From contig CAZWMG010000008.1 of assembly GCA_964634945.1 (NCBI GenBank), positions 268 to 64,267 on the forward strand: a stretch of DNA of 64,000 bases. Reading direction: 5' to 3'. The DNA comes from an uncultured Planctomycetia bacterium (GTDB lineage Bacteria > Omnitrophota > Gorgyraeia > JABMRG01). Under the pieces are notes generated by a model that made no database searches, was not told the DNA's origin, and worked only from the letters and a program-made list of their open reading frames with translations. This document shows, one piece after another, positions 1 through 64,000 of this stretch; position 1 is the stretch's first letter; the number at the start of each line of letters is the position of its first letter. Position numbers and translations under genes: made by a program.

Positions 1-720
1 CCTAATACAATATCAACTGAAGACTCATCAACAGGCTCTAATTCATATGACTGGACTATACCATATGACCTATCTACAACCGTTAGGATAAAGATTACAG
101 ATGCTGCTCAATCTGCTGTATATGCTCTATCCGACGTAAATTTTACTATTGCGGTTCCTGAAATTACAATTACATCACCTAACGGTACTGAGCAGTGGTA
201 TGCCAATTCTTCACACGACATTACCTGGGAAGCAGACGGAGACGTAACACATGTAAAATTGGAATACTCTACTGATGGAGGCTCAACCTACCCCAATTTA
301 ATAGCAGCCGCCGCGCCTAACAGCGGGACAACAGGTTCCTACTCTTGGACATTGCCATTTGATGTTTCCAGCCAGGTTAAGGTAAGAGGCACGGATGCTT
401 CAGGTGCAGCTTCAATCAGCCTTTCAGGTTCAGCGGCAGATAAGGTATCGGCAAGCGCTTCTTCTTATGAAAGTGATGACAAAACACTGGTTTTGGATGT
501 ATTGACTGATTTTGTGACAGGTGATGATTTAGTTATTTCAGGCCTGTATTTTACCGAATTCAGCATATCAGATGCTGATAATCTTGAGCTGGATATATAT
601 AATTCAGGCATAGCTTATGCCTTGGATGATAAGACTATTAAGGTTGTTGGAGAGTCAGGGTATCCGTATATTGGCGGAACCGGTGACGGATGGGATTCTT
701 TTGAGAGCGAAAGTTTTTAA
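1..720 (+). CDS. C-terminal part of a secreted Thr/Ser-rich beta-sandwich repeat surface protein (5' partial; frame open from nt 1)
   Basis: Frame +1 is open from nt 1 to the stop at 718-720. Repeated modules of the form ItW..g..v.I.YStdgG.tYp..I....n.GsY.WT.P have the same shape as those in the 2145-4286 protein. The C-terminal ~100 aa (LELDIYNSG...YIGGTGDGWDSFESESF) is homologous to the C-terminus of the 2145-4286 protein. Confidence 0.6.
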   Translation, partial: PNTISTEDSSTGSNSYDWTIPYDLSTTVRIKITDAAQSAVYALSDVNFTIAVPEITITSPNGTEQWYANSSHDITWEADGDVTHVKLEYSTDGGSTYPNLIAAAAPNSGTTGSYSWTLPFDVSSQVKVRGTDASGAASISLSGSAADKVSASASSYESDDKTLVLDVLTDFVTGDDLVISGLYFTEFSISDADNLELDIYNSGIAYALDDKTIKVVGESGYPYIGGTGDGWDSFESESF

Positions 721-740
721 CTGAAAAAGGGGTGATTAAA

Positions 741-2039
741 ATGAGAAAACTTATATTAATCTTACTATTGGCTATGGCCTGCGGGTTTTTAACTGTGCCG
801 GTATTTGCTAACAACGTGGCTGTTTCCGGTGTCAGCCTGCAAAATAAGGATTTAGGCGAAGGTACAATAGAGGTGAAGTTTACCTTAACCCAGGACAATA
901 CCTTTTCAGGCACAGACGACAACAGCGCGGCTTTTTATGACCGTATCTGGGTGTTCGTCAAATACTGGGTAGTAGGTTCAGACTCTGAAACAACCGGCTG
1001 GCACCACGCTACCTTGACTACAGGCGGCGCTGTTACGCCCACTTCTGACGGCATGGGCGCGTTCAGCTCAACAGGCGCGGACCAGGTTATCAAATGGTCA
1101 TATGTCACTGACAGTGTGGACCCTCAGAATACGGTAAAGGTTAAGGTCTGTGCTGTTGAAATGGTTTATATCCCCGCAGGTTCGTTTGTGTATAATTTAG
1201 CGGGCATAGGCGGTTCTACCTTTAATAACTACGGCGCAGGGTCACAGGTAACAGTTACCTCTGCCTCTGATATCCCCACAGGCGCCGCCGCAGGCTGGCC
1301 CAATGGTTATTCCGCGTTTTACATCGCCAAATATGAGGTCTCGCAAGGCCAGTACGCGGATTACCTTAATATGCTTTCAGCCTCAGATGCCGGCTCAAGA
1401 TATACAGATAATTACGACAGTTCCAGGCAGTCAGTCTCTTATACTTCAGGCAATGATTATGGCTCAAGGTACTCAGCAGGCAGGCCTGCCAGGGGCCAAA
1501 ATTACCTATCCTGGGATGACTGCAGGGCATATGCATCCTGGTGCGGGTTAAGGCCTTTAACAGAGATGGAGTTTGAAAAGGCAGGCAGAGGCGGCAGTAC
1601 AAGCAGTACCAATGTTTATCCATGGGGAGAGACCGCCCCCTCTTCTACTACTTATACGTTTGATGAGGCGACAATCAGCCAGTACTACGCCTGTTATAAT
1701 AATACATCAGCAGGCCCTACTGATGTGGGCCATTACCTGTCAGGTGATATAACCCGCACAGACGCCCAGGCAGGAGCCTCGGTTTATGGCGTTACAGACT
1801 TAAGCGGAAGCCTCTGGGAGCACCTGATAAACTGTGAGCATTTATCAGTGCCCTCTGATGGAAATGGTACCCTTACCTGGCCTATAAGTTGGCCGGACGC
1901 GGCATCAGGTAAGGGCATCCGCGGTGGTAGCTGGTACAGCGTTGCTACGCACTTGCGCGTGTCGGGCCGTGGCGGCGCTGGCAGCGCGTACGCGACTCGG
2001 AGCCACCATTTTGGGTTCCGCCCGGCCAGGACTCCTTGA
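741..2039 (+). CDS. DGR target protein 1: secreted protein with a C-terminal FGE-sulfatase/C-type-lectin-fold domain that carries the variable repeat
   Basis: Signal peptide MRKLILILLLAMACGFLTVPVFA, with an ATG at 741 behind the RBS-like aaaaagggg; the ORF track uses an upstream GTG at 732. FGE-family motifs are present: VEMVYIPAGSF, YIAKYEVSQGQY, RLPTEMEFEKAGRGG, YPWGE, GSLWEH, RGGSWYS and FGFRP. The last 126 nt are the variable repeat. Confidence 0.85.
   Translation: MRKLILILLLAMACGFLTVPVFANNVAVSGVSLQNKDLGEGTIEVKFTLTQDNTFSGTDDNSAAFYDRIWVFVKYWVVGSDSETTGWHHATLTTGGAVTPTSDGMGAFSSTGADQVIKWSYVTDSVDPQNTVKVKVCAVEMVYIPAGSFVYNLAGIGGSTFNNYGAGSQVTVTSASDIPTGAAAGWPNGYSAFYIAKYEVSQGQYADYLNMLSASDAGSRYTDNYDSSRQSVSYTSGNDYGSRYSAGRPARGQNYLSWDDCRAYASWCGLRPLTEMEFEKAGRGGSTSSTNVYPWGETAPSSTTYTFDEATISQYYACYNNTSAGPTDVGHYLSGDITRTDAQAGASVYGVTDLSGSLWEHLINCEHLSVPSDGNGTLTWPISWPDAASGKGIRGGSWYSVATHLRVSGRGGAGSAYATRSHHFGFRPARTP
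1913..2038 (+). repeat. DGR variable repeat VR1 (126 bp, ends at the target stop codon)
   Basis: Identical to VR2 at 5951-6076. Aligns without gaps to the TR at 6666-6791, with 16 mismatches at TR adenines and one non-A mismatch at the 3' end. Confidence 0.85.
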
Positions 2040-2105
2040 TGAGTTACACTTTGTTCTTTGAATTTTTTACGCTTTGGTTTTTATTTGGCAGGAAGCGGTG
2101 TTTAC

Positions 2106-2138
2106 GAGGGACGAGGGACGAGGGACGAAGAGACGAGG
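2106..2138. repeat. Tandem heptamer array GAGGGAC x3 (plus a degenerate GAAGAGAC GAGG) immediately upstream of the 2145 start codon
   Basis: The tandem is directly visible: gagggacgagggacgagggacgaagagacgagg. Confidence 0.5.
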
Positions 2139-2144
2139 TAAACG

Positions 2145-4286
2145 ATGAATAAGCGACTGATAATAACAGTAATCTTGACGGCAGCAGCAGCCATTACAGG
2201 CATCTGGCCTGTCTTTGCCGACCAATATACCGGCGGTACAGGTGACGGCTGGTCCGCAGCTGAATCCGCGGAGCTTGATATCGACGGGCCAGTAGTGGTT
2301 ATCTCAAGCGCCCAAAACCAGATATTCAAGGTGAGCGATTACAAAACCGCCGCAGCTGATATTACCATAACCGATTCTGCGGGAGGGGCTGTTACAGCTG
2401 CTAATGATATCAGGATTACAGTTCCTACTTCTTTTGGTGTGAAATGGAAGAGTTATTTTAGCGGCACTATCGATACTTCAGATGAGAACTTTGCCATCTT
2501 AAACCCAATAGCTGTATCAGCAAGCAATATAGACGTAACCACAGGCGCAGGCCCTTATATAATAGGTGATACTGTAACAGTAACCTGGGATAATACAGTA
2601 GCGACAGGAGACGGCGCAGGTACTGATAATGATGATGTGACAGGCGTGACATGTGATTTCTCATCAATGGAAGGCGGCGAAACAGTAACAATGTATGATG
2701 ATGGTACCAATGGAGGTGACGCTACAGCTGATGATGATATATGGACCGCAAGTTATGATATAACAGCAGGTACAGTAGATACAGCAACAGCCACAGTAGC
2801 TGTTACAGCTACAGACGGCACAAGCACAAAGACCACAGCAGACACCACAGACTTAACAGTAGATAACATAGTACCTGTATTAACAGATGGTAATATATCT
2901 ATTACATCAACCGGCTCAGGCACAGGAGGCGTTTACCTTGCAGGTGACACTGTCACAGCAGAGTGGGATGACACAGCTTCAGGCGATAACAACACAGATA
3001 CCATCTCAACAGTAACCTGTGATTTCTCTGCACTTGGTGGAGGAGCAGCAGTATCCATGACAGACTCCTCAGACACCTGGACAGCATCATATGATATAGA
3101 CAATACCTCAACCACAGGAACACACGCTGTATCATTATTAGCTACTGATAACGCGGGTAACACCACAACCACAGCAGATACAACAGACATTGAAGTAGGA
3201 GCAAGCACATTAACCCTAACATCTCCTGACCCCGGTACCACACACTCATTTAAGGCAGGTACTTCTCAAACAATAGCCTGGACAGCTGGGGGCGATACAA
3301 CAAGTGTTACCATCACTTATTCAACCAATTCCGGCGAAACCTATCCTAATACCATAACCACAGTAGCAAATTCCGCGGGAGCTAATTCCTATGATTGGAC
3401 AACAGCTTCCGATTTAAGCAGTAATGTGAGGATAAAATTGCATGACACTGATTGTTCCGCTGTTTATGACACATCGGATATTGATTTTACCATAGCCATC
3501 CCGACCCTGACTTTGTTAACGCCTTCAGCTTCAGGCATAACAATGTCCGTAGGTGACTCATATAATATTACATGGTCATCGGAAGGCGCGGTATCAGATG
3601 ACTTAAGCTTGTATTTTTCCACAAATTCAGGGACAGCTTACCCAGATACCATCTCTTCCTCAGAAGCAAATGACGGTACCTATACATGGACAGTACCCGC
3701 GGAAGCCGGGTCAGAGCTAAAAGTCAGGATACAGAATGTTTTTTATCAGGAATTGAACAATACCTCTGATGCTGATTTTGATGCCGGAACCGCTTCAAGC
3801 CTTACTGTTTCAGGCAGTGGAAGCAACGGAGCCCTTCAATTAGAAGATTATGTCTTAAGTTTTTCTCCTATGACTATTACGGATAATACAGGGGTCATTA
3901 CCGCGGCTAATGATATAAGAATAAGGATACCTTCTGCTTTTGGCATGACATGGAATACAGCGCATACTACAGCTGTTATTACAGGCAGCGCCGCGGGCAA
4001 GGTATCTACAGAAGTCAGTTACGAGTCTTCTGACAAGGTTTTAGTGCTGGATGTAATCTCGGACTTTACTGCCGGAGACGCTATTGTTGTTTCAGGGCTT
4101 GCTTTCAATAATCTTAGCGCTGTTTCATCATCGGATAATCTGGAACTGGATATATATAATACAGGGGCAACTTATATAACTGACAGCAATCATATTGAAA
4201 TTAAACCTGCTTCTTCCGCCTTGTTTATTGGCGGAACAGGTGATGGATGGGATTACGCGCAGAGCGCGGATCTGGTATTGGAGTAG
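2145..4286 (+). CDS. Secreted Thr/Asp-rich surface protein made of repeated beta-sandwich domains (713 aa)
   Basis: N-terminal signal peptide MNKRLIITVILTAAAAITGIWPVFA is followed by QYTGGTGDGWS, and the C-terminus ends FIGGTGDGWDYAQSADLVLE. Internal repeats recur (ITITDSAGGAVTAANDIRITVPTSFG ... MTITDNTGVITAANDIRIRIPSAFG) alongside YSTNSGETYP..Y.WT modules. The leader is paralogous to that of the giant gene at 8004. Confidence 0.7.
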   Translation: MNKRLIITVILTAAAAITGIWPVFADQYTGGTGDGWSAAESAELDIDGPVVVISSAQNQIFKVSDYKTAAADITITDSAGGAVTAANDIRITVPTSFGVKWKSYFSGTIDTSDENFAILNPIAVSASNIDVTTGAGPYIIGDTVTVTWDNTVATGDGAGTDNDDVTGVTCDFSSMEGGETVTMYDDGTNGGDATADDDIWTASYDITAGTVDTATATVAVTATDGTSTKTTADTTDLTVDNIVPVLTDGNISITSTGSGTGGVYLAGDTVTAEWDDTASGDNNTDTISTVTCDFSALGGGAAVSMTDSSDTWTASYDIDNTSTTGTHAVSLLATDNAGNTTTTADTTDIEVGASTLTLTSPDPGTTHSFKAGTSQTIAWTAGGDTTSVTITYSTNSGETYPNTITTVANSAGANSYDWTTASDLSSNVRIKLHDTDCSAVYDTSDIDFTIAIPTLTLLTPSASGITMSVGDSYNITWSSEGAVSDDLSLYFSTNSGTAYPDTISSSEANDGTYTWTVPAEAGSELKVRIQNVFYQELNNTSDADFDAGTASSLTVSGSGSNGALQLEDYVLSFSPMTITDNTGVITAANDIRIRIPSAFGMTWNTAHTTAVITGSAAGKVSTEVSYESSDKVLVLDVISDFTAGDAIVVSGLAFNNLSAVSSSDNLELDIYNTGATYITDSNHIEIKPASSALFIGGTGDGWDYAQSADLVLE

Positions 4287-4338
4287 TCCATAGTCCATAG
4301 TTGACGGTCAATAGTTGATAAGAACAGGAGAAAAGAAG

Positions 4339-4689
4339 ATGTTTAAGTTTGAGAAATTACAAGTCTGGCAAAAAGCGGTTGATTTTACCGCTGATATTCA
4401 TGGATTAAGCAGAAAATTCCCTAAAGAGGAATTATATATTCTAACAAGCCAGATTAAAAGAGCGGCGGATTCTATAGCCTTAAATGTAGCAGAAGGTTCA
4501 ACTGGACAGAGTAACAAAGGATTTCAACAGTTTATTGGTTATGCGATAAGATCAGCAATTGAGGTGGTACCCTGCCTTTTTGTAGGCAGAAAAAGAAAGA
4601 TTATAAGCGAAGAAGATTTTAATATGTTTTATAGCGACGCAGAAGAGATAGTTAAAATGTTACAAGGATTGCGTAACTCACTGGGATAG
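4339..4689 (+). CDS. Four-helix-bundle protein of the Avd / 23S rRNA intervening-sequence protein family
   Basis: MFKFEKLQVWQKAVDFTADIHGLSRKFPKEELYILTSQIKRAADSIALNVAEG matches the pattern of this four-helix-bundle family. An ATG at 4339 sits behind the RBS aggagaaaag; the ORF track starts at 4315, inside that RBS. Confidence 0.75.
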   Translation: MFKFEKLQVWQKAVDFTADIHGLSRKFPKEELYILTSQIKRAADSIALNVAEGSTGQSNKGFQQFIGYAIRSAIEVVPCLFVGRKRKIISEEDFNMFYSDAEEIVKMLQGLRNSLG

Positions 4690-4760
4690 TTTTTAGTTCA
4701 TAGGCTGTTGACTATCGACTATTGACTATCGACTTTGGACTAAAAAAGGAGGCAACCAAA

Positions 4761-6077
4761 ATGAGAAAACTTATTCGTATCTTGCTATTGACTATTGCCA
4801 TACTATGGACTGTTGACTATGGACTATCGACTGCAATAGCAAACGCCAACAACATAAGCGTGAGTAATACGGTGTTGCAGAACCAGGATGTGGAAAACTC
4901 TACTGTAGAGGTGAAATTTGACATTACATGGCAAAACTCTTTTTCCGATACAGACGGTAACGGCGCGGATTTTTATGACAGGGCATGGATATTTGTTAAA
5001 TACTGGGTGGTGGACGTGGACTCTGAAACAACCGGTTGGCACCACGCTACCTTGACTACAGGCGGCGCTGTTACGCCCACTTCTGATGGAAAAGGGGCAT
5101 TTGTTAATATCGGCGAAGACCAAACCGTAAAATGGAACTACGGCGCGGATGATATAACAGTTTCATCTAATGTAAGGGTGCGTCTTGATGCTGTTGAAAT
5201 GGTTTATATCCCCGCAGGTTCGTTTGTGTATAATTTAGCGGGCATAGGCGGTTCTACCTTTAATAACTACGGCGCAGGGTCACAGGTAACAGTTACCTCT
5301 GCCTCTGATATCCCCACAGGCGCCGCCGCAGGCTGGCCCAATGGTTATTCCGCGTTTTACATCGCCAAATATGAGGTCTCGCAAGGCCAGTACGCGGATT
5401 ACCTTAATATGCTTTCAGCCTCAGATGCCGGCTCAAGATATACAGATAATTACGACAGTTCCAGGCAGTCAGTCTCTTATACTTCAGGCAATGATTATGG
5501 CTCAAGGTACTCAGCAGGCAGGCCTGCCAGGGGCCAAAATTACCTATCCTGGGATGACTGCAGGGCATATGCATCCTGGTGCGGGTTAAGGCCTTTAACA
5601 GAGATGGAGTTTGAAAAGGCAGGCAGAGGCGGCAGTACAAGCAGTACCAATGTTTATCCATGGGGAGAGACCGCCCCCTCTTCTACTACTTATACGTTTG
5701 ATGAGGCGACAATCAGCCAGTACTACGCCTGTTATAATAATACATCAGCAGGCCCTACTGATGTGGGCCATTACCTGTCAGGTGATATAACCCGCACAGA
5801 CGCCCAGGCAGGAGCCTCGGTTTATGGCGTTACAGACTTAAGCGGAAGCCTCTGGGAGCACCTGATAAACTGTGAGCATTTATCAGTGCCCTCTGATGGA
5901 AATGGTACCCTTACCTGGCCTATAAGTTGGCCGGACGCGGCATCAGGTAAGGGCATCCGCGGTGGTAGCTGGTACAGCGTTGCTACGCACTTGCGCGTGT
6001 CGGGCCGTGGCGGCGCTGGCAGCGCGTACGCGACTCGGAGCCACCATTTTGGGTTCCGCCCGGCCAGGACTCCTTGA
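4761..6077 (+). CDS. DGR target protein 2: paralog of target 1 with a divergent N-terminal third and an identical FGE/C-type-lectin-fold C-terminus carrying the VR
   Basis: ATG at 4761 behind the RBS aaaggagg, followed by signal peptide MRKLIRILLLTIAILW. Nucleotides 5189-6115 appear identical to 1151-2077, and the last 126 nt are the VR. Confidence 0.85.
   Translation: MRKLIRILLLTIAILWTVDYGLSTAIANANNISVSNTVLQNQDVENSTVEVKFDITWQNSFSDTDGNGADFYDRAWIFVKYWVVDVDSETTGWHHATLTTGGAVTPTSDGKGAFVNIGEDQTVKWNYGADDITVSSNVRVRLDAVEMVYIPAGSFVYNLAGIGGSTFNNYGAGSQVTVTSASDIPTGAAAGWPNGYSAFYIAKYEVSQGQYADYLNMLSASDAGSRYTDNYDSSRQSVSYTSGNDYGSRYSAGRPARGQNYLSWDDCRAYASWCGLRPLTEMEFEKAGRGGSTSSTNVYPWGETAPSSTTYTFDEATISQYYACYNNTSAGPTDVGHYLSGDITRTDAQAGASVYGVTDLSGSLWEHLINCEHLSVPSDGNGTLTWPISWPDAASGKGIRGGSWYSVATHLRVSGRGGAGSAYATRSHHFGFRPARTP
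5951..6076 (+). repeat. DGR variable repeat VR2
   Basis: gggcatccgcggtggtagctggTacaGcgTtgctacgCac... compared with the TR shows substitutions (capitals) only where the TR has A, apart from a G/C difference in ccagGact versus ccagCact. Confidence 0.85.
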
Positions 6078-6126
6078 TGAGTTACACTTTGTTCTTTGAA
6101 TTTTTTACGCTTTGGAAAAAGCTCGT

Positions 6127-6474
6127 ATGAGTCAGACAACGCCTATAGTAAGTAAGACCTATGATTTTATTCTTTGGGTTTTACCGAAATTGGCAAAATT
6201 TCCCAAAGACCAAAGGTTCTTGCTGGGAGACAGGATTGAAACAACGTTGCTTGATTGTCTGGAGCTTTTGATTGAAGCAGTATATTCTAAGGAAAAAAGG
6301 AAGGTGTTAAGAGATGTTAACCTTAAACTTGAAAAATTACGGTTTTTATGGCGAATCAGCCGCGATATGCGCTATACCCCTCTCAGAAGCTATGAGTTTG
6401 GCGCGAGAAGTATTAATGAGATTGGTAAAATGGCAGGCGGTTGGATTAAGAGTGAATTACGCCGGAGTCTCTGA
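6127..6474 (+). CDS. avd: DGR accessory variability determinant (Avd), a basic four-helix-bundle protein
   Basis: It occupies the canonical position between target/VR and TR. The motif KTYDFILWVLPKLAKFPKDQRFLLGDRIETTLLDCLELLIEA matches the Avd family, and the protein is small and basic. The ATG at 6127 is preferred over the TTG at 6112 used by the ORF track. Confidence 0.75.
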   Translation: MSQTTPIVSKTYDFILWVLPKLAKFPKDQRFLLGDRIETTLLDCLELLIEAVYSKEKRKVLRDVNLKLEKLRFLWRISRDMRYTPLRSYEFGARSINEIGKMAGGWIKSELRRSL

Positions 6475-6665
6475 GTTTACGGATTCAGAGAGAGGCGCTT
6501 TTGATAAGGAGTCCAGGCCTTGTTTCCCGGCTCAGAAACCTAAGCCAAAAACATCGGAGTACCTTGCGCAGGTAGTAGCGGAAATCAGCGAACCTTGCGC
6601 AGGAAAAAGAAAAAACGTCCTTGATTTAAGAATGTTTAAGGATGGGCGCAAGGTCGAAAAAAGCC

Positions 6666-6791
6666 GGGCATCCGCGGTGGTAGCTGGAACAACGATGCTA
6701 CGAACTTGCGCGTGTCGGACCGTAACAACGCTGGCAACACGAACACGAATCGGAACAACAATTATGGGTTCCGCCCGGCCAGCACTCCTTG
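6666..6791 (+). repeat. DGR template repeat TR (non-coding, rich in AAC codons)
   Basis: 126 bp collinear with both VRs. The sequence aac aac gat gct acg aac ... aac aac gct ggc aac acg aac acg aat cgg aac aac aat tat is adenine-rich exactly at the positions where the VRs vary. The overlapping ORF 6314-6901 is therefore spurious. Confidence 0.85.
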
Positions 6792-6913
6792 TCAAGAGCG
6801 GGAAACAACGTTGTCATTCTGAGCCCGTAAGGCCGAAGAATCTAAATACTGGATTCTTTACTTCGTTCAGAATGACAAGGGAAAAAGCGCTCAGAATGTG
6901 ACAAGAAGATAAA

Positions 6914-7957
6914 ATGAAAACTTACAAGCATTTATTTGAAAAGATTACGAGTTTTGAAAACTTACTGCGCGCCGCAAAACAGGCGCAGAAGGGCAAGAAG
7001 ATGAAACACAATGTTAGTGAGTTCAACTTTGGATTAGAAAGCGAAATCCTAAAATTGCAGGATGAGCTTAAGAACCAGGCCTACAGGCCCGGCCGATATA
7101 GGCATTTTTATGTTAATGACCCTAAGCGCAGGCTAATTTCTGCCGCGCCTTACAGAGACAGGGTCGTGCATCATGCCTTTTGTAATACTATAGAGCCGTT
7201 ATTTGACAGGACTTTTATATTTGACTCTTACGCTTGCCGTGTTGGAAAAGGAACGCATAAAGCTATGAGCAGGTGTCAGGAATTTATAAAGAAAAACAAA
7301 TATGTTTTACAGTGTGATATAAGCAAATACTTTTCATCTATTAACCATGGGGTTTTACTTTCTATTCTTTCCCGAAAGATTAGGGATAAAAAAGTGATGT
7401 GGCTGGCAGAGCTTATTATTAATTCAGCATTAACTGTTAATGGCTTAACAGGCATTCCTATAGGTAACCTGACAAGCCAGTTTTTTGCTAATCTTTATCT
7501 TAATGAGCTGGACTATTTTGTGAAGTTTGACTTAGGTGATAAGTGTTATCTTCGCTATATGGATGATTTCCTGATATTTAGCGAAAATAAACAGCATTTA
7601 CATCAAGCTAAAGAAAAAATTAACCAATTCTTAGAAAGCTTTTTAAAGCTTAATTTGCACCCCAAAAAATCATCGGTATTACCCATAAACTTGGGTGTAG
7701 ATTTCTGTGGTTTCCGGATTTTTAAATATTTACGTAAATTGCGAAAAAGCAATATAATGTTTTTTAAAAAAAGAGCCGTAAAGATGCAGAGAGATTTTTG
7801 CAGGCAGAAAATTAATATAAATAAAATTTCTCAATCTATAAGGGCTTGGGTCGCCCACGCTAACTGGGGAAATACTTATAGGTTGCGCGAAAAAGTAATG
7901 GAGAATTTAATTTTTAGCAGAAGTTATATGAGTACAGAAGATCGGTCTAACAGGTAA
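6914..7957 (+). CDS. DGR reverse transcriptase
   Basis: RT motifs are present in order. The DGR-specific IGNLTSQFFANLYLNELD (I/LGxxxSQ) stands in place of the group II intron QGxxxSP, and the catalytic motif is YMDDFLIF. The gene lies directly downstream of the TR. Confidence 0.9.
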   Translation: MKTYKHLFEKITSFENLLRAAKQAQKGKKMKHNVSEFNFGLESEILKLQDELKNQAYRPGRYRHFYVNDPKRRLISAAPYRDRVVHHAFCNTIEPLFDRTFIFDSYACRVGKGTHKAMSRCQEFIKKNKYVLQCDISKYFSSINHGVLLSILSRKIRDKKVMWLAELIINSALTVNGLTGIPIGNLTSQFFANLYLNELDYFVKFDLGDKCYLRYMDDFLIFSENKQHLHQAKEKINQFLESFLKLNLHPKKSSVLPINLGVDFCGFRIFKYLRKLRKSNIMFFKKRAVKMQRDFCRQKININKISQSIRAWVAHANWGNTYRLREKVMENLIFSRSYMSTEDRSNR

Positions 7958-8003
7958 ACCGGCTAACAGGTTAACCGGCTAACCAGTAGATGAGAGGTTA
8001 AAA

Positions 8004-11000
8004 ATGAATAAGCGACTGATAATAACAGTGATTTTGACAGTAGGAGTAGCCATTACAGGTATCTGGCTTGCCTTTGCGGATCAGTATACAGGCGGCGCAG
8101 GTGATGGCTGGAGTTATTCCCAGTCTCAAGATCTTCAAATGACAGGGCCTGATGTTATTTTTACTTCAGCCGAGGGCAGTGTTGGCCGTTTGGGCCAGGT
8201 GCCTTCAGGTTATTTTATTTCCGATGTTTTGGATACCAATGGCAATTCTACTTTAGGCGTCTTAAGCTGGATAGCGGATTTATCCGCGGGCGGTGAGATA
8301 AAGTTCCGAATAGCGGGCAGTGACGACAACATCACCTGGACCGATTATTTAGGCCCGGACGGCACAGCCGGAACTTATTTTACCTCTTCAGGGGAATCTA
8401 TCCCATCCGCGTTAGATGCTAAGCGTTATTTAAGATACAAGGCCTATCTTACAACAGCAGATTACACGCCTGTTTTAGACAGCGTAAGCATACAGTTTGC
8501 GGATGATAATGAAGCAAAAAGAATAATAAGTGATACCTCTGATAATAATTTTACTATCCAGACAGCCTCTATTGTTACTGCCGATGTTGAGCCTGTAAGC
8601 CTTGTAGCCGGCGTAACAGGAACTGTGGTTGTCTCGTTTACTTCTATTAACCCTATCCCCGCGGATGGCAGCATAGAGGTAACATTCCCAGTAGAATTTG
8701 ACGTAAGCGCGGTAGGAGATACCGCTTCATCATCAACAATGGACGGCTCATTAACAGTAACCGTATCAGGACAGGTGATAACTATTACCCGCAGCGGCGG
8801 TAGTGAGCAGCCGGTTGCATCAGAAAGTTTAACCTTAACCAACATTAAGAATTCCAATACTTCCGGCATAACAGGGACATACCAAATAAAGACTATTCGT
8901 TCTGACGGAAACATTATTGATGAAAAAACAGATGTTTCAGCGTCAACTATTGTATCAGCAGCTACAGCAAGTGTAACGCTTAATGCTCCTGATGATATTA
9001 CAGCAGGAGGAGCAAGAGCGGCCTATACTGTCACTCGTTATGATGAGTTTAGTAATTTAAATGATCAGGGAGCTGAGACATTCTATCTATATACTACATC
9101 ACAAGGACAGAATGTTGGGTTCTATGATGTTGTTTCCGGAGGAAGCGCGGTTACAAGCATAGATGTTGCTGATGGCACATCAGAATCTGATTTCTGGTAT
9201 TATGATGAGTTGATGGGTACATTTACTAATACTATTTCAGAGATCAATTCCGGCGCTGTATATGATGTAGGAGATAGTAGTAGTACAGATTTTGGAGATG
9301 GCACAGCATCTGGTATTGCGGTTTCAGGCTCAGGTTCTAGTGCTGAATTGGCCCTTTTAGCGAAGAACCGTTGTGGGGTGGTTTATGCAACAGATGGAAT
9401 ATATGATACCCCAGGAACTGCTAGAGGCGTTTATGTTTCCGGAAACTACGCTTATGTGGCTGATGATACGAGTGGCTTAAAAATTATTAATATCTCTAAT
9501 CCAGATTTGCCAACTCTAACTGGGACGTATGGTACTGTTGGTAATGCTCGTGGTGTTTACGTCTCCGGCGACTACGCTTATGTTACTAATCAGATTGCCC
9601 TTGAAATTATTGACATCTCCACCCCCTCTTCACCAACCTTGACTGGGAGATACGACACGTCCGGTATGCCAGTAAATGTTCATGTTCTTGGTGATTATGC
9701 CTATGTAGCTGACTGGGGTAGTGGACTTCAAATTGTTGATATCTCTACACCTTCTTCACCAAGTTTGGCAGGAACATGTGATAGTACTCGTGCAGCAGAT
9801 GTCTGTACCTCCGGTAACTATGCTTATGTTGCAGACGATACAAGCGGACTTCAAATTATAGATATTTCAAATCCTGCTTTACCTACCATTGTAGGAACTT
9901 ATGATACTGCTAATAAGGCAACTTGTGTTTATGTTTCCGGAAACTACGCTTATGTGGGTGATTATCAAGATGACTTGGTAGTTATTGACATCTCTAATCC
10001 TTCTTTGCCAAGCCTAGTCGCAACTGTTAATACTACCGGTGAGCCTAACAGCCTATATATTTCAGGTGATTATCTCTATGTTTCCGATTATTATAGAGAT
10101 GTAAAAATAGTAGATATTTCAACCCCATCTTCTCCTTTTGTAGCTACATTAGTAAAAACTGATTCAAATTATCCCCGAGGTGTTTTCGTTGCTAATGATT
10201 ATGTCTATGTAGCTGATGGTACAAGTGGTTTGCGCATCAAGGATATGACAGATTTGACGCCACCTTCTATCATTACATCTTATGATACTTCCAGTAATGC
10301 CTGGGACGTATGTGCTCTAGGTGATTATGTCTATGTAGCGGATGCGGGACATGGCCTGAAAATTATTGATATCTCTACACCTTCTTCACCAGTTTTAACT
10401 GGAACATATGATACGTCTAGTGACGCCCATGGTGTTTATGTTTTATCCGATTATGCCTATGTAGCGGATGGTTCAAATGGCCTCCAAATCATAGATGTTT
10501 CCAGCCCAGCATCGCCAACAAGGACTGGGACCTGTGATACTCCCGGTGACGCACAAAAGGTCTATCTATCTGGCAACTACGCCTATGTTGCTGATGGTTA
10601 TAGTGGTTTACAGGTGATTGATATTTCTGATTTGTCGTCGCCAACCCTAACTGGAACATATGATACTCCTGGTTTTGCCAGAGATGTTTATGTTTTAGGT
10701 GATTACGCTTACGTGGCCGATAATAGCTCTAGTGGTTTACAGATTGTTGATATTACTGATCCATCTTTGCCGAGTGCTGTTGGGTCGTATAATATTAATG
10801 ATGAGGCCCACGGTGTTTATGCCTCCGGCAATTATGCTTATGTAGTTTTTAATGGCGCAGGTTTGCATATTATCGATGTTTCCACGCCTTCTTTGCCGAC
10901 ATTAACTGGAGCGTACGATACTTCTGGCTATGGCAGAGGCGTTTATGTCTCTGGTAACAATGCTTATGTGGCAGATGATGCAAACGGTTTACAGATTATC

Positions 11001-14000
11001 GATATCTCTAACCCAGCCTTACCAGTCTTGGTGGGCATTACGGAAACTCCGGGTAGTGCCAGGGCAGTTTATATTTACGGTATTTATGCCTACGTTGCTG
11101 ATTGGAATTTTGGAATTGTCATTACTGATATTTCAGGCTATTCTTCTTCCGGCACATTTGCATCACGTATCATGGATAGCGCATCAAATGAAACATTTAG
11201 CACTGCTTCCTGGAATGGCGTTGTTCCAGCTGATACTACCTTGACTATCAAGGCCCGCACTTCTGATGATTCAGCAATGAGCGGAGCAACTGATTGGGCG
11301 AGCTGTTCAGAGCTTACAAGTGGTCAGGATATATCAGATGCAACCGGAGTAACAGACACAGATAGGTATATTCAATACTATATTGAGATGGCAACGAGTG
11401 ATGTAACAGCTACCCCGTCTCTAAGTGATATTGCATTTGATTATAGCCGCTCAGCTACAGGTGGTATCTATGATACAGATAGTCTAAATGTTAAACATGC
11501 TGCTTCGAATAAGATAGCATTTACAACAGATATCACAACTCCTCAGAAAGCAGGCGCTGTATTTACTCTGCCGGCTATCAAGGCATTGGATACATATGGT
11601 AATTTATTAAATAATGACTATGGCGCCTCTGCCTATGCAGAGACTATCACAATCAGTTACGCGCTAAGTGGCGCCTCTGATGCCCCGGATGATAATGGAA
11701 CAGACTCGTTTACTACCAATGTAGCCTTTGCCAATGGTGCGTCCACCACCTCTTTAAGTACTATTCTATACAGGGCGCAGGATACAACCGTAACTCCTTC
11801 AACAGAAGCTGCGGGATTAACGGGCCAGACAACAGAGTCTAATTCTATAACAGTAAATCCTGAAACAAAGAACAAGGTAGTATTTACGCAAGAGCCGTCC
11901 GCGACAGGAAAGATAAATTATCCATTGGATACACAGCCTATAGTTGTGATACAGGATGTTTATGGTAACCAGACAGCTGATACAGACGCGATAACTCTGT
12001 ATGACTCGAGTTCAAATGAGGTATATATGGATGCAAGCGGTACATTGTCAGCAGCATCCAATCCTTTATCAGCTACTGATGGACAAGCGGAATTCAGCAA
12101 CCTGGAATACAGTTTGCCAGGTTCTATATATCTGTATGCCGAAACCGCAGGTATTGACGCGGACTTTTCACAGCAGATAGCGCTATCAGTATCATCAACT
12201 TCTACGGTTGATGCGGCGGCAACGCCAGCGCCTGATTTTGATCTTGTACCGACTAATGATGATATAGACCATAGCTTTACTGTATTGAAGTTTAAGATTA
12301 CAGACGCGGGAGTAGATGATACCCCAACCTTGATAGACAGGATAAAGGTAGCCATATCAGGCACAGGCGCAAGCGCCGCTACTGACATAACCTGGGCAGG
12401 CCTGTATATAGGCGAGACCCAAATCACCACTGTTACAGGTGAGGCTATAGCAAATGATTATATAACATTCGGCACTCTTCCGGATGGCGATTCTAACGCT
12501 GACCTTTACAGCTTAGCTGATAACACATCCGAAGAATTTACAGTTTATATTTATATGAAAGACGGAAAACTTACAGCAACAGAGGATGATACATATATCT
12601 TTGATGTTGATGAGACATTGATAGGAGTAGATAGCGGGTTATCGTCTCAAATGGCATCCGATTCCGCAAGCGTAACTCCGGTTACAGGGACCATAGATGT
12701 TACAATCTCTTATATAGAGGCTGTAACGGCTGCCGGAAATGAAGATGTTGAATTAACAGCAGGTATTGGTAATGATATAAAGCTTCGCGGTGTTGATGTT
12801 AATAAGAACGTAGATGAGGATTATATAGGTAACCAGACATTTAAGTTCTCAGGCCTGAACCAGATAGGAGTCTATAAACCTAAGACAGACGCTACTGTAT
12901 TTGGAAACAACAAGACCATTAGTTTTACAGCAGGTGTCTCAGCGACAACGACTCTTACTGCTTACGCAAAAGAGACAGGTACTCTATCAGCCCAGGACCA
13001 GAATCACCTATCTTATGAAACATACGCGCTAAATGTTACTACTGTAGCTGCACAGGGTGATAGTATAGTTCTTACAAGCGGTAACAACCAGTCCGGCGCG
13101 ATAAACGCGGTATTATCACAGGAGTTTATAGCTACTGTATCTGATGCTTATGCAAACCCTGCCACGGGTGAGGTTGTTGAATTTGCGGTAGATACAGCCC
13201 CTAATGGAGCAAGCGGCCAGAGCCTGAGCCAGCCGCAGGATGACACTGACGATGACGGCTTGGCATCTGTTCTCTTTACTCTGGGCAATGTAGCGGGAGA
13301 CTATTTGATTACCGCAACTTGCGGTAGCATAACAGGGTCTCCATTGACTTATACCGCGACAGCTTTAGAGCCTACAGGACTAAATATAGCAAGCGGCAAT
13401 AATCAGGTTGACAAAAAGGTTGCAGAGGATCTTAATCCTTTTGTTGTGGAACATACAGCCTCCGGCGATATACCTGTTCCTAACGTGGATATTGATTTTG
13501 AGATTATAAGTTTTCCTGATGGGGCTACCGGACAGTCATTGTCAGCGTCAAGCGCTACAACCAATTCAAATGGCCAGGCGACGGCCACCCTTACCCTTGG
13601 CACGAAGATAGGCAGTTATGTTGTGCGCGCTAGTGTTGGAGCGTTTAGTGTTGATTTCACAGCGACCGCTCTTCCTGAGACGCCTAATAAAATAATACTT
13701 TCAGGCCCTAGTTCCGTAGCGGCAGGAGGCGTATCAGAAAGCTTTTCAATATATATAAAGGATACATATGATAATTTAAGCGGCGTAACAAGCGCCACCA
13801 CAATTGGTGCGTCGAGTAGCGCAAGCGCTACATCAAGCTTTTATAGCGACTCGCTCGGTGAAAGCCTTCTCGTAGATGATAGTATATTGTTAAGCATTGA
13901 TACCCATAGCGCTACTTTCTATTACAAGGACACGCTGGTTGGCGTTCCGACAGTTACGGTATCTGTAACGAGCGGACAGGCAGGACTGAATACCGATAAT

Positions 14001-17000
14001 AATAATTCCGGTATCAGTGTTATACCGGGTGGCATACATAGCTTTAAGGTTACAGGTTCAACATCGGCTATGGTTGTCGGAGGAAGCCGTGAGATTACCG
14101 TAACAGCGTATGATGTCCATGATAACGTAAAGACCAATTATAATGGTGATATAAATGTAATATTCTCAGGCGTTGCAGTCTCTCCATCTGCTCAAGCTCC
14201 AACATGTTCTGATAAGGATTCAAATGATATAGCTGTTGGCAGTTCAACTACACTTACATTCTCATCAGGCGTTGCCACAACCACTCTAAAGCCTTATAAG
14301 GCAGAGGAAGTTGCAATAAAGGCTACAGCAGGTGCTGTTACAACAGCTTCTGATAGTGACCTTGAATTTGTTGTGCGCCACGGCGCGCACGACCACCTAA
14401 AATTCGCCGCTAATCTGCCTACTCCGCAGATAGCAGGTAGTGAATTTACATTAGAGACCACCATTGATGTTGTTGATATCTATGCAAATGTATGCGATGG
14501 CGCGAATGGCGCCACTGCATATGCTCAGACAGACAAGACTGTCACATGGACTCTAAGCGGCGAAGCTAACGGCCCCTTAAGCGGAACAGATACATTTACA
14601 AATCCTATTTCATTTAGCGCTGGGCATTCAGTGAATACCTTAATCGCTACTTTATACCGCGCTCAGAATACTACAATAACTCCAAGTGTTGTTGGTCTAA
14701 GCGGAACTAATGAGGCATCCAATACAGTAGTTGTTGCAGGAGGAGAGGTTAATAAGATCCGATATACGCAGCAGCCTTCAGCTACATGTATTACTACTCA
14801 AGCCCTGGCTCAACAGCCGCATGTAGCAATATCTGATGCGTATGGTAATGATGTAATATCAGCAGAAGGAAATATCTCTTTGGCAGCATCAACAACAACC
14901 GGCACATTTACACCTGTTGCAAACGGCACCTTAAGTGCCGCGTCATTGAGTTTAGCGCTGTCATCAGGCGCGGCGGACTTTAGCGAAGTAACCTATAACT
15001 ATCCTGAGAATATCTATATAAGAGCCTCAATATCCGGATATGAGCTGAATAATATCTATTCTTCATTAATAGCCTTCTCAACCGCTGATGAGGCTACTAT
15101 ATCAGCAGGGGCACTATCAGAGCCTTCATCTATCTCATCCTTGTCTGATAACGTGCTTGAGTTAACAGACGTCTTTGATTTTAAGGTTACTGACGGCGGG
15201 ACAGATGGGTATGCTACAAAGGTAAAACAGATAGTTATTACTCAGTCGGCGAATAACACAGCTGAAAGCTGGACAGACTATATCCAGGGCGCGTATATAA
15301 CAGACGGCACAACACAGATATTAGCTATTGTTGAAGAGACAATGCTTGTATTTGGAAGTGGATCAAGTATTATTTATTCTATAAGCAATGGCAGTCATAA
15401 GACATTTACATTGAAGGTATATCTAAAACCCACATTGCCGGCAGGAGCTGATGGCAAGGTAATCGGTTTTAGCGTTGATGCCGATACTTATATAGTTTTA
15501 CATAATTTGAGCTCGCAATTCCCTACAACCTCACCTCTTAGCACAGAGCCTGAGGTAGCTGTTGTGGCTACTAATTTTACGGTTACAGGTGACGCTACAA
15601 TGCTTGCGGGGACTTCAAATACGCTTACCCTGACAGCCGTAGATGCTAATGGCAACAAGGATAAGGATTATACGGGTGATAAGGCATTAGTCTTTAGCGG
15701 AGCTAATGTGTCAACAAATGGAAATAACCCTACGTGCACTTCATTTAGCGGTGCGGATATTGATTTTGCTGACAATACGATAATTACGTTTGTCGATGGA
15801 GTTAACTCATCGACTATTACCATGAAGCTTTATAAAGCAGAAACAGTTTCTGTAAGAGCAGGAGACGGGACACTGGTTACCGCATTAGCTGACGCTCTTC
15901 AGGTTACGGTTTCAGGTGGTACAGCATCAGACCTTCTATGGGGTACCGAACCCGGAACAGTCGCCGTGGCCAATGCGCCATGGAAGGAATTTACTGTAAA
16001 TGTCACTGATGCTTATGGTAATATCGCCTCAAGTGACGCTGATGTGACTATCAGTGCATCGGGTGGGACATTGGCGGATTCTGCTACAGCAGTAGTTGCC
16101 GCGTCATCAGGTGTCGCGACCTTCAGGAATTTTGCTGTTACATGTTCAAGCTATCCAGGTATAGTAGAGATTACAGGCGAATCAGACGGGGTAACGCCAA
16201 CACCGGCATCTAGTTCTGTAACTGTCGCGGAGAAATATTCAGTAACAGTCAATGTCAATGATTATACGAGTGGTGCAGCCCTTACGGAGCTTGCGTTTGA
16301 TCTTCTCTCAGACGCTGGTGTTACAATGTCTAGTGAAGGATTCCCAATGACCGGAAACAGCCCGTTTGAGTTTGAGTTGCCTTATGGCACATATACATTG
16401 TCATTCGAAAAAGAACAATATATGGCACACAGCACAGAGAAGATAGCTGGAGTGGCTGCCGATGCACTCGATGGAACATATGATAACGATATAAGCTGGA
16501 CAGTTATAGTATCATCCTTAGCAGAGGCTACGGCAGATTATAATGTAAAGAGCGGTATTACCTATGATGAGACTACCGATAGGCTTACTCTGCGTCTCTG
16601 GATTGAAAAGCGCGGCAAGATGATACTTAATGATGACGTAAATAAGCTGGGCCCTGCTACTATTGAAATTTATGACGATGCGACTTCTCAATGGCTAAGC
16701 GCTATAAGCCTTACACCGCCTAGCTTAACGAATACGACATCAGGCCTATATTACAAAGTTGTCAGTAACGTTAGCAGTGGAGGCACACCGGCACTAGTCG
16801 AGGGAAAGACATACTTTGCCAGTTGTAAGATAAATTATGGCGGCCTTGACGGAACAGGCAGGCTTTATGAGGGCGGCACGACATTTGCTCTTACTGTAAG
16901 CCAGAGTCTAAAGGCCGTAACTGAAGGCATTGAAATCATGACCGATGATATCAAGGCTGAGGTAACAGGGGTTACGCAATCAGTATCTGATCAGGCTGCC

Positions 17001-18107
17001 GCTACCCAGGCAGTTATTGTTGCCCAAACCGCTTCTACGCAATCAGCCATTGCAACGGGCACCGCCGCTACCCAGGCCGCTGTAGCAACAGGCACCGCCG
17101 CTACCCAGGCCGCTGTAGCAACAGGCACAGCCGCTACCCAGGCCGCTGTAGCATCCGGCACCGCCGCTAACCAGACCGCTATAACTACCATAGGTTCTAA
17201 TCTGGCTTCAAGCGTTGCCGCGACAGAAGAGGTATTAGCGGCGAGGTCAAAGTTAGAGGGCGCTTCAAGCATATTAAATCGGCAGAGCGCTATTCGTAAC
17301 AACGACACTATGGTTATAAGATACCAGACAAATACAGGGCTCGCCCCTGTAATAAGCGTATATGATCCGACCCATGATGAACGGATAGAGAGCGAGCTGA
17401 TGACAGAGACGATACCCGGAATTTCAGGGGTATATGAATACGAGGTTAAATTTATATGGGGGCTTGGTGAACATACTGTTGTCTGCAAAGAAGAGACCAC
17501 AGGCACCCTTGACGGTATGAATGTACAGGTTATCTCAACAGACTTAGAGGATATCTCAGGCTCGCTAACTACTGCTACAGCTACCTTGCAAGGTATCGAT
17601 ACAGATGAATTAGGAGGATTAAGCGTGAGGGTAGCGGATATTAATACATACGTCAGTCAGATGGTCAGTACCATTGACAAACTTTCCGCGTTAAAAGAGA
17701 AGACAACAGACCTGGCGACAGATGCTAGTGATGTTATCTATAAGCAGTTAGAGGTTGCAACGCAGAAGCTCAAAGAGATAAATGAGGGCCAGGGCATCAA
17801 GATAGAAAAGATGTATGACCTTAGTGAAGAACAGTCTGTGGATACAGATTACATCAAGAATAAGGCACTAGAGATCAAGGCATTAGTTGAACTTAGCCAG
17901 GATATCTTAGAAAAGACAGATGATACGCCTATTATGAAGAGCTGGTTAGAATCAGACGATGAATACGCATACCAAGGTGAAGAAGAATATGAAGAACAGG
18001 ACCATACATTAGAACAGGATCAAGAACAGGATCTGGAAGAGGCCCCGGCGCAGGATCAAGAACAGGATCTGGAAGAGGCCCCGGCGCAGGATCAAGAACA
18101 GGAGTAA
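8004..18107 (+). CDS. Giant secreted or cell-surface protein (3367 aa) with an LVIVD beta-propeller repeat region, many Ig-like domains and a C-terminal coiled-coil/acidic tail
   Basis: Signal peptide MNKRLIITVILTVGVAITGIWLAFADQYTGGAGDGW. About 15 tandem LVIVD-type repeats (YAYVADDTSGLQIIDIS.P..P...GTYDT.G.A.GVYVSG.) span nt ~9380-11150. Long Thr/Ser/Ala-rich beta-domain repeats follow. A coding 33-bp tandem (TGTAATQAAVA x4) lies at ~17020-17185, followed by a coiled-coil segment and a C-terminal 36-bp x2 repeat encoding QDQEQDLEEAPA. Confidence 0.85.
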   Translation: MNKRLIITVILTVGVAITGIWLAFADQYTGGAGDGWSYSQSQDLQMTGPDVIFTSAEGSVGRLGQVPSGYFISDVLDTNGNSTLGVLSWIADLSAGGEIKFRIAGSDDNITWTDYLGPDGTAGTYFTSSGESIPSALDAKRYLRYKAYLTTADYTPVLDSVSIQFADDNEAKRIISDTSDNNFTIQTASIVTADVEPVSLVAGVTGTVVVSFTSINPIPADGSIEVTFPVEFDVSAVGDTASSSTMDGSLTVTVSGQVITITRSGGSEQPVASESLTLTNIKNSNTSGITGTYQIKTIRSDGNIIDEKTDVSASTIVSAATASVTLNAPDDITAGGARAAYTVTRYDEFSNLNDQGAETFYLYTTSQGQNVGFYDVVSGGSAVTSIDVADGTSESDFWYYDELMGTFTNTISEINSGAVYDVGDSSSTDFGDGTASGIAVSGSGSSAELALLAKNRCGVVYATDGIYDTPGTARGVYVSGNYAYVADDTSGLKIINISNPDLPTLTGTYGTVGNARGVYVSGDYAYVTNQIALEIIDISTPSSPTLTGRYDTSGMPVNVHVLGDYAYVADWGSGLQIVDISTPSSPSLAGTCDSTRAADVCTSGNYAYVADDTSGLQIIDISNPALPTIVGTYDTANKATCVYVSGNYAYVGDYQDDLVVIDISNPSLPSLVATVNTTGEPNSLYISGDYLYVSDYYRDVKIVDISTPSSPFVATLVKTDSNYPRGVFVANDYVYVADGTSGLRIKDMTDLTPPSIITSYDTSSNAWDVCALGDYVYVADAGHGLKIIDISTPSSPVLTGTYDTSSDAHGVYVLSDYAYVADGSNGLQIIDVSSPASPTRTGTCDTPGDAQKVYLSGNYAYVADGYSGLQVIDISDLSSPTLTGTYDTPGFARDVYVLGDYAYVADNSSSGLQIVDITDPSLPSAVGSYNINDEAHGVYASGNYAYVVFNGAGLHIIDVSTPSLPTLTGAYDTSGYGRGVYVSGNNAYVADDANGLQIIDISNPALPVLVGITETPGSARAVYIYGIYAYVADWNFGIVITDISGYSSSGTFASRIMDSASNETFSTASWNGVVPADTTLTIKARTSDDSAMSGATDWASCSELTSGQDISDATGVTDTDRYIQYYIEMATSDVTATPSLSDIAFDYSRSATGGIYDTDSLNVKHAASNKIAFTTDITTPQKAGAVFTLPAIKALDTYGNLLNNDYGASAYAETITISYALSGASDAPDDNGTDSFTTNVAFANGASTTSLSTILYRAQDTTVTPSTEAAGLTGQTTESNSITVNPETKNKVVFTQEPSATGKINYPLDTQPIVVIQDVYGNQTADTDAITLYDSSSNEVYMDASGTLSAASNPLSATDGQAEFSNLEYSLPGSIYLYAETAGIDADFSQQIALSVSSTSTVDAAATPAPDFDLVPTNDDIDHSFTVLKFKITDAGVDDTPTLIDRIKVAISGTGASAATDITWAGLYIGETQITTVTGEAIANDYITFGTLPDGDSNADLYSLADNTSEEFTVYIYMKDGKLTATEDDTYIFDVDETLIGVDSGLSSQMASDSASVTPVTGTIDVTISYIEAVTAAGNEDVELTAGIGNDIKLRGVDVNKNVDEDYIGNQTFKFSGLNQIGVYKPKTDATVFGNNKTISFTAGVSATTTLTAYAKETGTLSAQDQNHLSYETYALNVTTVAAQGDSIVLTSGNNQSGAINAVLSQEFIATVSDAYANPATGEVVEFAVDTAPNGASGQSLSQPQDDTDDDGLASVLFTLGNVAGDYLITATCGSITGSPLTYTATALEPTGLNIASGNNQVDKKVAEDLNPFVVEHTASGDIPVPNVDIDFEIISFPDGATGQSLSASSATTNSNGQATATLTLGTKIGSYVVRASVGAFSVDFTATALPETPNKIILSGPSSVAAGGVSESFSIYIKDTYDNLSGVTSATTIGASSSASATSSFYSDSLGESLLVDDSILLSIDTHSATFYYKDTLVGVPTVTVSVTSGQAGLNTDNNNSGISVIPGGIHSFKVTGSTSAMVVGGSREITVTAYDVHDNVKTNYNGDINVIFSGVAVSPSAQAPTCSDKDSNDIAVGSSTTLTFSSGVATTTLKPYKAEEVAIKATAGAVTTASDSDLEFVVRHGAHDHLKFAANLPTPQIAGSEFTLETTIDVVDIYANVCDGANGATAYAQTDKTVTWTLSGEANGPLSGTDTFTNPISFSAGHSVNTLIATLYRAQNTTITPSVVGLSGTNEASNTVVVAGGEVNKIRYTQQPSATCITTQALAQQPHVAISDAYGNDVISAEGNISLAASTTTGTFTPVANGTLSAASLSLALSSGAADFSEVTYNYPENIYIRASISGYELNNIYSSLIAFSTADEATISAGALSEPSSISSLSDNVLELTDVFDFKVTDGGTDGYATKVKQIVITQSANNTAESWTDYIQGAYITDGTTQILAIVEETMLVFGSGSSIIYSISNGSHKTFTLKVYLKPTLPAGADGKVIGFSVDADTYIVLHNLSSQFPTTSPLSTEPEVAVVATNFTVTGDATMLAGTSNTLTLTAVDANGNKDKDYTGDKALVFSGANVSTNGNNPTCTSFSGADIDFADNTIITFVDGVNSSTITMKLYKAETVSVRAGDGTLVTALADALQVTVSGGTASDLLWGTEPGTVAVANAPWKEFTVNVTDAYGNIASSDADVTISASGGTLADSATAVVAASSGVATFRNFAVTCSSYPGIVEITGESDGVTPTPASSSVTVAEKYSVTVNVNDYTSGAALTELAFDLLSDAGVTMSSEGFPMTGNSPFEFELPYGTYTLSFEKEQYMAHSTEKIAGVAADALDGTYDNDISWTVIVSSLAEATADYNVKSGITYDETTDRLTLRLWIEKRGKMILNDDVNKLGPATIEIYDDATSQWLSAISLTPPSLTNTTSGLYYKVVSNVSSGGTPALVEGKTYFASCKINYGGLDGTGRLYEGGTTFALTVSQSLKAVTEGIEIMTDDIKAEVTGVTQSVSDQAAATQAVIVAQTASTQSAIATGTAATQAAVATGTAATQAAVATGTAATQAAVASGTAANQTAITTIGSNLASSVAATEEVLAARSKLEGASSILNRQSAIRNNDTMVIRYQTNTGLAPVISVYDPTHDERIESELMTETIPGISGVYEYEVKFIWGLGEHTVVCKEETTGTLDGMNVQVISTDLEDISGSLTTATATLQGIDTDELGGLSVRVADINTYVSQMVSTIDKLSALKEKTTDLATDASDVIYKQLEVATQKLKEINEGQGIKIEKMYDLSEEQSVDTDYIKNKALEIKALVELSQDILEKTDDTPIMKSWLESDDEYAYQGEEEYEEQDHTLEQDQEQDLEEAPAQDQEQDLEEAPAQDQEQE

Positions 18108-18204
18108 TGAACAAGTGCAAAGTGCAAGGCAGATTCTTAAGTTTACATTTCGGGCATTACCTACCTGTCGGTAAGTAAGCACCATTTTGTAAATTTAAGA
18201 ATAT

Positions 18205-18235
18205 TTGCACATTTACCCTTAAAATAATATATAAT
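18205..18235 (+). promoter_or_regulatory. Candidate sigma70-like promoter (TTGCAC-N17-TATATAAT) upstream of the 18259 gene
   Basis: Hexamers read directly from the sequence; no other support. Confidence 0.3.
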
Positions 18236-18258
18236 AAGTAAAGACCAGGGGGGTCGAT

Positions 18259-18999
18259 ATGAAAAAAAGATGGATATTAACAGCTTTAATGGTAATTATA
18301 TTTTCATTCTTAGCGCAGGAGGCGGAATGCGGCATTACCTTAAAGGCCTTGGTGGTAAATCCTTCCAAGACAAAGACGCAGACAGCCCAACTTAAGGCCT
18401 ATCTGCCAAAAGAGGCATCTGCGGACGATGTTATCGATTTGGGGGATTTAAAGATAGACTATGATATTGAGAAAGGCCTTTATTTTGTGCATCAGAAATA
18501 CAAGCTTAAACCGGGAGAGAGTATAAGCCGTGAGATAGAGATAAAAGATGTATGGGTGATATCAAAGGCAGAAATAGATGATCTTACCCGCCAGGCAGCG
18601 GATCTAGCCGAAAGGCTTAAAGGTACAGCCTATTTTAATATGGCGGTTACGTTGCAAAAAGATATTGAAAGCAAGGCGGAAGAGATTATGAATAGGCAGG
18701 AAAAGGCCTTAAATGCCAATCCCCGTGCGCATATAGGCGCCTATAGAAGCAATATGAATACGCTTGATGAGACTACGGCCTCTCTGGCAAAATTAGAGAA
18801 GATGGTCGAAGAGCTGCAGGAAGATAAAGGTTCAGGCTCAGAAAAGATTCACGTTAAGGCCACATGGCGGCTCATTGTAGCCATGGTTGTTGCGTTAGGC
18901 GTTCTCTCATTTATATTCTTTGTCATATGGAATCGTCAGGCTGCGGTAGAAGGAGCCAAGCGCAAAGCTGAGCAAGGTGATAAGAAAATTAGCTTCTAA
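18259..18999 (+). CDS. Hypothetical membrane-anchored protein with an N-terminal signal/TM segment, a coiled-coil middle and a C-terminal TM helix
   Basis: MKKRWILTALMVIIFSFLA at the N-terminus and LIVAMVVALGVLSFIFFVIW near the C-terminus. No recognisable catalytic motifs. Confidence 0.55.
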   Translation: MKKRWILTALMVIIFSFLAQEAECGITLKALVVNPSKTKTQTAQLKAYLPKEASADDVIDLGDLKIDYDIEKGLYFVHQKYKLKPGESISREIEIKDVWVISKAEIDDLTRQAADLAERLKGTAYFNMAVTLQKDIESKAEEIMNRQEKALNANPRAHIGAYRSNMNTLDETTASLAKLEKMVEELQEDKGSGSEKIHVKATWRLIVAMVVALGVLSFIFFVIWNRQAAVEGAKRKAEQGDKKISF

Positions 19000-19067
19000 C
19001 TTTACAAAATAGTGCAATACTCAAAATGTAAAGTTAGCGCTTAACTTTACAAATAGGAAAATAGTGC
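18996..19067. repeat. REP-like palindromic element plus a partial second copy, overlapping the stop codon of the upstream gene
   Basis: ctaactttacaaaatagtgcaatactcaaaatgtaaagttag has 11-bp arms (ctaactttaca / tgtaaagttag). Near-identical copies occur at 40119-40162 and 40583-40626. Confidence 0.7.
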
Positions 19068-19988
19068 ATGGATGTTTCTGACCTGATTAGAAAAGGCAAG
19101 ATTAGCAGGTTATTTCGCGCCAGGAATAAGATCAGTTTTCCCGACGCGATATGTCATATTACCCAGCATGCCGCAGGAAAGGAAAAATTATTTTCAGAAG
19201 ACTCAGATTATTTGTACATGCTGCACCTTCTCAAGGCAGTAGCAGAGAAGTATAAAATCGATATTTTTTCTTTTGCCTTTCTCCCCAACCACTTACACAT
19301 CTTGCTTCAATTATCAGACGACAATCTCTCTTTGGCGATGAAAAGCCTGTTTGAGAGCTATGCTAAGTTTTACAATAATAAATATAACAGGAAAGGCCAT
19401 TTATTCTGCGGCTCATTCAGGCAGGCCCTCTGTTTTAGCGATAGTTATCTTTTGGCCATATCTTTGTATATACACATAAATGCTGTTAAGGCAAGGCTGG
19501 TTAATCGGCCTGAGGATTACCGCTGGTCATCCTGCGCGTTATATTCATCCGCTTTTAATAAAAAGACATTTGTTAACTATAAATTCATTCTAGAGAGCCT
19601 GGATGAGGATTTGGCAAACGCGCGAAAGATCTATTCTGCATTATTGCGTAGCTCAGAAAAGGTAAAAACAGAAGAGGTTAGGGTAGATATCAGGGCATTG
19701 GAATCTTTTAAAACAAGGGCAATGGAGTTTTTTCCGGCTTTAGTAAAGCGTACAGGCAGAGATGCCCCAGGTTTTTTAGAAGATGAGAAATTAGAGGAAG
19801 CGGTGTTGCAATTAAGGCAGATGGGAAGGTTGTCTACTCCTGAGAGCTTTACAGCGCGCAAGAATTTGATTGAGCAACTGAAGGCAAGAGGCTATACAAT
19901 AAAGGTTATAGGCCAAATGCTGGGCATATCCAGACAAGCGATATACAAGACGCTTAAGTTGACAAATTCTGCAATGCACAAAATGTAA
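19068..19988 (+). CDS. REP-associated tyrosine transposase (RAYT; IS200/IS605-like Y1 HUH transposase domain) with a C-terminal HTH extension
   Basis: HUH motif in LPNHLHILL. Family pattern YNRKGHLFCGSFRQ....YIHINAVKARLVNRPEDYRWSS carries the catalytic Tyr. The C-terminal GYTIKVIGQMLGISRQAIYKTLK is a helix-turn-helix. The gene is flanked on both sides by REP-like palindromes. Confidence 0.7.
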   Translation: MDVSDLIRKGKISRLFRARNKISFPDAICHITQHAAGKEKLFSEDSDYLYMLHLLKAVAEKYKIDIFSFAFLPNHLHILLQLSDDNLSLAMKSLFESYAKFYNNKYNRKGHLFCGSFRQALCFSDSYLLAISLYIHINAVKARLVNRPEDYRWSSCALYSSAFNKKTFVNYKFILESLDEDLANARKIYSALLRSSEKVKTEEVRVDIRALESFKTRAMEFFPALVKRTGRDAPGFLEDEKLEEAVLQLRQMGRLSTPESFTARKNLIEQLKARGYTIKVIGQMLGISRQAIYKTLKLTNSAMHKM

Positions 19989-20056
19989 ACTTAAGCGTTA
20001 AGTTGACAAATTCTGCAATGCACAAAATGTAAACAAAATGTAAAGTTAAGCGTTAA
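19953..20056. repeat. REP-like direct repeats overlapping the RAYT stop (aagttgacaaattctgcaatgcacaaaatgtaaac x2 plus aaaatgtaaagttaagcgttaa)
   Basis: Tandem copies are visible. They share the aaaatgtaaagtta core with the REP at 18996. Confidence 0.65.
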
Positions 20057-20102
20057 TTTAGTGGCTGAATTAGGATTTAGTGGTTGATTTAGAATTTCGT
20101 AT

Positions 20103-20993
20103 ATGATAAAATTTTACACAGGAGATGATATTATATATAAAATCGGCTTATCCTGCTTATCCGCAGGTATATCACGGGCAAGTCTGCCTGTTTTAAAGCA
20201 AGTAAGCTTAAGGTATAGGGCTAAGATAACGGCAATCTTAGTTATTATGCTATCTTTCGTTATTTTATCTCCTGGTAAAAGCCTTTGCGCGCAGGATGAA
20301 GAGCATAGCGTCAGGAAGAGTAAACATTTTATTGTATATTATAGTGAAGTACCGACAGCATACGCTAGCAAGGTAACCAGAAGCGCGGAGCATTATTACA
20401 AGAGCATTATTAATTATTTAGGCTTTAACAGGTTTAACTTTTGGACATGGGAGAAACGCTGTAAGGTTTATCTATATCCTACTCAAGAGCGATATCAGGA
20501 GGCAACGGACGCGGAGCCCTGGTCAACAGGACGAGTACACGTTACCAAGAAGGAGATATCTACTTATGCGGGGAAGGAAGAGTTCCTAGATTATACGCTT
20601 CCTCATGAGATGGGGCACATAATATTTAGAGAAGCCATAGGAACCGATAAGAGCCTGCCTCTATGGATAGACGAAGGCGTAGCGACATTACAGGAGAAGG
20701 ATAGAGAGAAATACCTGCTAACCGCCAAGATGCTTGTAAAGGAAAAGAACTTTATACCATTAAGCGAGCTCTCGAGTATTAGAGGCTATGATGAGATTTC
20801 GCCGGCTCTTTTTTATAGCGAGTCAGCCAGTATAATGGAGTTTTTAATAGAGAAATTTGGCAAGCGAAAATTTGTTTTATTCTGCCACCGTCTTCGAGAC
20901 GGGGAAGGATGGCAAGAGGCGTTATTGCGTACGTATAAGTTTGAGAATTTGGAAGCATTAGAGCGGGCATGGGTAGAGAGTGTGACAGGTTAG
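20103..20993 (+). CDS. Putative zinc metallopeptidase (HExxH; peptidase-MA-like) with an N-terminal TM/signal segment
   Basis: LPHEMGHIIFREA carries the HEMGH motif, followed by a downstream Glu in WIDEGVATLQE. Hydrophobic N-terminal region ITAILVIMLSFVILSP. Confidence 0.55.
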   Translation: MIKFYTGDDIIYKIGLSCLSAGISRASLPVLKQVSLRYRAKITAILVIMLSFVILSPGKSLCAQDEEHSVRKSKHFIVYYSEVPTAYASKVTRSAEHYYKSIINYLGFNRFNFWTWEKRCKVYLYPTQERYQEATDAEPWSTGRVHVTKKEISTYAGKEEFLDYTLPHEMGHIIFREAIGTDKSLPLWIDEGVATLQEKDREKYLLTAKMLVKEKNFIPLSELSSIRGYDEISPALFYSESASIMEFLIEKFGKRKFVLFCHRLRDGEGWQEALLRTYKFENLEALERAWVESVTG

Positions 20994-21167
20994 ATACTAG
21001 ATGCTGGATACTAGATACAAGTAATTTGTATTGTGTATTGAGTGATGCGTATTGCGAAAAATCTTAATGCTATACCTGCCTGCCGGCAGGCAGGCGCGCA
21101 ACGCACGACGCATAACGAAATAAAGGTACAAGGGATAAGTGCAAAAGATAAAGAGGAGATAGGGCAG
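20994..21167. repeat. Composite intergenic repeat element: heptamer tandem, GTATTG octamers, a conserved ~60-nt block and a perfect 20-bp palindrome
   Basis: Heptamer tandem TAGATAC TAGATGC TGGATAC TAGATAC directly after the stop codon. Octamer repeats gtattgtgtattgagtgatgcgtattgcg follow. The block ...aaaaatcttaatgctata...cgcacgacgcataacgaaataaaggtacaagg is also present at 32738-32829. The palindrome cctgcctgccggcaggcagg sits at 21075-21094. Confidence 0.6.
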
Positions 21168-22064
21168 ATGGGCGAAGAATTTAATATGTTGGTGATAGAA
21201 GATGAAGATAGTACATTCAATGTCTTGACCGCGGCATTTAGTGACAAGAAGTATAAGCTCTGGAGGGTAACTACAGGAAAAGAAGCGCTTAATCTGATCA
21301 AGGATATCTATTTTATAGCCGTTATAAGTGAATTACGCATAGCGGATATGGATGGTGTTGAATTTATACAAAAGGCTAAAAAAATAGATTCCCGTACTAA
21401 CGTAATTGTTCTTACGGCTTATTCTTTTGCTGATTCAGCTGTTCAGGCGCTCAAAGCAGGTGCTTACGCGTACGTTTTAAAGCCTCTGAACTTGGAAGAA
21501 CTCAAATTAGTATTAAGGCGATCTATAGAAAATACATGTTTGCTGATACAGGCAGGACGAAAGAAGTATTATCAGGACATGTCCATGTTAGACGGACTAA
21601 CAAGGGTCTATAATCACCGTCATTTTCATGAGGTCCTGGAGTGGCATGTAAACCACATAAGACGGTTTCCGCAGGCCTTCTCCTTGTTTATGATAGATGT
21701 TGATGATTTTAAAAAATATAATGATACCAATGGGCACGTAGAAGGGGACAAGGTCCTGCATAATGTTGCCCAGTTATTAGTGACTCTTACAAGAGACGAT
21801 GATGTAGTCTTTAGATATGGAGGGGAGGAGTTTACCGTGATTATGCCGCAAACGCCCAACCAGCAGGCGCAGATCGCGGGGCAAAGACTAATTGAAGGGG
21901 TAAGGAAACAATCGCCGGTCACGATTAGTCTTGGGCTTAGTACCTTCCCAGATGACGCTCAGGTAAAAAAGGATTTGATTTCGTATGCGGACAAGGCGCT
22001 TTATCGCGCAAAACGATTGGGAAAAGACAGGATGTGTGTCTATGATAAGAATCTGGATCGATGA
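21042..22064 (+). CDS. Response-regulator receiver domain fused to a GGDEF diguanylate cyclase (REC-GGDEF)
   Basis: REC-like N-terminal half (MLVIEDED...ADMDG...VLTAY...LKP). GGDEF domain with RYGGEEF and the DVDDFKKYND motifs. The true start is probably the ATG at 21168 (MGEEFNMLVIEDED), because 21042-21167 is the repeat element. The stop overlaps the atpE start (ATGA). Confidence 0.8.
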   Translation: MMRIAKNLNAIPACRQAGAQRTTHNEIKVQGISAKDKEEIGQMGEEFNMLVIEDEDSTFNVLTAAFSDKKYKLWRVTTGKEALNLIKDIYFIAVISELRIADMDGVEFIQKAKKIDSRTNVIVLTAYSFADSAVQALKAGAYAYVLKPLNLEELKLVLRRSIENTCLLIQAGRKKYYQDMSMLDGLTRVYNHRHFHEVLEWHVNHIRRFPQAFSLFMIDVDDFKKYNDTNGHVEGDKVLHNVAQLLVTLTRDDDVVFRYGGEEFTVIMPQTPNQQAQIAGQRLIEGVRKQSPVTISLGLSTFPDDAQVKKDLISYADKALYRAKRLGKDRMCVYDKNLDR

Positions 22065-22273
22065 AGATATTTAGTATTATCTTAGTGATGTTAATAAGTA
22101 CATTAGGCCCGTCAGGAGTCATAGCGCTGGTTGGTTATGCCAGCGTAAGAGCCTTAGGCAGAAATCCTTCCGCAGCGCCAAAGATCCTGCTCTCTATGAT
22201 TCTGGCTTTTATGTTTGCGGAGACTATAGCTATCATGGGCCTGCTTATTGTTTATAATTTATTTGGAGGATAA
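22061..22273 (+). CDS. atpE: F0 ATP synthase subunit c
   Basis: 70-aa two-helix hairpin protein carrying the loop ALGRNPSAA and the conserved carboxylate in MFAETIAIMGL. Confidence 0.8.
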   Translation: MKIFSIILVMLISTLGPSGVIALVGYASVRALGRNPSAAPKILLSMILAFMFAETIAIMGLLIVYNLFGG

Positions 22274-22278
22274 AATAT

Positions 22279-22412
22279 AAATTCTAAACTCTAAATCCTA
22301 AATTCTAAACAATATCGAATAACCAAAATTTAAATGTTCAAAACAAAGTTTTGAATTTGGAAAATTAGAATTTTGAATTTGTTTAGGATTTAGATATTAG
22401 GATTTAGAACTT
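22279..22412. repeat. Imperfect ~33-bp inverted repeat built from heptamer tandems (AAATTCT-type / TAGGATT-type) flanking an inner palindrome, located between atpE and atpF
   Basis: The left arm aaattctaaactctaaatcctaaattctaaaca and the right arm tgtttaggatttagatattaggatttagaactt are about 80% reverse-complementary. The inner palindrome ttcaaaacaaagttttgaa lies at 22337-22355. Confidence 0.6.
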
Positions 22413-22436
22413 ATTTAAAAGCAAGGAGCTAAAATA

Positions 22437-23171
22437 ATGCCGATTTGGCAGTTGATACTAATACAGTTAGTTACGTTTATCTTTATTATTCTTTTCTTGA
22501 GATGGCTGCTCTCTACCCACATAGGCCATGCTTTAAAAAGGCTGCAGCAGTTGAATCAGCAGAATCTTGAAAAGGAGAAAGCGCTAAAAGAGGAATTAGA
22601 GCGCGCGAAAAGAGAGGTTAAGAGAAAGATCGAAGAAGGCCAGCAACAGGCTGACGAAATAAAAAAGCAAGCACGGGCAGACGCAGAAAAAGATAGAGAA
22701 GGCATATTTAGCAGTGCCAGACAAGAAGCTCAAAGAATGGTTAACGACGCGACAAGAGATTGCCAGAGAAAGAAAGTTGAGCTTACCTCAGAGATGCAGC
22801 AAAAGTCGGTATATTTGGCGACTGATATCATAGGTTATATATTTACAGAACAAAATCAGAAGGATTTGCATCTGAAGCTTATTGACGAGTTAATTGACGA
22901 TATAAAAAAGCTTCAGGAGGATAAGATAAAAGCAGAAGGTGACAAAGCAGAAATTGTCTGTGCCTATGCCTTAAGTGATGGCCAAAGAAAAAAAATGAAA
23001 GAGATATTGTCCTCTAAGATTAAGCGCGACATAGAGTTGATTGAAAGGATAGACAAAGAGATCATAGGGGGACTGGTAGTAAAAATAGGCGGGTTTGTAA
23101 TAGACGGTTCTATAAAAAACAAGCTTAAGAAAATTTTACCAATTTTAAAAGAAAAAGCGAAGACGTTGTAA
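22437..23171 (+). CDS. atpFH: Compact fusion of F0 ATP synthase subunit b with the C-terminal domain of subunit delta
   Basis: N-terminal TM helix and a charged coiled coil match subunit b. The C-terminus EIIGGLVVKIGGFVIDGSIKNKLKKIL matches the delta/OSCP C-terminal motif (..IRAGDMVIDGSVRGRLERL). At 244 aa the delta N-terminal domain is absent. Confidence 0.7.
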   Translation: MPIWQLILIQLVTFIFIILFLRWLLSTHIGHALKRLQQLNQQNLEKEKALKEELERAKREVKRKIEEGQQQADEIKKQARADAEKDREGIFSSARQEAQRMVNDATRDCQRKKVELTSEMQQKSVYLATDIIGYIFTEQNQKDLHLKLIDELIDDIKKLQEDKIKAEGDKAEIVCAYALSDGQRKKMKEILSSKIKRDIELIERIDKEIIGGLVVKIGGFVIDGSIKNKLKKILPILKEKAKTL

Positions 23172-23205
23172 TTCGTTATGCGTCGCGCGCCTGCCCCCCC
23201 GTGCA

Positions 23206-23589
23206 TGTCATTCCTGCGAAAGCAGGAATCCATAGGCACGGGATAAGCTCCAGCAGGAATTCGGAAATAAGATGAAACAGTACTATGTTTACATGCTGGC
23301 AAGCAACAAAAATGGAACACTGTATATTGGCGTTACTAATAACTTGATTAGAAGAATATATGAACATAAAGAAGGTTTAGTAGAAGGCTTTACAAAAAAA
23401 TATAATATAAAACGATTGGTATTTTACGAAGAAACAAATGATGTTGAGAGTGCAATAATTAGAGAGAAGCAGATGAAGAAATGGAAGCGACAATGGAAAA
23501 TTGATTTGATTCAGAAAAATAATTCTGAATGGAAAGATTTGTATAATGAAGTAGTTGGATAGTGGATTCCTGCTTTCGCAGGAATGACA
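23206..23589. mobile_element. Putative mini-element: a GIY-YIG gene bounded by perfect 26-bp inverted repeats, inserted between atpFH and atpA
   Basis: The left IR tgtcattcctgcgaaagcaggaatcc (23206-23231) is the exact reverse complement of the right IR ggattcctgctttcgcaggaatgaca (23564-23589). Each IR is itself a hairpin (attcctgc-gaaa-gcaggaat). Confidence 0.45.
23272..23562 (+). CDS. Small GIY-YIG nuclease-domain protein (UPF0213/YhbQ-like, 96 aa)
   Basis: YYVYMLASNKNGTLYIGVTNNLIRRIYEH matches the GIY-YIG core, with a conserved downstream Glu (VFYEETND) and R/K-rich helices. Confidence 0.8.
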   Translation: MKQYYVYMLASNKNGTLYIGVTNNLIRRIYEHKEGLVEGFTKKYNIKRLVFYEETNDVESAIIREKQMKKWKRQWKIDLIQKNNSEWKDLYNEVVG

Positions 23590-23687
23590 CGGTGTAGGCT
23601 TGCCCCTGTGAAACAGGGGAATGACACGGAGTAGACTTACCTCTGTAAAGCTTGTCCCCGCGAAAGCGGGGAGTAGGGGAATGACAC
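23564..23687. repeat. Array of three hairpin units, each followed by GGAATGACAC, downstream of the GIY-YIG gene
   Basis: Unit 1 is attcctgctttcgcaggaatgacac, unit 2 is cccctgtgaaacaggggaatgacac, and unit 3 is ccccgcgaaagcggggagtaggggaatgacac. The array has no intervening spacers and is not CRISPR-like. Confidence 0.65.
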
Positions 23688-23723
23688 ATGTGACAGGCTG
23701 ATTTCTGGCAAAGGGGAAGAAGG

Positions 23724-25196
23724 TTGATGAATAACTTGAAAATAGCATCTTTAGATATAAAGGATACCGGTACGATACGTGAGATCAGAAAAGGTATCGT
23801 CAAGATAGGCGGCCTACCATCATGCATAAATGGTCAGCTTATTGAATTAGGCTCAAACCTGCTTGGTATGATAATTGGTTTTGAAGGAGATGAAGTTTCC
23901 GCGCTGGTTTTAGGTGATGAGACAAAGCTGAATATTGATGGAACTGTTTATGCTGAGCCGGGAGTTTTTGAAATCCCTGTCGGCAATAATTTTATAGGCC
24001 GTGCTGTAAATGCCTTTGCCAGGCCAACAGATGGAAAAGGCAAGATCGAGGAGAGTGATTTTCGCCCTGTTTTCAGAGATGCGCCGGGTGTAATGGATAG
24101 GACCCCCATTGATGAGTCCATGCTTACCGGGATAAAGACTATTGACACGGTTATCCCCCTGGGTAAAGGCCAGAGGGAGCTTATTATCGGCGACAGGGTT
24201 ACAGGAAAGACTACATTGGCATTGGATACGATTCTAAATCAGAAGGGCAAGGATGTGGTTTGCATATTTTGCTGGATAGGAGGAAGCTTTTCGCCGTTTT
24301 TAAAACTTATTCAGCAGATGCATAGAGACGGAGTTCTGGAGTATAGTATTGTTGTCAGTGCCCTTGCCTCTGATTCTCCCGCGGAACAATACATCGCTCC
24401 TTATACCGCTACTACATTAGGAGAGCATTTTATGTACCAGGGTAGAGATGTTTTACTGGTCTTTGATAATCTTACCAGGCATGCATGGGTCTATCGTCAG
24501 TTATCACTTCTTTTGGAGAGGTGCCCGGGAAGAGAAGCGTATCCAGGGGATATATTTTATCTTCATTCCCAGTTGATGGAGAGAGCGGCAAAACTTAATC
24601 AGGATAACGGCGGCGGTTCAATGACATTTTTGCCGATAGTAGAAACGCAGGAAGGCGATGTTACAGGCATTATTCCATCAAACCTTATTTCAATGACCGA
24701 TGGACAGATATATTTAGATACGGGGCTTTTTTACGACGGATTTAAACCAGCTATCGATTTAGGCCTTTCTGTCTCAAGAATAGGCAGCAAGGTCCAGTGT
24801 GAGGCCATAAGAGAAGTATCAGGACAGTTAAAAGCAGAATATGCCCGGTACAAGGAGCTGGCAGGTTTAACGCGCATAAGAACCAAGCTTTCTCAGGAAG
24901 TAGAATTAAAGATAAAAAAAGGAGAGACCTTAACATTCCTTCTTGGCCAGGATAAATCAAGCCCGCTGACAATAGAGGAGATAATCATTGTTTTTTATGC
25001 TTTTGATAAAGGCATTCCCGAAATATTAGATGAGGCAAAAAGAGATAAATTTAAGAATGGTATATATGCGTATATATTAAAGGAGTATCCTGATCTGATA
25101 GGAAAGCTTGCCAGCCAGAAAGCATTGACAGAAGAGATAAAGATTTTATTGGACGAGGCATTCCAGAAATTTTTTACTGAAACCAGTGGCTTGTAA
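23724..25196 (+). CDS. atpA: F1 ATP synthase alpha subunit
   Basis: Walker A GDRVTGKTTLALDTILNQKG and an alpha-type architecture. The start is probably the ATG at 23727. Confidence 0.9.
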   Translation: MMNNLKIASLDIKDTGTIREIRKGIVKIGGLPSCINGQLIELGSNLLGMIIGFEGDEVSALVLGDETKLNIDGTVYAEPGVFEIPVGNNFIGRAVNAFARPTDGKGKIEESDFRPVFRDAPGVMDRTPIDESMLTGIKTIDTVIPLGKGQRELIIGDRVTGKTTLALDTILNQKGKDVVCIFCWIGGSFSPFLKLIQQMHRDGVLEYSIVVSALASDSPAEQYIAPYTATTLGEHFMYQGRDVLLVFDNLTRHAWVYRQLSLLLERCPGREAYPGDIFYLHSQLMERAAKLNQDNGGGSMTFLPIVETQEGDVTGIIPSNLISMTDGQIYLDTGLFYDGFKPAIDLGLSVSRIGSKVQCEAIREVSGQLKAEYARYKELAGLTRIRTKLSQEVELKIKKGETLTFLLGQDKSSPLTIEEIIIVFYAFDKGIPEILDEAKRDKFKNGIYAYILKEYPDLIGKLASQKALTEEIKILLDEAFQKFFTETSGL

Positions 25197-25259
25197 AGAG
25201 TAGGGCCTGTGAGTTTTAAGCAAACGGGAAAAAATTTGTCATAAATGAGAATTTAAACT

Positions 25260-26123
25260 ATGTTTAAATTAAATATGTTACGCAAGGAATTGATTTTTAA
25301 TCAGGACATAGGTGATATAATCAATGTCTTAAAAGGTGTTGCCTCTTCCGAATTTTATCGTCTCCAGAAGGAAAAGAAAAGTTTTGATGAATTTCTGGAT
25401 TATCTCCAGAGATTTTTTAGTATGGTAGATACTACAGGTTTGCGCCATCTTTTATTGGATGATTCTTCTTTGCCACAGGCCTTGGTGCTTATAACATCTG
25501 ATCTGGGTTTTTTGGGAAAGCTCAATGTATCTGTGGTCAATACAGCTTTAGAACAATCCTCAAAAGATGATGAATTGATCGTTGTTGGCAAGCAGGGCAT
25601 CAGATATATAGAGGAGTCAGGCAGAAATTTTACCGCTTTTGAAGGTATCACAGACGAAGTAGAATACAAAGAGGCGGATAAGCTGGCAGATTGTGTTCTT
25701 AAGGGTATTCTGGATAAGAAGTTTTGTAGAACCACTATAATATATCCACACTTTATATCATTTGCTGTTTGGAAAGTACAAACCTATCAGCTTTTTCCGT
25801 GCAGATTTTTATTCCAGGCAGGCACAAAGTCTGGACAGAAGCATGAGGAAGGCAGTATTATTATTGAACCAACTTTAGCAAAGATAGCAGAACGCTTGAT
25901 AAAGATATGGATAAATTATACCTTATACGGGATTTTTTGGGAAAGTAAACTTTCCGAGTGGGCAACGCGCGTTATGCACTTGGAAGGCAGTACGCATGAG
26001 ATTAAACAGATGAACAAGAAATTGCGTTCTCAATATTTTCGTCTTATACATGAAATTAGTGATAAGAATATAAGAGAAATTTTTGCGGCTAGACTTGCCT
26101 TGGAGCAAGAAGCGGTAGCGTGA
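25260..26123 (+). CDS. atpG: F1 ATP synthase gamma subunit
   Basis: Sits between alpha and beta. The N-terminal helix LRKELIFNQDIGDIINVLKGVASSEF and the C-terminal helix IREIFAARLALEQEA are typical of gamma. Confidence 0.7.
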   Translation: MFKLNMLRKELIFNQDIGDIINVLKGVASSEFYRLQKEKKSFDEFLDYLQRFFSMVDTTGLRHLLLDDSSLPQALVLITSDLGFLGKLNVSVVNTALEQSSKDDELIVVGKQGIRYIEESGRNFTAFEGITDEVEYKEADKLADCVLKGILDKKFCRTTIIYPHFISFAVWKVQTYQLFPCRFLFQAGTKSGQKHEEGSIIIEPTLAKIAERLIKIWINYTLYGIFWESKLSEWATRVMHLEGSTHEIKQMNKKLRSQYFRLIHEISDKNIREIFAARLALEQEAVA

Positions 26124-26172
26124 TTCTAGATACTAGATTCTGGATGCAAGATGCTAGGCATAAGGAGCAAGA

Positions 26173-27585
26173 GTGAAGAAGGAAGAAGCGAAAAAGGTAC
26201 AAAAAGGCAAGGTTATCGCGGTCCAGGGGCCTATAGTTATCGTAAGGTTTGAACCTAGCCCCCTAAAGGCCGCTATCTATGATATCTTAGAGACAACGAC
26301 TTACAACGGCCAGAGAGTAGTGCTGGAAGTGGTAGAGTATGTGAGCGAAAAGGCTAATGTTATCAGCAATGTCGTTAAATGTATACCATTAACATCCATC
26401 TTTGGTTTACAGAAAAACGCCGAAGTTTCCAACACAGGTTCTATGATTAATACCCCTGTAGGAGAAAAGGTATGCTCAAGGATATTAAATGTATTAGGTG
26501 AGCCAATAGATAAAAAGGGCCCTATAGACACGAAATTGAAGAGGCCTGTGCGCAGGAGAGAGAGCGCTAGCTTGAATATAGATAAGGCCAGAGAGATGCG
26601 TTTCGAGGTAATGGAGACAGGAGTAAAAGTAATCGATCTTCTCTTCCCATTGGTAAAAGGAGCAAAAACAGGAATATTAGGCGGCGCGGCTCTTGGCAAG
26701 AGCGTATTGATGCTGGAGCTTATGCACAACATTATTAGAAAGCAAAAAGGTTTTTGTGTTTTTACGGGAGCCGGAGAGAGAGTCAGAGAGGGTAACGAGC
26801 TTTATAATGAGATGTTAAAGCAGGATATATTAAGCAGATCGATCCTGGTCTATGGGCAGATGAACGAATCTCCCGGTGCGAGATTTGAGGTCGCCCATAC
26901 CGGCGTTACCTTGGCGGAATATTTTCAAGAGAAAAACGAAGATGTTTTATTCTTTATTGATAGTGTTTATAGATTTGCACAGGCAGGAAGCGAGCTATCT
27001 ACCTTGTTGGGCAGAATCCCTTCTGAAACAGGTTATCAACCCACTTTAACTTCAGAGATGAGTGAATTTCAGGAGAGGATTCGTTCGGGAAGTAACGCGG
27101 CTATTACGGCTATTGAGGCGGTTTATGTTCCGAGTGACGATTTAACAGATCCGGCGGTTGTCTGCATATTTAGCTATTTAGAGTCCATACTTATTCTTTC
27201 TCGTGAATATGTGCAGATGGGTTTTCACCCTGCTATTGATCCCTTGCTATCCTCCAGTTCTTATTTGGATCCGATAATTATAGGCAAGAGGCATTTTAAT
27301 GTTGCGCAGGATGTCCTAAGGATTCTTAATAAATATGAAGAATTAAGAAGGATAGTTTCTATCGTCGGAGTAGAAGAACTTTCAAAGGAAGATAGAATAT
27401 TGTTTGAAAGGGCGCGGAGAATGCAAAATTTTCTTACCCAGCCATTTTTTACCGCGGAACTTTATACAGGTAAGAGTGGAGAGTATGTGTCTTTGGAAGA
27501 AACTTTAATCGGCTGCGAGAAGATAATATCCGGTGAAATGGATAAAAAATTACCCGAAGACCTATACATGATAGGAGCATTATAA
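26173..27585 (+). CDS. atpD: F1 ATP synthase beta subunit (variant P-loop GGAALGKS)
   Basis: N-terminal beta-barrel [15 protein letters not shown]. The P-loop is [14 protein letters not shown] rather than the canonical [26 protein letters not shown] and the DELSEED-region analogue are present. Confidence 0.9.
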
Positions 27586-27734
27586 TTCGTTATGCGTTGT
27601 GCGCCTGCCTATTGGCGAGACAGGTATTGCGCATCATGTAAAATTTTTAACGCAATACACAATACGATATACGCAATACGAATTAAGCACAACACAATAC
27701 ACAATACACAATACGAAAAAGAGAGAGGCAAACA
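27586..27734. repeat. Intergenic repeat region: a conserved 27-mer after the atpD stop plus an octamer array CAATAC(A/G)C x~9
   Basis: taattcgttatgcgttgtgcgcctgcc also follows the atpFH stop at 23169-23197. The octamer array acgcaatacacaatacgatatacgcaatacgaattaagcacaacacaatacacaatacacaatacg lies at ~27650-27718. Confidence 0.6.
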
Positions 27735-29480
27735 ATGGCGATAAAAGTCGGAGAGATGCTTGTTAGTAAAAAACTTATCACGGCTGAACAACTACAACTA
27801 GTTTTACAGGAGCAGCACAAAACAGGCGAATTGTTAGGCCAGACTTTAAACAGAATGGGCTACATGGCTGAGGATCAATTTTTATTGGTGCTCTCCGAGC
27901 AACTCAATATTCCGTTTATTAAATTGCAGGATGTTGATATTGACACTGAAGCTATAAAGAAGTTGCCGCCTAAGTTCGCGTGGCATTACAAGATAATGCC
28001 TATTAGTTTGTCCGATGGAAAACTTACTGTAGCTACTTTTGATCCCTTAAGCTCCTTAAATGATGTAGAAAAGTTTTTAGGATGCGAGGCTGTCCCTGTC
28101 TTGGCAACGGAGAGCGATTTGATAAAGGCGATAGAAAAATATTATGGAGTTGGCGCGGAGACCATAGAAAAGATTATCGCCGCGGCGCCAAGAGAGAGTG
28201 TAGCTGTAGATACGGATAAAGAAGTAACAGATATAGAGAAGATGGCAGGAGACGCGTCAGTAGTTAAATTAGTAAATCAGGTAATAGTTGAGGCTTACCA
28301 GAAGAGAGCTACTGATATCCATTTAGACCTTTTTAGAAACAAGCTGAGCCTGCGATATCGTATTGATGGGATACTTTATCCGGCTAATACATCAGAAGAT
28401 ATGGTGCGATTTTTTCCGGCGATTATATCTCGTATTAAGATAATGTCTAACCTGAACATCGTAGAGCGTCGTCTCCCCCAGGACGGCCGCGCTGTAGTAA
28501 AGATAGGAGATATGGAACTTGACTTAAGAATATCGATTATACCTACACGCTATGGCGAGGGGCTGGTAATAAGGATACTGCCTACAAAGATGCTTTTTAG
28601 CTTAAAGGGCCTTGGGCTGCAAGATGCAGAATTAAAGGTGCTGGAATCGCTTATATACAAACCGCACGGTATAATTTTTGCTACAGGGCCCACAGGAAGT
28701 GGAAAGACTACTACATTATACGCATGTCTTAATAAGATAAAAAGCACAGAGAACAAGATAATTACATTAGAGGATCCTATAGAATATGAACTTGAAGGGA
28801 TAACGCAGATTCAGGCTATGCCTGAGATTGGGCTTACTTTCGCTGCCGGTTTAAGAAGCGTATTAAGGCATGACCCTGATGTCATGATGGTTGGAGAGGT
28901 AAGAGACTTTGAAACAGCGGAATTAGCTATCAGGATTGCCTTGACGGGTCACTTGATCTTTTCTACGGTACATACTAATGACGCCGCGGGCGGCGTAACA
29001 AGATTGCTTGATATGGGGGTTGAGCCGTTTTTGATAACATCCTCTGTGAGAGGTTTTATCGCGCAAAGGCTCTTAAGAGTCATCTGTCCTGATTGCAAGG
29101 AAGAGGACACATCAATAGGAGACGAGATCAGAAAACAGATAGTCCGGGAGATAGCGGAGTTTCGCCCGTTTTATCGTAAAAATCCTAAGCTATATAAAAA
29201 GTTTGTTGACCTCAAGGAATCTGATATCCATTTTTACAGGGGTAAAGGCTGCGAGGCATGCAACTTTAATGGTTTTAGAGACAGGACAGCCATATATGAG
29301 ATATTGGTAGTTAACAAGGCTATAAAAGAATTGATATTGAAAAAAGTATCTACGGATATCATACGAGATGAAGCGGTAAAGCAAGGTATGAAGACTCTTC
29401 GATTGGCTGGATGGGAAAGAGTTATTGAGGGCACTACAACGCCTGACGAGGTAATAAGAATTACACAGATTGAGGAATAA
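27735..29480 (+). CDS. gspE: Type II secretion / type IV pilus assembly ATPase (GspE/PilB family) with a T2SSE N-terminal domain
   Basis: N-terminal GspII_E-like domain (LVSKKLITAEQLQLVLQEQ...). Walker A GPTGSGKTT, the Asp box and Walker B are present, along with the tetracysteine motif CPDC....CEAC. Confidence 0.9.
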   Translation: MAIKVGEMLVSKKLITAEQLQLVLQEQHKTGELLGQTLNRMGYMAEDQFLLVLSEQLNIPFIKLQDVDIDTEAIKKLPPKFAWHYKIMPISLSDGKLTVATFDPLSSLNDVEKFLGCEAVPVLATESDLIKAIEKYYGVGAETIEKIIAAAPRESVAVDTDKEVTDIEKMAGDASVVKLVNQVIVEAYQKRATDIHLDLFRNKLSLRYRIDGILYPANTSEDMVRFFPAIISRIKIMSNLNIVERRLPQDGRAVVKIGDMELDLRISIIPTRYGEGLVIRILPTKMLFSLKGLGLQDAELKVLESLIYKPHGIIFATGPTGSGKTTTLYACLNKIKSTENKIITLEDPIEYELEGITQIQAMPEIGLTFAAGLRSVLRHDPDVMMVGEVRDFETAELAIRIALTGHLIFSTVHTNDAAGGVTRLLDMGVEPFLITSSVRGFIAQRLLRVICPDCKEEDTSIGDEIRKQIVREIAEFRPFYRKNPKLYKKFVDLKESDIHFYRGKGCEACNFNGFRDRTAIYEILVVNKAIKELILKKVSTDIIRDEAVKQGMKTLRLAGWERVIEGTTTPDEVIRITQIEE

Positions 29481-29736
29481 GAAAAAAGTCATGTTCCCTA
29501 TATCTATTCTTGATACAAAGACCACGGCCACTATCTTAAAAGGCATGGCTTCGTGCGTTATATTGCCCGGTGAAGAAGGCGAGCTCTCTATAATGGATTT
29601 CCACCAGCCGATAATAGCTTGCCTGAAAGAGGGGACAATCCAAATAGATAATTCCGATTCTATCCGCATTAAAAAAGGGATTGCGCGAATGGAAGGTAAC
29701 GAGCTTTCAGTTCTAGTGGAAAAGTCAGAAAAATAA
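29470..29736 (+). CDS. atpC: F1 ATP synthase epsilon subunit, N-terminal beta-sandwich domain only
   Basis: VILPGEEGELSIMDFHQPIIACLKEGTIQI....GIARMEGNELSVLVE follows the epsilon pattern V.V.G.EGELGI..GH.PL...L..G...I.......GG.LEV..N.V.VLA. The C-terminal helical hairpin is missing. The probable start is the ATG at 29491, which overlaps or abuts the gspE 3' end. Confidence 0.7.
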   Translation: MRNKKKVMFPISILDTKTTATILKGMASCVILPGEEGELSIMDFHQPIIACLKEGTIQIDNSDSIRIKKGIARMEGNELSVLVEKSEK

Positions 29737-29771
29737 TTTGTATTATATAAAATACTTTAGCGCGATAAAAA

Positions 29772-31016
29772 ATGACAAAATTTAATTACGAAGCAAAAAA
29801 AGGCCCAAAAGAGATTGTTAACGGAACAATTGAGGCAGATACCCAGGAAGCCGCGGTAGACAAGCTGAATCAGATGGGGTATATGCCTATTAGTGTTGTT
29901 CCTGCCGGCAAGGAGACGCCTGAAAAGAATGCTGATGCAAAGGATAAGGATAAAAAGGCCATTCAGCCATTATTGCCGGGCAAGGTCCGCTCTAAGGACC
30001 TTACTATATTTATAGAACAACTTGCCAGCTTGATTAAATCCAAAGTGCCTATATTGGAGGCGATAGAGGTCCTTCATGAGCAGATAGAGAGCCCGGCTTT
30101 ACGAAAAATAATATTGCATATCCAAGCTGAGGTGAGAGAAGGGAAAACATTATCCCATGCTCTCAGTAGATATCCGAAAGTTTTTCCTTTGTTGTATGTC
30201 AACATGATTGAGTCCGGAGAAGCGGGAGGCGTGCTTGAAAAGACTCTTATGCGGCTGGCTGAGTTTAGAAACAAGGAAGAGGAGACAAGGGCCAAAATAG
30301 TTTCAGCTTTGGCTTATCCGATCTTTATCATAATAGTCGGAATAGTTACTATATTTGCCTTATTTATTTTTGTTATCCCACGGATGACCTCTCTCTTTGG
30401 TGAAATGGGGCAAACCATGCCTTTACCAACCAGGATGCTACTGGCAATGAGTAATCTGGTTAGGAGTTATTGGTATTGGATACTCGCGGCAGTTGCGGGC
30501 ATGATGTTTATGGTCAAGCGAAGTGGAAAAAATAAGAATGAAAAGATTGTTCTGGATAGACTAAAGATTCAATTACCACTTATTGGAAATTTTATAAGGA
30601 AGACGTTAATAGCGGAGTTTTCTCGCACATTTGCCCTCCTTCTTGCTAATGGTATACCTATATTGCAGGCGATAAAGATAACTATACCAACTTTGAGCAA
30701 CGAAGTCTTTAAGAATGAGTTGAAAACAGTGCATAAGAATATAATTGATGGAATGAGTCTGGAGCAGAGCATGAAAAAGTCACAATGGTTTCCGCGTTTT
30801 ATGACTAATATGCTTGCCGTAGGTGAGAGAGGAGGCAATCTGGAAGAGGCGTTATTGGATGTAGCTAAATTTTATGAGAGGGAAGTTGATAAGACAACTA
30901 AGATTATAACCTCCCTGCTCGAGCCGGCGATAATCTTAGTGACAGGGCTTATAGTCGGATTTATTGTATTTGCCATGCTCTTACCGATATTCCAGCTGAA
31001 TTTTGGAGTGAACTAA
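29772..31016 (+). CDS. gspF: Type II secretion / type IV pilus inner-membrane platform protein (GspF/PilC)
   Basis: Two T2SSF repeats with 3 TM helices. Family motifs SHALSRYPKVFPLLYVNMIESGEAGG and NMLAVGERGGNLEEAL. Confidence 0.85.
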   Translation: MTKFNYEAKKGPKEIVNGTIEADTQEAAVDKLNQMGYMPISVVPAGKETPEKNADAKDKDKKAIQPLLPGKVRSKDLTIFIEQLASLIKSKVPILEAIEVLHEQIESPALRKIILHIQAEVREGKTLSHALSRYPKVFPLLYVNMIESGEAGGVLEKTLMRLAEFRNKEEETRAKIVSALAYPIFIIIVGIVTIFALFIFVIPRMTSLFGEMGQTMPLPTRMLLAMSNLVRSYWYWILAAVAGMMFMVKRSGKNKNEKIVLDRLKIQLPLIGNFIRKTLIAEFSRTFALLLANGIPILQAIKITIPTLSNEVFKNELKTVHKNIIDGMSLEQSMKKSQWFPRFMTNMLAVGERGGNLEEALLDVAKFYEREVDKTTKIITSLLEPAIILVTGLIVGFIVFAMLLPIFQLNFGVN

Positions 31017-31038
31017 GAAAATAGAAAAGGAGAATAAT

Positions 31039-31449
31039 ATGATGCTATTAAACCATCGCAAAAAGAAGGCCTTTACCTTAGTCGAGCTTTTATTGGTTGT
31101 AGTTATACTTGGCGCGTTAGCAGCCATGATAGTGCCAAGACTCGTTGGCCGCACGGAGCAGGCAAAGGTTTCTATTGCCAAAGCGGATATTACCTCTAAT
31201 ATACCATTAGCATTAGATCTCTACGAATTGGATAATGGTAAATACCCAACTACTATTCAGGCGCTTATCTCTAACCCGGGCGGGTTAAAGAGCTGGAACG
31301 GCCCTTACGCTAAAAATGATCCTATAGACCCTTGGGGCAATGAGTATAAATATAGATATCCATCTTCCCATGGTAAGGACTATGATTTGTATTCGTTAGG
31401 CCCGGATGGAGTAGAAGGCACAGATGATATTACAAATTGGAAGAAGTAA
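31039..31449 (+). CDS. gspG: Major pseudopilin (GspG-like) with a prepilin leader and an N-methylation motif
   Basis: Leader MMLLNHRKKKA followed by FTLVELLLVVVILGALAAMIVP. GspG-type globular domain: ALDLYELDNGKYPTT....GPY...DPWGNEY.Y..P...G.DYDLYSLGPDGVEGTDDITNW. Confidence 0.85.
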   Translation: MMLLNHRKKKAFTLVELLLVVVILGALAAMIVPRLVGRTEQAKVSIAKADITSNIPLALDLYELDNGKYPTTIQALISNPGGLKSWNGPYAKNDPIDPWGNEYKYRYPSSHGKDYDLYSLGPDGVEGTDDITNWKK

Positions 31450-31984
31450 TATTGTTGTGTGCATAACAGCAAGAGTTTTTTCACGCAATACGCAATACCT
31501 GCCTCGCCAATGTACTTTGCGCAAAGTCGCCGGCAAGGCGGGCCTGCCTTACCGACAGGCGGGCGCAATACGCAATACGAGAAAGGCTTTCACATTAATT
31601 GAAGTAATGCTGAGCGTAGCCATTTTATCAGTCGCCCTCGTTATGATACTGCAGGCGTTTGCGCATTCTCTAAATATATTACGTATAACGGAAGATAACC
31701 TAACCGGGACCTTGCTAGCCGGTAATAAGATGGCAGAAGCGCAGATACTGGCTAAAGGAGACTGGAGTGGTTTTGAAAATGGGGTGGATGAGAAATTTAA
31801 ACTTGATGATATCAAGTGTGATTGGGAGATTGACGTAACCCCTGTCGAGTTTGATACAGAGGAAGCCTCTGAGGGAGGCGAAACCTTGAATGAGGTCAAT
31901 GCTTTATTGTCATGGGAAGAGGGAAAGAGAAAAGGCGCTATCCCCCTCGCTACATATATGAGGAGCTTTAGCAGAGATAGATGA
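31424..31984 (+). CDS. Minor pseudopilin (GspI-like). The start codon is uncertain and is probably a non-ATG start within 31490-31560
   Basis: The prepilin cleavage/methylation motif KAFTLIEVMLSVAILSVAL begins at nt 31586. The annotated ATG would give a 54-aa leader that overlaps the repeat region. The 3' end overlaps the next gene (ATGA). Confidence 0.55.
   Translation: MILQIGRSNIVVCITARVFSRNTQYLPRQCTLRKVAGKAGLPYRQAGAIRNTRKAFTLIEVMLSVAILSVALVMILQAFAHSLNILRITEDNLTGTLLAGNKMAEAQILAKGDWSGFENGVDEKFKLDDIKCDWEIDVTPVEFDTEEASEGGETLNEVNALLSWEEGKRKGAIPLATYMRSFSRDR
31449..31585. repeat. Intergenic/5' repeat: CAATACGCAATAC octamer pairs flanking a GC-rich segment and a 14-bp palindrome actttgcgcaaagt
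   Basis: cacgcaatacgcaatacctgcc...actttgcgcaaagt...ggcgggcgcaatacgcaatacg. It overlaps the annotated 5' end of the next pseudopilin ORF. Confidence 0.55.
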
Positions 31985-32703
31985 ATAACCCTGTTGAAGT
32001 TTCCATGCCATACTTTGCGCGAAAGAAGAATTACGCGTTTACATTAATAGAGATCCTTGTAAGCGTAACCATAGTTTCTTTGGTAGGTGTAGCGCTATAT
32101 TCTATATTCGCAAATGGGATAAACGCCTGGCGCAAGGGCAGCGAAAATAAAGACTATGCGCGAAAGATAAGACTTGTCTCCGAAAAGATGACCGGTGAGA
32201 TAAGAAATGTCTTTGAATTCTCTATGATCGCTTTTGAGGGTGAAGAAGATTTTTTTATGTTTCCGGCCCTGATACCGACAACAGAGGATCAAGACGGGGA
32301 TATGATTACAGAATATTCTCAGGTAGGAAGAATAGCGTATTTTTATGACAATAAAAAAGACGCGTTTTGCAAAGAAGTTAGGACCTTGCCTGAGGCCCTT
32401 AATGAAGAGGAGATAGGTGACGGCGAGGTGCTGATAGAAGGCGTTAGCGGATTAGAAATAAATTATTGCTATCTTGATAACTTATCAGGTGAATATAAGT
32501 GGAAAGAAGACTGGAACAAGGAAGAACAGGATAGCATGCCACAGGCGTTAAGTGTCAAAATCTCTTTTAAGAAAGACGTAATGAAGAATGATGAGTTTAA
32601 TAAAACAGTATTTATTCCAATGGGGACGGGCGAGCAAAAAATGGACGCAGGTAGCGTTACACAGCAAATAGAAGAAGATGGGGTAGATGATGATGGATAC
32701 TAG
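31981..32703 (+). CDS. Minor pseudopilin (GspJ/GspH-like)
   Basis: N-terminal NYAFTLIEILVSVTIVSLVGVAL methylation motif and TM helix. Confidence 0.6.
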   Translation: MNNPVEVSMPYFARKKNYAFTLIEILVSVTIVSLVGVALYSIFANGINAWRKGSENKDYARKIRLVSEKMTGEIRNVFEFSMIAFEGEEDFFMFPALIPTTEDQDGDMITEYSQVGRIAYFYDNKKDAFCKEVRTLPEALNEEEIGDGEVLIEGVSGLEINYCYLDNLSGEYKWKEDWNKEEQDSMPQALSVKISFKKDVMKNDEFNKTVFIPMGTGEQKMDAGSVTQQIEEDGVDDDGY

Positions 32704-32829
32704 ATACTGGATGCTGGATGCAAGAAGAAAGGTTACAAGTAATTCGTATTGCGTGATACGTGATGTGTATTGCAAAAAATCTTAACGTTATATGCACGAC
32801 GAACGACGAAACAAAGGCACAAGGTCAAT
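32692..32829. repeat. Composite intergenic repeat element, paralogous to 20994-21167
   Basis: Heptamer tandem TAGATAC TGGATGC TGGATGC after the stop, then gtaattcgtattgcgtgatacgtgatgtgtattgcaaaaaatcttaacgttatatgcacgacgaacgacgaaacaaaggcacaagg. It lacks the 20-bp palindrome insert. Confidence 0.6.
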
Positions 32830-33855
32830 ATGATAATTAGGAGTAAGACAGCGAGTATATTGATCCTTACTCTTTGGATGGTGAGTTTTCTAACTATCTT
32901 TGTTGTCGGGCTCGGATATAAGGTGTCAGGCCAATTGCGCTTAGCCTCACATATGCAGGATAGGCTAAAGATGTACTATCTAGCTAAGGCAGGCATAGAG
33001 AGGGCAACTATCCGATTTGTTATGGATGAGACGCCTAAATGTACGAGTTTGGATGAAGAGTGGTCAAATAGTGAAGATTTTTTTAAAGAGGCACCTCTCG
33101 GTGACGGATATGTAACGGTTAGCTACCAGTTAGAAAATGAAATTGATGGCAAGGAGTCAACAGAAGACGTAGTTATGTATGGGTTAGTCGATGAGAATAG
33201 CAGGATAAATATAAACACGACCCCGCTTCAGATACTTAAAAACATGATCGAGAGTACAGATGAAGCCGAGACGGAAGAGGTCTCTGATATTGCTAACGCC
33301 ATTCTTGATTGGAGGGATAGAGATGTTATTCTCTCTCCCGGTGGCGCAGAGAATGAATATTACGAGGGGCTCGAACTGCCCTATTCATGCAAGAACGACG
33401 ATTTTCAGGTTGCCGAAGAGTTATTGCTGGTAAAAGGTGTGACTCCGGATATCTTTTTAAAGCTTTCTGATATAATCACGGTTTATGGCGAAGGCAAGGT
33501 CAATATTAACACAGCAGATTGGCGTACGTTTTACGCGATGGGACTAAGCAGTGATCTTGCAGAGAGAATAGTTCAATTTCGCAGAGGTGAAGATGATATA
33601 GATGGGACAGAAGATGACAATGTTTTTAATACCGTTGCGGAAATAAGAAACATTGGGTCATTGTTTACTGAGGAAGCGGAAGAGATAAACAGCCTTGTTT
33701 CTAGCAATGCGCTTACAGTACAATCAAATATTTTTAGGATTAACTCAGAAGGTATTATTCAAAAAGGTGATTATAGCATAAAGCGAAGTGTAGTTAGCGT
33801 GGTAGAAATAGTCCCTAATGAGAGCCCCAAGACGCTTTATTGGCATGAGTACTAA
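32830..33855 (+). CDS. gspK: GspK-like minor pseudopilin with two helix-hairpin-helix (NINTA) motifs
   Basis: TM helix ASILILTLWMVSFLTIFVVGL. Two motifs INININTTPLQILKNMI and VNINTADWRTFYAMGLSSDLAERIVQFR are typical of GspK. The start is taken at the ATG at 32830, because the track start at 32770 lies in the repeat element. Confidence 0.7.
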   Translation: MIIRSKTASILILTLWMVSFLTIFVVGLGYKVSGQLRLASHMQDRLKMYYLAKAGIERATIRFVMDETPKCTSLDEEWSNSEDFFKEAPLGDGYVTVSYQLENEIDGKESTEDVVMYGLVDENSRININTTPLQILKNMIESTDEAETEEVSDIANAILDWRDRDVILSPGGAENEYYEGLELPYSCKNDDFQVAEELLLVKGVTPDIFLKLSDIITVYGEGKVNINTADWRTFYAMGLSSDLAERIVQFRRGEDDIDGTEDDNVFNTVAEIRNIGSLFTEEAEEINSLVSSNALTVQSNIFRINSEGIIQKGDYSIKRSVVSVVEIVPNESPKTLYWHEY

Positions 33856-33915
33856 TAAAGGTACAAGGATAAAGTGCTAGATACTGGATACTAGATGCAA
33901 GATGCTGGATTGTTC
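33856..33915. repeat. Heptamer tandem repeat TAGATAC TGGATAC TAGATGC AAGATGC TGGATTG preceded by taaaggtacaaggataaag
   Basis: It lies immediately after the gspK stop. The leading taaaggtacaagg matches the 3' end of the element at 21122-21140. Confidence 0.55.
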
Positions 33916-34031
33916 ATCGAGATTCAAGCCGCTCCTTATGATGACAAACGTGGAACGACAGACAAGTGTTATGCTGAGAGTGATAAGTAAGTTTTGTTTT
34001 AACATGTGTTACCAATAAAAAACAGGATAAG

Positions 34032-35549
34032 ATGAAGTTATCATTTGTAAGAAAAAACCCGATTATGACTGTCTTGGAAATAGATGGCGATTGGCTTAAA
34101 ATAGTGCAGGTTAAGCCGTCAAGAAAAGAGAGTAAGATAGTTAGGATTGTAGTTGAGAAGATGCTACCTGACTCAGACGATAAGGCCCCTGATCGTATCA
34201 CAGCGCTACTTAAAGAGCTAAAAATAAATCCAAATCTTTTAACAGTATCAATACCGCATCAGCTTGTAGTTATTAAAAATCTCGAATTACCTTCCGTGAA
34301 TCCTGTGGAGGTAAAAGATATGGTCGAACTGCAGATAGGCAAGCAGACGCCTTTTACAAAGGACGAGATAATCTATGATTATGAGATAGTCAGTACTAAC
34401 GCGGAAGGTTACAGCAGGATCATATTGGTTATTGTCCATCAGGATGTTGTTCGGTCGAGCTTAAAAACATTAGAAAAGGCAGGGCTTAAGACGGAGAAGG
34501 TCTCTTTAAGCTCCGAAGGATTGTTTGCCTGGTACAAAGTCGCCTCCAAGGAAGAGGTTACTGACCAGCCATATGCTCTTATAGACGTAGATTATGACAA
34601 GAGTGATTTTATAGTTGTCTTAAAAGGGAAAGTTATATATTACAGAAATATATCCATAGGTTTTTTGCAGTCAATAGAAGCGCTTGAGAAATGGCACGCG
34701 AAGTTTATCGAGGAGATAAATCATTCTATATATGCTTATCATAGTGAGATGATAAACGAGGAGATCGCAAAGATCGTTATAACCGGGGCTAAAATGCTTA
34801 GCGGCAGCCTGAACAAGGATGTTCTAAAAGCTGTAGTTGGCCTGCCCGTCGATATTATACCTCAGATAGAGAACGCCCCATTAACAGATAAATGCCTTAA
34901 GGAATATGGCGAGATAACAAAAGATGTCTCTCTTTCCTGTCTTTTTGGCTTAGGGCTTAATCCTGACGGGGCAAGGATTAATCTTATACCGCAGCAACTG
35001 CAGATAGAGAAAGGGGTAAGGGAGAAGGGCAGAGACTTATACCTTTTTGGTATCTATTTAGCGTTTATTCTGGCAACAGCTTCAAGTATTTTTTTAGGTA
35101 GGCTCTATACAAAAGAGCAGTATCTAGGGGAATTAAAGCAGCAGGTTTCCAAAGTTCAGCACAAGATCAGCAGAATAAATGATATGATAGATGAGACAGA
35201 GGGCATAAAGATGCGCAGTAGCACCAGAAACCTTATGCTTAATTTTATCTTTGAAAAACACAGGGTTATTCCCCCGGACATATATTTAACATCAATTCGC
35301 TTTAATGGGAAGGACCGCCTGACTATTCGCGGGGCATCACCGGTTATGTCAGAGATATTTACTTTTGTTAACGTATTGGAGGAGTCAAAATATTTCCAGG
35401 ATGTTAAGACAAAGTTTGTTACGACCCGTAGCGTAAAGGGCAAAGATCTGACGGAATTTGAGATAATCTGCCCTTTAGATAATAGTCTTGAGGAAGCGTT
35501 AATCCTGTTGGATAACAGCCAATCAGGCGAACAAGAAGAAGATCGATGA
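34032..35549 (+). CDS. PilM-like actin-fold domain fused to a TM segment and a PilN/GspL-like periplasmic domain
   Basis: N-terminal ~300 aa have the PilM/GspL cytoplasmic-domain pattern (VLEIDGDWLKIVQV...). A TM helix LYLFGIYLAFILATASSIFLG at ~aa 335 is followed by a coiled-coil periplasmic part. Confidence 0.5.
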   Translation: MKLSFVRKNPIMTVLEIDGDWLKIVQVKPSRKESKIVRIVVEKMLPDSDDKAPDRITALLKELKINPNLLTVSIPHQLVVIKNLELPSVNPVEVKDMVELQIGKQTPFTKDEIIYDYEIVSTNAEGYSRIILVIVHQDVVRSSLKTLEKAGLKTEKVSLSSEGLFAWYKVASKEEVTDQPYALIDVDYDKSDFIVVLKGKVIYYRNISIGFLQSIEALEKWHAKFIEEINHSIYAYHSEMINEEIAKIVITGAKMLSGSLNKDVLKAVVGLPVDIIPQIENAPLTDKCLKEYGEITKDVSLSCLFGLGLNPDGARINLIPQQLQIEKGVREKGRDLYLFGIYLAFILATASSIFLGRLYTKEQYLGELKQQVSKVQHKISRINDMIDETEGIKMRSSTRNLMLNFIFEKHRVIPPDIYLTSIRFNGKDRLTIRGASPVMSEIFTFVNVLEESKYFQDVKTKFVTTRSVKGKDLTEFEIICPLDNSLEEALILLDNSQSGEQEEDR

Positions 35550-36106
35550 AAAATATTTTTTCAAAATTATCGAAGAGAGAGAAGTACGTATTATATATCT
35601 CAGCCGTTGTTATAGTGGCTGTATTTTTTGATAAGATAGTTATCAAGCCGCTTATGCAGAGAATAGAAACACTTAATAAAGAGATATTTATCCATGAAAA
35701 GCGGTTGCAAAAATCCCTATATCTATTATCGGAAGAAAAGCTTATTATAAAAGAACATAATAAATATACGAAAAATCTGAAACAGGTTTCTTCTGACGGT
35801 GAAGAGAAATCGAGACTCCTTGCGGAGATAGAAAAGACAGCAAGAAAATCTTCGGTTGCCTTAAAGGATGTAAAACTTGGAACTACGGAAAAGGCAGGCC
35901 CGTACACAAAATATACGGTTGAGGTAGTGGGCGAGTCCAAGATAGCGTATCTTATGGACTTTATTTACCAGCTGGAAATGTCACCAAGGATCCTGAAAGT
36001 GCGAAACTTTTATCTGGCCCCAATAAAAGAACATTCTGAGACCTTGAGGGCACAAATGACAATTACAGAGACTCTTATCTCCTCTAAAGAAGCCGCGACT
36101 GATTGA
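35546..36106 (+). CDS. PilO/GspM-like bitopic membrane protein
   Basis: N-terminal TM YVLYISAVVIVAVFF, then a coiled coil and an alpha/beta C-terminal domain. Assigned from position in the cluster. Confidence 0.4.
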   Translation: MKNIFSKLSKREKYVLYISAVVIVAVFFDKIVIKPLMQRIETLNKEIFIHEKRLQKSLYLLSEEKLIIKEHNKYTKNLKQVSSDGEEKSRLLAEIEKTARKSSVALKDVKLGTTEKAGPYTKYTVEVVGESKIAYLMDFIYQLEMSPRILKVRNFYLAPIKEHSETLRAQMTITETLISSKEAATD

Positions 36107-36121
36107 TCGGACAGATTACCA

Positions 36122-38332
36122 TTGAGAATAGTAAGTAAAAAATATTTATTCTACCCTGCTTTTTTTATGGTTTTAGCTTTAATGATTTATTTTGGGCTCT
36201 CTGCCTACATAAATTATATATATGTCCCTAAAAAAATAACACCTATAGTAGGAACGTATATCAATTCTGATTTATTTAAGCCTTTGGAGATCTCTGTTAG
36301 CGAGGTAGCTTTTCACCCCTTCAGAGGTTTTGTATTGCATGATCTAATAGTCAAAAGCCCGACGACATTACAAGGCAAAGATCTTTTGCGCGCAAGGCTT
36401 GTTGATATTGATATCGCTTTTCTGCCATTATTATGGAAGAAGATACATATAAAAAGGCTCCGTATCATAGGGGCCGATCTTACTGTAGGCCGCGATGCTA
36501 AAGGCGCCTGGAACTTTAACCATCTAAAGGATCTTTACAATACAAAGGGTGATGACTGTTTTGATATTACTATAAGTGAAATGCGTTTACCCAGATGCAA
36601 TATGGTTTATATGGATTATTTTAAGAAGGATAATTTCATTGAACGTGAATTCGATAATATAAAAGTCCGGCTTAATCGCTACGCTGAGTCTATGTATAGG
36701 GTTACTATTTCAGGTAGTGACAAAGACAGATCAAGAGAGTCTATCTCCTTGACATTGTTCTACGACGCGGTTAAAAATTCCGCAAAGGGAAAAGCGCGGC
36801 TCGCTACTACATACATTAATGACTATTGGGAATATTATCTAGACGAAGCGCTCAAGCCATGGCGCGTTACATGCGAAACAACAAAACTTGATACGACATT
36901 TTCTTACGCTGACAATGTTTGGACATTGGATGGTAACTACCATATAGATAAGGCTATATTGAGTTATGGAGAAGCCGCGATAACCGCGGATATAGTAGTT
37001 GGCCATGAGTTGACATGTTTCAGTAATTCGGCAAATAGAGCAGAGTCGCATATAGAGGCTCGTCTAAAGGATGTCTCATCTTTGCTAGGTAATTATAGGT
37101 TGCTTGATGAAGGTAAATGTTATATTATAATTGAGAATGACCAGATTAGGATACAGGAGATATCAGGTTTTGTAAAGGGCCAGCCCGTAGCCTTGACAGG
37201 CAAATTTATATTTGGCGATAAGCGTAAACTGGACTTAAGCGGTACGATAGCTGATGTGAAACATGATTTCTGTTTAAATCTTCCAACATATACATATGGC
37301 ACAGCTTATTGGGACCTGAAAAAAGATGATTCCTTCGTCAGCATAAACGCGGATATGCAGGACTTGAAGGATTCAGTATTTAGCCTCACTGTTAGAGGCG
37401 ATATAAATGTTGAAGAACTTTCAAGGCTTCTAAATATGGACAGGGAAGACCTTTTAGGCAGAATAAATTTTTCAGGCAGCTTAAAAGGTGAGGCTGATGA
37501 ATTGGATAGCCTGCAGGGAAAACTTGCGGTTATTGTGGATGACCTTTCCGTCCTTAAGCTGCAGCCGGTTTCTTTTCATTTTGACATGAAAGCTAAAGAT
37601 GGCATATTCGAAGGTGAAATGCCATCGGCGCATTTCTATAAAGGCAATATACGCGGCAAGATACGGACTAACATGGAAAAAATAGGCGCGGAACTTTATA
37701 TTAATGGGCTTGATATGGATAAATTTTCAAAGATACACCCACAATTGGAAAGCACAACAGGGCAATTAGCGGGATCCATCTCTTTTGTAAGCAAAATAAA
37801 GAACTCTTATGATACAATAAAAGGGTATGGTAGTATCAGGTTAAGGAATTGCGATGTTCGCAAGACGCCTTTCTTTACATCTGTAGGAGAGGGCATGAAG
37901 GAATTTGACAAAAACTTTGAAATGCCGGTTTTTAAAAAGGCAGAGGTAACATTCTTTATCGCGGATAAATGTTTTAATGTGGTTCATGCTTTTTTTATCG
38001 CGGATAATTTAAATGTGCACTTTTTAGGGAAGATAACATTTGATGGCGTATTTAATATAACAGCGGGAGGAAAGATTCTTGGGGATGGATTTTTGAAGCA
38101 GCTTCTATTGCCCCATCTTTTAGCGTTTAACCTGCTTAAGGATGTCGTAGAGATTAATGTTGTTGGAAAATGGCCCAACCTAAGATCAGCGGCTAAGGTT
38201 GAGCCAATGGCATGGCTCAATGAATTTTTTAAAGTTGGAGAGAGAGCAAGGCCGGAAAAATATGACCTTGATAAACTCTGGGGGACGGTCCTAAAGGGGA
38301 CACCCCTATGCACGGAAACAGATAAAATTTAA
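36122..38332 (+). CDS. Large N-terminally anchored membrane protein (736 aa) of unknown function, possibly AsmA/TamB-like
   Basis: Single N-terminal TM FYPAFFMVLALMIYFGLSAYI followed by ~700 aa that is predominantly beta. No catalytic motifs recognised. Confidence 0.45.
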   Translation: MRIVSKKYLFYPAFFMVLALMIYFGLSAYINYIYVPKKITPIVGTYINSDLFKPLEISVSEVAFHPFRGFVLHDLIVKSPTTLQGKDLLRARLVDIDIAFLPLLWKKIHIKRLRIIGADLTVGRDAKGAWNFNHLKDLYNTKGDDCFDITISEMRLPRCNMVYMDYFKKDNFIEREFDNIKVRLNRYAESMYRVTISGSDKDRSRESISLTLFYDAVKNSAKGKARLATTYINDYWEYYLDEALKPWRVTCETTKLDTTFSYADNVWTLDGNYHIDKAILSYGEAAITADIVVGHELTCFSNSANRAESHIEARLKDVSSLLGNYRLLDEGKCYIIIENDQIRIQEISGFVKGQPVALTGKFIFGDKRKLDLSGTIADVKHDFCLNLPTYTYGTAYWDLKKDDSFVSINADMQDLKDSVFSLTVRGDINVEELSRLLNMDREDLLGRINFSGSLKGEADELDSLQGKLAVIVDDLSVLKLQPVSFHFDMKAKDGIFEGEMPSAHFYKGNIRGKIRTNMEKIGAELYINGLDMDKFSKIHPQLESTTGQLAGSISFVSKIKNSYDTIKGYGSIRLRNCDVRKTPFFTSVGEGMKEFDKNFEMPVFKKAEVTFFIADKCFNVVHAFFIADNLNVHFLGKITFDGVFNITAGGKILGDGFLKQLLLPHLLAFNLLKDVVEINVVGKWPNLRSAAKVEPMAWLNEFFKVGERARPEKYDLDKLWGTVLKGTPLCTETDKI

Positions 38333-38443
38333 TGAAAATGCATATCTTTATTACATATAAATAAATAAGGATATCATTATAAAAAATAGCAAAAAACCAG
38401 TGAAACTCAATGTTAGGGGTGTCCCCTTTCTATAAGGAAAGAG

Positions 38444-40123
38444 ATGAAACAGCCGAATGTAATATCGAATTTTATAACAGAGATTATCGACAAAGACCTT
38501 AAGGCCGACAAATATGGCGACAAGGTTTGTACGCGTTTTCCGCCGGAACCAAACGGGTATCTACATATAGGACACGCTAAATCTATATGTTTGAATTTCA
38601 GTCTCGCCGCTTGGTACAAGGGTCTTTGCAATCTTCGCTTTGACGATACTAATCCAAGCAAGGAAGAGCTTGAATACGTAAAATCAATTGAAGCGGATGT
38701 TAAGTGGTTAGGCTTTGATTGGCAAGACCGGATTTTTTATACATCGGATTATTTTGATAAGCTTTATGAATTCGCCGTTAGCCTTATCAGGGCTGAAAAG
38801 GCGTATGTCTGCGATCTTAATTCCGAACAGATGCGAGAGTATCGCGGCACATTGACAGCGCCGGGGAAGATAAGTCCCTATCATAACCGATCGATAGAAG
38901 AAAACCTGGATCTTTTTAAGCGCATGAAAGAGGGTGAGTTTGAAGATGGCTCAAAGGTCTTACGCGCTAAGATAGATATGGCGCATCCTAATATTGCGAT
39001 GCGAGACCCGGCGATATACCGGATAAAAAAAGAGTCTCACCACAGGACTGATAACAAGTGGTGCATTTATCCTATGTATGATTTTGCGCATTGTTTATCG
39101 GATTCGATAGAGAAAATAACTCACTCCACATGCACATTGGAGTTTGAGAATAACCGCCCGTTGTATGACTGGATACTCGATGCCCTAAACGTTTACCATC
39201 CGCAGCAGATAGAGTTTGCGCGTTTAAACTTAAGCTATACTATTCTTAGCAAGCGCAAGTTGATAGAACTTGTAAAGGGAAAATATGTAAATGGCTGGGA
39301 CGACCCTCGTATGCCCACTATATCAGGGTTAAGAAGGCGGGGTTACACACCAAGTTCAATAAGAAACTTTTGCGCCGAGATAGGTGTTTCAAAAGTAAAT
39401 AGCCTTATAGATATTGTGGTTTTAGAGAATAGCCTGCGTGAAGAGTTGAACAAAAGCGCCCCTCGCGCAATGGCAGTTTTGAAGCCTCTTAAGGTAACAA
39501 TCACAAATTATCCGGAAGGGAAGGAAGAAGAACTTATTGCTATTAATAATCCCGAGGATGAAAATGCCGGCACAAGAAAGATACCTTTTTCCCGTACATT
39601 ATATATTGAGCAGGATGATTTTCAGGAAATTCCTTCGAAAAAGTTCTTTCGCTTGGCCCCTGGTAGAGAGGTGCGTTTACGCTATGGATATTTTATCAAG
39701 TGCGAGGAGGTAATAAAAAATCCAAATGGCGATATAGTGGAGCTTAGATGCAGCTATGATCCAGAAACCCGCGGCGGCGACGCGAAGGATGGCCGTAAGG
39801 TAAAGGCGACTCTGCATTGGGTGTCAGCATCGCATGCGCTTAAAACTGAGGTACGGCTTTACAATCATCTATTTTTGAAACCAAATCCTGATGATGTGGT
39901 TGAGGGCAAAGACTTTAAATCAAACCTAAATCCGGATTCTTTACAAACGATCTACCCTGCTTATGTAGAGCCGAGTTTAAAAAATTCAAAGCCAGGCGAT
40001 TCATACCAATTTGAAAGGCAGGGCTATTTTTGTATTGATAAAGACTCATCAAAAGAAAGACTCGTCTTTAATCGTACAGTGGCCTTGCGTAATACCTGGG
40101 CCAAGATATCTAAAAAGGCCTAA
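38444..40123 (+). CDS. glnS: Glutaminyl-tRNA synthetase
   Basis: [23 protein letters not shown] carries the class I HIGH motif in the GlnRS context. ILSKRKL supplies the KMSK-type motif. Size and domain order match GlnRS. Confidence 0.9.
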
Positions 40124-40162
40124 CTTTACAAAAAAGTGCAATACTCAAAATGTAAAGTTAGG
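40119..40162. repeat. REP-like palindrome (copy 2) overlapping the glnS stop codon
   Basis: cctaactttacaaaaaagtgcaatactcaaaatgtaaagttagg. Together with the upstream aaaaagg it forms a 51-bp perfect direct repeat with 40576-40626. Confidence 0.7.
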
Positions 40163-40208
40163 ATTATACTTGCTTAGAAGTACGAGTAACTTACGCACTT
40201 ATTTTGTA

Positions 40209-40237
40209 TTGACATTATATAGTCCTATATGTTTAAA
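40209..40237 (+). promoter_or_regulatory. Candidate promoter (TTGACA-N17-TTTAAA) upstream of the thi leader
   Basis: Only the hexamers are visible, and the -10 element is weak. Confidence 0.25.
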
Positions 40238-40242
40238 TAACA

Positions 40243-40528
40243 GAGAAAAGGAAGGGGAGGCCATAATAGGGCCTGAGAGTTCTGCTAATAGCAGATTACC
40301 CATAGAACCTGATCCACCTTTACTTTTTACAATAGCAGATATTGTTTTCAAGCCAAGGTGGACTCGCTGCTTTCGGTGTTCGGTATCAGATGATAGGTTA
40401 TCGCAAAGATTTGTGTTGCCACAAACGATAACCGAATATTAAAAACCAATAACCGAGAAAGCGGGTCTGGATAATGCCAGCGCAGGGAGGATAATATCTT
40501 ACCCATGCTTTCGGCATGGGTTTTTTGC
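40243..40528 (+). ncRNA. TPP (THI-box) riboswitch-like leader with an atypical ~165-nt insertion or duplication, ending in an intrinsic terminator
   Basis: THI-box elements are in the expected order: ggggaggcc...CTGAGAg...tACCCataGAACCTGATCca at 40255-40316 and gggtCTGGATAATGCCAGCGcAGGGAgg at 40463-40490. The terminator cccatgctttcggcatgggTTTTTT lies at 40502-40526. The leader sits upstream of thiE. Confidence 0.5.
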
Positions 40529-40582
40529 GTTAACAAGAACGATTTTTGTTAAAGACAATATACCCTGAGGCACCCAAAAAGG

Positions 40583-40626
40583 CCTAACTTTACAAAAAAG
40601 TGCAATACTCAAAATGTAAAGTTAGG
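40583..40626. repeat. REP-like palindrome (copy 3) just upstream of thiE
   Basis: Identical to 40119-40162. Confidence 0.7.
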
Positions 40627-40640
40627 TAAAATGAGATAAA

Positions 40641-41291
40641 ATGAATAATATAAGAAGCTATAATTTGTATCTAGTCTTAAGTTCGGAATACACGAACAGA
40701 AGGCCTATTTTAGATGTAGCTAAACAGGCAGTTGTCGCGGGTGTTGATATTCTACAGATGCGCGAGAAAGGTATGTCTGAAAAAGACTTGCTGACGCTTG
40801 GTAAAGACTTGCTATCATTGTGTAGGGAATTTAATACTACCTTTATTGTAAATGATAGTCCGTATTTAGCGAGAGATTTGAATGCGGATGGTGTTCATTT
40901 AGGGCAGGAAGATATTAAGAGGTGCCCACTTTTAAACGCGCGAAATATAATAGGGCAGGGCAAGATAATAGGTATCTCTACACACTCGATAGAAGAATTC
41001 AGGAAAGCCAATTCTGAGGATTTTGATTATATAGCTTTTGGCCCGATATTTCCGACAAAGACAAAAGATTATTGCATAGGAGCAGATGAGATAGATGAGG
41101 TGCTTGACATCACTAGTAAGCCAGTGATATTTATCGGTGGGATTAATATAGAGAACGTTGGTTTGCTCTTGGATAAGGGCGCAAAAAATATAGCAGCGAT
41201 ACGTGCTATTGTCGGATCTGATGATGTTGCCGGCGCGATAGATAGTTTCAGGAAAAAGATCAACTCATATAATACAGAGATAAGAGCATGA
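40641..41291 (+). CDS. thiE: Thiamine-phosphate synthase
   Basis: YLVLSSEYTNRRPILDVAKQAVVAGVDILQMREKG and the ThiE TIM-barrel pattern. Lies in the thi cluster. Confidence 0.85.
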   Translation: MNNIRSYNLYLVLSSEYTNRRPILDVAKQAVVAGVDILQMREKGMSEKDLLTLGKDLLSLCREFNTTFIVNDSPYLARDLNADGVHLGQEDIKRCPLLNARNIIGQGKIIGISTHSIEEFRKANSEDFDYIAFGPIFPTKTKDYCIGADEIDEVLDITSKPVIFIGGINIENVGLLLDKGAKNIAAIRAIVGSDDVAGAIDSFRKKINSYNTEIRA

Positions 41292-41488
41292 TATTAAGGA
41301 TAAACGGAGATGATGAGAATATCGTCAAGTGCGATAACCTTTTAGAGCTTATTAACGCTAAAAAGCTAAAAATAGACAGAATAGTAGTGGAGCATAACCG
41401 CAAGATTGTTCTTAAGCAAGACTGGTCCAGGGTTGCATTAAATGAAAATGACAGCATAGAGATAGTCAGCTTTGTAGGAGGGGGATAA
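41288..41488 (+). CDS. thiS: Sulfur-carrier protein ThiS
   Basis: 66 aa ending ...VSFVGGG with the C-terminal Gly-Gly. Overlaps thiE (ATGA). Confidence 0.8.
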
Positions 41489-41489
41489 C

Positions 41490-42266
41490 ATGGAAGATGT
41501 TTTACGTATTGCCGGTAAAAGCATAAAAAGCAGACTTTTTATAGGCACGGGAAAATTTCCAGATAAGGCTATTGTGCGAAAGGTGCTTGAAGCAGCTCAT
41601 GCGGATGTTGTTACAGTTGCCCTAAGAAGGGTTGATATGGGTTCTGTTGATGAGAACATCCTGGATCATGTGCCCGAAGGCTGTGTAATAATGATTAATA
41701 CATCAGGCGCAAGAGACGCGGATGAAGCGATAAGAATGGCCCGGCTTGGAAAGGCAATGGGGTGTGGCGATTGGATCAAGATAGAAGTTATACCGGATAA
41801 CAAGTATCTTTTGCCTGACAATATAGAGACCTTGAAGGCTACAGAGATTCTGGTAAAGGAAGGCTTTACGGTTCTTCCGTATATGAGCCCTGATCTTAGT
41901 ATTGCAAAACGCCTTGTAGGAGCCGGAGCTGCCGCTGTAATGCCCTTAGGTTCTCCCATAGGAAGCAACAGGGGGCTAAAGACAGAAGAGCTTGTACGAA
42001 TAATGGTAAGTGAGATAGATATTCCTGTAATAGTGGATGCCGGTATTGGATGGCCGTCTGAGGCGGCAGCATGTATGGAGCTTGGCTGTGACGCTGTTTT
42101 GGTAAATACAGCTATCGCTACAGCGGATAATCCGATAGCTATGGCAGGTGCTTTTAGTTGTGCGGTTAGCGCGGGCAGAATGGCGTATTTAAATAGTGGT
42201 ATAGCTGCAAACGAATCCGCAAACTCATCCTCACCCCTTACAGGGTTTTTAAGGGATGTCAAATAA
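41490..42266 (+). CDS. thiG: Thiazole synthase
   Basis: [19 protein letters not shown] and the ThiG TIM-barrel motifs ([26 protein letters not shown]). Confidence 0.9.
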
Positions 42267-42281
42267 AAGAGCACTTAAATT

Positions 42282-43385
42282 ATGAGTTTTATCAATTTGA
42301 TTAAAAAATATGAATCCGCTGAATTGAGCAAGAGGATAGATTCTGTGCTCAAGAAAGATATAGAACAGCTTCTCTCCAAGGATACATTGACTTCGATGCA
42401 GTTTCTTTCACTTCTTTCTCCGGCTGCTTCTTGTTGCCTTGAAGAGATGGCAAAAAAAGCTCACAAGATTACCTTGCGAAATTTTGGAAAGGCTATACAG
42501 TTATATACGCCAATATATATATCTAACTACTGCGATAATAATTGTATCTATTGTGGATTTAATATAAATGGAAAAAGCCCCAGAAAAAAGCTTACTATGG
42601 ACGAGCTTGACATCGAGGCACGATATATCGCGGATACAGGCTTAAAGCATATACTTATCCTTACAGGTAGCTCCAAATCAAAAAGTCCCCTCTCATACAT
42701 AAAAGATTCTATAAAGGTGCTAAAGAGATATTTTAGCTCTATATCCATAGAGATCTATCCATTAACAGAAGATGAGTATGGAGAGCTTATAGAAGAAGGC
42801 GTAGACGGACTTACAATATATCAAGAGACATATAATAGGACTATCTATGATAAGGTTCATCTTAAAGGGCCTAAGAAAGATTATGCCTTCCGTCTTGATT
42901 CAGCGGAAAGAGCCCTGAATAAGAAAATGAGAACAGTTAGTGTAGGAGCCTTGCTCGGCCTAGGCCAATGGCGAGAAGATGGTTTTTTCGCCGGCTTACA
43001 CGCGAAATATCTCCAGGATAAATTTCCAGAGGCGGAGATAGCTATATCGGTACCACGGATAAGGCCCCAGACAGAAGAGTATAGCCCGCAATATGATGTC
43101 TCAGATAGAGACATAACACAGCTTATACTGGCGTTAAGGATTTTTTTACCAAGAATAGGCATCACCCTCTCGACGAGAGAAGGTCAGGGCCTGAGAGATA
43201 ATATTCTACCGTTAGGCATTACCAAGATATCAGCGAACTCCACCACTGTTGTCGGTGGCCATACATTGAATAAACCGGAAGAGGCTACTGAGCAGTTTTC
43301 TACAAGCGACAAAAGGAGTGTGGCAGAGATAAAAGAATTTTTACTAAGTCGAGGGTATCAGCCGATTCTGAAAGACTGGGTCTAA
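42282..43385 (+). CDS. thiH: Radical SAM 2-iminoacetate synthase (tyrosine lyase)
   Basis: CDNNCIYCGF carries the CxxxCxxC motif. Size (~367 aa) and context between thiG and thiF fit ThiH. Confidence 0.75.
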   Translation: MSFINLIKKYESAELSKRIDSVLKKDIEQLLSKDTLTSMQFLSLLSPAASCCLEEMAKKAHKITLRNFGKAIQLYTPIYISNYCDNNCIYCGFNINGKSPRKKLTMDELDIEARYIADTGLKHILILTGSSKSKSPLSYIKDSIKVLKRYFSSISIEIYPLTEDEYGELIEEGVDGLTIYQETYNRTIYDKVHLKGPKKDYAFRLDSAERALNKKMRTVSVGALLGLGQWREDGFFAGLHAKYLQDKFPEAEIAISVPRIRPQTEEYSPQYDVSDRDITQLILALRIFLPRIGITLSTREGQGLRDNILPLGITKISANSTTVVGGHTLNKPEEATEQFSTSDKRSVAEIKEFLLSRGYQPILKDWV

Positions 43386-43453
43386 TCAGGGGACACTCCT
43401 AAAGGGGGCACCCTTAAGCACAAATAATGTAGAAATCTATTAATTTTTAAAAT

Positions 43454-44059
43454 ATGTTTATTAAAACAAAAAAAAGAAAAAAAGAGACCAACGGCGCGAT
43501 TAAGGGCGCCCCCTTAATAGGCATAGCCGGCTGTGGGGGGATAGGCTCTAACTGCGCTTCTAATCTTGTACGAAGCGGTTTTACTAAATTTAGGATAGTA
43601 GATTTTGATGTTGTGGAGAAATCGAACCTGAACAGGCAGTTCTTTTTTTTGGACCAGATTGGCATAGCAAAGGTGAATGCCTTAGAGGTGAATCTGAAAA
43701 GAATAAACCCTGAGATAGAGATAGACGCTATCCAGCAAAGGCTAACCCGTTTAAACGCAGCAAAAGTTTTCGCTGATTGCAGTATTGTGGTAGAGGCGCT
43801 TGATGAAGCAAAAGAGAAGAGTATGCTTGTATCGAGCATCTTAAATAAGGCAAAGCTTATAGTTACAGCTTCGGGCGTAGCAGGGTTTGGGGATTCGGAT
43901 AAGATACGCGTTAAAAAAATAAAGGAAGACCTTGTTCTCGTCGGAGACCTAAAGACGGGGATAGATAAGGCGCCACCGCTTTCTCCAAAGGTCAACATAG
44001 CGGCGGCAAAGCAGGCGGATGTTGTATTGGAATACGTGTTAAGAGGATCTGTATCGTGA
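43454..44059 (+). CDS. thiF: ThiF/MoeB-family E1-like adenylyltransferase
   Basis: GIAGCGGIGSNCASNLVRSGFTKFRIVDFDVVEKSNLNRQ carries the Rossmann GxGxxG motif and the ThiF-family signature. Confidence 0.75.
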   Translation: MFIKTKKRKKETNGAIKGAPLIGIAGCGGIGSNCASNLVRSGFTKFRIVDFDVVEKSNLNRQFFFLDQIGIAKVNALEVNLKRINPEIEIDAIQQRLTRLNAAKVFADCSIVVEALDEAKEKSMLVSSILNKAKLIVTASGVAGFGDSDKIRVKKIKEDLVLVGDLKTGIDKAPPLSPKVNIAAAKQADVVLEYVLRGSVS

Positions 44060-45054
44060 AGGCGATATCGCTATTTTCAGGCGGCTTAGATAGCATACTC
44101 GCTACGAGGTTGATCGCTGACCAAGGCATAGATGTCGAGGCGCTTTATCTTAAGACTGTATTTTGGGGTAAGTCCGACGATAAGCTTAATCACTCGATTC
44201 TTGAGAAGGCCGCGTCTCAAGCAAAATCAAGATTAAGCATCCTGGAGGTTAATAAGGATTATTTTAATGTAGTTAAGCACCCTAAGCATGGTTACGGGAA
44301 AAACCTGAACCCATGCATAGATTGCAAGATCTTTATTTTAAAAACAGCTAGAGAGTATATGAAGAAAAAGAAAGCGAGTTTTTTGATCACGGGTGAGGTA
44401 TTAGGACAGCGTCCGATGTCGCAACATCGATCTGTTTTGGATAAGATAGAGAAGGAAAGCGGAGCATCAGGCATCATCGTAAGGCCTTTAACAGCTAAGT
44501 TTTTCAAAGAAAGCATACCTGAGCAGAGGGGATGGATAGACAGGAAAAGACTTTTAGCGATAGAGGGAAGATCAAGAAAGCCGCAACTTGCTCTCGCTAA
44601 AAAGTTTGGTATTGACGAGTTTCCAAACCCCGCCGGTGGATGCCTTCTCGCGGATAAGATTTTTTCAGATAAGATGCGCGATATAATTAAATATGAAAAA
44701 GATTTCAAGGCAAATGATGTGGACCTCATAAAAAATGGCAGGGTATTCAGAGTTTCTCCTAAGGCTAAGCTTGTTGTGGGACGCAACGAGAAGCAGAATA
44801 GCCTGTTATCGTCCCTTGCCAGAGATAAAGATTATTTTTTTGAAACAGTCGACCTGCCAGGCCCTATAGGCATAGGAAGAGGGCGTTTCAGTGAAGATAA
44901 AATGACTACTGCCGCAAGCATTGTTGCCAGGTATAGTGATTCAAAACCAGGTAATAAGGTAAATATCTTGTGCAAGGAATGTTTTAGCAAGCAGGAAAAG
45001 TTGCTACTGGTGATACCGGTGACAGATGATAAAGCTAGTGGCTTTAGGGTTTGA
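44056..45054 (+). CDS. PP-loop ATP pyrophosphatase, ThiI-like (no THUMP domain). Probable sulfurtransferase for ThiS or tRNA
   Basis: SGGLDS PP-loop at the N-terminus. The ThiI-like pattern TGEVLGQRPMSQ....IIVRPL and CIDCK (CxxC) are present. Lies in the thi cluster. Confidence 0.5.
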   Translation: MKAISLFSGGLDSILATRLIADQGIDVEALYLKTVFWGKSDDKLNHSILEKAASQAKSRLSILEVNKDYFNVVKHPKHGYGKNLNPCIDCKIFILKTAREYMKKKKASFLITGEVLGQRPMSQHRSVLDKIEKESGASGIIVRPLTAKFFKESIPEQRGWIDRKRLLAIEGRSRKPQLALAKKFGIDEFPNPAGGCLLADKIFSDKMRDIIKYEKDFKANDVDLIKNGRVFRVSPKAKLVVGRNEKQNSLLSSLARDKDYFFETVDLPGPIGIGRGRFSEDKMTTAASIVARYSDSKPGNKVNILCKECFSKQEKLLLVIPVTDDKASGFRV

Positions 45055-45141
45055 CAATAGCTTTCTAGTATCTTAACCAGCTTAAGATTAACTTATAATA
45101 TATAAGCCTTGACCGCTTATACAAAAAAGGAGGGTATTAAT

Positions 45142-46191
45142 ATGGCGAAAATCGTGGATCTATTAGGCGAAGAGGGGCAGTATCTGCTGATGCATACTTG
45201 CAATACGATATCCAAGGATCTTTTGCATCTTCCGGGCCCGGATTTTATTGAAAGGATATTTTCTATATCAGACAGGCCAAAAGCTGTCTTAAGGAATATG
45301 CAGCTTCTGTTCAATCATGGCAGGTTAAAAGGCACGGGTTATCTATCTATATTGCCGGTAGATCAAGGCATAGAACACTCAGCAGGCGCTTCTTTCGCGC
45401 CGAACCCATTGTATTTTGATCCTGAAAACATTGTAAAACTTGCTATAGAAGGCGGGTGTAACGGTGTTGCCTCGACATTAGGTGTTTTGGGAATGGTATC
45501 CGCTAAATACGCTAAAAAGATACCCTTTATCCTTAAATTGAATCATAACGAGCTCCTGAGTTACCCTAATACATTTGACCAACGAATGTTCGCGTCCGTT
45601 GAACAGGCCAGCGATATGGGGGCAGTAGCTGTAGGAGCTACTATATATTTTGGCTCCGAAGAATCACGAAGACAGATAGAGGAGGTATCAGCCGCCTTCG
45701 CGAAAGCGCATAAGCTTGGAATGTTTACAATCCTCTGGTGTTATTTAAGAAACGACGGCTTTAAAAGTAATGGTGTGGATTATCACGCCTCCGCTGATCT
45801 TACAGGACAGGCAAATCACTTAGGCGTCACAATAGAAGCTGATATTATAAAACAGAAGCTTCCGATAAACAATGGAGGTTACATAGCGATTAATTTTGGC
45901 AAGACAAGCCCCTTAGTATATGATAAGCTCTCATCGGACCACCCGATAGATCTTACTCGTTACCAGTTGGCAAACTGCTACATGGGCAGGATCGGCCTTA
46001 TTAATTCAGGTGGGCCATCAGGAGAGAACGACCTCCAGCAAGCCGTAAAGACAGCTGTTATAAACAAAAGAGCCGGCGGCACAGGTTTGATTTCCGGTAG
46101 GAAGGCCTTTCAGAAGCCCATGAAGGAAGGCGTGGAACTACTTAACGCAATTCAGGATGTCTATTTGGATAAGGACATAACCATAGCTTGA
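45142..46191 (+). CDS. fbaB: Class I fructose-bisphosphate aldolase (FbaB/DhnA type)
   Basis: [59 protein letters not shown] and [27 protein letters not shown] are characteristic of FbaB. ATG at 45142 behind the RBS aaaaggaggg. Confidence 0.8.
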
Positions 46192-46260
46192 AGAAATGAT
46201 TTCGTATTGCGTAAAAAAGGGGGCAGATATCTTAATAAAAAGCGTCTGTCCTTTTTTTAA

Positions 46261-47016
46261 TTATTTCTTGGATTTACCCTGAGCAGCGACAGTATCCATC
46301 GCCTTTTTAACCTTTTCAGGATCTCCAAGGTAATAATGTTTTATGGCATTCAAGTCTTTGTCAAGTTCATATACGAGTGGTATACCCGTAGGGATATTAA
46401 GTTTAACAATATCATCATCCGAGATTTTGTCGAGATATTTTACAAGTGCCCTTAAGCTATTGCCGTGGGCCGCTATCAATATTTTTTTACCTGTTTTTAA
46501 TACAGGAGCGATCTCATTGTGCCAGTAGGGCAGGAACCGCTCTACAGTATCTTTTAGACACTCTGTCGACGGTATCTCGCTACTATCGAGTTCCTTATAC
46601 CTCGGATCATTCGCAGGATGACGCGGGTCAGTGGCCTCAATAGCAGGCGGCTGTATATCATATGCGCGCCTCCATAGAAGGACCTGCTCTTCGCCGTATT
46701 TTTTAGCGGTCTCAGCTTTATTCAGTCCCTGAAGAGCTCCATAATGTTTTTCATTAAGCCGCCATGAGCGGTATACAGGTATCCACATAAGATCCATCTT
46801 ATCAAGAGTTATCCACAGAGTTCGGATAGCTCTTTTTAATACAGATGTAAAGGCGATGTCAAATGTGTAGCCTTCGTTTTTTAATGTCTCTCCCGATTCT
46901 TTGGCTTCAGATATGCCCTTTTCAGAGAGATCCACGTCTGTCCATCCGGTAAAACGGTTCTCTTTGTTCCAGATGCTCTCACCATGCCGCAAAAGTACCA
47001 ATTTTGTATTTTCCAT
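46261..47016 (-). CDS. gpmA: 2,3-bisphosphoglycerate-dependent phosphoglycerate mutase
   Basis: [29 protein letters not shown] carries the RHGE catalytic-His motif. Further family motifs include LKRAIRT and [10 protein letters not shown]. Confidence 0.9.
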
Positions 47017-47269
47017 ATAATGCCCCTTTTTATATAGCAGCTTAATTGAAGCAGGCTGCTATTTCTCACCCTGCCTGCCCTGCCTACGGCAGGTATTCGT
47101 TCAGCGCAAAGCCCACTTCAGCTCCCTGTGAATTTCTGGCTTGCCCTAAACCACTCGTTACTTCGTAACTCGGGTTCAGGGCATTTCACCATTCAAAAAA
47201 CTATATGGCGAAGCCATGAATCTGAGCCATGTACCACTCATTTCATTTGGGTGCATGGCGAATGGTTCA

Positions 47270-47356
<87 letters not shown>

Positions 47357-47472
47357 AGCAGTGTTTAAAGTAGCATTGAGTATAGCAAAAAATATTATAG
47401 CAGGCAAGTTATTTTTGACTTGCATACCGAGAGACCGTTAGTGTAATATATAGAAAAGGGAGATTTAATAGA

Positions 47473-48090
47473 ATGCGTAAAAATTTATTGTTTTATATTA
47501 TAGTGTGTTTGATATTAGCAGGTAGCGTAAACAGCGCGTATGCGCAATTCTGGAAAAAGTGGTTTAATAAGGATGGCCAGGCACAGAAGGTTGAACCTGC
47601 AAAGGAAGCTAAGGCACCTGAAAAACAAGTAAAGAATAGCAGGCCTATCAAGAGCCAAACAGATAAAAAGAAGATCAAAGAATTGTCGCATACTGAGGCT
47701 CAAGCTATCGTTGAAAAGCAGTTGGCGAAAGATATGGAGGAGTTGAAATCATCAGATGCGAACGCTATGGCAGAACAAGCCGCAAAGAGCGCTTCAGAGA
47801 GCGCACAGGAGAAGGCAAAATATAGTTTAGAAGAAAATATAAAACAGGGTGAGACGGCACCGGAGGATATGAGTGATAGTGAAAAAGAAGAACAACTACG
47901 TCAAACGCAGGAACGTGTGGACCAGATACGAAAAACAAATGAGTTCAACAACGCCCAGAAGTCTCTGGATAATATAAACAAGATCAACGAGTTTAATAAG
48001 CAGCAGAAAAGAACAAATGATCTTAACAAGTTAAACAAGCAACAGAAAAATATTGATGATTTAAACAAACTTAACGCCGTAAAAAAATAA
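47473..48090 (+). CDS. Secreted low-complexity K/E/Q-rich protein with KINEFNKQQK / DLNKLNKQQK repeats
   Basis: Signal peptide MRKNLLFYIIVCLILAGSVNSAYA. The rest is charged and repetitive. Confidence 0.45.
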   Translation: MRKNLLFYIIVCLILAGSVNSAYAQFWKKWFNKDGQAQKVEPAKEAKAPEKQVKNSRPIKSQTDKKKIKELSHTEAQAIVEKQLAKDMEELKSSDANAMAEQAAKSASESAQEKAKYSLEENIKQGETAPEDMSDSEKEEQLRQTQERVDQIRKTNEFNNAQKSLDNINKINEFNKQQKRTNDLNKLNKQQKNIDDLNKLNAVKK

Positions 48091-48226
48091 TTAAAGAGAG
48101 GTTTTTCTCTTTACAAGGTAGTATTTTTCTTATATAGTAAAAATAGGCAGTAAAAATTCGGTGGGGTAGATGGAATCGACGAGGTTTTATATTTAATAAT
48201 TGCACATACTGATTCCCTTTATTTTC

Positions 48227-48256
48227 ACCGACTATAAAAAGTCGGTTTATTTATTT
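48227..48256 (+). terminator. Intrinsic terminator-like hairpin (accgac-tataaaaa-gtcggt) followed by ttatttattt
   Basis: 6-bp stem plus T-rich tract downstream of the 47473-48090 gene. The stem is short. Confidence 0.4.
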
Positions 48257-48272
48257 AAAAAAGGAGTAAGAT

Positions 48273-49088
48273 ATGTTAAAGAGAATTGCTATAGTAACTT
48301 GTGTTCTTCTGTATGCAGGTAGTTGTTTTGCGCAAGTTGCGGGCAATACATCAGATCCTAAGATTCCTTATGGGCCAGGTATCGCGAATTTGCAGGCATC
48401 CGGCATGGGCCCTATCAAGGTTGGTTTTGACGCGGATTGGATATTTGACAAGGATCTTAGTGGAGAAAATAGCGTAACCAGCGCGGAATTAGAAGGACAG
48501 AAATACCTCTTTCGTGTCGGCTATACTATAGCGGATAGGTTTGAGCCGTATATTAAAATTGGTACATCACACCTTAAGACATCATGGAACCAAAATAATA
48601 TTCAGGTAAAAGCGAGAGGAGAAGATGGTTTTGCTTTCGGAGTTGGCGGAAAAGCGCTCTTGTACGATATCCCAGAACATAGAATCAGATTCAGCCTTGA
48701 CGGACAATATCTTTATACAGACCCAGGTGTGAAAAGCGCGCATATAGAGGGTTCAGAGCGCTCAATAAGCGCGAGTGAATTTAAAGTAAGTGAGTGGCAG
48801 ATTGCGGGTATCGTGAGCATGGAGTTTGTTATTAATAATGATACTGGTAATTCAGCAACACCTTATTCTGTATTGCCATATTTAGGCATCGCATACGCGG
48901 ATTCAAAGACAGATGTAAAATTTACGACTGTTGATACCACTTATGACATAGGAAGCGCGAAGAGCGACGATAAGTTTGTATTTCTAACAGGCTGTGATAT
49001 AACGGCGCCTGAGAATATGTCCATTAATATTGAAGGAAGGTGGGTAGGTGAGACCGCGGCAAGCGGCGGCTGTACTTTGAAGTTCTAA
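48273..49088 (+). CDS. Putative outer-membrane beta-barrel protein
   Basis: Signal peptide MLKRIAIVTCVLLYAGSCFA. Alternating amphipathic beta-strand pattern and a C-terminal Phe (…GGCTLKF). Confidence 0.5.
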   Translation: MLKRIAIVTCVLLYAGSCFAQVAGNTSDPKIPYGPGIANLQASGMGPIKVGFDADWIFDKDLSGENSVTSAELEGQKYLFRVGYTIADRFEPYIKIGTSHLKTSWNQNNIQVKARGEDGFAFGVGGKALLYDIPEHRIRFSLDGQYLYTDPGVKSAHIEGSERSISASEFKVSEWQIAGIVSMEFVINNDTGNSATPYSVLPYLGIAYADSKTDVKFTTVDTTYDIGSAKSDDKFVFLTGCDITAPENMSINIEGRWVGETAASGGCTLKF

Positions 49089-49288
49089 TGCTATTTTTTA
49101 AAATAGATGTTTTATTCTAAGTTATAGGCCAAGAAAAACCAAGCCTTGTTTTGCATTTCTAATTTATGTTACGATTGATGCTAATAGTCATATCCTCCTC
49201 AAATTTTATCCTGATAAAAAAATAAAATATTGAATGTGGTAAAACTTTTTAATTCTGATGTAATGTTTAAATCGCGAAAGAAAACCTC

Positions 49289-51271
49289 ATGGCGGATAAG
49301 CGTAAACAAGTAACAGGAATTAATCGCGCAATGTCTCTATCCACTAAATATGTAATTTGGATAATTATATTAATAGCAACACTTTTTTTATCGGCATTAT
49401 TATTAAAAGTAACAATTGAAAACCGACAGAAACATAGTTTTAGCGGAAGAATAATCATTTTAGGCCTTGATGCGGTAAGCCCTGAAATATTAGAGCCTAT
49501 GATGGATCAAGGAGAGCTTCCCAATTTTAACCTATTAAGAGAGAAGGGCTCTTATCACCGCCTCTCTACAACAAATCCCCCTCAATCTCCTGTTGCCTGG
49601 TCGGGTTTTTCAACAGGACAAAATCCAGGCAAAAACGGCATTTTTGACTTTATTTTAAGGGATCCAGATACATATAAGCTTTATCTATCTCTTTTTAAGA
49701 TGGAACATGGTAAGCCCGTAAGGACACTTAAGAGCAAAACTTTCTGGCAGTATCTGTCAGAATCCAATATACCCAGTGTTATAATAGCGTGCCCTGTTAC
49801 TTTTCCTCCCGGTAAAATAAGGGGTAAAATGCTTTCTGGTATGGGCGTCCCCGATCTATCGGGCCATCAACAGACATATACATTTTATACAAGTGAGGCA
49901 ATCAGAAGAAATATATATTTAGGTGGCCGCGTATTCCATGTTGATAAAGCGCCCGTCATGATTATGGATCTCCTAGGGCCTAAGGTTGCTTTAATAAATA
50001 AGAGACCCGATGATGTAAAAGTCCCATTTAGGGTTAAGCTTGAACAAGAAAAAAAAGTGCTAATCGAGTACCAGAACGAGAGCATAGAATTAGAGCAGGG
50101 ACAGTGGAGCAACTGGTGCGAGGTAGAATTTAAGCTCGGACTGTTTAAAAGGGCTAAGGGAATATTTAAATTCTGTCTTATATCCATAGAACCAGAATTC
50201 AAACTATATATAAGCCCTATAAATTTCGATCCTAGAAGCCCCTTGTTTGATATCTCGCATCCTAAGGGGTACAGCAAAGAACTTTTCCGCGAAATAGGAT
50301 TTTATCATACTCAGGGGATGCCGATGGATATGTGGGCGCTAAATCAGGGTAGGCTTTCAGATAGTCTTTTTCAGGATGAAGTGAAAAACATATTAAATGA
50401 AAAACGATCCATGCTTAATTATGAAATGTCTAATTTCAAGAAAGGTTTGTTGTTTTGTTATTTTGAATCGTTGGATGTAATTCAGCATATGTACTGGCGA
50501 TACATAGATATAGGGCACTCTCTTTATGAGGGCAAAGCTCCTGATGGGTACAAAACTTTGATAAAGAAATGGTATAAGAAGTTTGACTCTGTTTTAGGCG
50601 ATGTTATATCTCAATTAAAGCCTAATGATACATTAATCGTCTTATCTGACCATGGCTTTGGCAATTTTAGAAGGGCAGTACACCTAAATACCTGGCTTAA
50701 AGACAACGGTTACTTAGTCCTTAAAGATGGGTGCATTATAGGTAGAGATTCTTTAGTTGATGTAGATTGGGATAAGACAAAAGCTTACGCCCTAGGTTAC
50801 GGCGCAATCTATATAAATCAAAAGGGAAGAGAACGTTTTGGTATAGTAGAAAAAGGGGCAGAAGCAGATGCGATTAAGGAAGAGATATGTAAAAAGATAG
50901 AGCAATTGATAGATACAAAACATAACCAACCTATTGTGAGCAAGGCATATGATGGTAAAGATATATTTATCGGCAAATACGCGGATTTAGGCCCTGATAT
51001 ATACATAGGCTTTAATAAAGGATACAGGGCGTCATGGAAGACAGCTTTTGGGGGAGAGGGAAAGGGTGTAGTAGATGATAACTTGCAAAAGTGGTCTGGT
51101 TCGCATCTTTTCGATCCGGCTCTTGTGCCAGGAGTAATACTTTCAAACAGAAAGATAAAAAATAATAACCCCTCAATATACGATATAGCCCCTACTGTAT
51201 TAAAGATCACAGGTTCAAGCCAGAATAGGCTTGATAAATGTGATTTTGATGGCAAGCCTCTTTTGCAATAA
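49289..51271 (+). CDS. Alkaline-phosphatase-superfamily protein (type I phosphodiesterase / nucleotide pyrophosphatase-like) with an N-terminal TM anchor
   Basis: IILGLDAVSPEILEPMMDQGELPNFNLLREKGSYHRLSTTNPPQSPVAWSGFSTGQNPGKNGIFDF matches the metal-binding core pattern of the PF01663 family. TM helix YVIWIIILIATLFLSALLL. Confidence 0.6.
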   Translation: MADKRKQVTGINRAMSLSTKYVIWIIILIATLFLSALLLKVTIENRQKHSFSGRIIILGLDAVSPEILEPMMDQGELPNFNLLREKGSYHRLSTTNPPQSPVAWSGFSTGQNPGKNGIFDFILRDPDTYKLYLSLFKMEHGKPVRTLKSKTFWQYLSESNIPSVIIACPVTFPPGKIRGKMLSGMGVPDLSGHQQTYTFYTSEAIRRNIYLGGRVFHVDKAPVMIMDLLGPKVALINKRPDDVKVPFRVKLEQEKKVLIEYQNESIELEQGQWSNWCEVEFKLGLFKRAKGIFKFCLISIEPEFKLYISPINFDPRSPLFDISHPKGYSKELFREIGFYHTQGMPMDMWALNQGRLSDSLFQDEVKNILNEKRSMLNYEMSNFKKGLLFCYFESLDVIQHMYWRYIDIGHSLYEGKAPDGYKTLIKKWYKKFDSVLGDVISQLKPNDTLIVLSDHGFGNFRRAVHLNTWLKDNGYLVLKDGCIIGRDSLVDVDWDKTKAYALGYGAIYINQKGRERFGIVEKGAEADAIKEEICKKIEQLIDTKHNQPIVSKAYDGKDIFIGKYADLGPDIYIGFNKGYRASWKTAFGGEGKGVVDDNLQKWSGSHLFDPALVPGVILSNRKIKNNNPSIYDIAPTVLKITGSSQNRLDKCDFDGKPLLQ

Positions 51272-51547
51272 TCCACGCGGTTATGAGTGTAGCGCTATCT
51301 TCTATTATGAATATTTTCATCAATTGTAGATTAGCTGCTGTTGTAGATAATGGGACAGAGCAGCTATATTACAATGGCCTATTACCACCATATTAGTCTT
51401 CTTTTTTTTCTGATTTTAGTGTATACTATTTTTAAAAGGTAGCACTTTTTTCAGCTACAGAGGTATTCCAGGGAATATTCTGCCTGTATATGGTGTACAT
51501 TTTGTAATCACAGGTTCGATATGAGACAATAAAAATAAACAGAGTAT

Positions 51548-52429
51548 ATGAAAAATGTTTTTTTACCTAAAATAAGCATTGGCGTGCCGATATACAATGA
51601 ATCGGAAAATATTGACGAGCTGATAAAAAGCATACTAATCCAGATAGATATCGATATCAGCGAGGTTATTTTTATTGCGAGTGGTTGTACCGATGATTCC
51701 GTAAAAAAGGTTAAGCGTTATGTAGCAGAGAATCCACATTTTGTTTTGCTTGAGGAAGCAAGGCGCAACGGTAAGGCAGCGGCAATAAACCTTTTTCTAA
51801 AGAGAGCAGGTGGTAATATCCGCGTTATTCTTAGCTCGGATATTGTGTTGGATAAGAATTGCTTATCTTACTTAATAAGGCCTTTTAAACAGGAAGATAT
51901 TGGTATGACGGGTGCTCATGCTGTGCCCGCATCTAACAGTATTGGATTTGTATCTTCACTAAATAGAGTTCTTTGGGGGATCAATAACCAATTTAACAAG
52001 AAGAGCCCCAAATTAGGTGAGGCTGTTGCATTTAGAGACACAATGGACAGTATTCCCTGCGACACCGCTGTTGATGAGGCAAGTATAGAGGCTTTTTTTG
52101 TAAAGAGAGGTTTTAAGCTTTACTATGCAAATAGTGCAATCATATATAATAAATGCCCTTTGAAGATAAAGGACATTATTATGCAGAGAGTAAGAATTTA
52201 TTGGGGGCATATTGACGTAAAATCAAGTTCGGGATACGCAGTAGGTAGCATGAGTTTTTTATTAGCGATAAAAGCGGCTACTAATTATCTTATTTGCAAT
52301 CCCCGTTTATTTTTAGTATTTTTTTGCTTATGCATCCTGGAAGTAGTTAGCCGTATGACAGCTTTTTTTATGTACTATTTTACAGACAGGCCTGCGTTGT
52401 TTATCTGGTACACGTATAAAAAAGGATAA
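51548..52429 (+). CDS. Family 2 glycosyltransferase
   Basis: ISIGVPIYNESENIDELIKSIL, the DxD-like SSDIVLD and the GT-A fold pattern are present, with a C-terminal TM region. Confidence 0.7.
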   Translation: MKNVFLPKISIGVPIYNESENIDELIKSILIQIDIDISEVIFIASGCTDDSVKKVKRYVAENPHFVLLEEARRNGKAAAINLFLKRAGGNIRVILSSDIVLDKNCLSYLIRPFKQEDIGMTGAHAVPASNSIGFVSSLNRVLWGINNQFNKKSPKLGEAVAFRDTMDSIPCDTAVDEASIEAFFVKRGFKLYYANSAIIYNKCPLKIKDIIMQRVRIYWGHIDVKSSSGYAVGSMSFLLAIKAATNYLICNPRLFLVFFCLCILEVVSRMTAFFMYYFTDRPALFIWYTYKKG

Positions 52430-52441
52430 AGAGTATTTAGT

Positions 52442-54073
52442 ATGAAAGGTATACATATAAAGCGCTTAAAGATAGCGGGCTTTATTTCAATATTTCTCGG
52501 AGCATTGATCTTACGTATTTATGATATCAATAAATACGATTTATGGTTTGATGAGCTGGCATCAAATTATTATTCCTATCAGAATGTTAGCATGCTTGTT
52601 AAATTAGGCCGAACATCTATACTCAATGTTTTTATGCAGTATATTGCGTGCGATCCATCTTCCATATTCTATTATCTCGTTATTTATGTTTATAGTTTTT
52701 TATTTGGTGCGGCGAAAGCATTGAGGTTACTGTCCGTAGTCTTTAGCGTTTCCAGCCTTGTGGTGCTTTATAAATTGGCGCGCCAATTTTTCGATAAAAA
52801 GACGAGTATTTATGCACTTTTGCTTATGGCATTAAGCCCTATGCAGATATGGTATTCGCAAGAGGCGAGGGTGTATTCCATGGTCTCTTTTTTGGCTATC
52901 TCAACAGTATATTTTTATGTGCGAGCGCTGAAGACAGACAAGTTATTATATTTATTTTTATTTATGTTATCGTGTATAAGTGCTTGTTACGCAAGTTATT
53001 ATTCAGTATTTCTATTTTTGCCTATGGGCATTATGTTTATATGCAGTAAATATAAGCGAAATAACACAAGATGGTCGATAGCAGTCGTTATGATTCTGCT
53101 ATTAATTATCCCCTTGCTCTATACTTTTAAGATTCAGTGGACTTATATAAAAGATGGATTTTGGGTCTTGCCCCCATCGTTAAGGGTTACGTTAAGCACA
53201 TTTGCTGTTTTTGTTCTAGGGTATTCATCGACCATGTGGCAGATATGCACTGCCCCTGTTATTTTTCTAAGCTTGTATATTTATGGCGCCTATTCCTATT
53301 ATCATGATAATAGGAATAATTCGATAATTCTGTCACTATTTTTCCTGTTTCCAGTAACAGCGACCTATTTTATTTCAAAGCATATAACCCCACTGTATCT
53401 GTATAGGCAACTTCTTATGTATTGCCCGTTCTATTATATGTTTATAGCAAAAGGCATATTAAGCATAAGAAATAGCGCGCTTAAGAAGGGCGTTACTTTG
53501 TTGATCTTTACATTTATGGCGATTTCACTTATCAATTATTATAATAACTTTATACTGGCTTTTCCAGAAAGTAATAAAGATTTTTACCCGGGCATACATC
53601 TTAAGAAGAGTTATGCTAGTTTGATGCATTTAATAGAGGAAAGATCGAAAGCAGGAGACGCTATAGTAGCGACAGATATCCAATCTTTCGTTATTTTAGG
53701 CGCTTATTTTCAAGGCCATATTATACAAAAAAATGTTATCAGCGTTGGCTATTTGTTCTATCCATACGCAGCCGAGAGTTGCTTAGGTACAAAAGCTATG
53801 ATGCAGTCTTTAGGAATGGATACAATGGCTTTAAAAACAAGGAAACTTACAGGGTGGTGGTTAAAAGAAAGAGTAGAAGCATCTGTCAAAGAAGGGCTTG
53901 AATTTTCTAATTTTTCGCGCGTGTGGATAGTCTCCTCGGCCTGGCATCTCCGTGGCGATTTGAATAAAAATTCTAAGGATATTAGAAATAGTATGCTTAG
54001 CAAACATAAAAAATTGCTGTCAAAAGAAAAAGACGGCATCTATATAGATCTTTTTCAGGTTGTTTCTGAGTGA
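52442..54073 (+). CDS. GT-C family membrane glycosyltransferase (ArnT/PMT-like), paralog 1
   Basis: Many TM helices. N-terminal loop motif RIYDINKYDLWFDELAS is shared with paralogs at 54199 and 61481 (RIYNIDQYPLWFDELAS). Confidence 0.6.
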   Translation: MKGIHIKRLKIAGFISIFLGALILRIYDINKYDLWFDELASNYYSYQNVSMLVKLGRTSILNVFMQYIACDPSSIFYYLVIYVYSFLFGAAKALRLLSVVFSVSSLVVLYKLARQFFDKKTSIYALLLMALSPMQIWYSQEARVYSMVSFLAISTVYFYVRALKTDKLLYLFLFMLSCISACYASYYSVFLFLPMGIMFICSKYKRNNTRWSIAVVMILLLIIPLLYTFKIQWTYIKDGFWVLPPSLRVTLSTFAVFVLGYSSTMWQICTAPVIFLSLYIYGAYSYYHDNRNNSIILSLFFLFPVTATYFISKHITPLYLYRQLLMYCPFYYMFIAKGILSIRNSALKKGVTLLIFTFMAISLINYYNNFILAFPESNKDFYPGIHLKKSYASLMHLIEERSKAGDAIVATDIQSFVILGAYFQGHIIQKNVISVGYLFYPYAAESCLGTKAMMQSLGMDTMALKTRKLTGWWLKERVEASVKEGLEFSNFSRVWIVSSAWHLRGDLNKNSKDIRNSMLSKHKKLLSKEKDGIYIDLFQVVSE

Positions 54074-54198
54074 TAGCAACGCAATTCATCAGCAATAATT
54101 ACAAAGCTAATAAGATGTTTAGTAGGGTAAAAAAACTTTTCAACTTCAGGAATTGTTTAGGCAGAGAATATAATAAAAATTTTATGTAAGAGAGGCAA

Positions 54199-55809
54199 GT
54201 GATTATGCGAACACAAAAAGGTAATTTTTTTTACATATGTAAAAAAAATGTGACCTTGTTATTGGTTTTGTTGGCAACATTTGTTCTCCAGATTTTTTAT
54301 GCCGCAACAGAAAGCCTGTGGTTAGATGAATTTTTCAGTTGGGCAGTGATTAAAAGGCCCCTGAAAGAAATACTTTTCCTGCAAAAAGATTTCGCTCGCT
54401 GGTATATGAATAGCTTCCCCCCTCTTTATGAGGTGATTGTTCGCTTTTTTATTCAGATGGTGCCTATTAAAAATGATTTGATACTTCGTCTTCCATCAAT
54501 AATTTTCTATTTAGTAACCATTATATTGGTATATATGCTTACAGTGAAGATTTCCAGAAAGCGAGAATCGGGAGTTCTTGCAGCGTTTTTAGTTGCATTT
54601 AATTCAGCTTATTTTTCTCATGGCTATATGTTACGAGGTTATTTGTTCCTAACAGGTCTTTGCGTTTTGTCACTTTTTTTAGTTTATCAGTTTTTGACAT
54701 CAAAGCATAAAATTAAATACCTTGTTTTTATTTCACTGGTAAACTGCTGTATGGTCTATACATCTTATATCTCATTTGTTGTAATAATTGTTGAGGGACT
54801 GTTCTTGTATTCCTGCGCGTTAAGGCGCAATGATAAAAAAACTATACCATATATCATTGGTAGCTTTCTTATGCCTTTTATAGCCTTCCTCCCATGGGTT
54901 CATAATTTTGGAGTTGATTGTTTCTTAGAATCAGTCTCTACCTCAAGTAACACGCCTTATGAGAGGCTTGTAAGTCTCTTCTCAGGTAGTAACAGGATAT
55001 TTTTTGCCCATGCGATATTATTTCCGATAAGTTACTTCTATTGCTATAAGAAATTTAAGGACATTAGAAGGCTATTTTTTTTACTGCTTGCTGAGTTATT
55101 TTTTATATACCTTTTTTTGTGTGCATTTTTTATCGACCCGATTAACATAAGATACGTTTTGCCGATTTTGTTTATACCAGTCTTGTTCAATAGCATCTTT
55201 ATTGTTATGCTGAAAAAAAGTGCCCAGCTTGTATTGATAGCACCTCTCGTATTAGCTACTCTTTTTAGCGCAGGTAAATATAAGTTTCATGTTGATGAGC
55301 ATTTAGTTGATATCAAGAGCGTGGCTTATTATATTAACTCTCATGATTATGAGCCTAAGAGAACTATGATATTTTTTGAAGATATAATGGTTATGCCGGG
55401 ATTTTTTTATTATTTTTTAAGCCCAAAAGAAGCCTACTCTGCGACAGCGCCATTTTATGGATATTTTTTAAAGATCAACGAATCCCTTGCAGATAAAGAT
55501 ATCACTACCTGGGGAAATTGCCTTGGAGTGAGTTATTACGCGGATAATTTGATAATGCAAGATGACCATGATATACTTGTTTTGGTCGATACCGGTTATT
55601 TTAGACATGACATAGGTATCTATACAGATATAAGCGGTGAGGAAAATTTTATTAGGTCTTTTGAGAGGCAGGCAAAAGAAAGAGGCGCCCCCTACCAGCT
55701 AGTAGAGAAGAAGATTTTTAACGGGTATGTGGTAGCTACTTATAAAAAAAGTCAAGATTCACATTGGCGAAGCAATGCGCTATGGTCTTTGTTTTTAGAT
55801 AAGAACTGA
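54199..55809 (+). CDS. GT-C family membrane glycosyltransferase (ArnT/PMT-like), paralog 2 (more divergent)
   Basis: Polytopic, with ESLWLDEFFSW in the first loop and the same overall architecture. Confidence 0.5.
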   Translation: MIMRTQKGNFFYICKKNVTLLLVLLATFVLQIFYAATESLWLDEFFSWAVIKRPLKEILFLQKDFARWYMNSFPPLYEVIVRFFIQMVPIKNDLILRLPSIIFYLVTIILVYMLTVKISRKRESGVLAAFLVAFNSAYFSHGYMLRGYLFLTGLCVLSLFLVYQFLTSKHKIKYLVFISLVNCCMVYTSYISFVVIIVEGLFLYSCALRRNDKKTIPYIIGSFLMPFIAFLPWVHNFGVDCFLESVSTSSNTPYERLVSLFSGSNRIFFAHAILFPISYFYCYKKFKDIRRLFFLLLAELFFIYLFLCAFFIDPINIRYVLPILFIPVLFNSIFIVMLKKSAQLVLIAPLVLATLFSAGKYKFHVDEHLVDIKSVAYYINSHDYEPKRTMIFFEDIMVMPGFFYYFLSPKEAYSATAPFYGYFLKINESLADKDITTWGNCLGVSYYADNLIMQDDHDILVLVDTGYFRHDIGIYTDISGEENFIRSFERQAKERGAPYQLVEKKIFNGYVVATYKKSQDSHWRSNALWSLFLDKN

Positions 55810-55889
55810 TTTGCGTATTAAATTAAAAGTTATTTTTGAATCTTATTTGTCTACCTAAATGCGCTTGTGGTAAACGAAGATATTATAAT

Positions 55890-56627
55890 ATGAATAAGAA
55901 TATAAGAAAATTTTATCAAGCAGCTATAACGGAACGTGAGGGGGTAGGTACTGCTTATGAATACTTAGTCAAATACAGGCTGCTAAGTAAAGTTGTTAAT
56001 GAGAAAAAAAATAGCAATATCTTGGTTGCGGGATTGCCTGAAAAATATGGCTATAGCCTTGATTTCATTTTATTAAGTGAAGAAAACGATTGTAACTGTG
56101 AGGTTGTTGACGAGCGAATTGAGAAGCTGAATGGGATTAGAGGGATCTTTGAAAAAATCCATAAAGACGCGATATCTGTTCGATTGTGTGATCTATATAA
56201 TTTGGAAAACATTTATACGCAAAAGCATTTTGACCTAGCTTTTTCCTGCGAGGTTCTTCAGAGACTTTCTTCGGAGGATCAGATCCAGTATATAAGGTCT
56301 TTAAAAAGAATAGCTAAGAATGTAATTTTATTTGTTCCTAATGGTGATAATAGAAGCCATAAGGCTTCTTCAGGCTTGAATAGCATTACTCGTAAAGAGC
56401 TTGTTGGCCAATTTAATGCTTTAAATGGTTGCGAATATCGCGATATAGGTTATCTGGATATCCCCCCTTGGCCGCCAGGCGTTAAGGATAACCCCCTTAA
56501 GGGCCGTATTGGTAGGACACTTTGTAACATTTTATTAAATATCTTGCAGATTATTTCCGTGCTTGAACCATTTTATCCGAAGTCCGTTAAGTCAAAATAT
56601 GCCCATTTGATATATGTTATAACGTAG
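55890..56627 (+). CDS. Hypothetical protein, possibly methyltransferase-fold
   Basis: ATG at 55890 is preferred over the track start at 55836. NILVAGLPEKYGYSLDFILL is weakly Rossmann-like. Function not established. Confidence 0.35.
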   Translation: MNKNIRKFYQAAITEREGVGTAYEYLVKYRLLSKVVNEKKNSNILVAGLPEKYGYSLDFILLSEENDCNCEVVDERIEKLNGIRGIFEKIHKDAISVRLCDLYNLENIYTQKHFDLAFSCEVLQRLSSEDQIQYIRSLKRIAKNVILFVPNGDNRSHKASSGLNSITRKELVGQFNALNGCEYRDIGYLDIPPWPPGVKDNPLKGRIGRTLCNILLNILQIISVLEPFYPKSVKSKYAHLIYVIT

Positions 56628-56701
56628 CCCCGTAAGTATTTTGTTAGAAATCCTGTAATTTTGCTGCTGTATTTTGCTATGTAGCATTGCGAAAGTAGAA
56701 A

Positions 56702-58090
56702 ATGAAAAAACATAAAAAGCTGTTTCTTGTTATTGTTCTAGTGTGTGCTCAAATTATCGGATGTGCTTTGCCTGTGAAGCAAAATAACGAAAGGCCAAAT
56801 ATCATTTTAATTATTAACGATAGTTTGCGCGCAGATCGCTTAGGCTGCTATGGATATGGTAATGAAATCAGTCCTAATATAGATAAGTTAGCCCATGAAG
56901 GCGCACTCTTTACAAATGCTATTAGTCAAGCAGGGTATACACTGCCTTCTATCGCCTCCATCTTAACATCTAAATCTCCTCTAGCGCATGGGGCATATAC
57001 ACAATACCATAGATTGGGCAATGAAGAGAATACATTGGCAGAAATATTAAAGAGAAATGGTTACAAAACAGTCGCCTTTGTTGGAGGAGGGTATACAAGC
57101 AAAATATATGGATTAGATCAGGGCTTTGATATATATGAGGAAACTTATTGGGGAAGAATAGAGGAAGTCAATGGATTAGCGTTTGATTGGTTAAAGAACA
57201 ATAAGGACAAACCATTCTTTCTAATGTTGCATCACTATACAACCCATGACCCTTACGAGCCGCCAAAGCCTTTCAGCCGATTGTACGCGGACGTTGGCTA
57301 TAAAGGTATATATAGGGAGATGTTTTTAAATTATCTCTGCCTGGGAAAGATTAACAAAGGTGAGTTAAAAGTAGATAAGGCTGATATTCAGTATATTATT
57401 TCACAGTATGATGGAGATGTAAGCAATTGTGATCAGCGCCTAGGCGAGCTATTTAAATTGCTTAAAGATTTAAATTTGTATTCTAATTCTATTATCATAT
57501 TAACTGCTGATCATGGTGAAGACTTGATGGAGCACAATACTTTCTCTCATGGCGATATTTACGATCAGATTATACGCATACCATTAATTTTTAGGTATCC
57601 TCATATGCCTGCAGAGAATAGAAAGATAGATTCTGATATTGAGGCGATAGACATATTCCCTACGGTTTTGGATATTTTGCAAATCAATATACAAAAATAT
57701 TGGGATATAGAAGGATCCAGTTTTTTGCCCCTACTCTTAGGTGGGAGAGGCCCAGGAGAGCGCTTAATATTCAGCCTGGGCCATGACATAGAAAAAAATA
57801 TGCGTATATCATTAAGAAGTCAGGATTTTAAAATAGTTTTTGTATTGGATAAGCGTAGCTGGTTTTTGCCGGCATCGAAATTAGAAATAGAACGTGTTGA
57901 ATTTTACAATCTTAAAAAAGACCCGGAGGAGTTAGTAGATTGCGCTTATACAGAACCAGAAAGGTGCTTGGATTTAAAGAGAAAATTACTCAAATATCTA
58001 GATACAATAGATACGATTTTAGGCAAAAATGAAATTGTGATGGATGAAGGAACCAGGAGTAGATTAAAATCATTAGGTTATCTTCAATGA
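56702..58090 (+). CDS. Sulfatase-like hydrolase/transferase (alkaline phosphatase superfamily, PF00884-like) with a lipoprotein-like signal
   Basis: Signal peptide ending in Cys (VLVCAQIIGCA). PNIILIINDSLRADRLGCYGY is a metal-binding N-terminal motif of the sulfatase family, and TADHGE is present downstream. Confidence 0.65.
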   Translation: MKKHKKLFLVIVLVCAQIIGCALPVKQNNERPNIILIINDSLRADRLGCYGYGNEISPNIDKLAHEGALFTNAISQAGYTLPSIASILTSKSPLAHGAYTQYHRLGNEENTLAEILKRNGYKTVAFVGGGYTSKIYGLDQGFDIYEETYWGRIEEVNGLAFDWLKNNKDKPFFLMLHHYTTHDPYEPPKPFSRLYADVGYKGIYREMFLNYLCLGKINKGELKVDKADIQYIISQYDGDVSNCDQRLGELFKLLKDLNLYSNSIIILTADHGEDLMEHNTFSHGDIYDQIIRIPLIFRYPHMPAENRKIDSDIEAIDIFPTVLDILQINIQKYWDIEGSSFLPLLLGGRGPGERLIFSLGHDIEKNMRISLRSQDFKIVFVLDKRSWFLPASKLEIERVEFYNLKKDPEELVDCAYTEPERCLDLKRKLLKYLDTIDTILGKNEIVMDEGTRSRLKSLGYLQ

Positions 58091-59091
58091 GTTCGTTTAA
58101 TGGCACGAATATTTTAATAACAGGGGCCACTGGTTTTGTTGGAAGTCATTTAGTAAAAGCGTTATTAGAACATCGCCCTAAGATTAAAATAAATGTGTTT
58201 ATCAGAAAAACAAGTGATATATCCCGCTTGAATGGCTTGGGCAATATTGGTTATTTATATGGAGATTTGCGGGACAAGCACTCCTTAGAAAAATCTCTTA
58301 AAGATGTTGACGTAGTTTTTCATCTTGCGGGTATTTTGGGTAAGCACGGTGTTCCAAGAGCTAATTATTATGCTGTTAACGCAGAAGGCACCAGAAACAT
58401 TCTCCAGGCATGTGTGAAAAATGGACAGATAGGGCAATTTATATACTTAAGCAGCGCAGGTGTCCTGGGCCCTAATGTTAAAAATGCGGATGAAATGTAC
58501 CCACTTAATCCATCAAATGTGTATGAAAGAACCAAGGCAGAGGCAGAGGAGATAGCGTCTTATTATTATACCAAAATGAAAGTTCCTGTTACCATTCTCA
58601 GGCCCGAGTTTCTTTATGGCCCAGGTGACATGCATGTGCTCGGATTGTTTAAGGTTATTCAGAATAGAGTATTTTTTCTTATAGATAACGGGCAAAGTTT
58701 TCTGCACCCTACTTATATAGACGATCTAGTCAAGGCTTTGCTTAAGTGCTTTGACAATGCAGATACCATAGGCAAGGTTTATCTGATAGCGGGTGATAGG
58801 CGTGTTACGGTAAAAGAGTTTGCGAACATTATAGCCGAGTGTTTACATGTTAGACATATTAATAGATCGTTATCTAAAAAGTCAGCTTTGCATATAGCAA
58901 AGGCGCTTGAACCGATATCTGGCTTTTTAAGATTAGATCCGGCGCTTACAGAATCAAGGGTCAAGTTTTTTACAGAAAGTAGAAGTTACAATACCTCTAG
59001 GGCAAAGAATGAAATCGATTTTAAGCCGATACCTATTGAAGAAGGTATAAAAAGAACGATAGAGTGGTATAAGTTTAAAAGGTATTTATAA
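58087..59091 (+). CDS. NAD-dependent nucleotide-sugar epimerase/dehydratase (extended SDR)
   Basis: ILITGATGFVGSHLVKALL carries GxxGxxG, with a YxxxK in ...YERTKAEAE. Confidence 0.8.
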   Translation: MSSFNGTNILITGATGFVGSHLVKALLEHRPKIKINVFIRKTSDISRLNGLGNIGYLYGDLRDKHSLEKSLKDVDVVFHLAGILGKHGVPRANYYAVNAEGTRNILQACVKNGQIGQFIYLSSAGVLGPNVKNADEMYPLNPSNVYERTKAEAEEIASYYYTKMKVPVTILRPEFLYGPGDMHVLGLFKVIQNRVFFLIDNGQSFLHPTYIDDLVKALLKCFDNADTIGKVYLIAGDRRVTVKEFANIIAECLHVRHINRSLSKKSALHIAKALEPISGFLRLDPALTESRVKFFTESRSYNTSRAKNEIDFKPIPIEEGIKRTIEWYKFKRYL

Positions 59092-59106
59092 ACAGCAATT
59101 TTATAA

Positions 59107-60234
59107 ATGTGTATGTACAAAAATAATATATTGAAAATAATTTATTACTGGATATTTGGTTGCTTATTTAGGTTGCCGCTTCACTTTGATGTTATGCCAA
59201 TAAATTTGACCTTATCAGTAACAAATAGATGTAATGCGAAATGCAGAACATGCAATATATGGAAGATATATATTGATAATCCTGATTTAGTCAAGCAAGA
59301 GCTTGATTTAGGGGAGTGGGAGAGCATACTTAAGTCTATTGGAAGCTCGCCTGTATGGATTACAATAAGTGGAGGAAATCAGTTTTTACGGAATGATCTT
59401 GTTACTATAATAGGGTACGCTGTAAAATATTGCAGGCCCTCGATAATCAATATCCCGGTGAGTGGAATATTGCCTGAAAAGATTTACGCAAAAACGGAAG
59501 AGATTCTTGAAATATGTAAAAAAAATAAGGTCAGATTGATTATGAACGTATCACTAGACGGCATTAATGAGAAGCAGGATGAAATAAGAGGCTTTAGAGG
59601 TGCTTTCACAAAGACGATAGAGACCTATAGAAAACTCCAAGAATTGCGAGATAGGTATAATAATTTTAGTGTAGGTGTATATACCGTGATTTCCGAATTT
59701 AATGTGAATAATATCCCTGTTATATGTGATTTAGTATATAATAATCTTAAGCCTGACACCTATGCCATAGAAATAGCTGAACCGCGAAAAGAATTAGGCA
59801 ATCTTTTCGCTGAGATTACTCCGACTGCCGGAGCTTACAGAGACGCTGTTAACTATTATCAAAAGAAATTTGAAAAAAAGAACGATGGTATCCTGTATTT
59901 AAAGCAATTGATGCGAAGAAGATATTATTTTCTGATTGAAAAAGGCACCAAAGTCCCATGCCGCGCCGGAATAATCTCAGCGCAGATATCACCTTATGGC
60001 AATGTTTGGCCATGTTGCACCAGGGCAGAGGTAATGGGAAATTTGAAAGAGACAGGATATGATTTCAGGAAAGTATGGTTTAGCAGAAAAGCCGCTATTA
60101 TAAGAAGTGCTATTAAGAAAAGGTCATGTTATTGCACCCACTCTAATCCATATTATACAAATATGTTATTTCATCCGAAAAGCCTTATGGATTTATGCCT
60201 GGATTTTTTAAAGCATTTTATGAACAACTTATAG
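59107..60234 (+). CDS. Radical SAM protein with a C-terminal SPASM/twitch-like Cys cluster
   Basis: TNRCNAKCRTCNIW carries CxxxCxxC. C-terminal CRAGIISAQISPYGNVWPCC and CYCTHS supply the additional cysteines. Confidence 0.75.
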   Translation: MCMYKNNILKIIYYWIFGCLFRLPLHFDVMPINLTLSVTNRCNAKCRTCNIWKIYIDNPDLVKQELDLGEWESILKSIGSSPVWITISGGNQFLRNDLVTIIGYAVKYCRPSIINIPVSGILPEKIYAKTEEILEICKKNKVRLIMNVSLDGINEKQDEIRGFRGAFTKTIETYRKLQELRDRYNNFSVGVYTVISEFNVNNIPVICDLVYNNLKPDTYAIEIAEPRKELGNLFAEITPTAGAYRDAVNYYQKKFEKKNDGILYLKQLMRRRYYFLIEKGTKVPCRAGIISAQISPYGNVWPCCTRAEVMGNLKETGYDFRKVWFSRKAAIIRSAIKKRSCYCTHSNPYYTNMLFHPKSLMDLCLDFLKHFMNNL

Positions 60235-60259
60235 AATATAATAAGGGGGTCGACGTTTA

Positions 60260-61456
60260 ATGCACAAAGATAATATGATATTAATAAAAGAGAAGACAAG
60301 AAGCCTATGCAATATATGCCATAATGAGATAGACGCCTCTGTTTATGAGGACAATGGAAAGGTATTTTTAGAAAAGGAGTGCCTTGCCCATGGGACAACT
60401 AAATCCATAATAGAGAAAGACACCTATTTTTATAGAAAATTAGCGCACACTAAAAAAAGAACGGAAGATAATAATTTTTACGTACTTGTCGTGCCCATAA
60501 CGTATAGGTGCAATTTAAATTGCGAGTTCTGTTTTTTGCCGCAACGGGACAAAAAGGATATGTCTTTTGACAAAATAAAAGGCATAATTTCCGGTTTTAA
60601 AGGTTATTATATTGCGCTTTCGGGCGGAGAACCTACGTTATGCGATTATCTGCCTGAAATTATTCAGTATGTACATGCTAGTGATAAAAAATCGATATTA
60701 GTTACCAATGGCCTATTGTTAAGGGACATAAATTATGTAAAGGCACTTAAAAAGGCTGGTATCGATCAGGTTGAACTTTCCTTTGATGGGTTTGGACCTG
60801 AGGCTTACGGACCATCCAAACAGCCAGAAGATATCGTTAAGGGCAAGATAGCCGCTCTAAAAAACCTGGAAAAAGAAAATATACCGACTATGCTATCTAT
60901 TACTATATATAGGAATATCAATGAGAAAGAGCTGCAAAAAGTATTTGATCTTGCGGCTAAAAGTAGCGCTGTCTTCAGATTAAAAATCAGGACATCTGTT
61001 AAGGTAGGTAAATTTAACCAAAGCATAGATAGTTATTTTATGTCGGAATTACTAGAAATGTTTTCAGATACAATAAATATAAGGCCGGGAAAGTTGTTGA
61101 GCAGTTATGCGCCTAATATTCCATATTTCAGCCCGCACGGAGTCCCTTTAAAGATTTACTACATTATTTTCAAAGGAAAGATTATAATGATTCCTTTCGC
61201 AGCAAAGGTAATCAATTTTTTCTATTATTTATCGTTTGTTTTAATGGTCCGATTTCGATTAAAAAATGTATTACCAATCGCGTATAAACTAAAGAGGAAA
61301 AAAGGGAGTTTTTTGAGGTGCCTTCATTTACAAATATGCCAATGGCCGGTTTTAGAGACTGTTGACCTTGGTGAGCTCAAAGCAGGTACCGCGCATTTTT
61401 ACGATGGACAGGTTATTAATTTTTGTCATGCTGTAATTCTTAATCAGAGATTATAA
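60260..61456 (+). CDS. Radical SAM protein with an N-terminal Cys/His zinc-ribbon-like segment
   Basis: SLCNICHNEIDASVYEDNGKVFLEKECLAHG at the N-terminus, then ITYRCNLNCEFCF (CxxxCxxC) and ALSGGEPTL (SAM-binding). Confidence 0.75.
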   Translation: MHKDNMILIKEKTRSLCNICHNEIDASVYEDNGKVFLEKECLAHGTTKSIIEKDTYFYRKLAHTKKRTEDNNFYVLVVPITYRCNLNCEFCFLPQRDKKDMSFDKIKGIISGFKGYYIALSGGEPTLCDYLPEIIQYVHASDKKSILVTNGLLLRDINYVKALKKAGIDQVELSFDGFGPEAYGPSKQPEDIVKGKIAALKNLEKENIPTMLSITIYRNINEKELQKVFDLAAKSSAVFRLKIRTSVKVGKFNQSIDSYFMSELLEMFSDTINIRPGKLLSSYAPNIPYFSPHGVPLKIYYIIFKGKIIMIPFAAKVINFFYYLSFVLMVRFRLKNVLPIAYKLKRKKGSFLRCLHLQICQWPVLETVDLGELKAGTAHFYDGQVINFCHAVILNQRL

Positions 61457-61480
61457 ATATCATTATTTAAAGGTGTTTTT

Positions 61481-63139
61481 ATGGCTAATATAAGAACGGA
61501 TTACAAAAGCAATGACTATAGCAACCAGAGAGGGCATATAGTTTCGTTTGGACTTTTACTTTTTATTATCACGGTAGGATTTATTCTGCGTATTTATAAT
61601 ATTGATCAATATCCATTGTGGTTTGATGAATTGGCATCCAACCGTTTTTCAGCAGAACTTGTTAATCTTATAACTAATTTGCATGGACACGATTCAGTTA
61701 TTGACCATTTTTCATATTATTGCAGTTCAGATCCATCCTCGATTTTCTATTATTTGATTGTATTTATTTACAGCCTTTTTTTTGAAGGCGGCCAATCATT
61801 AAGGTTCATATCAGTTATTTTTAGCGCATTTTCCTTAGTAGCATTCTATTTATTCGCTCGTTTGTTCTTAAATAAAAGGGGCAGTTTGTATGCTTTATTA
61901 ATGATGGCTATCAGCCCTTTTTATCTATGGTATGCTCAGGAGGCAAGGGTATATTCGATGGCTTGTTTCTTTGCGATTCTAACATTGTATTTTTTTGTTA
62001 GGGCGATTAGAAAAAGCAAGCCAATTTTTTGGTTTTTTTTCACGCTTTTCGCTATTTTCGCCCTATATGCCAGTTATTATTTTTCTATACTGCTTATCGT
62101 TACAGGAATAGTTGTACTGCATAAGGAATACCGACGATGCTTTAAGCTATGGATGGTTTCAGTTGCTGTTATTGTAATTTCATTTCTGCCCAGCGTATTT
62201 CTTATTAGAAGTAATTTATGCATTGTAAAAAACCAATTCTGGCTCTATTTACCAAACTTGAAGACCGTGTTTACGACATTCTCAGTTTTTAATTTTGGCT
62301 ATTCGGCTTATAAATGGCAGTATTATTTGGGCACGACCTTTTTTTTAGGGCTGCTCATTTATGGTACGTATTCATGCTGTCGGAAAAGTAAGAATGATGC
62401 AGCAGTTTTGCCAATCTTGTTTTTTATACCTCTTGCGCTAATATACGCGCTTTCTTTTTTATTCATGCCTATTTATATAGACAGGCAGCTTATTATTTTC
62501 TCCCCGCTTTATTATCTTTTGATAGTACAAGGATTGAGCAATATTAAGAGAAGATCTAGCCAAGTGATATTGGCAGTTATTGTTTTGTTTTTAATTATTT
62601 CCTCAGCTATAAATTATTACCGAGGGTTTATGCTTTCGAATTCTTATGGAAACGATTTTTATGTTGGGGTTCATTATAAGAAAGATTACCGGGGGCTAAT
62701 GGAATATATTGAGAACAATCTGAATCCCGATGACTTTATTATGGCTACAGATGCTCAGTCGTTAGTCATTGCTACTAATTATTTTAGTCCTTACATTAGT
62801 AATAAAAAGATTATAGGCATAGGGCAACTTTTTTATCCTTATATTTTAAATAGTTTTGATAGTATTAGCGCAGAGCTTGGACTCAACGAATGGGAAGTTA
62901 TTAAGGCAAGTAAGGCATTATATATTAGGTGGTTTAAAAGCGAAAAAGAATATCTTCAGAAAATAAGCCCCGATTATTTGTCCTCAAAACGCATATGGCT
63001 TATTTCTTCCACATGGGAGAGAAAGAATTATCGGAACCACAATTATTTTAAAGTAAAAGAATGTCTTTTAACGAGTCACCGGCAAGATTTGTCTATGAGC
63101 AAAGATGGTATATTTCTTGAACTTTACAATCTGGAATAG
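61481..63139 (+). CDS. GT-C family membrane glycosyltransferase (ArnT/PMT-like), paralog 3
   Basis: RIYNIDQYPLWFDELAS... and LWYAQEARVYSM match paralog 1 (MQIWYSQEARVYSM). Confidence 0.6.
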   Translation: MANIRTDYKSNDYSNQRGHIVSFGLLLFIITVGFILRIYNIDQYPLWFDELASNRFSAELVNLITNLHGHDSVIDHFSYYCSSDPSSIFYYLIVFIYSLFFEGGQSLRFISVIFSAFSLVAFYLFARLFLNKRGSLYALLMMAISPFYLWYAQEARVYSMACFFAILTLYFFVRAIRKSKPIFWFFFTLFAIFALYASYYFSILLIVTGIVVLHKEYRRCFKLWMVSVAVIVISFLPSVFLIRSNLCIVKNQFWLYLPNLKTVFTTFSVFNFGYSAYKWQYYLGTTFFLGLLIYGTYSCCRKSKNDAAVLPILFFIPLALIYALSFLFMPIYIDRQLIIFSPLYYLLIVQGLSNIKRRSSQVILAVIVLFLIISSAINYYRGFMLSNSYGNDFYVGVHYKKDYRGLMEYIENNLNPDDFIMATDAQSLVIATNYFSPYISNKKIIGIGQLFYPYILNSFDSISAELGLNEWEVIKASKALYIRWFKSEKEYLQKISPDYLSSKRIWLISSTWERKNYRNHNYFKVKECLLTSHRQDLSMSKDGIFLELYNLE

Positions 63140-63341
63140 AACAATATATTTAATTCTAATATGCCGATAAATAACGTTAGCAAATTCTAAAAAAGCGCCA
63201 AGCTTTAAGATGTTTAAATAGACATAAATAAATTTTTTAGTCTACTATGAAGTTTTATGTCTTTATGCTTGGATTTTTTAAGATATAATATAATGACATA
63301 GTTGTAAATATCAACATAAGTTACTAGATAAGGTAGATCAT

Positions 63342-64000
63342 ATGGGTGGAGGTAATTTAATATTGTTAAAGCAAAAAACAGAAAGCTTATGCAACGTATG
63401 CTATAAAGAGATAGAAGCTTCTGTTTATGCTATTAACGAGAAAGTGTTTCTGGAAAAAAATGCCCTATTCACGGAACATTTAAATCAACCGTAGAATCAG
63501 ATATCGATTGCTATAAGAGACTTGCGCATTTAAAGGATAGGCCGTTTGAGGATAAGAATTTTTGTGCGCTAGTTATACCAATAACTTATAAATGTAACTT
63601 AAATTGTGAGTTCTGTTTTCTGCCGCACCGGGAAAAGAAAGATCTGAGCCCGGAAACAGTAAAAAAAATAATCTCTAATTTTAAAGGGCCCCATATAGCG
63701 CTTTCAGGTGGGGAGCCTACATTATGTACATATTTGCCAGAGATTATCCAGCATGTACGGGCAAGAAAAAAAAAGTCGATATTAGTTACTAATGGATTAC
63801 GGTTAGTGGATATCAACTATGTTAAAATGCTTAAGAGTGCGGGCCTTGATTACGTGGAACTTTCTCTAGATGGGCTTGACTGGAGGGCTTACGAATCGCT
63901 AAAGCATCCAGAACGCGTTTTTAAAGATAAGATGGCCGCATTAAGGAATTTAGAAAAAGAAAATATACCAATTACCTTGTCGGTTACTTTATATAAAGGC
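63342..64000 (+). pseudogene. Paralog of the 60260 radical SAM gene, interrupted by a frameshift at an A7 run (63454-63460). It runs off the window end
   Basis: MGGGNLILLKQKTESLCNVCYKEIEASVYAINEKVFLEK aligns to paralog residues 1-45. The frame then stops at 63492 while the +2 frame continues CPIHGTFKS...ITYKCNLNCEFCFLP...ALSGGEPTL, co-linear with the paralog. Confidence 0.55.

Follow-up and report, generated by a model that had tools for sequence, protein, structure and literature searches.

Two genes in a 64,000-nt stretch of DNA, the whole of which was analysed and is referred to here as the window, share an identical block that includes the variable regions (VRs) of a diversity-generating retroelement (DGR). 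The question raised by this locus is whether the identity of two VRs that face a single TR stems from a recent duplication or gene conversion, an inactive DGR, or an artefact of assembly, these being the options offered by a preliminary description. The host is an uncultured bacterium whose nearest relatives in the genome database are Omnitrophota.

A complete DGR with one TR and two target genes

The locus is a complete chromosomal DGR, in which one Avd-TR-RT module is combined with two target genes. In the following features, c1 and c2 designate the two cassettes found in related bacteria.

741-2039, + strand: DGR target gene 1 (432 aa), with about 135 aa of N-terminal domain between the signal peptide and an FGE/CLec-fold domain that ends in VR1
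1913-2038, + strand: VR1, with 19 differences from the TR
4761-6077, + strand: DGR target gene 2 (438 aa), in which a c2-like CLec block follows an N-terminal domain of c1 type
5951-6076, + strand: VR2, the same sequence as VR1 in this contig
6127-6474, + strand: Avd accessory protein (NCBIfam NF033474 DivGenRetAVD, 114.6 bits, cutoff 80; Pfam bAvd)
6666-6791, + strand: TR, containing 32 adenines, each at codon position 1 or 2, and 11 AAC and 2 AAT codons
6914-7957, + strand: DGR reverse transcriptase (RT) of 347 aa (Pfam RVT_1, 4e-23)

Among solved structures the RT was best matched by 8ub7_A, a reverse transcriptase of 328 aa that we take to be the BPP-1 enzyme (5e-53), group II intron RTs following far behind (6e-27), and its score with the group II model stayed under the cutoff of that model. 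Pfam domain FGE-sulfatase (PF03781) was detected with 79 bits in both targets (4e-22 for target 1) and extends to the last residues of both. Apart from VR1 and VR2, the TR is the sole TR-like site within the window, and 18 of the 19 mismatches between VR and TR are located at TR adenines, none of them at third codon positions. The TR/VR pairs, Avd, the RT and the FGE/CLec domains bear out the earlier proposal of two DGR target genes, and the presence of a single TR and two VRs agrees with the further proposal that one TR has two acceptor sites.

The remaining mismatch, C-to-G at 2030 (G in the VR versus C in the TR, 2030/6783), marks an IMH-like end. VR and TR diverge after CTCCTTG, and the same asymmetry of the 3' ends is present in both cassettes of the relatives; as judged from sequence, it is consistent with the IMH versus IMH* directionality feature of DGRs. 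Each VR terminates 1 nt ahead of the stop codon and forms the C-terminus of its CLec-fold target. A hairpin or cruciform directly after the VR is required in BPP-1 and is not universal among DGRs. No BPP-1-like hairpin was found 3' of the VRs, DNA folds of 2005-2100 and 6043-6138 giving z = -0.25 and z = +0.45, respectively, in comparison with shuffled sequences. Both copies retain the elements required of an acceptor site, namely sequence homologous to the TR, a G/C difference marking the VR end and a conserved tail of 38 nt, and each copy presumably accepts cDNA on its own.

An identical 927-nt block behind divergent N-terminal domains

The shared sequence and its surroundings within the two genes comprise the following features.

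1151-2077, + strand: block copy 1 by exact comparison, identical in full to Logan contig L101 from run SRR8146440
5189-6115, + strand: block copy 2 by exact comparison, running on into Avd as in the relatives
2040-2077, + strand: 38 nt after the stop codon, present in both copies and almost invariant in the relatives; homology between copies 1 and 2 ends here
980-1052, + strand: short patch of the N-terminal domain that has been homogenised, 69/73 identical to its partner at 5018-5090

Positions 1151-2077 and 5189-6115 match at 927/927 nt and the match ends at exactly those coordinates on both sides, confirming an identity that had been claimed base for base. Such an exact repeat within 64 kb is far above chance expectation. 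Its content is also as first described, consisting of the entire FGE-sulfatase/CLec domain (PF03781 in both genes), the VR, the stop codon and 38 nt further; the block starts at the boundary between N-terminal and CLec domains and ends with the final base of shared homology. Outside the VR, 801 nt show 0 differences between the copies. The change is abrupt and lies inside continuous homology, identity being about 65-70% up to 1150 and 100% from 1151. Over the 5' parts (741-1150 and 4761-5188) identity amounts to 64.5% for DNA and 57.7% for protein, so that the earlier figure of roughly 90% was wrong, whereas the description of these parts as mosaic was correct: the patch of 73 nt is identical at 69/73 positions between the window genes and at 49/73 between the c1 and c2 paralogues of the nearest relative.

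The block combines with N-terminal domains of two cassette types

In relatives that are about 82% identical to the window, the loci L011, L013 and L016 each contain both c1 and c2 as full cassettes, which consist of target, Avd, TR and RT and are mutually 80% identical. Positions 1-2077 of the window are collinear with 14532-16629 of L011, the context of its c2 cassette (82%), and target 1 is c2-like over its full length. Target 2 resembles c1 at 4845-5188 and c2 from 5189 onwards, and the gene upstream of it is c1-like as well. Outside the VR, the block shares 84.6% identity with c2 versus 78.4% with c1. Copy 2 continues into Avd, and homology of copy 1 is lost at 2077. As the block is of c2 type in both genes and the N-terminus of target 2 is of c1 type, the block must have arisen by recombination, either by gene conversion or by duplication and then deletion, which supports the earlier suggestion of a recent duplication or gene conversion. 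As for the route we infer one of these two, non-reciprocal copying and duplication followed by deletion both yielding the present arrangement; an intermediate genome was not found among species-representative genomes, JGI metagenomes and 77 related loci. The ancestor would have possessed both cassettes, complete and in tandem, a state kept in the relatives. Homologous recombination between these cassettes may have joined a CLec/VR module of c2 type to each of the two N-terminal domains, after which one set of Avd-TR-RT would have remained.

That the patch at 980-1052 was merely held by selection was considered and rejected, because c1 and c2 of the relative agree there at just 49/73 positions. 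The patch thus appears to be a second converted tract, suggesting that conversion between these two genes recurs.

No long near-identical block between neighbouring targets was detected at the 77 related loci from species-representative genomes, in which paralogues are 65-84% identical; this negative result carries little weight, as repeats of this kind interrupt short-read assemblies. The pattern of a conserved 49-nt tail gave 0 matches in the species-representative genome collection, which therefore does not include the source genome, and in JGI metagenomes it was matched solely in the relative species of about 82% identity. In an exact-sequence look-up neither full-length target protein was on record, and the NCBI contig of 70,003 nt was their sole source, so that the locus has no second full assembly.

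The genes next to the DGR components are as follows.

1-720, + strand: secreted 'A-family' gene, 3' part, leaving the window at the left end (ORF open from base 1, stop at 720) and adjoining target 1 on its upstream side
2145-4286, + strand: A-family gene (713 aa) between the targets, matched to gene families D10, D12 and D18
4339-4689, + strand: four-helix-bundle protein of the 23S rRNA IVS protein family (Pfam PF05635, 1.5e-33; TIGR02436, 106.6 bits)
8004-18107, + strand: giant LVIVD-repeat surface protein (3367 aa; Pfam LVIVD, 14 stretches, 4e-163)

The 713-aa gene has a start like that of the giant gene and at its C-terminus resembles the gene that precedes c1 in the relatives. The giant LVIVD gene adjoins the cassette downstream both here and in the relatives (synteny with L010 and L011). 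Heptamer arrays flank the IVS-family gene as tandem repeats at 4284-4301, 4710-4742 and 4785-4832, and this gene is absent at the corresponding position from the gene tables of relatives L011-L013. Between 741 and 8000 no transposon was seen, and the IVS-family gene with its heptamer arrays is the single odd insert.

VRs differ at TR adenines between samples

Logan contigs are derived at k=31 from a graph that Minia3 has simplified and that contains each 31-mer once per run. Two of them, L007 and L096, come from two other sequencing runs and contain VRs that differ from the window VR. In L007 there are 23 differences, all at TR adenines, and the other 801 nt of the block are identical; in L096, 26 of 27 differences are at TR adenines, the sole exception being a T-to-G change at the second base of the contig, and 1485 nt downstream are identical. 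All three VR alleles (window, L007 and L096) are in frame. As these versions differ at TR adenines in otherwise identical sequence, it is evident that the DGR is active, with adenine-specific turnover of the VR between samples, and mutagenic retrohoming is ongoing in the population. The assignment of the L007 VR to copy 1 and of the L096 VR to copy 2 was rejected, since the span from the last variable VR site to each flank (2011-2078 and 6049-6116) is 68 nt and linkage is lost at k=31 over the 66-nt constant tail.

In the relative species the c2 target was represented by 12 different VRs in 12 assemblies, all residues before position 400 being invariant. The c1 target of this species had one protein sequence, VR included, on four contigs, suggesting that some VRs in the family turn over slowly.

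Origin of the identity of VR1 and VR2

The identity of VR1 and VR2 is either due to a very recent copy or an effect of assembly. In the k=31 graph of SRR8146440 the block forms a single 927-nt node (L101) that branches at both ends. During assembly, the 927-nt repeat would become one graph node in which VR variants are merged, and output of this node twice would result in identical VRs; an assembler that writes a single node twice produces identical VRs whatever the reads contain. A short-loop resolver of SPAdes type, run at k=55, would make the copies alike by design. That the identity in the contig is such a consequence of assembly rather than the true state of one genome is slightly more probable than the opposite, and the whole explanation, combining a working DGR, recombination between cassettes and VR identity through assembly, is considered reasonably probable.

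The VRs might instead be truly identical, if conversion or duplication of all 927 nt, VR included, was too recent for either copy to have been rewritten, an explanation to which we give somewhat less than an even chance. The 0 differences over 801 non-VR nt argue for it, as do the converted patch at 980-1052, with its indication of recurring conversion between both genes, and the absence of any point difference across more than 20 kb when runs of this population are compared, from which everything at the locus appears to be young. The same block boundaries, however, were found in other runs whose VRs differ, suggesting that the scaffold was homogenised before the populations split and that the VRs changed afterwards. 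In SRR8146440 the block with the window VR is one unbroken 927-nt contig, but this is uninformative because bubbles as large as this one are merged when the graph is simplified, as follows from the bulge rules of Minia3 and SPAdes. Slow VR turnover, as in the unchanged c1 target of the relative, would favour true identity, and the window VR could be the state of both copies directly after conversion, the accession of SRR8146440 being the lowest among the runs. Against this, the product with the window VR occurs in one run alone, whereas the copy-2 flank contig L001 was recovered in 11 samples.

It is very improbable that the second copy does not exist and that the assembler doubled one gene, a proposal for which perfect identity is the only support. 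The k=31 graphs of independent runs branch at 1151, 2077/2078 and 6115/6116, refuting the option of a duplication artefact. Contig L007 starts at 1151, L008 at 2048 (2077 minus 29) and L001, the same contig in all 11 samples, at 6086 (6115 minus 29). L007, L008 and L097-L100 cover the segment between the copies as far as 5066 or 5086. As graphs of several independent runs break exactly at the block ends, two copies with different flanks really exist in the reads; moreover, the N-terminal domains and the upstream and downstream flanks differ and match the c1 and c2 contexts of the relatives. Most improbable of all is an inactive DGR with identical VRs as frozen relics, which has its sole support in the VR1/VR2 identity of this one contig and is refuted by three in-frame VR versions in three runs, changed in L007 and L096 at 23 and 26 TR adenines with all else unchanged save one T-to-G, and by the intact state of TR, Avd and RT.

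Comparison with known DGRs

Multi-target DGRs formed by target-gene duplication have been described, including a duplicated cassette without its redundant RT in Pseudogulbenkiania (Schillinger et al., 2012; PMC3521204). Similarly, paralogous targets share one RT and TR here and a redundant RT was lost, whereas the identical VRs and the 100% identical CLec domain in the contig distinguish the present case. In DGR2-4-5 of Thiohalocapsa PB-PSB1 the C-terminal CLec/VR was duplicated with or without RT and accessory genes (Dore et al., 2023; bioRxiv 10.1101/2023.09.22.558884). Common to both systems are a CLec/VR recombined onto divergent N-terminal domains and the loss of redundant DGR components; transposons and MITE-like repeats are implicated in Thiohalocapsa, whereas the present junctions lie within homologous sequence.

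With the DGR of Bordetella phage BPP-1 (mtd, Avd, TR, bRT) the locus shares adenine-specific transfer from TR to VR, a C-terminal VR in a CLec-fold protein, the presence of Avd, an RT of the same clade (8ub7 match, 5e-53) and a VR whose 3' end differs from that of the TR. Unlike the BPP-1 element it is chromosomal, has two targets with a CLec of FGE type instead of Mtd type, and lacks a hairpin after the VR. The FGE-type CLec fold (Pfam FGE-sulfatase; matches to FGE and SUMF structures) resembles that of TvpA-type targets of Treponema denticola, but the N-terminal domain is unrelated and uncharacterised, and TvpA itself was not among the sequence matches of the targets to solved structures.

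Significance of the locus

The comparison carries a practical warning, as identical VRs of paralogous DGR targets in short-read assemblies may be made by the assembler and are no evidence of inactivity. It is unlikely that the identity is both real and recurrent, with conversion copying a newly selected VR and the CLec scaffold around it between targets; retrohoming breaks at the VR end might then initiate conversions, and two different N-terminal domains would present one binding specificity that the DGR had found. As an instance of a known DGR pattern the case is clear but ordinary, and it opens no new question. It provides a well-resolved natural example of how a DGR target repertoire is built, in which a second N-terminal domain acquired a CLec/VR module, the TR and RT that were redundant disappeared and diversification went on. 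Comparison with relatives supplies the ancestral state, with two cassettes, as well as the derived one.

The duplicated target genes belong to a complete diversity-generating retroelement

The final 126 nt of the two target genes have a third copy, 85% identical, that was detected by a repeat search and is the template repeat (TR) of a complete diversity-generating retroelement (DGR) with the following components:

741-2039, target gene 1, with VR1 at 1913-2038
1151-2077, copy 1 of the 927-nt identical block
4761-6077, target gene 2, with VR2 at 5951-6076
5189-6115, copy 2 of the block
between target 2 and the TR, Avd gene
6666-6791, TR
after the TR, gene for a 347-aa reverse transcriptase (RT)

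The TR differs from each VR at 19 positions, 18 of which are TR adenines; the remaining difference (C in the TR, G in the VR) lies nine bases before the end, beyond which TR and VR diverge. None of the 32 TR adenines falls on a third codon position, and the TR contains 11 AAC and 2 AAT codons. No TR-like site besides the TR and the two VRs was found in the window, and the locus does provide two acceptor sites for one TR, as had been claimed in the preliminary description. The Avd protein scored 114.6 bits with the NCBIfam model DivGenRetAVD (cutoff 80), and the top solved-structure match of the RT was 8ub7, a 328-aa reverse transcriptase (5e-53), well above group II intron enzymes. Both targets carry an FGE-sulfatase-type C-type-lectin (CLec) domain extending to the last residues, and the 38-nt tail after the stop codon is conserved. 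Folding of the sequence after the VR did not reveal a BPP-1-like hairpin, in which respect the locus differs from BPP-1.

The neighborhood is chromosomal, with genes for ATP synthase, type II secretion, pilins and a 3367-aa LVIVD-repeat protein, and the closest species-representative genomes are Candidatus Omnitrophica MAGs with protein identities of 57-60%. Between the two targets, a four-helix-bundle gene (23S rRNA IVS protein family, 4339-4689) is located between the heptamer arrays TAGTCCA x2.6 (4284-4301) and GACTATC x4.7 (4710-4742), and looks like an insertion because relatives do not have it at that position. A related array (4785-4832) enters the part of target 2 coding for the signal peptide and explains its 6 extra residues. 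The 713-aa gene and the giant LVIVD gene each have a further short tandem array directly 5' of the start codon (ACGAGGG x4.9 at 2104-2138 and a 16-nt unit x2.3 at 7947-7983, respectively). Only 46 nt (7958-8003) separate the RT from the giant gene, a position at which relatives hold a nucleotidyltransferase-HEPN gene pair (contig L010, 4365-5106). Four copies of a 51-nt element that contains an inverted repeat (CTAACTTTACA...TGTAAAGTTAG) are present in the window: two (18988-19995) bracket an ORF that encodes an IS200-like Y1 transposase domain (19068-19988), and the other two, 464 nt apart (40112-40162 and 40576-40626), are 100% identical. Diverged paralogous genes with 71-72% DNA identity lie at the window's right end (60260-61456 with 63350-63847, and 52501-52575 with 61576-61650).

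The shared block carries signs of recombination between paralogous cassettes

Direct comparison of the two block copies, which include the CLec domain, the VR, the stop codon and 38 nt beyond, confirmed that 927 of 927 positions are equal and that identity stops at precisely these coordinates at both ends. Beyond 2077 and 6115 the downstream sequences are unrelated. The 5' parts (741-1150 and 4761-5188) are still homologous, with 64.5% identity in DNA and 57.7% in protein when aligned, a divergence much greater than the roughly 90% or lower identity first estimated. Their described mosaic character was upheld by a patch (980-1052 and 5018-5090) identical at 69 of 73 positions and bordered by sequence of about 50-75% identity.

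Contigs L010-L014 and L016, taken from ENA and JGI assemblies, represent a relative with about 82% DNA identity. It possesses two complete tandem cassettes, c1 and c2, each with target, TR and RT, which match one another at about 80% over 2.5 kb. Window positions 1-2077, which hold the upstream gene, target 1 and its 38-nt tail, are collinear with the c2 context. Target 2 has a c1-like N-terminal domain and is preceded by a c1-like gene; from 5189 on, its remaining part and the Avd-TR-RT set behind it are c2-like. Outside the VR, the block matches c2 at 84.6% and c1 at 78.4% identity. Copy 2 runs on into Avd as in the relatives, and copy 1 loses homology at 2077, where it joins sequence like the start of the next gene of the neighboring family (1-720 and 2145-4286, 713 aa); the block thus stops on its 3' side simply where the available homology runs out. 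Its 5' end coincides with the boundary between N-terminal and CLec domains. A second homogenized tract is formed by the patch at 980-1052, c1 and c2 of the relative being identical there at only 49 of 73 positions. Together, these features are characteristic of recombination between paralogous cassettes, by a route that might have been gene conversion, or duplication followed by deletions. The c1-like N-terminus joined to a c2-like block in target 2 thus bears out the recent recombination that had been proposed as duplication or gene conversion.

Apparent recombinants occur in the relative as well. Contig L014 (2625-3464) carries a c1 target followed directly by a c2-type TR and RT, an order produced either by deletional recombination or by chimeric assembly. 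The VR of L010 (2361-2485) has c2/TR2-type marker sites in its 5' part and c1/TR1-type sites in its 3' part, which suggests cDNA homing from the TR of the other cassette or VR-to-VR conversion.

The DGR has two copies of the block and varying VRs

Whether VR1 and VR2 are truly identical was considered with Logan contigs, for which one k=31 graph per sequencing run is simplified by Minia3, each 31-mer occurring once per run. There is a slightly better than even chance that their identity is an assembly effect, one repeat node having been written twice. Because both copies share a constant tail of 66 nt beyond the last variable site, they merge at k=31, and a VR version can therefore not be assigned to a flank. 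In run SRR8146440, contig L101 coincides exactly with the 927-nt block and carries the window's VR. A bubble of about 125 nt in the VR is small enough to be merged by Minia3- and SPAdes-style simplification, so that an unbroken 927-nt contig is no proof of equal VRs. The arrangement U-R-M-R-D is a simple graph loop in which loop-resolving short-read assemblers write node R twice, making the copies identical by construction, and a 70-kb contig across the repeat is beyond the reach of an assembler without repeat resolution. At somewhat less than an even chance, both copies could still hold the VR from the time of conversion. This is favored by the absence of point differences between runs over more than 20 kb in this population and by SRR8146440 having the lowest accession number among these runs, an order by accession and not by date.

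A spurious duplication, raised earlier as a possible artifact, was rejected. Contigs from different runs begin at 1151 (L007) and at points 29 nt before the ends of the two copies (2077 and 6115), namely 2048 (L008) and 6086 (L001, present in 11 samples). Several contigs carry the inter-copy segment as far as 5066 or 5086. Branching of the graph at both block ends is thus seen in independent data.

An inactive DGR, also suggested earlier, was refuted by VR versions from other runs that differ, at all but one site, at TR adenines while the remaining sequence is identical. Contig L007 (SRR31802794, 1151-5066) has 23 differences from the window, all in the VR and all at TR adenines. Contig L096 (SRR31802792, 5955-7561) has 27 VR differences, 26 at TR adenines and one at its second base, followed by 1485 nt identical to the window. 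All three versions are in frame with changes at the expected residues, and this variation between runs indicates that the DGR is active. For the c2 target of the relative, each of 12 assemblies shows a different VR, with all residues before position 400 invariant. In the c1 target of the relative, the whole protein with its VR is the same on four contigs (L011-L014) from different assemblies, and so the neighboring cassettes appear to differ greatly in activity. Upstream of both, L011 (425-3855) carries another Avd and RT (413 aa) module with a candidate TR/VR pair (1498-1676 and 1933-2111, 88.8% identical), which would be a third DGR within about 20 kb.

Multi-target DGRs have been described in which the targets arose by duplication, their VRs are independent and a redundant RT was lost (Schillinger et al., 2012, PMC3521204). 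In Thiohalocapsa, the C-terminal CLec/VR region was duplicated and recombined onto divergent N-terminal domains (Dore et al., 2023, 10.1101/2023.09.22.558884), and similarly the CLec/VR region studied here is shared by divergent N-terminal domains. The locus is one more case of this already described target duplication and recombination in DGRs, and what distinguishes it is an unusually clean comparison of ancestral and derived arrangements together with a conversion tract at zero divergence.

Follow-up and report, generated by a model that had tools for sequence, protein, structure and literature searches.

Within the 64,000-nt stretch of DNA analysed here (the window), two target genes, an avd gene, a template repeat (TR) and a reverse transcriptase (RT) gene lie on the same strand together with a long direct repeat. 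These features are located as follows.

741 to 2039, plus strand: target gene 1, 432 aa, with a signal-like N-terminus, a beta-sandwich domain and an FGE/CLec domain
1151 to 2077, plus strand: copy A of a 927-bp perfect direct repeat, from a base-by-base identity map
1913 to 2038, plus strand: VR1, variable repeat 4.7 kb upstream of the TR, 100% identical to VR2
4339 to 4689, plus strand: four-helix-bundle gene of the TIGR02436/PF05635 ('23S rRNA IVP') type, an Avd-related family, from profile matches
4761 to 6077, plus strand: target gene 2, 438 aa, PF03781, directly upstream of avd; its product is protein P0001 (100% identity)
5189 to 6115, plus strand: copy B of the 927-bp repeat, from the same identity map
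5951 to 6076, plus strand: VR2, variable repeat at the C-terminus of target 2, with 19 mismatches to the TR
6051 to 6076, plus strand: IMH-like 3' end of VR2, GGGTTCCGCCCGGCCAGGACTCCTTG, with the same sequence in VR1 at 2013-2038
6127 to 6474, plus strand: avd, accessory variability determinant, 115 aa, pI 9.9, between target 2 and the TR
6666 to 6791, plus strand: TR, 126 nt with 32 adenines, identical in the Logan contigs L001 and L090
6914 to 7957, plus strand: RT of a diversity-generating retroelement (DGR), 347 aa, PF00078 with E 4e-23

ATP synthase, type II secretion/type IV pilus, GlnRS and thiamine genes were found as chromosomal neighbours.

The RT carries the motifs GIPIGNLTSQ and YMDD. 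Its best match in the PDB was bRT of the Bordetella phage BPP-1 (8ub7) with an E-value of 5.2e-53 over residues 2-325; the best group II intron RT reached 6e-27. Equivalents of the bRT residues R74, I181 and Q187 as well as of the catalytic D138, D215 and D216 are kept. In NCBIfam, which holds no DGR-RT model, the protein stayed below every cutoff of the group II, retron and DRT models. The exact RT protein was present in at least three Logan contigs, one of which occurred in 11 samples. Avd reached 114.6 bits with NF033474 DivGenRetAVD (cutoff 80) and 70.1 bits with PF22296 bAvd (cutoff 40, E 2.7e-19). An earlier note on this DNA had recognised a DGR-type RT by its IGNLTSQ and YMDD motifs and a basic Avd gene between target and TR, and the profile matches and the closest solved structure agree with both assignments. 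The product of the gene at 4339-4689 matched PF05635 with E 1.5e-33 and TIGR02436 with E 9e-31. Proteins of this family fill the Avd position in the related DGR loci L038 and L041, and it is possibly a second accessory protein. Inverted heptamer arrays flank its gene.

Target 1 matched PF03781 FGE-sulfatase with E 4e-22 and corresponds to protein P0002 of the same 70,003-bp NCBI contig. It lies 4 kb upstream of target 2 and comes without an avd, TR or RT of its own. The AlphaFold model of target 2 (pLDDT 89, pTM 0.88) gave FGE, CalU17 and EgtB structures as top Foldseek matches, so that Pfam and the predicted structure agree on the FGE/C-type-lectin fold with a C-terminal VR that had been read from the sequence before. 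The VR forms the final 42 codons of the PF03781 domain. Judged solely by an N-terminal hydrophobic helix ending in ANA, the targets may be secreted.

TR and VR2 form a gap-free alignment, offset by 715 nt, which confirms that they are collinear. Eighteen of the 19 mismatches are at TR adenines (10 A>G, 4 A>T and 4 A>C), and the remaining one is a C>G exchange (TR 6783, VR 6068). With 32 adenines in 126 nt, at least 18 of 19 mismatches on A are expected with p = 2.8e-12 (hypergeometric). The adenine-specific pattern and the single C/G difference described in the earlier note are thus correct, but its count of 16 adenine positions has to be raised to 18. The TR was rightly said to be built from AAC codons, as nine AAC and additionally two AAT codons are found in the VR reading frame, and the homology of VR2 does stop within the stop codon (TGA, 6075-6077). 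A search pattern of the TR with every A replaced by N matched three times in the window, with 0 matches expected by chance. The note also alluded to two VRs, which indeed exist, VR1 at 1913-2038 besides VR2. Its call of a complete DGR at 4761-7957 holds as such, but it missed the second target at 741-2039, which extends the element beyond that segment.

The 3' ends of the repeats are GC-rich, with GGGTTCCGCCCGGCC followed by AG[G/C]ACTCCTTG. The VR end was unchanged in all three VR haplotypes described below, and its sole difference to the TR, G at 6068 for C6783, is fixed in every VR copy. The same G/C discriminator between VR and TR 3' ends occurs in the relatives L006, L007, L009 and L028. 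By these sequence criteria, the 3' end of the VR qualifies as an IMH and that of the TR as a non-identical IMH*. In BPP-1, a GC-rich hairpin after the VR is needed for efficient homing. DNA folds of 86 nt around each VR end yielded no GC-rich hairpin or cruciform (z = -0.3 and +0.8). A GC-rich inverted repeat downstream of the IMH is present in 34% of DGRs, and about two thirds do without it (Wu et al. 2018, PMC5758913).

Natural variation was found in two Logan contigs. In L086 (SRR31802794), VR1 differed from the window at 23 positions, all 23 of them at TR adenines, and the remaining ∼3.8 kb were identical. L090 (SRR31802792) showed 27 differences, all inside VR2 (5955-6049); 26 of them were at TR-A positions and the other one was the second base of the contig. 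Its avd, TR, 5' end of the RT gene and the TR-RT spacer with its insertion were identical to the window. Taken together, 49 of 50 differences in VR1 and VR2 were at TR adenines. The three VR haplotypes contained 57 A>N substitutions, the fixed C>G and one T>G at a contig end; 28 of the 32 TR adenines were substituted in at least one haplotype, and the adenines 6781 and 6784, which are nearest to the pairing segment at the TR 3' end, in none of the three. VR-restricted variation at A positions, which the earlier note had named as a check, was hence seen in VR1 (L086) and in VR2 (L090), between independent assemblies of the same organism and not within one population. Since VR1 and VR2 each vary between samples at TR adenines, both targets are being diversified in nature. 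Pattern scans of JGI metagenomes and GTDB genomes gave no further VR variants. Among the proteins of the two nearest clusters (13 members each, 74-75% identity), some 400 residues are constant but for one substitution in one cluster; apart from this, only the last ∼40 residues vary, at codons with A in the TR. In about 40 related RT loci, TR/VR mismatches were exclusively or almost exclusively at adenines.

A decayed and inactive DGR, in which the TR/VR differences are fossils and nothing has happened since the duplication, would leave VR1 and VR2 100% identical inside a 927-bp perfect repeat, as observed, and could lack a cruciform-type hairpin after the VR. It is very improbable, however, given that two other runs with base-for-base the same flanks carry other versions of VR1 and VR2 with 49 of 50 differences at TR adenines, that L090 has a different VR2 beside the same TR-RT spacer including the insertion, and that RT, Avd and TR are intact with all catalytic and mutagenesis residues kept. 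The RT clade, the A-biased TR/VR pair, the VR in a lectin-type fold, Avd, IMH/IMH* and the VR-restricted variation were all found at this locus. We consider it with a probability of about 95% as a genuine and currently active DGR of an ordinary kind, in an uncultivated bacterium that is probably one of the Omnitrophota. With equal confidence, the element is a chromosomal DGR with the order target-avd-TR-RT (architecture B1, Wu et al. 2018) and a second target 4 kb upstream.

The identity of VR1 and VR2 deserves separate consideration. Repeat copy A spans the 3' two-thirds of target gene 1, the VR and 39 nt downstream, while the 5' parts of both target genes share about 75% identity and have distinct flanks. 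An active element would not leave VR1 and VR2 identical for long, and this was counted against the main reading. As the two are identical here but diverged in other samples, the identity points to a recent conversion, to a snapshot of one clone or to a collapse in the assembly. In the last case, a collapsed graph edge would have been traversed twice, and the real VRs would differ; even the whole second target could be artificial. Short-read assemblies of the same organism do break exactly at the repeat boundaries (L001, L087 and L089): L001 begins 30 nt before the repeat end, as expected of a k=31 graph branching there, and the repeat was seen as a separate 927-nt unitig (L089) in SRR8146440. 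Together with the differences between VR1 and VR2 in other samples, this gives an artefact some weight. The unitig in SRR8146440, though, includes the VR, is clean and identical to the window, which is unexpected if two VR versions coexisted at similar depth. Furthermore, the divergent 5' parts and distinct flanks of both genes were confirmed by independent contigs, L086 joins the repeat to a 713-aa gene and L090 joins VR2 to avd, and in the closest relative, too, a locus carries two paralogous targets. We therefore regard an artefact as rather unlikely. For the identity in this assembly, the best explanation is that the 927-bp segment was duplicated or underwent gene conversion and that this genotype has seen no retrohoming afterwards.

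By homology to BPP-1, the biochemical steps of the active DGR can be outlined. The avd-TR region would be transcribed, and RT and Avd would reverse-transcribe the TR RNA with misincorporation opposite adenines. With the common GC-rich IMH-like end as guide, the cDNA would then take the place of the homologous VR in the 3' end of one or the other target gene, and up to about 19 codons, mostly AAC/AAT, would be rewritten on the ligand-binding face of the target.

The region between avd and TR was found to encode a structured RNA, in which three helices have covariation support: a UACG hairpin, a duplex with the TR 3' end and a closing helix. The following RNA elements were mapped around the TR.

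6461 to 6497, plus strand: RNA hairpin R1, which overlaps the avd stop codon (covariation)
6504 to 6516, plus strand: primer-like strand AUAAGGAGUC, then an invariant CAG (6514-6516) (covariation in 25 loci)
6517 to 6654, plus strand: multi-helix RNA domain with a closing helix of 6517-6522 with 6649-6654 (covariation and folds)
6784 to 6790, plus strand: TR 3' end ACUCCUU, which pairs with 6506-6512 (covariation)
6811 to 6878, plus strand: nested palindromic hairpin in the TR-RT spacer (spacer fold z = -5.4)

R1 consists of a 3-bp outer helix, an internal loop and a 10-bp stem (6468-6477 with 6482-6491) capped by a UACG tetraloop (6478-6481). RNAalifold showed compensatory changes at seven of eight pairs; 89.6% of the cells were paired compared to 37-60% for slid partners, and none of 500 shuffles reached the score. 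With a covariance model of R1, some 45 more related loci were found to carry the hairpin. In nearly all, it precedes the RT start on the RT strand, and in every locus with a mapped TR it precedes the TR as well. R1 is proposed as the equivalent of the Avd-binding stem-loop of BPP-1. The helix of 6506-6512 with the TR 3' end was paired in 92.2% of the cells over 25 loci (41-55% slid), with six of eight pairs compensatory and 0/500 shuffles. By analogy, A6515 would be a candidate priming nucleotide and 6784-6790 the template strand of a template:primer duplex. The closing helix just upstream of the TR had 94.7% paired cells (18-57% slid), 6/6 compensatory pairs and likewise 0/500 shuffles. It belongs to the domain at 6517-6654, which encloses hairpins at 6529-6546, 6563-6603 and 6616-6644 and is proposed to correspond to the avd:Sp 'cPRT Stop' duplex and the RT-binding elements of BPP-1. 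The insertion at 6811-6878 is missing from the close relatives L005, L006 and L007, and similar palindromes occur at the same site in L052, L061 and L065. It is probably a MITE/REP-like element outside the DGR core.

The DGR shares with BPP-1 (mtd-avd-TR-brt), the Bordetella phage prototype, the order target, avd, TR and RT, an Avd family protein, a TR of 126-134 nt with AAC codons, a VR at the C-terminus of a C-type-lectin-fold protein and a GC-rich IMH-like end with a TR/VR discriminator. Both RTs are 34% identical with the same catalytic and adenine-mutagenesis residues. However, BPP-1 is phage-borne with a Mtd-type target, whereas the element in the window is cellular with two target genes of FGE type and, unlike BPP-1, has no hairpin or cruciform after the VR. 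The gap between avd and TR is 191 nt here and 0 in BPP-1, while that between TR and RT is 19-53 nt in insertion-free relatives and 144 nt in BPP-1; the structured RNA is therefore located 5' and not 3' of the TR. Submotifs of the RNA recur in both, namely a hairpin with a UACG cap, ...GUCAG and a duplex formed with the stretch directly 5' of the TR. The primer-like strand with its CAG resembles both GGUGGUCA56G of the BPP-1 Sp and GUGGUCAGC, the consensus of Rfam Phage_DGR. While the signature is canonical overall, as claimed in the earlier note, the arrangement of the non-coding RNA around the TR is unlike that of the prototype and had been missed.

It is somewhat more probable than not that in this clade, with about 65 loci from MAGs of Omnitrophota, Elusimicrobiota and Planctomycetota, the DGR RNA is that of BPP-1 in circularly permuted form. 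The entire spacer-like module would lie 5' of the TR and after avd, the RNA could end right after the TR and the cDNA would be primed from A6515 upstream of the template. The module is proposed to contain a UACG hairpin of the Avd-binding type, the primer strand up to the invariant CAG, the strand of the 'Stop' duplex and hairpins of the RT-binding type. Since pairing of the primer strand with the TR 3' end, and of the next helix with the segment just 5' of the TR, is retained, the three-dimensional RNP could match that of BPP-1. The structured RNA might instead act in TR/RT expression as a regulatory leader or as a processing signal, with the true priming elements downstream and overlapping the RT coding sequence. 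In line with this, its ties to BPP-1 are analogies of sequence and structure, and the Rfam model Phage_DGR (RF03022) had no match in the window between 5900 and 7000 even at E up to 1, with BPP-1 itself scoring 104.7 bits. On the other side, one module strand pairs, with covariation, with the extreme TR 3' end, and the next helix pairs with the stretch directly before the TR, which gives the geometry of two adjacent duplexes known from the BPP-1 RNP. A permuted Sp also agrees with the order of the modules, the UACG hairpin and UCAG motifs and TR-RT gaps of merely 19-50 nt, and a leader is considered possible but less probable than the permutation.

Another Rfam family, RT-14 (RF02921), aligned over its full model to 6456-6603 with 30.2 bits and E 0.02-0.07; the gathering score of 48.1 was reached neither by the window nor by any of 19 related loci, and the match is treated as resemblance only. 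Both have the same UA(A/C)G-loop hairpin, A/G-rich single strand, small hairpin, A-run and long hairpin with a UAGUAGC...GCGAA internal loop, but the RT-14 model contains no closing helix and no TR pairing, unlike the window. RT-14 was described as a candidate structured RNA near RT genes with unassigned function (Weinberg et al. 2017, PMC5737381).

Concerning the targets, FGE-sulfatase/CLec1 proteins are the largest class with 19% of DGRs (category 'b'), and several or non-adjacent targets per TR are common with about 15% (both Wu et al. 2018, PMC5758913). The TvpA-type DGRs of Treponema denticola likewise have a C-terminal VR in an FGE-sulfatase-type C-type-lectin fold, but an HRDC accessory gene (architecture C) in place of Avd (B1); TvpA was absent among the sequence or fold matches listed. 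The closest relative (ENA ERZ27316330 k141_477839, locus L005) has targets with 74-75% and an RT with 78% identity, the same Avd, the same avd-TR intergenic RNA and, alternating with the targets in the same way, large surface proteins with a common MNKRLIITVILT... N-terminus. L004, L006 and L007 are from the same organism as L005. Both targets of L005 come with a separate avd-TR-RT, and their TRs are not the same, whereas the window lacks one such cassette and a single TR-matched 3' segment is common to its two targets. Neither the IVP gene nor the palindromic insertion is found in L005.

Tens of thousands of DGRs have been catalogued, and as a DGR the locus therefore adds little. It is, however, a clean natural case of one TR serving two paralogous surface-protein genes, with activity at both targets shown by base-perfect flanks in independent samples. 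The locus adjoins giant surface proteins. The host lineage is thought to live attached to other cells, and the targets may have a role in such attachment. The comparison with the nearest relative shows how tandem DGR cassettes are merged by recombination or gene conversion. If the permuted RNA is true, it would be a second architecture of the DGR ribonucleoprotein RNA. It would explain the function of the orphan Rfam motif RT-14 as well as the quarter, approximately, of Avd-type DGRs that have no downstream Avd-binding hairpin (Handa et al. 2024), and for directed evolution with engineered DGRs it would indicate the RNA segments required in this large environmental clade.

The template repeat (TR, 6666-6791) and the variable repeat of target gene 2 (VR2, 5951-6076) align without gaps at an offset of 715 nt, with an abrupt loss of homology at either end. 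They differ at 19 positions, 18 of which are TR adenines (10 A>G, 4 A>T and 4 A>C); the remaining one is a C>G difference at 6783/6068. Given 32 adenines in the 126-nt TR, a bias of this kind has a hypergeometric probability of 2.8e-12. The earlier note had counted 16 adenine mismatches and one other; its adenine pattern stands, and its count was slightly too low. In the frame of the VR, the TR contains nine AAC and two AAT codons, and all substituted codons contain A. The TR pattern with every A set to N had exactly three matches in the window, namely the TR, VR2 and a second VR at 1913-2038 (VR1), where none is expected by chance. No VR variants were hit with this pattern in JGI metagenome contigs or in GTDB genome contigs. 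No GC-rich hairpin was found downstream of VR1 or VR2 in the window; only about one third of DGRs have one after the VR (Wu et al. 2018).

The reverse transcriptase (RT, 6914-7957) matched PF00078. Its best solved relative was the RT of the prototype DGR from Bordetella phage BPP-1 (8ub7) with an E-value of 5.2e-53 over nearly the full length, compared to 6e-27 for group II intron RTs. According to a global alignment, the residues equivalent to R74, I181, Q187, D138, D215 and D216 of the BPP-1 enzyme (bRT), which are located at its template and dNTP site (Handa et al. 2024, bioRxiv 10.1101/2023.10.23.563531), are conserved. A group II intron or retron RT was ruled out, as the scores were below the cutoffs and TR/VR and Avd are present. 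Avd (6127-6474, pI 9.9) reached 114.6 bits on the NCBI equivalog model for DGR Avd (cutoff 80) and also matched Pfam bAvd; a PDB sequence search with it gave no match. PF03781 (FGE-sulfatase) was found in both target proteins. The model of target 2, built from 54 homologues (pLDDT 89, pTM 0.88), contains an N-terminal helix, a beta-sandwich domain and an FGE-type lectin fold, with CalU17, FGE and EgtB as best Foldseek matches. Every testable defining feature agrees with membership in the DGR family, and the gene architecture is canonical (B1) with an extra target nearby.

The window is a section of a 70,003-bp NCBI contig. The surroundings of the DGR are chromosomal, with genes for F-type ATP synthase, type II secretion or type IV pilus, GlnRS and thiamine synthesis and an IS200-like transposase, and this housekeeping context rules out a phage origin. 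Named homologues of targets and RT belong chiefly to Candidatus Omnitrophota MAGs, followed by Elusimicrobiota and Planctomycetota. A promoter and terminator scan stayed at chance level. The sole match of an Rfam scan of the window at the gathering threshold was one tRNA (47273-47356, minus strand).

In Logan assemblies, exact-protein look-up retrieved contigs that other sequencing runs had yielded for the same organism. One of 3,916 nt (L086, SRR31802794) corresponds to window 1151-5066 with 23 differences, all of which lie within 1917-2011 and at TR-adenine positions. Another of 1,607 nt (L090, SRR31802792) corresponds to 5955-7561 with 27 differences, all within 5955-6049; 26 of them fall on TR-adenine positions, and only base 2 of the contig does not. 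In avd, the TR, the spacer and the 5' end of the RT, this contig matches the window without a difference. Adenine-directed variation restricted to the VR, which the earlier note had proposed to look for in metagenomic reads, was hence found at both targets, in VR1 (L086) and in VR2 (L090). Over the three VR haplotypes, 57 A>N events were counted and 28 of the 32 TR adenines were substituted at least once; the two adenines closest to the TR 3' end are among the four without any substitution. All VR copies share the C/G difference at 6783. The two nearest protein clusters at 90% identity have 13 members each; about 400 residues are near-invariant in them, with a single substitution in one cluster, and all other variation is confined to the last 40 residues. 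In about 40 of the related RT loci as well, TR/VR mismatches are confined or nearly confined to adenines. The DGR is real, complete and demonstrably active. Exact-sequence look-up of the full-length target proteins gave no record, and a homologue search with the target C-terminal 159 aa for fragmentary VR variants of the organism returned distant proteins only.

Target 1 (741-2039) is a paralogue of target 2 (4761-6077), and their 5' thirds are about 75% identical. From there, 1151-2077 equals 5189-6115 at every base, spanning the lectin domain, the VR and 39 nt beyond the stop codon. A cluster look-up for the 295-aa fragment encoded by this repeat found it absent from the collection. Independent retrohoming cannot yield identical VR1 and VR2; their identity goes back to a duplication or conversion event that covered the whole segment, or possibly to assembly collapse. 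In another sequencing run (L089, SRR8146440), the 927-nt repeat forms a clean separate unitig identical to the window, which favours genuine VR1/VR2 identity in that population. Target 1 lacks an avd, a TR and an RT of its own; the gene directly after it encodes a 713-aa surface protein. The nearest relative (L005, ENA ERZ27316330 k141_477839; 74-78% identity) carries two complete cassettes in tandem (4721-13168), target-avd-TR-RT, a 706-aa gene and again target-avd-TR-RT, with two different TRs each matching its own VR. Because of this, the window looks like the product of the loss of one cassette and the homogenisation of both target 3' segments to the surviving TR. In the second cassette of L005, the RT has its start ATG replaced by ATA and an insertion of about 30 aa, yet the cognate VR is hypervariable between samples (cluster of the protein P0003); this suggests that the first RT may act on the second TR in trans.

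Between the two targets, a gene at 4339-4689 encodes a TIGR02436/PF05635 four-helix bundle ('23S rRNA IVP') and is missing in L005. On both sides of it stand inverted arrays of the heptamer TNGACTA, with 9 matches where 0.28 are expected:

4284-4304, minus strand, heptamer array
4708-4742, plus strand, heptamer array
4806-4833, plus strand, heptamer array, within the signal-peptide codons of target 2

Gene and arrays together look like a small inserted cassette. Proteins of the same family occupy the Avd position in two related DGR loci (L038, L041). The spacers of these two loci contain short-period repeats similar to a run of 7-8-nt near-repeats over the RT stop codon of the window (7943-7990: TAACAGG TAAACCGG CTAACAGG TTAACCGG CTAACCAG).

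Directly downstream of the RT, 8004-18107 encodes a secreted giant protein of 3367 aa with about 13 tandem 126-nt (42-aa) repeats at 9395-11106 of the type YAYVAD..GLQIIDIS (LVIVD/beta-propeller-like). Behind the DGR of L005 and of another related locus (L004), a giant homologue is encoded as well. In the window, 1 kb past the giant gene, 19068-19988 encodes an IS200-like Y1 transposase that includes an HTH domain. The motif Y(I/T)GG(T/A)GDGW(D/S) is conserved at 666-697, 2225-2256, 4223-4254 and 8084-8115. It lies just past the N-terminal anchor MNKRLIITVILT... in the 713-aa and 3367-aa surface proteins; the 713-aa protein and the partial protein encoded upstream also carry it at their very C-terminal end, and L005 shows the same pattern. 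With such motifs at both head and tail, the proteins might assemble head to tail. In two related Omnitrophota DGR loci (L093:28-105, L098:196-273), c-di-GMP-I riboswitch aptamers (RF01051, 64-66 bits) are situated about 2.5 kb upstream of the RT, where they probably precede the target gene; the window contains none.

In the window, 191 nt separate avd from the TR, and this stretch is strongly conserved in relatives. Of the 122 nt between TR and RT, most belong to a palindromic hairpin; close relatives lack it and have gaps of 19-53 nt. Clade members have about 150-330 nt between avd and TR and, unless a similar palindrome is inserted, 19-50 nt between TR and RT. Three more distant loci with a BPP-1-like layout (L062, L081, L082) have 11-20 nt and 166-190 nt, respectively. 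The following elements were found:

6461-6497, hairpin R1, 10-bp stem with UACG cap straddling the avd stop codon (covariation)
6506-6512 with 6784-6790, AAGGAGU:ACUCCUU, primer-like strand directly 5' of an invariant CAG, paired with the TR 3' end (covariation)
6517-6522 with 6649-6654, closing helix, starting right after the CAG and ending 11 nt before the TR (covariation)
6811-6878, palindrome; others in the TR-RT spacers of L052, L061 and L065, with the L065 avd-TR region listed alongside

The spacer hairpin was ruled out as Avd-binding stem-loop, since it is missing in close relatives and resembles palindromic insertions elsewhere. For R1, 89.6% of cells are paired compared to 37-60% with slid partners, and seven of eight pairs are compensatory. 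Its covariance model found about 45 additional loci; nearly all of these matches are on the strand of the RT and precede its start, and in every locus with a mapped TR they also precede the TR. Weak matches downstream of the RT in more distant loci from Acidobacteriota and others (L070:1606-1643, L106:4159-4196, L112:4159-4196) are hints of a third arrangement of the module. The partner of the primer-like strand is the terminal 7-8 nt at the TR 3' end; other subgroups have AGAGGUU:AACCUCU, GGAAGUC:GACUUCC, AUUGUC:GACAAU, CAUAGUC:GACUAUG or GGAGGUC:GACCUCC instead. In this duplex, 92.2% of cells are paired (41-55% when slid), 6/8 pairs are compensatory and none of 500 shuffles reached the score. 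The closing helix is paired in 94.7% of cells (18-57% when slid), with all six pairs compensatory, and encloses two or three hairpins in folds. With the VR version of the 3' end (IMH), the primer-like strand is complementary throughout (8 bp including G6068 with 6513), whereas C6783 of the TR version forms a C:C mismatch with 6513, a difference that might bear on discrimination between donor and recipient.

In BPP-1, the avd stop codon adjoins the TR and a 144-nt spacer (Sp; 104.7 bits on Rfam Phage_DGR) lies between TR and brt. Its Avd-binding stem-loop (Sp3-33, 11 bp, UNCG loop; ...GCUACGGC...) is followed by the template:primer duplex of TR117-129 with Sp47-56, priming at A56 in GGUGGUCA56G, and two nt later by the 'cPRT Stop', in which Sp59-70 pairs with a part of avd whose end is 8 nt away from the TR. 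Beyond these lie a small adenosine-containing hairpin, the single-stranded 'thumb ring' and the stem-loop that binds bRT (Handa et al. 2024). The window module resembles Sp in its elements, their order and the two adjacent duplexes, but lies wholly before the TR and not after it. In L081 and L082, with BPP-1 layout, the TR is followed by CUGCAAAGUUUACGGACUUGCAG, then ...AAGUCAG and then AUUAACUGCC, whose pairing partner GGCAGUUAAU is found 16 nt before the TR. Furthermore, the internal loop GUAGUAGC...GCGAAC of the window hairpin 6563-6603 resembles GAGUAGC...GCGAAA of the Phage_DGR consensus. Window 6456-6603 also aligned over its full length, at a sub-threshold 30.2 bits, with the Rfam orphan motif RT-14, one of the 'RT' motifs near RT genes that were speculated to belong to DGRs (Weinberg et al. 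2017, PMC5737381).

By analogy and from these resemblances, the window RNA may be a circular permutation of the BPP-1 RNA, with its new ends at the junction of TR 3' end and hairpin, throughout the clade; we give this reading a probability of roughly 0.55. The recurrence of palindromes precisely in the TR-RT gap fits a gap outside the functional RNA. Copying would begin at the inner edge of the template:primer duplex, by TR 6783, and the position of 6783 at this edge would explain its non-transfer to the VRs. That the avd-TR module is a regulatory leader is the less probable reading. No description of a permuted DGR RNA was found in the literature searched, the coverage of which was incomplete. 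If true, the permutation would be of real interest to retroelement specialists.

Follow-up and report, generated by a model that had tools for sequence, protein, structure and literature searches.

The window, i.e., the whole stretch of 64,000 nucleotides analysed, contained a DGR cassette, a gene for a giant protein and a small ORF, all located on the same strand (Table 1). The sequence-only reading had placed the giant gene directly behind the DGR reverse transcriptase (RT) and had described it as a single ORF of 3,367 aa bearing a signal peptide; both observations held, and an identical protein was already listed among the called gene products of the public protein library (P0026, 3,367 aa).

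Table 1. Coordinates of the features of the locus in the window (position 1 is the first nucleotide of the window).
Feature	Position	Strand	Remarks
Further X-protein, 3' part	1..720	+	Clipped by window edge; end ...YIGGTGDGWDSFESESF; homologous to P0004
DGR target 1, FGE-sulfatase/CLec fold	732..2039	+	VR1 at 1913-2038
X-protein, 713 aa	2145..4286	+	Leader and N-terminal tag as in giant; tag again at C-terminus
DGR target 2, FGE-sulfatase/CLec fold	4722..6077	+	VR2 at 5951-6076
bAvd accessory protein	6112..6474	+	
DGR template repeat (TR)	6666..6791	+	
DGR reverse transcriptase	6914..7957	+	46 nt upstream of giant gene
Giant ORF, 3,367 aa	8004..18107	+	Including stop codon; no internal stop
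Sec-type signal peptide, aa 1-26	8004..8081	+	Predicted cleavage between AFA and DQ; read from sequence
Mature N-terminal tag DQYTGGAGDGWSYSQSQDL (Y-x-GG-x-GDGW)	8082..8138	+	Family D11 of sequence comparison
Beta-sandwich module 1, LGPDGT...RYLRYK...TP-L type	8151..8513	+	Without Pfam match
About three head Ig-like domains, aa 171-460	8514..9383	+	Kept in orthologs
14 LVIVD repeats, aa 469-1051	9408..11156	+	PF08309, TIGR04312, direct count
Beta-sandwich module 2, GTFASRIMD...RYIQYY	11157..11483	+	Kept after head swap
Super-repeat A, aa 1163-1723, ~4.5 Ig-like beta-sandwich domains	11490..13172	+	Self-comparison, AF2 model
Big_1/invasin-like Ig domains	13029..14390	+	Big_1 54 bits, Invasin_D3 28 bits
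Super-repeat B, aa 2124-2678, paralog of A	14373..16037	+	Fragment-based self-comparison
Family-defining C-terminal module, aa 2790-3316	16371..17951	+	KLKEINEGQGIKIE...DYIKNKALEIKALVELSQ...W; 324 representatives
33-nt x3.9 tandem repeat (ATGTAATQAAV) within long helix	17052..17180	+	
Acidic tail, 51 aa, net charge -23, 36-nt x2.5 tandem repeat	17952..18104	+	Lineage-specific extension
Conserved small partner	18259..18999	+	Directly downstream of giant gene

Contigs of the Logan collection, obtained independently from other runs, matched positions 6086-9950 and 18074-19025 of the window with 100% identity, and support for the gene interior (9950-18074) came from colinear orthologs rather than from reads. 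An assembly chimera, or an LVIVD block with a wrong number of repeats, might be suspected from this lack of independent contig coverage and from the fact that the short-read contigs of the other runs end within the LVIVD block. However, these breaks coincided with the sole exact 31-mer repeat of the block, whose repeats were on average only 42% identical at the amino acid level; an independent assembly (L002) reproduced the junction between the N-terminus and the LVIVD block, together with the first five repeats, at 100% identity, and orthologs were colinear with the region behind the block for >2,200 aa. We consider an assembly error of this kind scarcely credible. No match was obtained in the Rfam scan of the region.

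The DGR of the window is active in nature and its lectin-fold targets are diversified in the sampled population: VR1 from another sample displayed 23 differences with respect to the window, all of them (23/23) at TR adenines. The giant itself is not a DGR target protein. The absence of VR-like matches, previously judged by eye, was corroborated by searching the TR against both strands of the giant gene, where the best match at non-A positions (44%) was close to the values for shuffled sequences (39-43%), in contrast with 99% for the true VRs. Cryptic VRs in the giant were therefore rejected, and the ortholog at locus L008 likewise contained no VR when compared with its own TR.

The leader of the giant consisted of MNKR, a 20-residue hydrophobic core and the cleavage site, and it was the only hydrophobic 19-mer of the protein. 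An AxA site immediately preceded the Y-x-GG-x-GDGW tag in all orthologs. This tag defined a subfamily of giants and was found also as the C-terminal end of proteins encoded just upstream of DGR targets. The leader was indeed common to the giant and to the repeat protein located between the two DGR targets, as had been proposed, with 84% identity between the two copies (2135-2252 vs. 7994-8111). The giant was acidic and Thr/Ser-rich over its whole length, Thr plus Ser accounting for 23% of its residues.

Domain annotation with PF08309 and Big models detected both LVIVD and Ig-like domains. In the head, beta-sandwich module 1 had homologues in P0004, P0006 and the CPR pilin-like proteins P0009 and P0011, and the Ig-like domains that followed were 52-70% identical to those of P0001, P0002 and the L009 ortholog. 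PF08309 matched the giant with 529 bits (cutoff 20.2; E 4e-163) in 14 stretches, and direct counting also gave 14 units with a period of 41-43 aa (aa ~469-1051); the repeats were thus of the LVIVD type, as first noticed, whereas the earlier count of about 15 has to be lowered to 14. The choice-of-anchor B model TIGR04312 scored 105.1 (cutoff 100) through six stretches, each of them a partial match to the 364-position model. The block would correspond to two 7-bladed propellers.

Beta-sandwich module 2 was 73% identical to its counterpart in the L009 ortholog, where it lies directly behind a Kelch block. At this one fixed junction, LVIVD repeats were found in the window, Kelch repeats in L009, the closest ortholog, and nothing in L008, with identities of 70-73% on both flanks. 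Among the representatives of the giant family, LVIVD matches occurred in the window protein only. The LVIVD block is an exchangeable head specific to this lineage. It is not what defines the giant, which is characterised by its conserved C-terminal core together with a small membrane partner.

Behind the head, the AF2 model of aa 1163-1723 (pLDDT 88.5) was an all-beta chain of sandwiches, the best fold matches being a titin Ig array, invasin, cadherins and S-layer proteins. Big_1 (PF02369) reached 54 bits in three stretches when aa 1676-2129 were scanned alone (gathering cutoff 34.9) and 34.0 on the whole giant, marginally under the cutoff, whereas the Invasin_D3 match in the segment scan was sub-threshold (28 bits, cutoff 33). 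The Big_1 score, the beta-sandwich model and the Thr plus Ser content bore out the many Thr-rich Ig-like domains of the first description. Sequence searches against the PDB, for which individual segments as well as stalk, C-terminal module and partner profiles served as queries, gave no informative match (all E>0.25).

A domain composition of this kind might also fit a structural part of the envelope (S-layer-like, sheath or spacer) rather than an adhesin. LVIVD repeats were defined in cell-surface proteins of archaea and bacteria (PMC2447325), the fold matches included the S-layer proteins EA1 and 7ptp as well as mastigoneme filaments, and the composition is uniformly acidic and Thr/Ser-rich. 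Against this, the head is swapped or missing in close relatives, as is usual for tips that bind ligands and experience diversifying pressure, but not for proteins that form a lattice; in addition, the gene is single-copy, its products range from 2,000 to 5,700 aa, and hypervariable lectins are linked to it. A purely structural role appears improbable to us.

The conserved core of the window giant (~2,150 aa), which recurs in a few hundred giant proteins, comprised the two super-repeats of ~560 aa, the Big_1 domains and a ~490-aa alpha/beta module. The super-repeat pair was present in about 26 of the closest family members. The C-terminal module was ordered as a beta-sandwich, a long helix, a beta domain and a helical end; helices of 115 and 77 aa were predicted within it, in a model of low confidence (pLDDT 49) which was used for the layout of secondary structure only and was too poor for fold search. 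The C-terminal tail had been described as coiled-coil and acidic. The acidic character was clear, most family members terminating at position 487/488 of the C-terminal profile and the window giant extending 51 aa further, whereas a coiled coil is only plausible since the long helices come from the low-confidence model.

An exhaustive search with the C-terminal profile retrieved 324 cluster representatives at E<=1e-3 (135 at E<=1e-30), mostly of 2,000-5,743 aa and ending in the module. Word-indexed searches gave 1-20 relatives, and rarity of the family was rejected as an artefact of the index. On these profile matches, the module defines a giant-protein family, proposed here as new and unannotated in current domain libraries. 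The window giant possessed both the terminal module and, directly downstream, the small signal-peptide/TM partner that characterise the family, and its nearest named relatives were from Candidatus Omnitrophica/Omnitrophota.

Wherever the region 3' of the giant gene could be inspected, the partner gene came directly after it, with identities of 32-55%; this held also for L014 and L016, which are without a DGR. The product showed a signal peptide, a beta domain of ~75 aa, a helical region, a C-terminal TM helix and a charged tail, and is predicted to be a small bitopic membrane protein. With a signal peptide and a C-terminal TM, its topology suggests an inner-membrane location, which is not easily reconciled with a fibre projecting outward from a diderm cell. 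NCBIfam and Pfam scans of the giant revealed no sorting-signal family (PEP-CTERM, LPXTG, T9SS CTD etc.), and neither an outer-membrane anchor, a known sorting signal nor a hydrophobic C-terminal segment was found on it. Given the pLDDT of 49 for the C-terminal model, the idea of an anchor draws on conservation and synteny.

The giant gene directly followed the DGR RT in all nine tag-type loci (window, L008, L009, L010, L011, L012, L013, L017, and L019), which are independent and shared the order target-Avd-TR-RT-giant-small ORF, whereas neither of the two tag-less loci contained a DGR; within this small sample (9/9 vs. 0/2) the terminal tag predicted DGR linkage perfectly. Identity across the linked loci fell to 46-48% for the RT and to 28-43% for the giant C-terminal module, and the outer flanking genes differed. 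In L010 and L011 the RT stop codon overlapped the giant start codon, thus indicating one transcription unit; the promoter and terminator scan gave results at shuffle level. A Y1-transposase-like gene recurred near three loci; it was rejected as a conserved partner, as its position was variable and the window and L016 copies were 29% identical.

This linkage shows co-inheritance and, likely, co-transcription, as distinct from physical interaction. The nine DGR-linked loci may share one ancestral arrangement, and the adjacency might then be inherited gene order without function, the giant being an ordinary adhesin beside a DGR in one clade: all nine carry the same tag and could belong to a single clade, other family members function without a DGR, and the giant is not targeted by the one it has. 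Nevertheless, the block has remained intact at the low RT and C-terminal module identities given above, while the surrounding genes changed wholly, toxin-antitoxin pairs were inserted, cassettes were duplicated and heads were swapped, and the codon overlap in two loci again argues for one transcription unit. We regard gene order without function as unlikely.

The giant, the DGR-diversified lectin-fold proteins and a T2SS/T4P cluster had been suggested to form a cell-surface interaction module. The adhesin-like giant and its DGR link stood up to the comparison of loci, whereas the T2SS/T4P part did not. The cluster was located 9.6 kb downstream and was separated from the giant gene by an IS200-like gene, genes for a peptidase and a GGDEF regulator, and an ATP synthase operon, and secretion genes were nearby in only one of the 10 other loci (L016, tag-less and non-DGR). 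The T2SS does not belong to the conserved cassette; it is non-contiguous and absent from 9/10 other loci, and its link to the giant is weak. T2SS/T4P genes have been reported near giant genes of Omnitrophota (bioRxiv 10.1101/2023.11.21.568195; 10.64898/2026.06.07.730766), which, with the cluster downstream in the window, could suggest a secreted predatory effector degrading prey cell walls and exported via the nearby T2SS. Such a role seems very improbable: besides the position and rarity of the secretion genes, no catalytic, peptidase or glycoside-hydrolase domain appeared in Pfam/NCBIfam scans, and 3,367 aa is an order of magnitude below the proposed Omnitrophota effector giants.

From its leader, domain types and composition we infer that the giant is exposed at the surface. 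Our preferred reading, to which we assign a probability of about 0.6, is a Sec-exported, envelope-anchored adhesive fibre of an Omnitrophota-type bacterium, co-expressed with DGR-diversified lectins. The protein is built in three tiers: a cleavable leader with the tag immediately behind it; a variable N-terminal head formed by a jelly-roll, about three Ig domains, 14 LVIVD blades and a second jelly-roll; and the conserved core ending in the alpha/beta module. Conservation and synteny suggest that the fibre is anchored at the envelope by its C-terminal module and the small partner, the Ig rod would push the head outward, and the putative propeller head may bind a surface ligand on host, prey or substrate. 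The lectins would be expressed from the giant's transcription unit and act as a co-functioning variable recognition component.

The tag could, speculatively, be a handle joining constant scaffolds to variable lectins. An extension that we put forward only tentatively, and judge to be rather unlikely, is a split display in which the hypervariable lectins, as separate small subunits, dock via their conserved N-terminal domain onto the tags exposed at the N-terminus of the mature giant and at the C-terminal ends of X-proteins. If so, a constant giant stalk would carry a swappable propeller head and an exchangeable, retroelement-diversified tip, DGR variation would be used in a new mode, in trans on a scaffold, and an inroad would be gained to partner recognition by host- or prey-dependent Omnitrophota.

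The Omnitrophota are widespread, mostly uncultured, nano-sized bacteria thought to be dependent on or predatory toward other cells. The locus unites in one conserved block giant surface proteins and DGR hypermutation, previously separate topics; our literature search found no papers linking Omnitrophota with DGRs. A sizeable giant family is newly defined by its C-terminal module, small membrane partner and swappable heads, and these features, together with the tag, provide testable handles on cell-cell recognition.

Among known systems, the giant fibrillar adhesins (invasin/intimin with Big_1 arrays; RTX adhesins such as LapA and MpIBP) resemble the window giant in having a signal-bearing, acidic, Thr/Ser-rich Ig-like rod with a separate ligand-binding region, putative in our case, at one end, and the invasin type in particular shares with it the Big_1 matches and the invasin-like fold match. 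In contrast, the window giant is devoid of beta-barrel, RTX repeats, T1SS genes and known sorting signal; its apparent anchor is the novel ~490-aa module plus the small membrane protein, and its head is N-terminal. No family for the N-terminal beta-barrel or the C-terminal lectin-like tip of invasin/intimin was present in the giant, and no HemolysinCabind or T1SS family was detected in the giant or in the neighbouring ORFs scanned (to ~nt 45,000). The choice-of-anchor B/LVIVD surface proteins (PF08309, TIGR04312) are matched by 14 canonical 42-aa units and a TIGR04312 score above cutoff. Unlike them, the window giant carries its LVIVD block as an interchangeable head cassette in a 3,367-aa fibre and lacks a recognised C-terminal sorting signal.

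With the Omnitrophota giant genes the window giant shares the phylum (judged from relatives), an N-terminal signal, Ig-like and attachment domains, and secretion/pilus genes in the wider neighbourhood. Those genes mostly encode >30,000 aa, with T2SS-like loci upstream and PilZ genes downstream (West-Roberts 2023; 10.1101/2023.11.21.568195), whereas the window protein is ten-fold smaller, has the DGR upstream and the T2SS downstream, and its next regulatory gene is the GGDEF response regulator. DGRs, reverse transcriptases and LVIVD are absent from both papers on these genes (10.1101/2023.11.21.568195; 10.64898/2026.06.07.730766).

The cassette itself agrees with canonical DGRs: its targets carry the VR at the C-terminus, bAvd, TR and RT are all present, and the differences are adenine-specific. 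Canonical cassettes have targets of the C-type-lectin/FGE-sulfatase fold, of the type of Bordetella phage Mtd, Treponema TvpA and Legionella LdtA, and in known DGR systems the protein that is diversified also serves as the receptor-binding protein on display. At the present locus, unlike in canonical DGRs, the conserved parts include a very large non-target gene, its small partner and X-proteins that end in the tag.

The giant gene downstream of the reverse transcriptase (RT) encodes a real, secreted protein with a variable head, a rod predicted to be Ig-like and a conserved tail. It is one open frame of 3,367 codons, and the identical sequence is present as a called protein (P0026) in the public protein library. 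The N-terminus, MNKR followed by a 20-residue hydrophobic core and AFA/DQ, contains the sole hydrophobic 19-mer of the protein and reads as a Sec signal peptide, in agreement with the sequence-only reading of a single ORF with such a signal; the AxA site lies directly ahead of the same following motif in every ortholog. The leader is common to the giant and to the 713-aa protein encoded between the targets of the diversity-generating retroelement (DGR), as had been claimed (84% nucleotide identity over 118 nt).

Fourteen LVIVD stretches were found by Pfam (E 4e-163), and direct counting gave 14 units in unbroken succession, repeating every 41-43 aa (aa ~469-1051), so that the repeats noticed from the sequence stand but their number, put at about 15, does not. 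The block scored above the NCBIfam cutoff for 'choice-of-anchor B'; LVIVD is a 42-aa repeat defined in archaeal and bacterial cell-surface proteins (PMC2447325). The proposed Ig-like domains were recovered as a Big_1 match (54 bits against a gathering score of 34.9, the giant segment being scanned alone) and in an AF2 model of aa 1163-1723 (14-sequence alignment; pLDDT 88.5), which showed ~4.5 beta-sandwich domains in a string. The best Foldseek matches of this part were titin I65-I70, invasin, cadherin ectodomains, macroglobulin domains, mastigoneme filaments and S-layer proteins, with low TM-scores because of inter-domain geometry; these matches consistently indicate an Ig-like rod. Around two thirds of the giant had no sequence match in Pfam, NCBIfam or PDB. 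Thr plus Ser made up 23% of the residues, thus confirming the Thr-rich character, and the protein is strongly acidic (D+E 12%, K+R 4%). The acidic tail was also found (net charge of -23 in the final 51 residues, which include a perfect 36-nt x2.5 repeat), whereas the coiled coil claimed with it appeared only as long helices in a low-confidence model.

Independent contigs from other sequencing runs were 100% identical to window 6086-9950, covering the accessory gene Avd, the template repeat (TR), the RT and, in the giant, the initial 1.9 kb with the junction into the LVIVD block, and further ones were 100% identical to 18074-19025. The former stop at 9458 and 9950, where the LVIVD region has its one exact 31-mer repeat (9429/9927). 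Collapse of the LVIVD repeats by the assembler is unlikely, judging from their sequences, because they average 42% amino acid identity to each other. The interior is supported by ortholog colinearity, the giant from aa 1044 on being colinear with its orthologs (73% over 830 aa in locus L009 and 43% over 2,219 aa in L008).

An exhaustive search of 1.84 billion representatives with a profile built on the C-terminal ~530 aa retrieved 324 proteins at E ≤ 1e-3, of which 135 reached E ≤ 1e-30. Most have 2,000-5,743 aa, the module extending to the end of the protein. Named relatives belong to Candidatus Omnitrophica/Omnitrophota (L008, MNVR01000036.1; P0175), and the window is otherwise chromosomal, with a diderm-like gene content (ATP synthase, GlnRS, thiamine genes, AsmA, T2SS). 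The ~60 residues ahead of the acidic tail were near-invariant among homologs only 44% identical overall. Super-repeats A (aa 1163-1723) and B (aa 2124-2678) recur in ~26 of the closest members, which therefore have a core of ~2,150 aa in common. A small membrane partner is also conserved: the 246-aa ORF comes next after the giant gene wherever a locus shows this region, non-DGR loci included, with 32-55% identity across loci and a layout of signal peptide, small beta domain, helical region, C-terminal transmembrane helix and charged tail. Neither the C-terminal module nor the partner matched a curated family (Pfam/NCBIfam) or a solved structure.

The head behaves as an exchangeable cassette. 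L009, the closest ortholog, was 70% identical to the giant up to the junction TDFGDGTASGI-VSGSGSSAEL and again 73% identical from GTF(A/T)SRIMD on; between them, its gene (L009 8108-14086) carries Kelch repeats (aa ~620-1160; Kelch_6 and Kelch_1 above gathering scores) in place of the LVIVD block of the window. From these alignments the difference is a propeller-for-propeller cassette swap. L008 has neither the propeller nor the flanking jelly-roll. A local LVIVD HMM gave no match in any other of the 150 listed representatives or in the L008, L009 and L017 orthologs, and other heads of the family are beta-helix/NosD/fn3, Kelch/DUF2341 or BNR-type according to precomputed Pfam hits, some of them faint. 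A 706-aa paralog in L009 (P0004) and CPR pilin-like proteins have the first jelly-roll (aa ~50-170) as well; this points to module exchange between paralogs with a common leader. The jelly-roll (LGPDGT...RYLRYK...TP-L-D) has no Pfam match and is also present in P0009, P0011 and many N-termini of the family. In Parcubacteria type-IV-pilin-like proteins it is preceded by F-x-QTDWSGG, and many members of the family that lack the tag start with QTDWSGG.

The cassette upstream of the giant is a canonical DGR. Mismatches between the TR and the variable repeats (VR) sit at TR adenines, except for one C/G near the 3' end. This DGR is active, since a contig from another run differed from window 1151-5066 at 23 positions, all 23 in VR1 and all 23 at TR adenines. 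The giant itself is not diversified: with TR adenines as wildcards, its best match on either strand was 44%, the level of shuffles (39-43%) and far from true VRs (99%), which upheld the earlier impression from inspection; the L008 ortholog likewise had no VR to its own TR. The two target genes were 100% identical over 927 nt (1151-2077 vs 5189-6115), VR1 and VR2 included. This is odd for an active DGR and, given that VR1 differs at 23 TR-adenine sites in another run, probably reflects the assembler threading one copy twice or very recent gene conversion. A 195-aa ORF reaches from the last part of Avd across the entire TR; the TR region is non-coding, and this frame is most likely spurious. Between the 713-aa protein and the second target lies a 23S-rRNA-IVP gene (Avd-like four-helix bundle), flanked in opposite orientation by GACTAT[C/T/G] repeats of 7-nt period (7 matches vs 0.7 expected); IVP-like genes also occur near the giants of L014 and L016.

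Coordinates of the features, in the window unless another locus is named
Feature	Position	Strand
Tag-bearing proteins upstream of DGR targets	1-720; 2145-4286	
Tag copies	667-693; 2226-2252; 4224-4250; 8085-8111	
DGR targets, FGE-sulfatase/CLec fold	732-2039; 4722-6077	
VR1; VR2	1913-2038; 5951-6076	
GACTAT[C/T/G] repeats	4285-4310	-
GACTAT[C/T/G] repeats	4700-4740; 4806-4832	+
23S-rRNA-IVP gene	4315-4689	
bAvd	6112-6474	
195-aa ORF	6314-6901	+
TR	6666-6791	
RT	6914-7957	
Giant gene	8004-18107	+
Jelly-rolls	8151-8513; 11157-11483	
LVIVD block	9408-11156	
Partner	18259-18999	
Y1 transposase domain gene	19068-19988; L016 4989-5996; L019 5829-6590	
Response-regulator-GGDEF gene	21042-22064	
F-type ATP synthase operon	22437-27585	
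T2SS cluster	~27.7-36.1 kb	
HEPN/nucleotidyltransferase pair	L008 5514-6229; L009 7304-8045	
Tandem cassettes	L009 1-8100	

Linkage of this DGR to the giant is conserved in a subfamily marked by a tag, Y-x-GG-x-GDGW-x4-S, which follows the predicted cleavage site directly in the giant and its relatives and recurs near the C-terminus, no more than ~20 residues from the end, in the proteins whose genes immediately precede the DGR targets (both such proteins of the window, and those in L008-L011). All nine independent tag loci (the window, L008, L009, L010, L011, L012, L013, L017 = L018 and L019 = L020) displayed the order (target)-Avd-TR-RT-giant-partner, cut contigs fitting in their visible part. 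This block is kept although RT identity falls to 46-48%, giants range from 2,082 to 5,477 aa, outer flanking genes are mutually unrelated, two loci (L008 and L009) carry a HEPN/nucleotidyltransferase pair between RT and giant, and L009 has two complete cassettes in tandem (VR-Avd-TR-RT twice; RTs ~80-86% identical in nucleotides). The non-variable N-terminal domain of the targets was conserved across loci as much as the lectin scaffold. No RT was found near the two tag-less family members inspected (L014, L016). The block is probably operonic; in L010 and L011 the stop codon of the RT and the start codon of the giant overlap, and in the window the two genes are 46 nt apart, the forward strand between them showing no terminator-like site.

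Two of the nine loci have a variant tag (YTGGSYDGY / FTGGSYDGY). The form [YF]-x-GG-x-GDG-W occurs in two positions only, after the signal-peptide cleavage site or in the last ~20 residues, and at the protein level it brackets the cassette; a second internal copy lies ~165 aa beyond the first in L013 and L019. The tag matches no known family. Each L009 cassette is followed by a protein with leader and tag, P0004 and then the giant, and the toxin-antitoxin-like HEPN/nucleotidyltransferase pair has opposite order in L008 and L009.

A T2SS/T4P cluster (T2SS E, F, G, pseudopilins, J and K with PilM/N/O) exists downstream, as claimed, but it is not part of the conserved block. The IS200-like gene, a peptidase, the GGDEF regulator and the ATP synthase operon lie between it and the giant. 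A functional connection is possible, since published Omnitrophota giant genes lie near T2SS/T4P genes (West-Roberts et al. 2023, 10.1101/2023.11.21.568195; 10.64898/2026.06.07.730766). The distance from the giant to the GGDEF gene downstream is 3 kb, and published giants are followed by PilZ genes (10.1101/2023.11.21.568195), for which reason the locus may have a link to c-di-GMP. The ATP synthase operon has a fused b/delta subunit. An IS200-like Y1 transposase gene, which may have been domesticated or be of the REP-associated kind, adjoins the cassette in three loci at varying positions; that of the window is fused to an HTH and only 29% identical to the L016 copy.

The fibre would be held at the envelope by its conserved tail and the partner, the head would bind a ligand, and the DGR lectins would work together with the fibre. 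The topology of the partner suggests the inner membrane, and the searches brought up neither an outer-membrane anchor nor a known sorting signal. That the tag is a physical docking handle joining scaffolds and lectins seems improbable, if conceivable; the nine tag loci may derive from a single origin.

DGRs, reverse transcriptases and LVIVD go unmentioned in the two Omnitrophota giant-gene papers (10.1101/2023.11.21.568195; 10.64898/2026.06.07.730766), our literature search found no paper combining Omnitrophota with DGRs, and a large DGR survey names Omnitrophica only as part of a PVC group. As far as searched, the C-terminal module that defines the family, together with its partner, the exchange of one propeller cassette for another and the conserved DGR-giant block that correlates with the tag are undescribed; giant surface fibres of Ig-like type are a general class, of which this protein is a new member.

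Follow-up and report, generated by a model that had tools for sequence, protein, structure and literature searches.

We found that the window, meaning the whole 64-kb stretch of DNA that was analysed, very probably (roughly 0.8) holds a REPtron-like unit, in which cognate hairpins of ~40 nt bracket a gene, inherited vertically and probably single-copy, that encodes a RAYT-type Y1 HUH nuclease. The flanking hairpin is presumably dispersed by the protein itself. Together, the hairpin and the RAYT-like gene form a new family within a kind of bacterial repeat system that is already known. There is no better example of a domesticated transposase that sustains a set of short mobile hairpins than the REP/RAYT systems, which to our knowledge have been studied almost solely in Proteobacteria. 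With the present case, the kind comes to include uncultivated Omnitrophota-type genomes and a long, HTH-bearing branch. A sequence-only reading of the window had already proposed a domesticated REP/RAYT-type system, a proposal now supported by the score against the RAYT model, the fold shared with 4ER8, the hairpins found beside every homologous gene examined, the copy number in relatives and synteny. The gene and the parts of its product that the argument uses are as follows.

19068–19988, + strand: gene for the RAYT-like Y1 HUH protein with a C-terminal HTH, 306 aa
19290–19298, + strand: codons of the HUH motif, H75-L76-H77 (CAC TTA CAC), invariant in 24 of 24 homologues, aligned with 4ER8 H59-M-H61
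19467–19481, + strand: Y134-I-H-I-N138, the probable catalytic Tyr and metal-ligand Asn ('Y---NP'), aligned with 4ER8 Y115...N119
19518–19532, + strand: YRWSS (aa 151–155), a 'serine motif' 3' of the catalytic Tyr and not the nucleophile, aligned with 4ER8 W132-P-F-S135
19848–19982, + strand: predicted C-terminal three-helix HTH, ~aa 261–305, from sub-threshold Pfam matches and model helices

The 306-aa frame with its HUH motif was present as first described (NHLHIL, containing H75-L-H77), and a profile search placed its product in the Y1 family, with 33.6 bits against the Pfam Y1_Tnp cut-off of 23. By far the best-scoring NCBIfam model was that of the RAYTs (REP_Tyr_transpos), at 63.4 bits versus 13.1 for the IS200 model (NF033573, cut-off 55). 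The window protein nevertheless falls below the 80-bit equivalog cut-off of the RAYT model (NF047646), as do four homologues (52.6–72.1 bits); the classic 163-aa RAYT of locus L012 reached 116.6 bits. When the AlphaFold model (pLDDT 78) was searched with Foldseek, the closest PDB fold was 4er8_A (E = 3.7e-5, target-normalised TM 0.68, rmsd 2.4 Å), ranked ahead of IS608 and ISDra2 TnpA. PDB comparison by sequence was weak (4er8 E = 0.12–0.35), and the fold search alone was decisive. 4ER8 is E. coli TnpA-REP bound to REP, with Y115 as its catalytic residue (PMC3479197).

The residues expected of such an enzyme are conserved. H75, H77, Y134 and N138 are invariant in all 24 homologues (42–62% identity) and align with H59, H61, Y115 and N119 of 4ER8 (PMC3479197). 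The catalytic-Tyr region had been placed in YRWSS by the sequence-only reading; this assignment has to be moved, since in the alignment the counterparts of 4ER8 Y115 and N119 are Y134 and N138 of YIHINA (PMC3479197; PMC6006769). Among the homologues Y134, H136 and N138 never vary; the window protein reads YIHINA, and the consensus for the family is YIHLNP. The 'Y---NP' signature is that of class 2 (PMC6006769). YRWSS itself is well kept, with Y151, W153 and S154 invariant and R152 nearly so, and a serine motif adjoins the catalytic Tyr in subclasses 2.1, 2.2, 2.3 and 2.6 (PMC6006769).

The C-terminal HTH of the earlier reading also stood. Helices at 261–273, 278–285 and 289–305 of the AlphaFold model coincide with a best Pfam match to HTH_23 (23.8 bits, cut-off 24.6), with HTH_28 just under its cut-off at 19.7 bits and HTH_11 and HTH_7 likewise sub-threshold. 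Weak profile matches point to resolvase and LuxR-type HTHs, and HTH_23, HTH_7 or HTH_11 is on record for many homologues. From its sequence, the protein's architecture matches the HTH-bearing TIRYT or subclass 2.1 type, which comprises long RAYT-like proteins with a C-terminal domain of the HTH_23, HTH_28 or DnaA_C type and a serine motif (TIRYT/TIRtron, PMC3733652; subclass 2.1, PMC6006769). Shared with that type are the long protein with its C-terminal HTH, the serine motif after the catalytic Tyr and inverted repeats on either side of the gene, which can reach into the coding sequence at its 3' end; some TIRs are also self-complementary and form repeat families. The flanking element differs: here a compact REP-like hairpin is found, which has solo copies too and is very dense in a relative (~1 per 2.3 kb), whereas TIR families are only moderately abundant (PMC3733652). 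The TIRYT motif GGGGWSAS has nine matches in the window, no more than expected by chance, all of them more than 8 kb from the gene. Published surveys describe no REP-like hairpins beside genes of the long HTH-bearing branch.

The following hairpins and related repeats were identified in the window.

18137–18198: long-interior variant after the giant ORF, TTAAGTTTACA / TGTAAATTTAA, with one G-T pair and a 40-nt interior
18996–19037: full REP-like hairpin of 42 nt, the dispersed type CTAACTTTACA-20 nt-TGTAAAGTTAG, with exact 11-nt arms
19039–19067: half copy made up of the left arm CGCTTAACTTTACA and some of the interior, reaching the ATG; complementary to 20038–20051
19951–19998: gene-proximal hairpin of diverged type, CGCTTAAGTTGACA-19 nt-TGTAAACTTAAGCG, with one G/A mismatch, spanning the last 12 codons and the stop
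19995–20051: second tandem proximal hairpin, broken by an 11-nt internal duplication and ending in TGTAAAGTTAAGCG; repeat spacing 44
40119–40162: full REP-like hairpin whose TAA at 40121–40123 is the stop of glnS (38444–40123)
40583–40626: full REP-like hairpin identical to 40119–40162, intergenic, 14 nt upstream of thiE (40641)

The gene had been described as flanked by palindromes with 11-bp arms, which is accurate upstream; downstream there is instead the diverged type followed by the disrupted tandem copy. The near-identical palindromes reported further along the window were recovered: 40119–40162 and 40583–40626 agree over 44 nt, have 12-nt arms and depart from 18996–19037 at one interior base. 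The claim that the copies lie at or overlap stop codons applies to two of these, 40119–40162 and 18996–19037, the latter holding at 18997–18999 the TAA that ends the ORF 18259–18999; it does not apply to the copy before thiE. Around the RAYT-like gene, positions 19031–19051 and 20039–20059 form an inverted match (90% complementary), and 19007–19054 matches 19964–20011 directly (77% identical). An inverted repeat of 14–21 nt brackets the gene, and the upstream half copy (19039–19052) has its match in the 3' flank solely in the final right arm, TGTAAAGTTAAGCG.

As single-stranded DNA, the three full copies have folding energies of −9.4 to −9.9 kcal/mol (z = −3.2 to −5.0) and the hairpin at 19951–19998 one of −13 to −14 kcal/mol; the disrupted copy at 19995–20051 folds no better than shuffles. 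The interior of the window hairpin is weak: its inner stem has 3 bp and sits in a large internal loop. Three full copies in 64 kb correspond to a density of ~1 per 21 kb, with the variants in addition. An Rfam search returned no family matching the hairpin. No T-run follows the hairpins, no terminator-like site was scored around the RAYT-like gene and promoter-like sites show no excess there, so that a role for the hairpins as intrinsic terminators or promoters was rejected.

Could such palindromes recur by chance, or as a low-complexity by-product of AT-rich DNA? The 9-mer AACTTTACA is marginally enriched in the window when one mismatch is allowed (33 versus 22 expected), as this explanation would have it. 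The longer units are another matter: the 26-nt palindrome core occurs three times and was never matched in 100 shuffles, a 20-nt degenerate core was observed six times against 0.15 expected, and the 22 specified bases of the hairpin recur in at least 164 places in the sequences examined. We regard chance as already refuted, with a probability close to nil.

Gene and hairpin are linked across the family. All 13 homologous genes examined, at twelve loci, are flanked by hairpins of their own type. In the window and at L103, L113, L119 and L121–L126, a hairpin of ~33–55 nt lies within ~70 nt upstream of the ATG and a second one covers the stop or comes straight after it. With hairpins strictly defined, 13 of the 39 in 201 kb fall in the ~1.4% of sequence that adjoins the gene ends. 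The gene at L127/L132 has its own hairpin type, and at L135 two paralogues of 52% identity on one contig have a separate type each. Across the 27 hairpin types, positions 1–8 of the outer stem are paired in 24–27 types, with 2–6 standard pair types per position, and inner positions 3–8 are paired in 21–25. This covariation of stem pairs indicates that the hairpin structure is selected.

The locus itself is stable. The window and L119 are collinear over the giant ORF (56% identity), a 246-aa ORF (50%), the RAYT-like gene (61%) and a peptidase gene (54%); with this synteny, and with the gene as conserved as its neighbours (61% versus 50–56%), vertical inheritance is indicated. The hairpins at L119 have the foot AATGTTACA where the window has CTAACTTTACA, and five copies lie in 14.4 kb there. 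Its orthologous 3' hairpin also encodes ...NSAMQKM*, and the equivalent of the variant at 18137–18198 is a hairpin at the giant-ORF stop (7223–7259). Homologues are located inside housekeeping operons. The 34 index blocks with P0114 represent essentially one locus across many samples, with the exception of L132, where the flanking genes differ.

These observations also bear on whether the gene and its flanking hairpins might be an autonomous insertion sequence of the IS200/IS605 type, with the solo hairpins as MITE-like derivatives. The Y1_Tnp domain, the hairpins at both ends and the inverted repeat around the gene would suit such an element, as would the numerous homologues on ~950-bp contigs that end just past the gene, which is expected if repeats break assemblies. 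The IS200 model, however, scores far below its cut-off, and the same locus is occupied in a relative whose neighbouring genes have diverged equally. The gene is present once in the window, and the sole two copies on one contig are the paralogues at L135, which are no recent duplicates. The ends of the unit carry the palindrome of the solo copies (the 3' copies being of the diverged type) and not distinct left and right ends. We therefore consider an insertion sequence quite improbable. IS608 and ISDra2 do share with the present system the Y1 HUH fold, subterminal hairpins recognised as single-stranded DNA and insertion with no duplication; they differ from it in that here the gene is single-copy in the window and syntenic between species, has the same palindrome at both ends and encodes an extra HTH.

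The palindrome being unique to the window would have spoken against a dispersed repeat, and it is far from unique: the exact foot CTAACTTTACA...TGTAAAGTTAG was found at no fewer than 117 loci (at least 16 species-level MAGs). In MAG CAYPYS, 119 exact and at least 264 near-exact copies were counted in the 595 kb examined, or ~1 per 2.3 kb. A metagenome scan with the window's own hairpin returned a single copy, on an unrelated 13.6-kb contig. No long RAYT-like gene was seen in the ~595 kb of the hairpin-rich MAG that were searched, a minor part of its genome; what was found there was a short RAYT of the classic kind, accompanied by a GTAG-type REP of its own. Hairpin interiors are near-uniform within a genome and different between genomes, a pattern of concerted evolution that points to recent intragenomic copying. 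Even where the proteins of two genomes share just 42–47% identity the 11-bp foot is the same, with free covariation in the inner stem.

A position matrix of 118 oriented copies showed sharp hairpin borders and flanks that are not conserved. The sequence-only reading had suggested looking for a GT(A/T)G-type tetranucleotide beside the palindromes; in these copies conservation ends one base beyond each side, and an unpaired GTAG or GT[AG]G tag is absent. Instead, the hairpin starts with CTAA and ends with TTAG, both base-paired. Exceptions that lack GTAG exist in classes 2.6 and 3 (PMC6006769). At some orthologous sites one genome has the hairpin and another does not, and in one clean empty/filled pair the whole palindrome is the inserted unit, with no target duplication. 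We also considered CTAA as a pre-existing target lying outside the element, which was unsupported: the sole clean empty site has no CTAA, and the others were too diverged.

These properties help to weigh the view that the hairpins are host cis-elements, serving as mRNA 3'-end stabilisers, terminators or HTH operators, and that the Y1-HTH protein is a regulator, a processing nuclease or an unrelated neighbour, and does not multiply them. Hairpins do cluster at the 3' ends of genes: of the 119 in one MAG, 58 include the stop codon of a long ORF, and another 20 are no more than 20 nt away from such a stop. Many species have the same outer stem, as for a protein-binding site, the protein has a predicted DNA-binding HTH, and E. 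coli REPs act on mRNA (PMC3733652). Against this view are the interiors that are uniform within genomes and different between them, the sharp element borders with filled and empty orthologous sites, and the invariance of the catalytic HUH and Tyr residues. The hairpins are also followed by no T-run, with no terminator-like site around the gene, and every RAYT lineage, including the two paralogues on one contig, adjoins its own hairpin type. We rate host elements as an unlikely explanation; a host function gained later by the hairpins is compatible with a REPtron-like unit.

Set beside REPtrons (E. coli TnpA-REP, also RayT/YafM, 4ER8; Pseudomonas RAYT-REPIN), the unit shares the Y1 HUH fold, the HUH motif and the Tyr in Y---NP. 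It also has in common with them a gene, vertically inherited and probably low-copy, that lies between hairpin repeats, dispersal of the repeat in extragenic space (judging by the relatives), one hairpin type per protein lineage and, judging by the one clean insertion site here, no target duplication. The differences lie in the protein, at 306 aa with a ~100-aa linker and the C-terminal HTH against 165 aa in 4ER8, in its score under the NCBIfam RAYT cut-off and in an almost invariant Ala among the homologues at the position of 4ER8 H123. They lie equally in the hairpins, which lack the unpaired 5' GTAG, have the same 11-bp foot in many species and, in the window, are singlets and not inverted doublets (REPINs/BIMEs). 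Atypical, GTAG-less hairpins that flank the gene and reach hundreds of copies per genome are also a feature of class 3 TnpA-Y1 (e.g. Solibacter usitatus), which has a Y----Q signature and a CnGA foot (PMC6006769); here the signature is Y---N(P/A) and the foot is the paired CTAA/TTAG.

By homology with E. coli TnpA-REP and IS200/IS605 TnpA, we infer that the hairpin would form on transiently single-stranded DNA, where it may be bound by the N-terminal Y1 domain. His75 and His77, with Asn138, would hold a metal ion, and Tyr134 would cut at the hairpin foot via a 5'-phosphotyrosine intermediate. Strand transfer could then copy the whole ~40-nt palindrome to new sites with no target duplication, with the surviving copies mostly at gene 3' ends. 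Through its C-terminal HTH the protein may also recognise duplex DNA by sequence, the simplest target being the conserved outer stem (...ACA/TGT...); alternatively, the HTH might serve autoregulation of the gene via the flanking palindromes.

A broader reading can be offered tentatively, and we think it possible though doubtful as a whole. It holds that the HTH-bearing RAYT-like branch, reported to be without REPs, would in fact mobilise them, as a family that is widespread among Omnitrophota and their neighbours and whose HTH reads the duplex outer stem sequence-specifically. Its hairpins would insert, or be retained, in register with stop codons, so that an element's own TAA ends the upstream gene, and would reach up to one element per 2–3 kb in a small genome. 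Sequence-specific reading of the outer stem by the HTH, if true, would explain why the 11-bp foot is identical despite the low protein identity. With one conserved foot and many covarying interiors, the family is a natural comparison set that could show which hairpin features such enzymes read.

Finally, we looked at how the hairpins meet the ends of genes. Their orientation relative to gene direction showed no bias (22 versus 28). Stop codons supplied by hairpins bear on the annotation of gene ends and on assembly breaks in these MAGs. Of the 76 long ORFs whose end falls within a hairpin, 62 stop at the first TAA of the element itself (bases 2–4), a register with p = 7e-18 if all three frames were used equally.

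The earlier reading of this locus as a domesticated REP/RAYT system is essentially right: synteny with a relative's locus (L119), gene-hairpin linkage, and hairpin dispersal point to a real finding and to a new family within an already described kind of system. Three features are noteworthy: the presence of REP-like hairpins at RAYT-like genes with an HTH, one hairpin foot (the 11-bp outer arms) common to many species, and hairpins that provide stop codons. The window features are as follows.

18137-18198: variant hairpin with a 40-nt interior
18996-19037: full hairpin of the dispersed type, exact 11-nt arms CTAACTTTACA / TGTAAAGTTAG, 20-nt interior
19039-19067: half copy immediately 3' of the upstream hairpin, made up of CGCTTAACTTTACA and a portion of the interior, reaching into the ATG
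19068-19988, + strand: RAYT-like Y1 HUH gene, ORF of 306 aa
19951-19998: diverged hairpin, CGCTTAAGTTGACA...TGTAAACTTAAGCG, spanning the gene 3' end
19995-20051: second tandem copy of the 3' hairpin, disrupted by an 11-nt duplication
40119-40162: full hairpin, identical over 44 nt to 40583-40626
40583-40626: full hairpin, identical over 44 nt to 40119-40162

The Y1 transposase domain proposed for the 306-aa protein was confirmed by Pfam Y1_Tnp (33.6 bits, cut-off 23; aa 29-136). The sole substantial NCBIfam match was the RAYT equivalog, at 63.4 bits below its cut-off of 80, while the IS200 model scored 13.1 bits against a cut-off of 55. We found ~190 homologues, each ~300 aa, chiefly in Omnitrophota, Elusimicrobia, and Deltaproteobacteria MAGs, and a profile search returned 2,134 cluster representatives at E <= 1e-30. 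H75, H77, Y134, H136, N138, Y151, W153, and S154 were invariant in 24 homologues (42-62% identity). The best structural match of the AlphaFold model (pLDDT 78) was 4er8_A, E. coli TnpA-REP bound to REP (E = 3.7e-5, target-normalised TM 0.68, rmsd 2.4 A), followed by IS608 and ISDra2 TnpA. The profile-to-4ER8 alignment places H75/H77 on H59/H61 and Y134...N138 on Y115...N119, the last two being, respectively, the catalytic tyrosine and a metal ligand of TnpA-REP (PMC3479197). Because Y134, in YIHINA, aligns with Y115 and fits the class-2 signature 'Y---NP' (PMC6006769), it is most probably the catalytic tyrosine. That role had been assigned to the YRWSS region, which aligns with W132-P-F-S135 of 4ER8 and corresponds to the 'serine motif' downstream of the catalytic tyrosine. 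The predicted C-terminal HTH was recovered as a three-helix fold at aa ~261-305 of the model, with Pfam HTH_23, HTH_28, and HTH_7 just sub-threshold and weak profile matches to resolvase and LuxR-type HTHs.

The sequence-only reading also placed the gene between palindromes of one type. This holds upstream, where the 11-nt arms are exact, but the 3' side carries diverged and disrupted copies instead, the first of which supplies the gene's final 12 codons and its stop. The last arm of the second, TGTAAAGTTAAGCG, is perfectly complementary to 19039-19052, which places the gene within a further inverted repeat of 14-21 nt. Immediately 3' of this arm and ahead of the peptidase gene, a 19-nt unit, ATTTAGTGGCTGAATTAGG, occurs twice in tandem (20056-20093). 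Many entries in the homologue match list stand alone on ~930-1,000-bp contigs, suggesting that assembly from short reads is routinely interrupted here by the flanking hairpin repeats.

Linkage was evaluated in fetched homologue flanks and two further homologous genes from pattern-scan loci. All genes examined had a ~33-55-nt hairpin shortly upstream of the start and a second overlapping, or directly 3' of, the stop. Hairpin sequences vary by lineage (CTAACTTTACA, AATGTTACA, AAGTTGACA, ATGAAACA, ATTACACA, TTGGACA, TTACCG), and the ...ACA / TGT... junction joining outer and inner stem is kept in every Omnitrophota-type hairpin. Outer-stem positions were paired in 24-27 of 27 hairpin types, with 2-6 standard pair types per position, and inner-stem positions 3-8 in 21-25 of 27; the structure is maintained beyond sequence alone. 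With hairpins strictly defined, 13 of the 39 found in 201 kb fell within the ~1.4% of sequence adjoining RAYT-like gene ends. A Deltaproteobacteria contig (L135) has two paralogues 5 kb apart (2884-3807 and 7935-8858, 52% aa identity), each with its own hairpin type, TTACCC...GGGTAA vs TTACCG...CGGTAA; the REPtron rule is that each gene pairs specifically with its own repeat (PMC6006769). Their setting is an island rich in toxin-antitoxin genes.

The near-identical palindromes reported at 40119-40162 and 40583-40626 were confirmed, and the pair differs from the 18996-19037 hairpin at one interior base. The window contains the 26-nt core three times (0 matches in shuffled sequence) and a degenerate 20-nt core six times, against 0.15 expected. 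As ssDNA, the copies fold at ~-9.4 to -9.9 kcal/mol (z = -3.2 to -5.0). ORF 18259-18999 and glnS (38444-40123) both terminate at the TAA in CTAAC, which upholds the proposed stop-codon overlap for 40119-40162, but 40583-40626 is intergenic, with thiE beginning 14 nt further on. These two hairpins bracket a TPP-riboswitch-like element (40243-40505) upstream of thiE (40641-41291); it is apparently split by a ~130-nt insert in the P3 region, and Rfam RF00059 therefore matches in two sub-threshold pieces (25.1 + 19.1 bits vs 54.3).

Across loci L001-L118 plus window 18996 and 40120, 76 of 164 hairpins with the CTAACTTTACA foot include the stop of an ORF that is at least 150 codons long. The stop was TAA at element positions 2-4 in 62 of these 76, where equal frame use predicts one third (p = 7e-18). 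Interior orientation did not track gene direction (22 vs 28), and the 39-nt element of CAYPYS, a hairpin-rich MAG, has stop codons in all six reading frames. Register with stop codons may come from targeted insertion or from strong selection against all other insertions.

The palindrome is not unique to the window: a scan of a single genome from each species, with the foot required to match exactly and the interior to span 16-24 nt, identified at least 117 loci in at least 16 species-level MAGs. Interiors are near-uniform inside a genome and differ between genomes, with compensating changes. In CAYPYS, 595 kb of sequence contained 119 exact and at least 264 near-exact copies, and L119 has its own hairpin type five times in 14.4 kb, chiefly at the ends of genes. 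A metagenome contig otherwise without similarity to the window (Ga0307929_1002086; positions 4915-4957 of locus L118) has a hairpin that matches the window's, interior and all, apart from one 1-nt deletion. A position matrix of 118 oriented copies showed sharp borders and no conserved flank, and therefore no GTAG-type tag; the suggested GT(A/T)G-type tetranucleotide was not found. Orthologous-site comparisons gave both shared and empty sites. At the cleanest empty site (L075:4867 vs L042), the inserted unit was the whole 39-41-nt palindrome, with no duplication and no pre-existing CTAA. CAYPYS010000001.1 also encodes a classic 163-aa RAYT (positions 3330-3958 of locus L012; NCBIfam RAYT model 116.6 bits, above cut-off) with the GTAG-type REP GTAGGGGAGCCTTAAGGCTCCCCTAC on both sides, giving a genome with hundreds of CTAACTTTACA hairpins a second REP/RAYT system, of canonical type.

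By analogy, the window system would work like a REPtron (PMC3333891, PMC3479197, PMC8266576), although its protein has a different length and domain content from canonical RAYTs and its hairpin lacks GTAG. TIRYTs and subclass 2.1 share its protein architecture. Inverted repeats have been described at TIRYT flanks, some of which are self-complementary and occur in moderate abundance (Di Nocera et al., PMC3733652), and the common TIRYT motif GGGGWSAS was absent from the flanks of the window's gene. No REP-like sequences were found near subclass 2.1 genes (Quentin et al., PMC6006769). In the searched literature, no paper mentioning both Omnitrophota and extragenic palindromes was found.

Gene order in the window and in L119 agrees from the giant ORF (56% identity) and a 246-aa ORF (50%), past the RAYT-like gene (61%) and the peptidase (54%), and on through the ATP synthase genes; the RAYT-like gene has therefore kept its place, evolving no faster than its neighbours. 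It has only one copy within the window, and other homologues lie inside housekeeping operons, e.g. a purD-like (GARS) / purE-like (AIRC) interval. Elsewhere in the window, an exactly identical 927-nt block (1151-2077 = 5189-6115), inside a 1,220-nt stretch at 93% identity, falls in paralogous ORFs 732-2039 and 4722-6077 and could reflect recent gene conversion, duplication, or an assembly artefact. The giant ORF (8004-18107; 3,367 aa) contains many short repeats, of YAYVAD-type and others.
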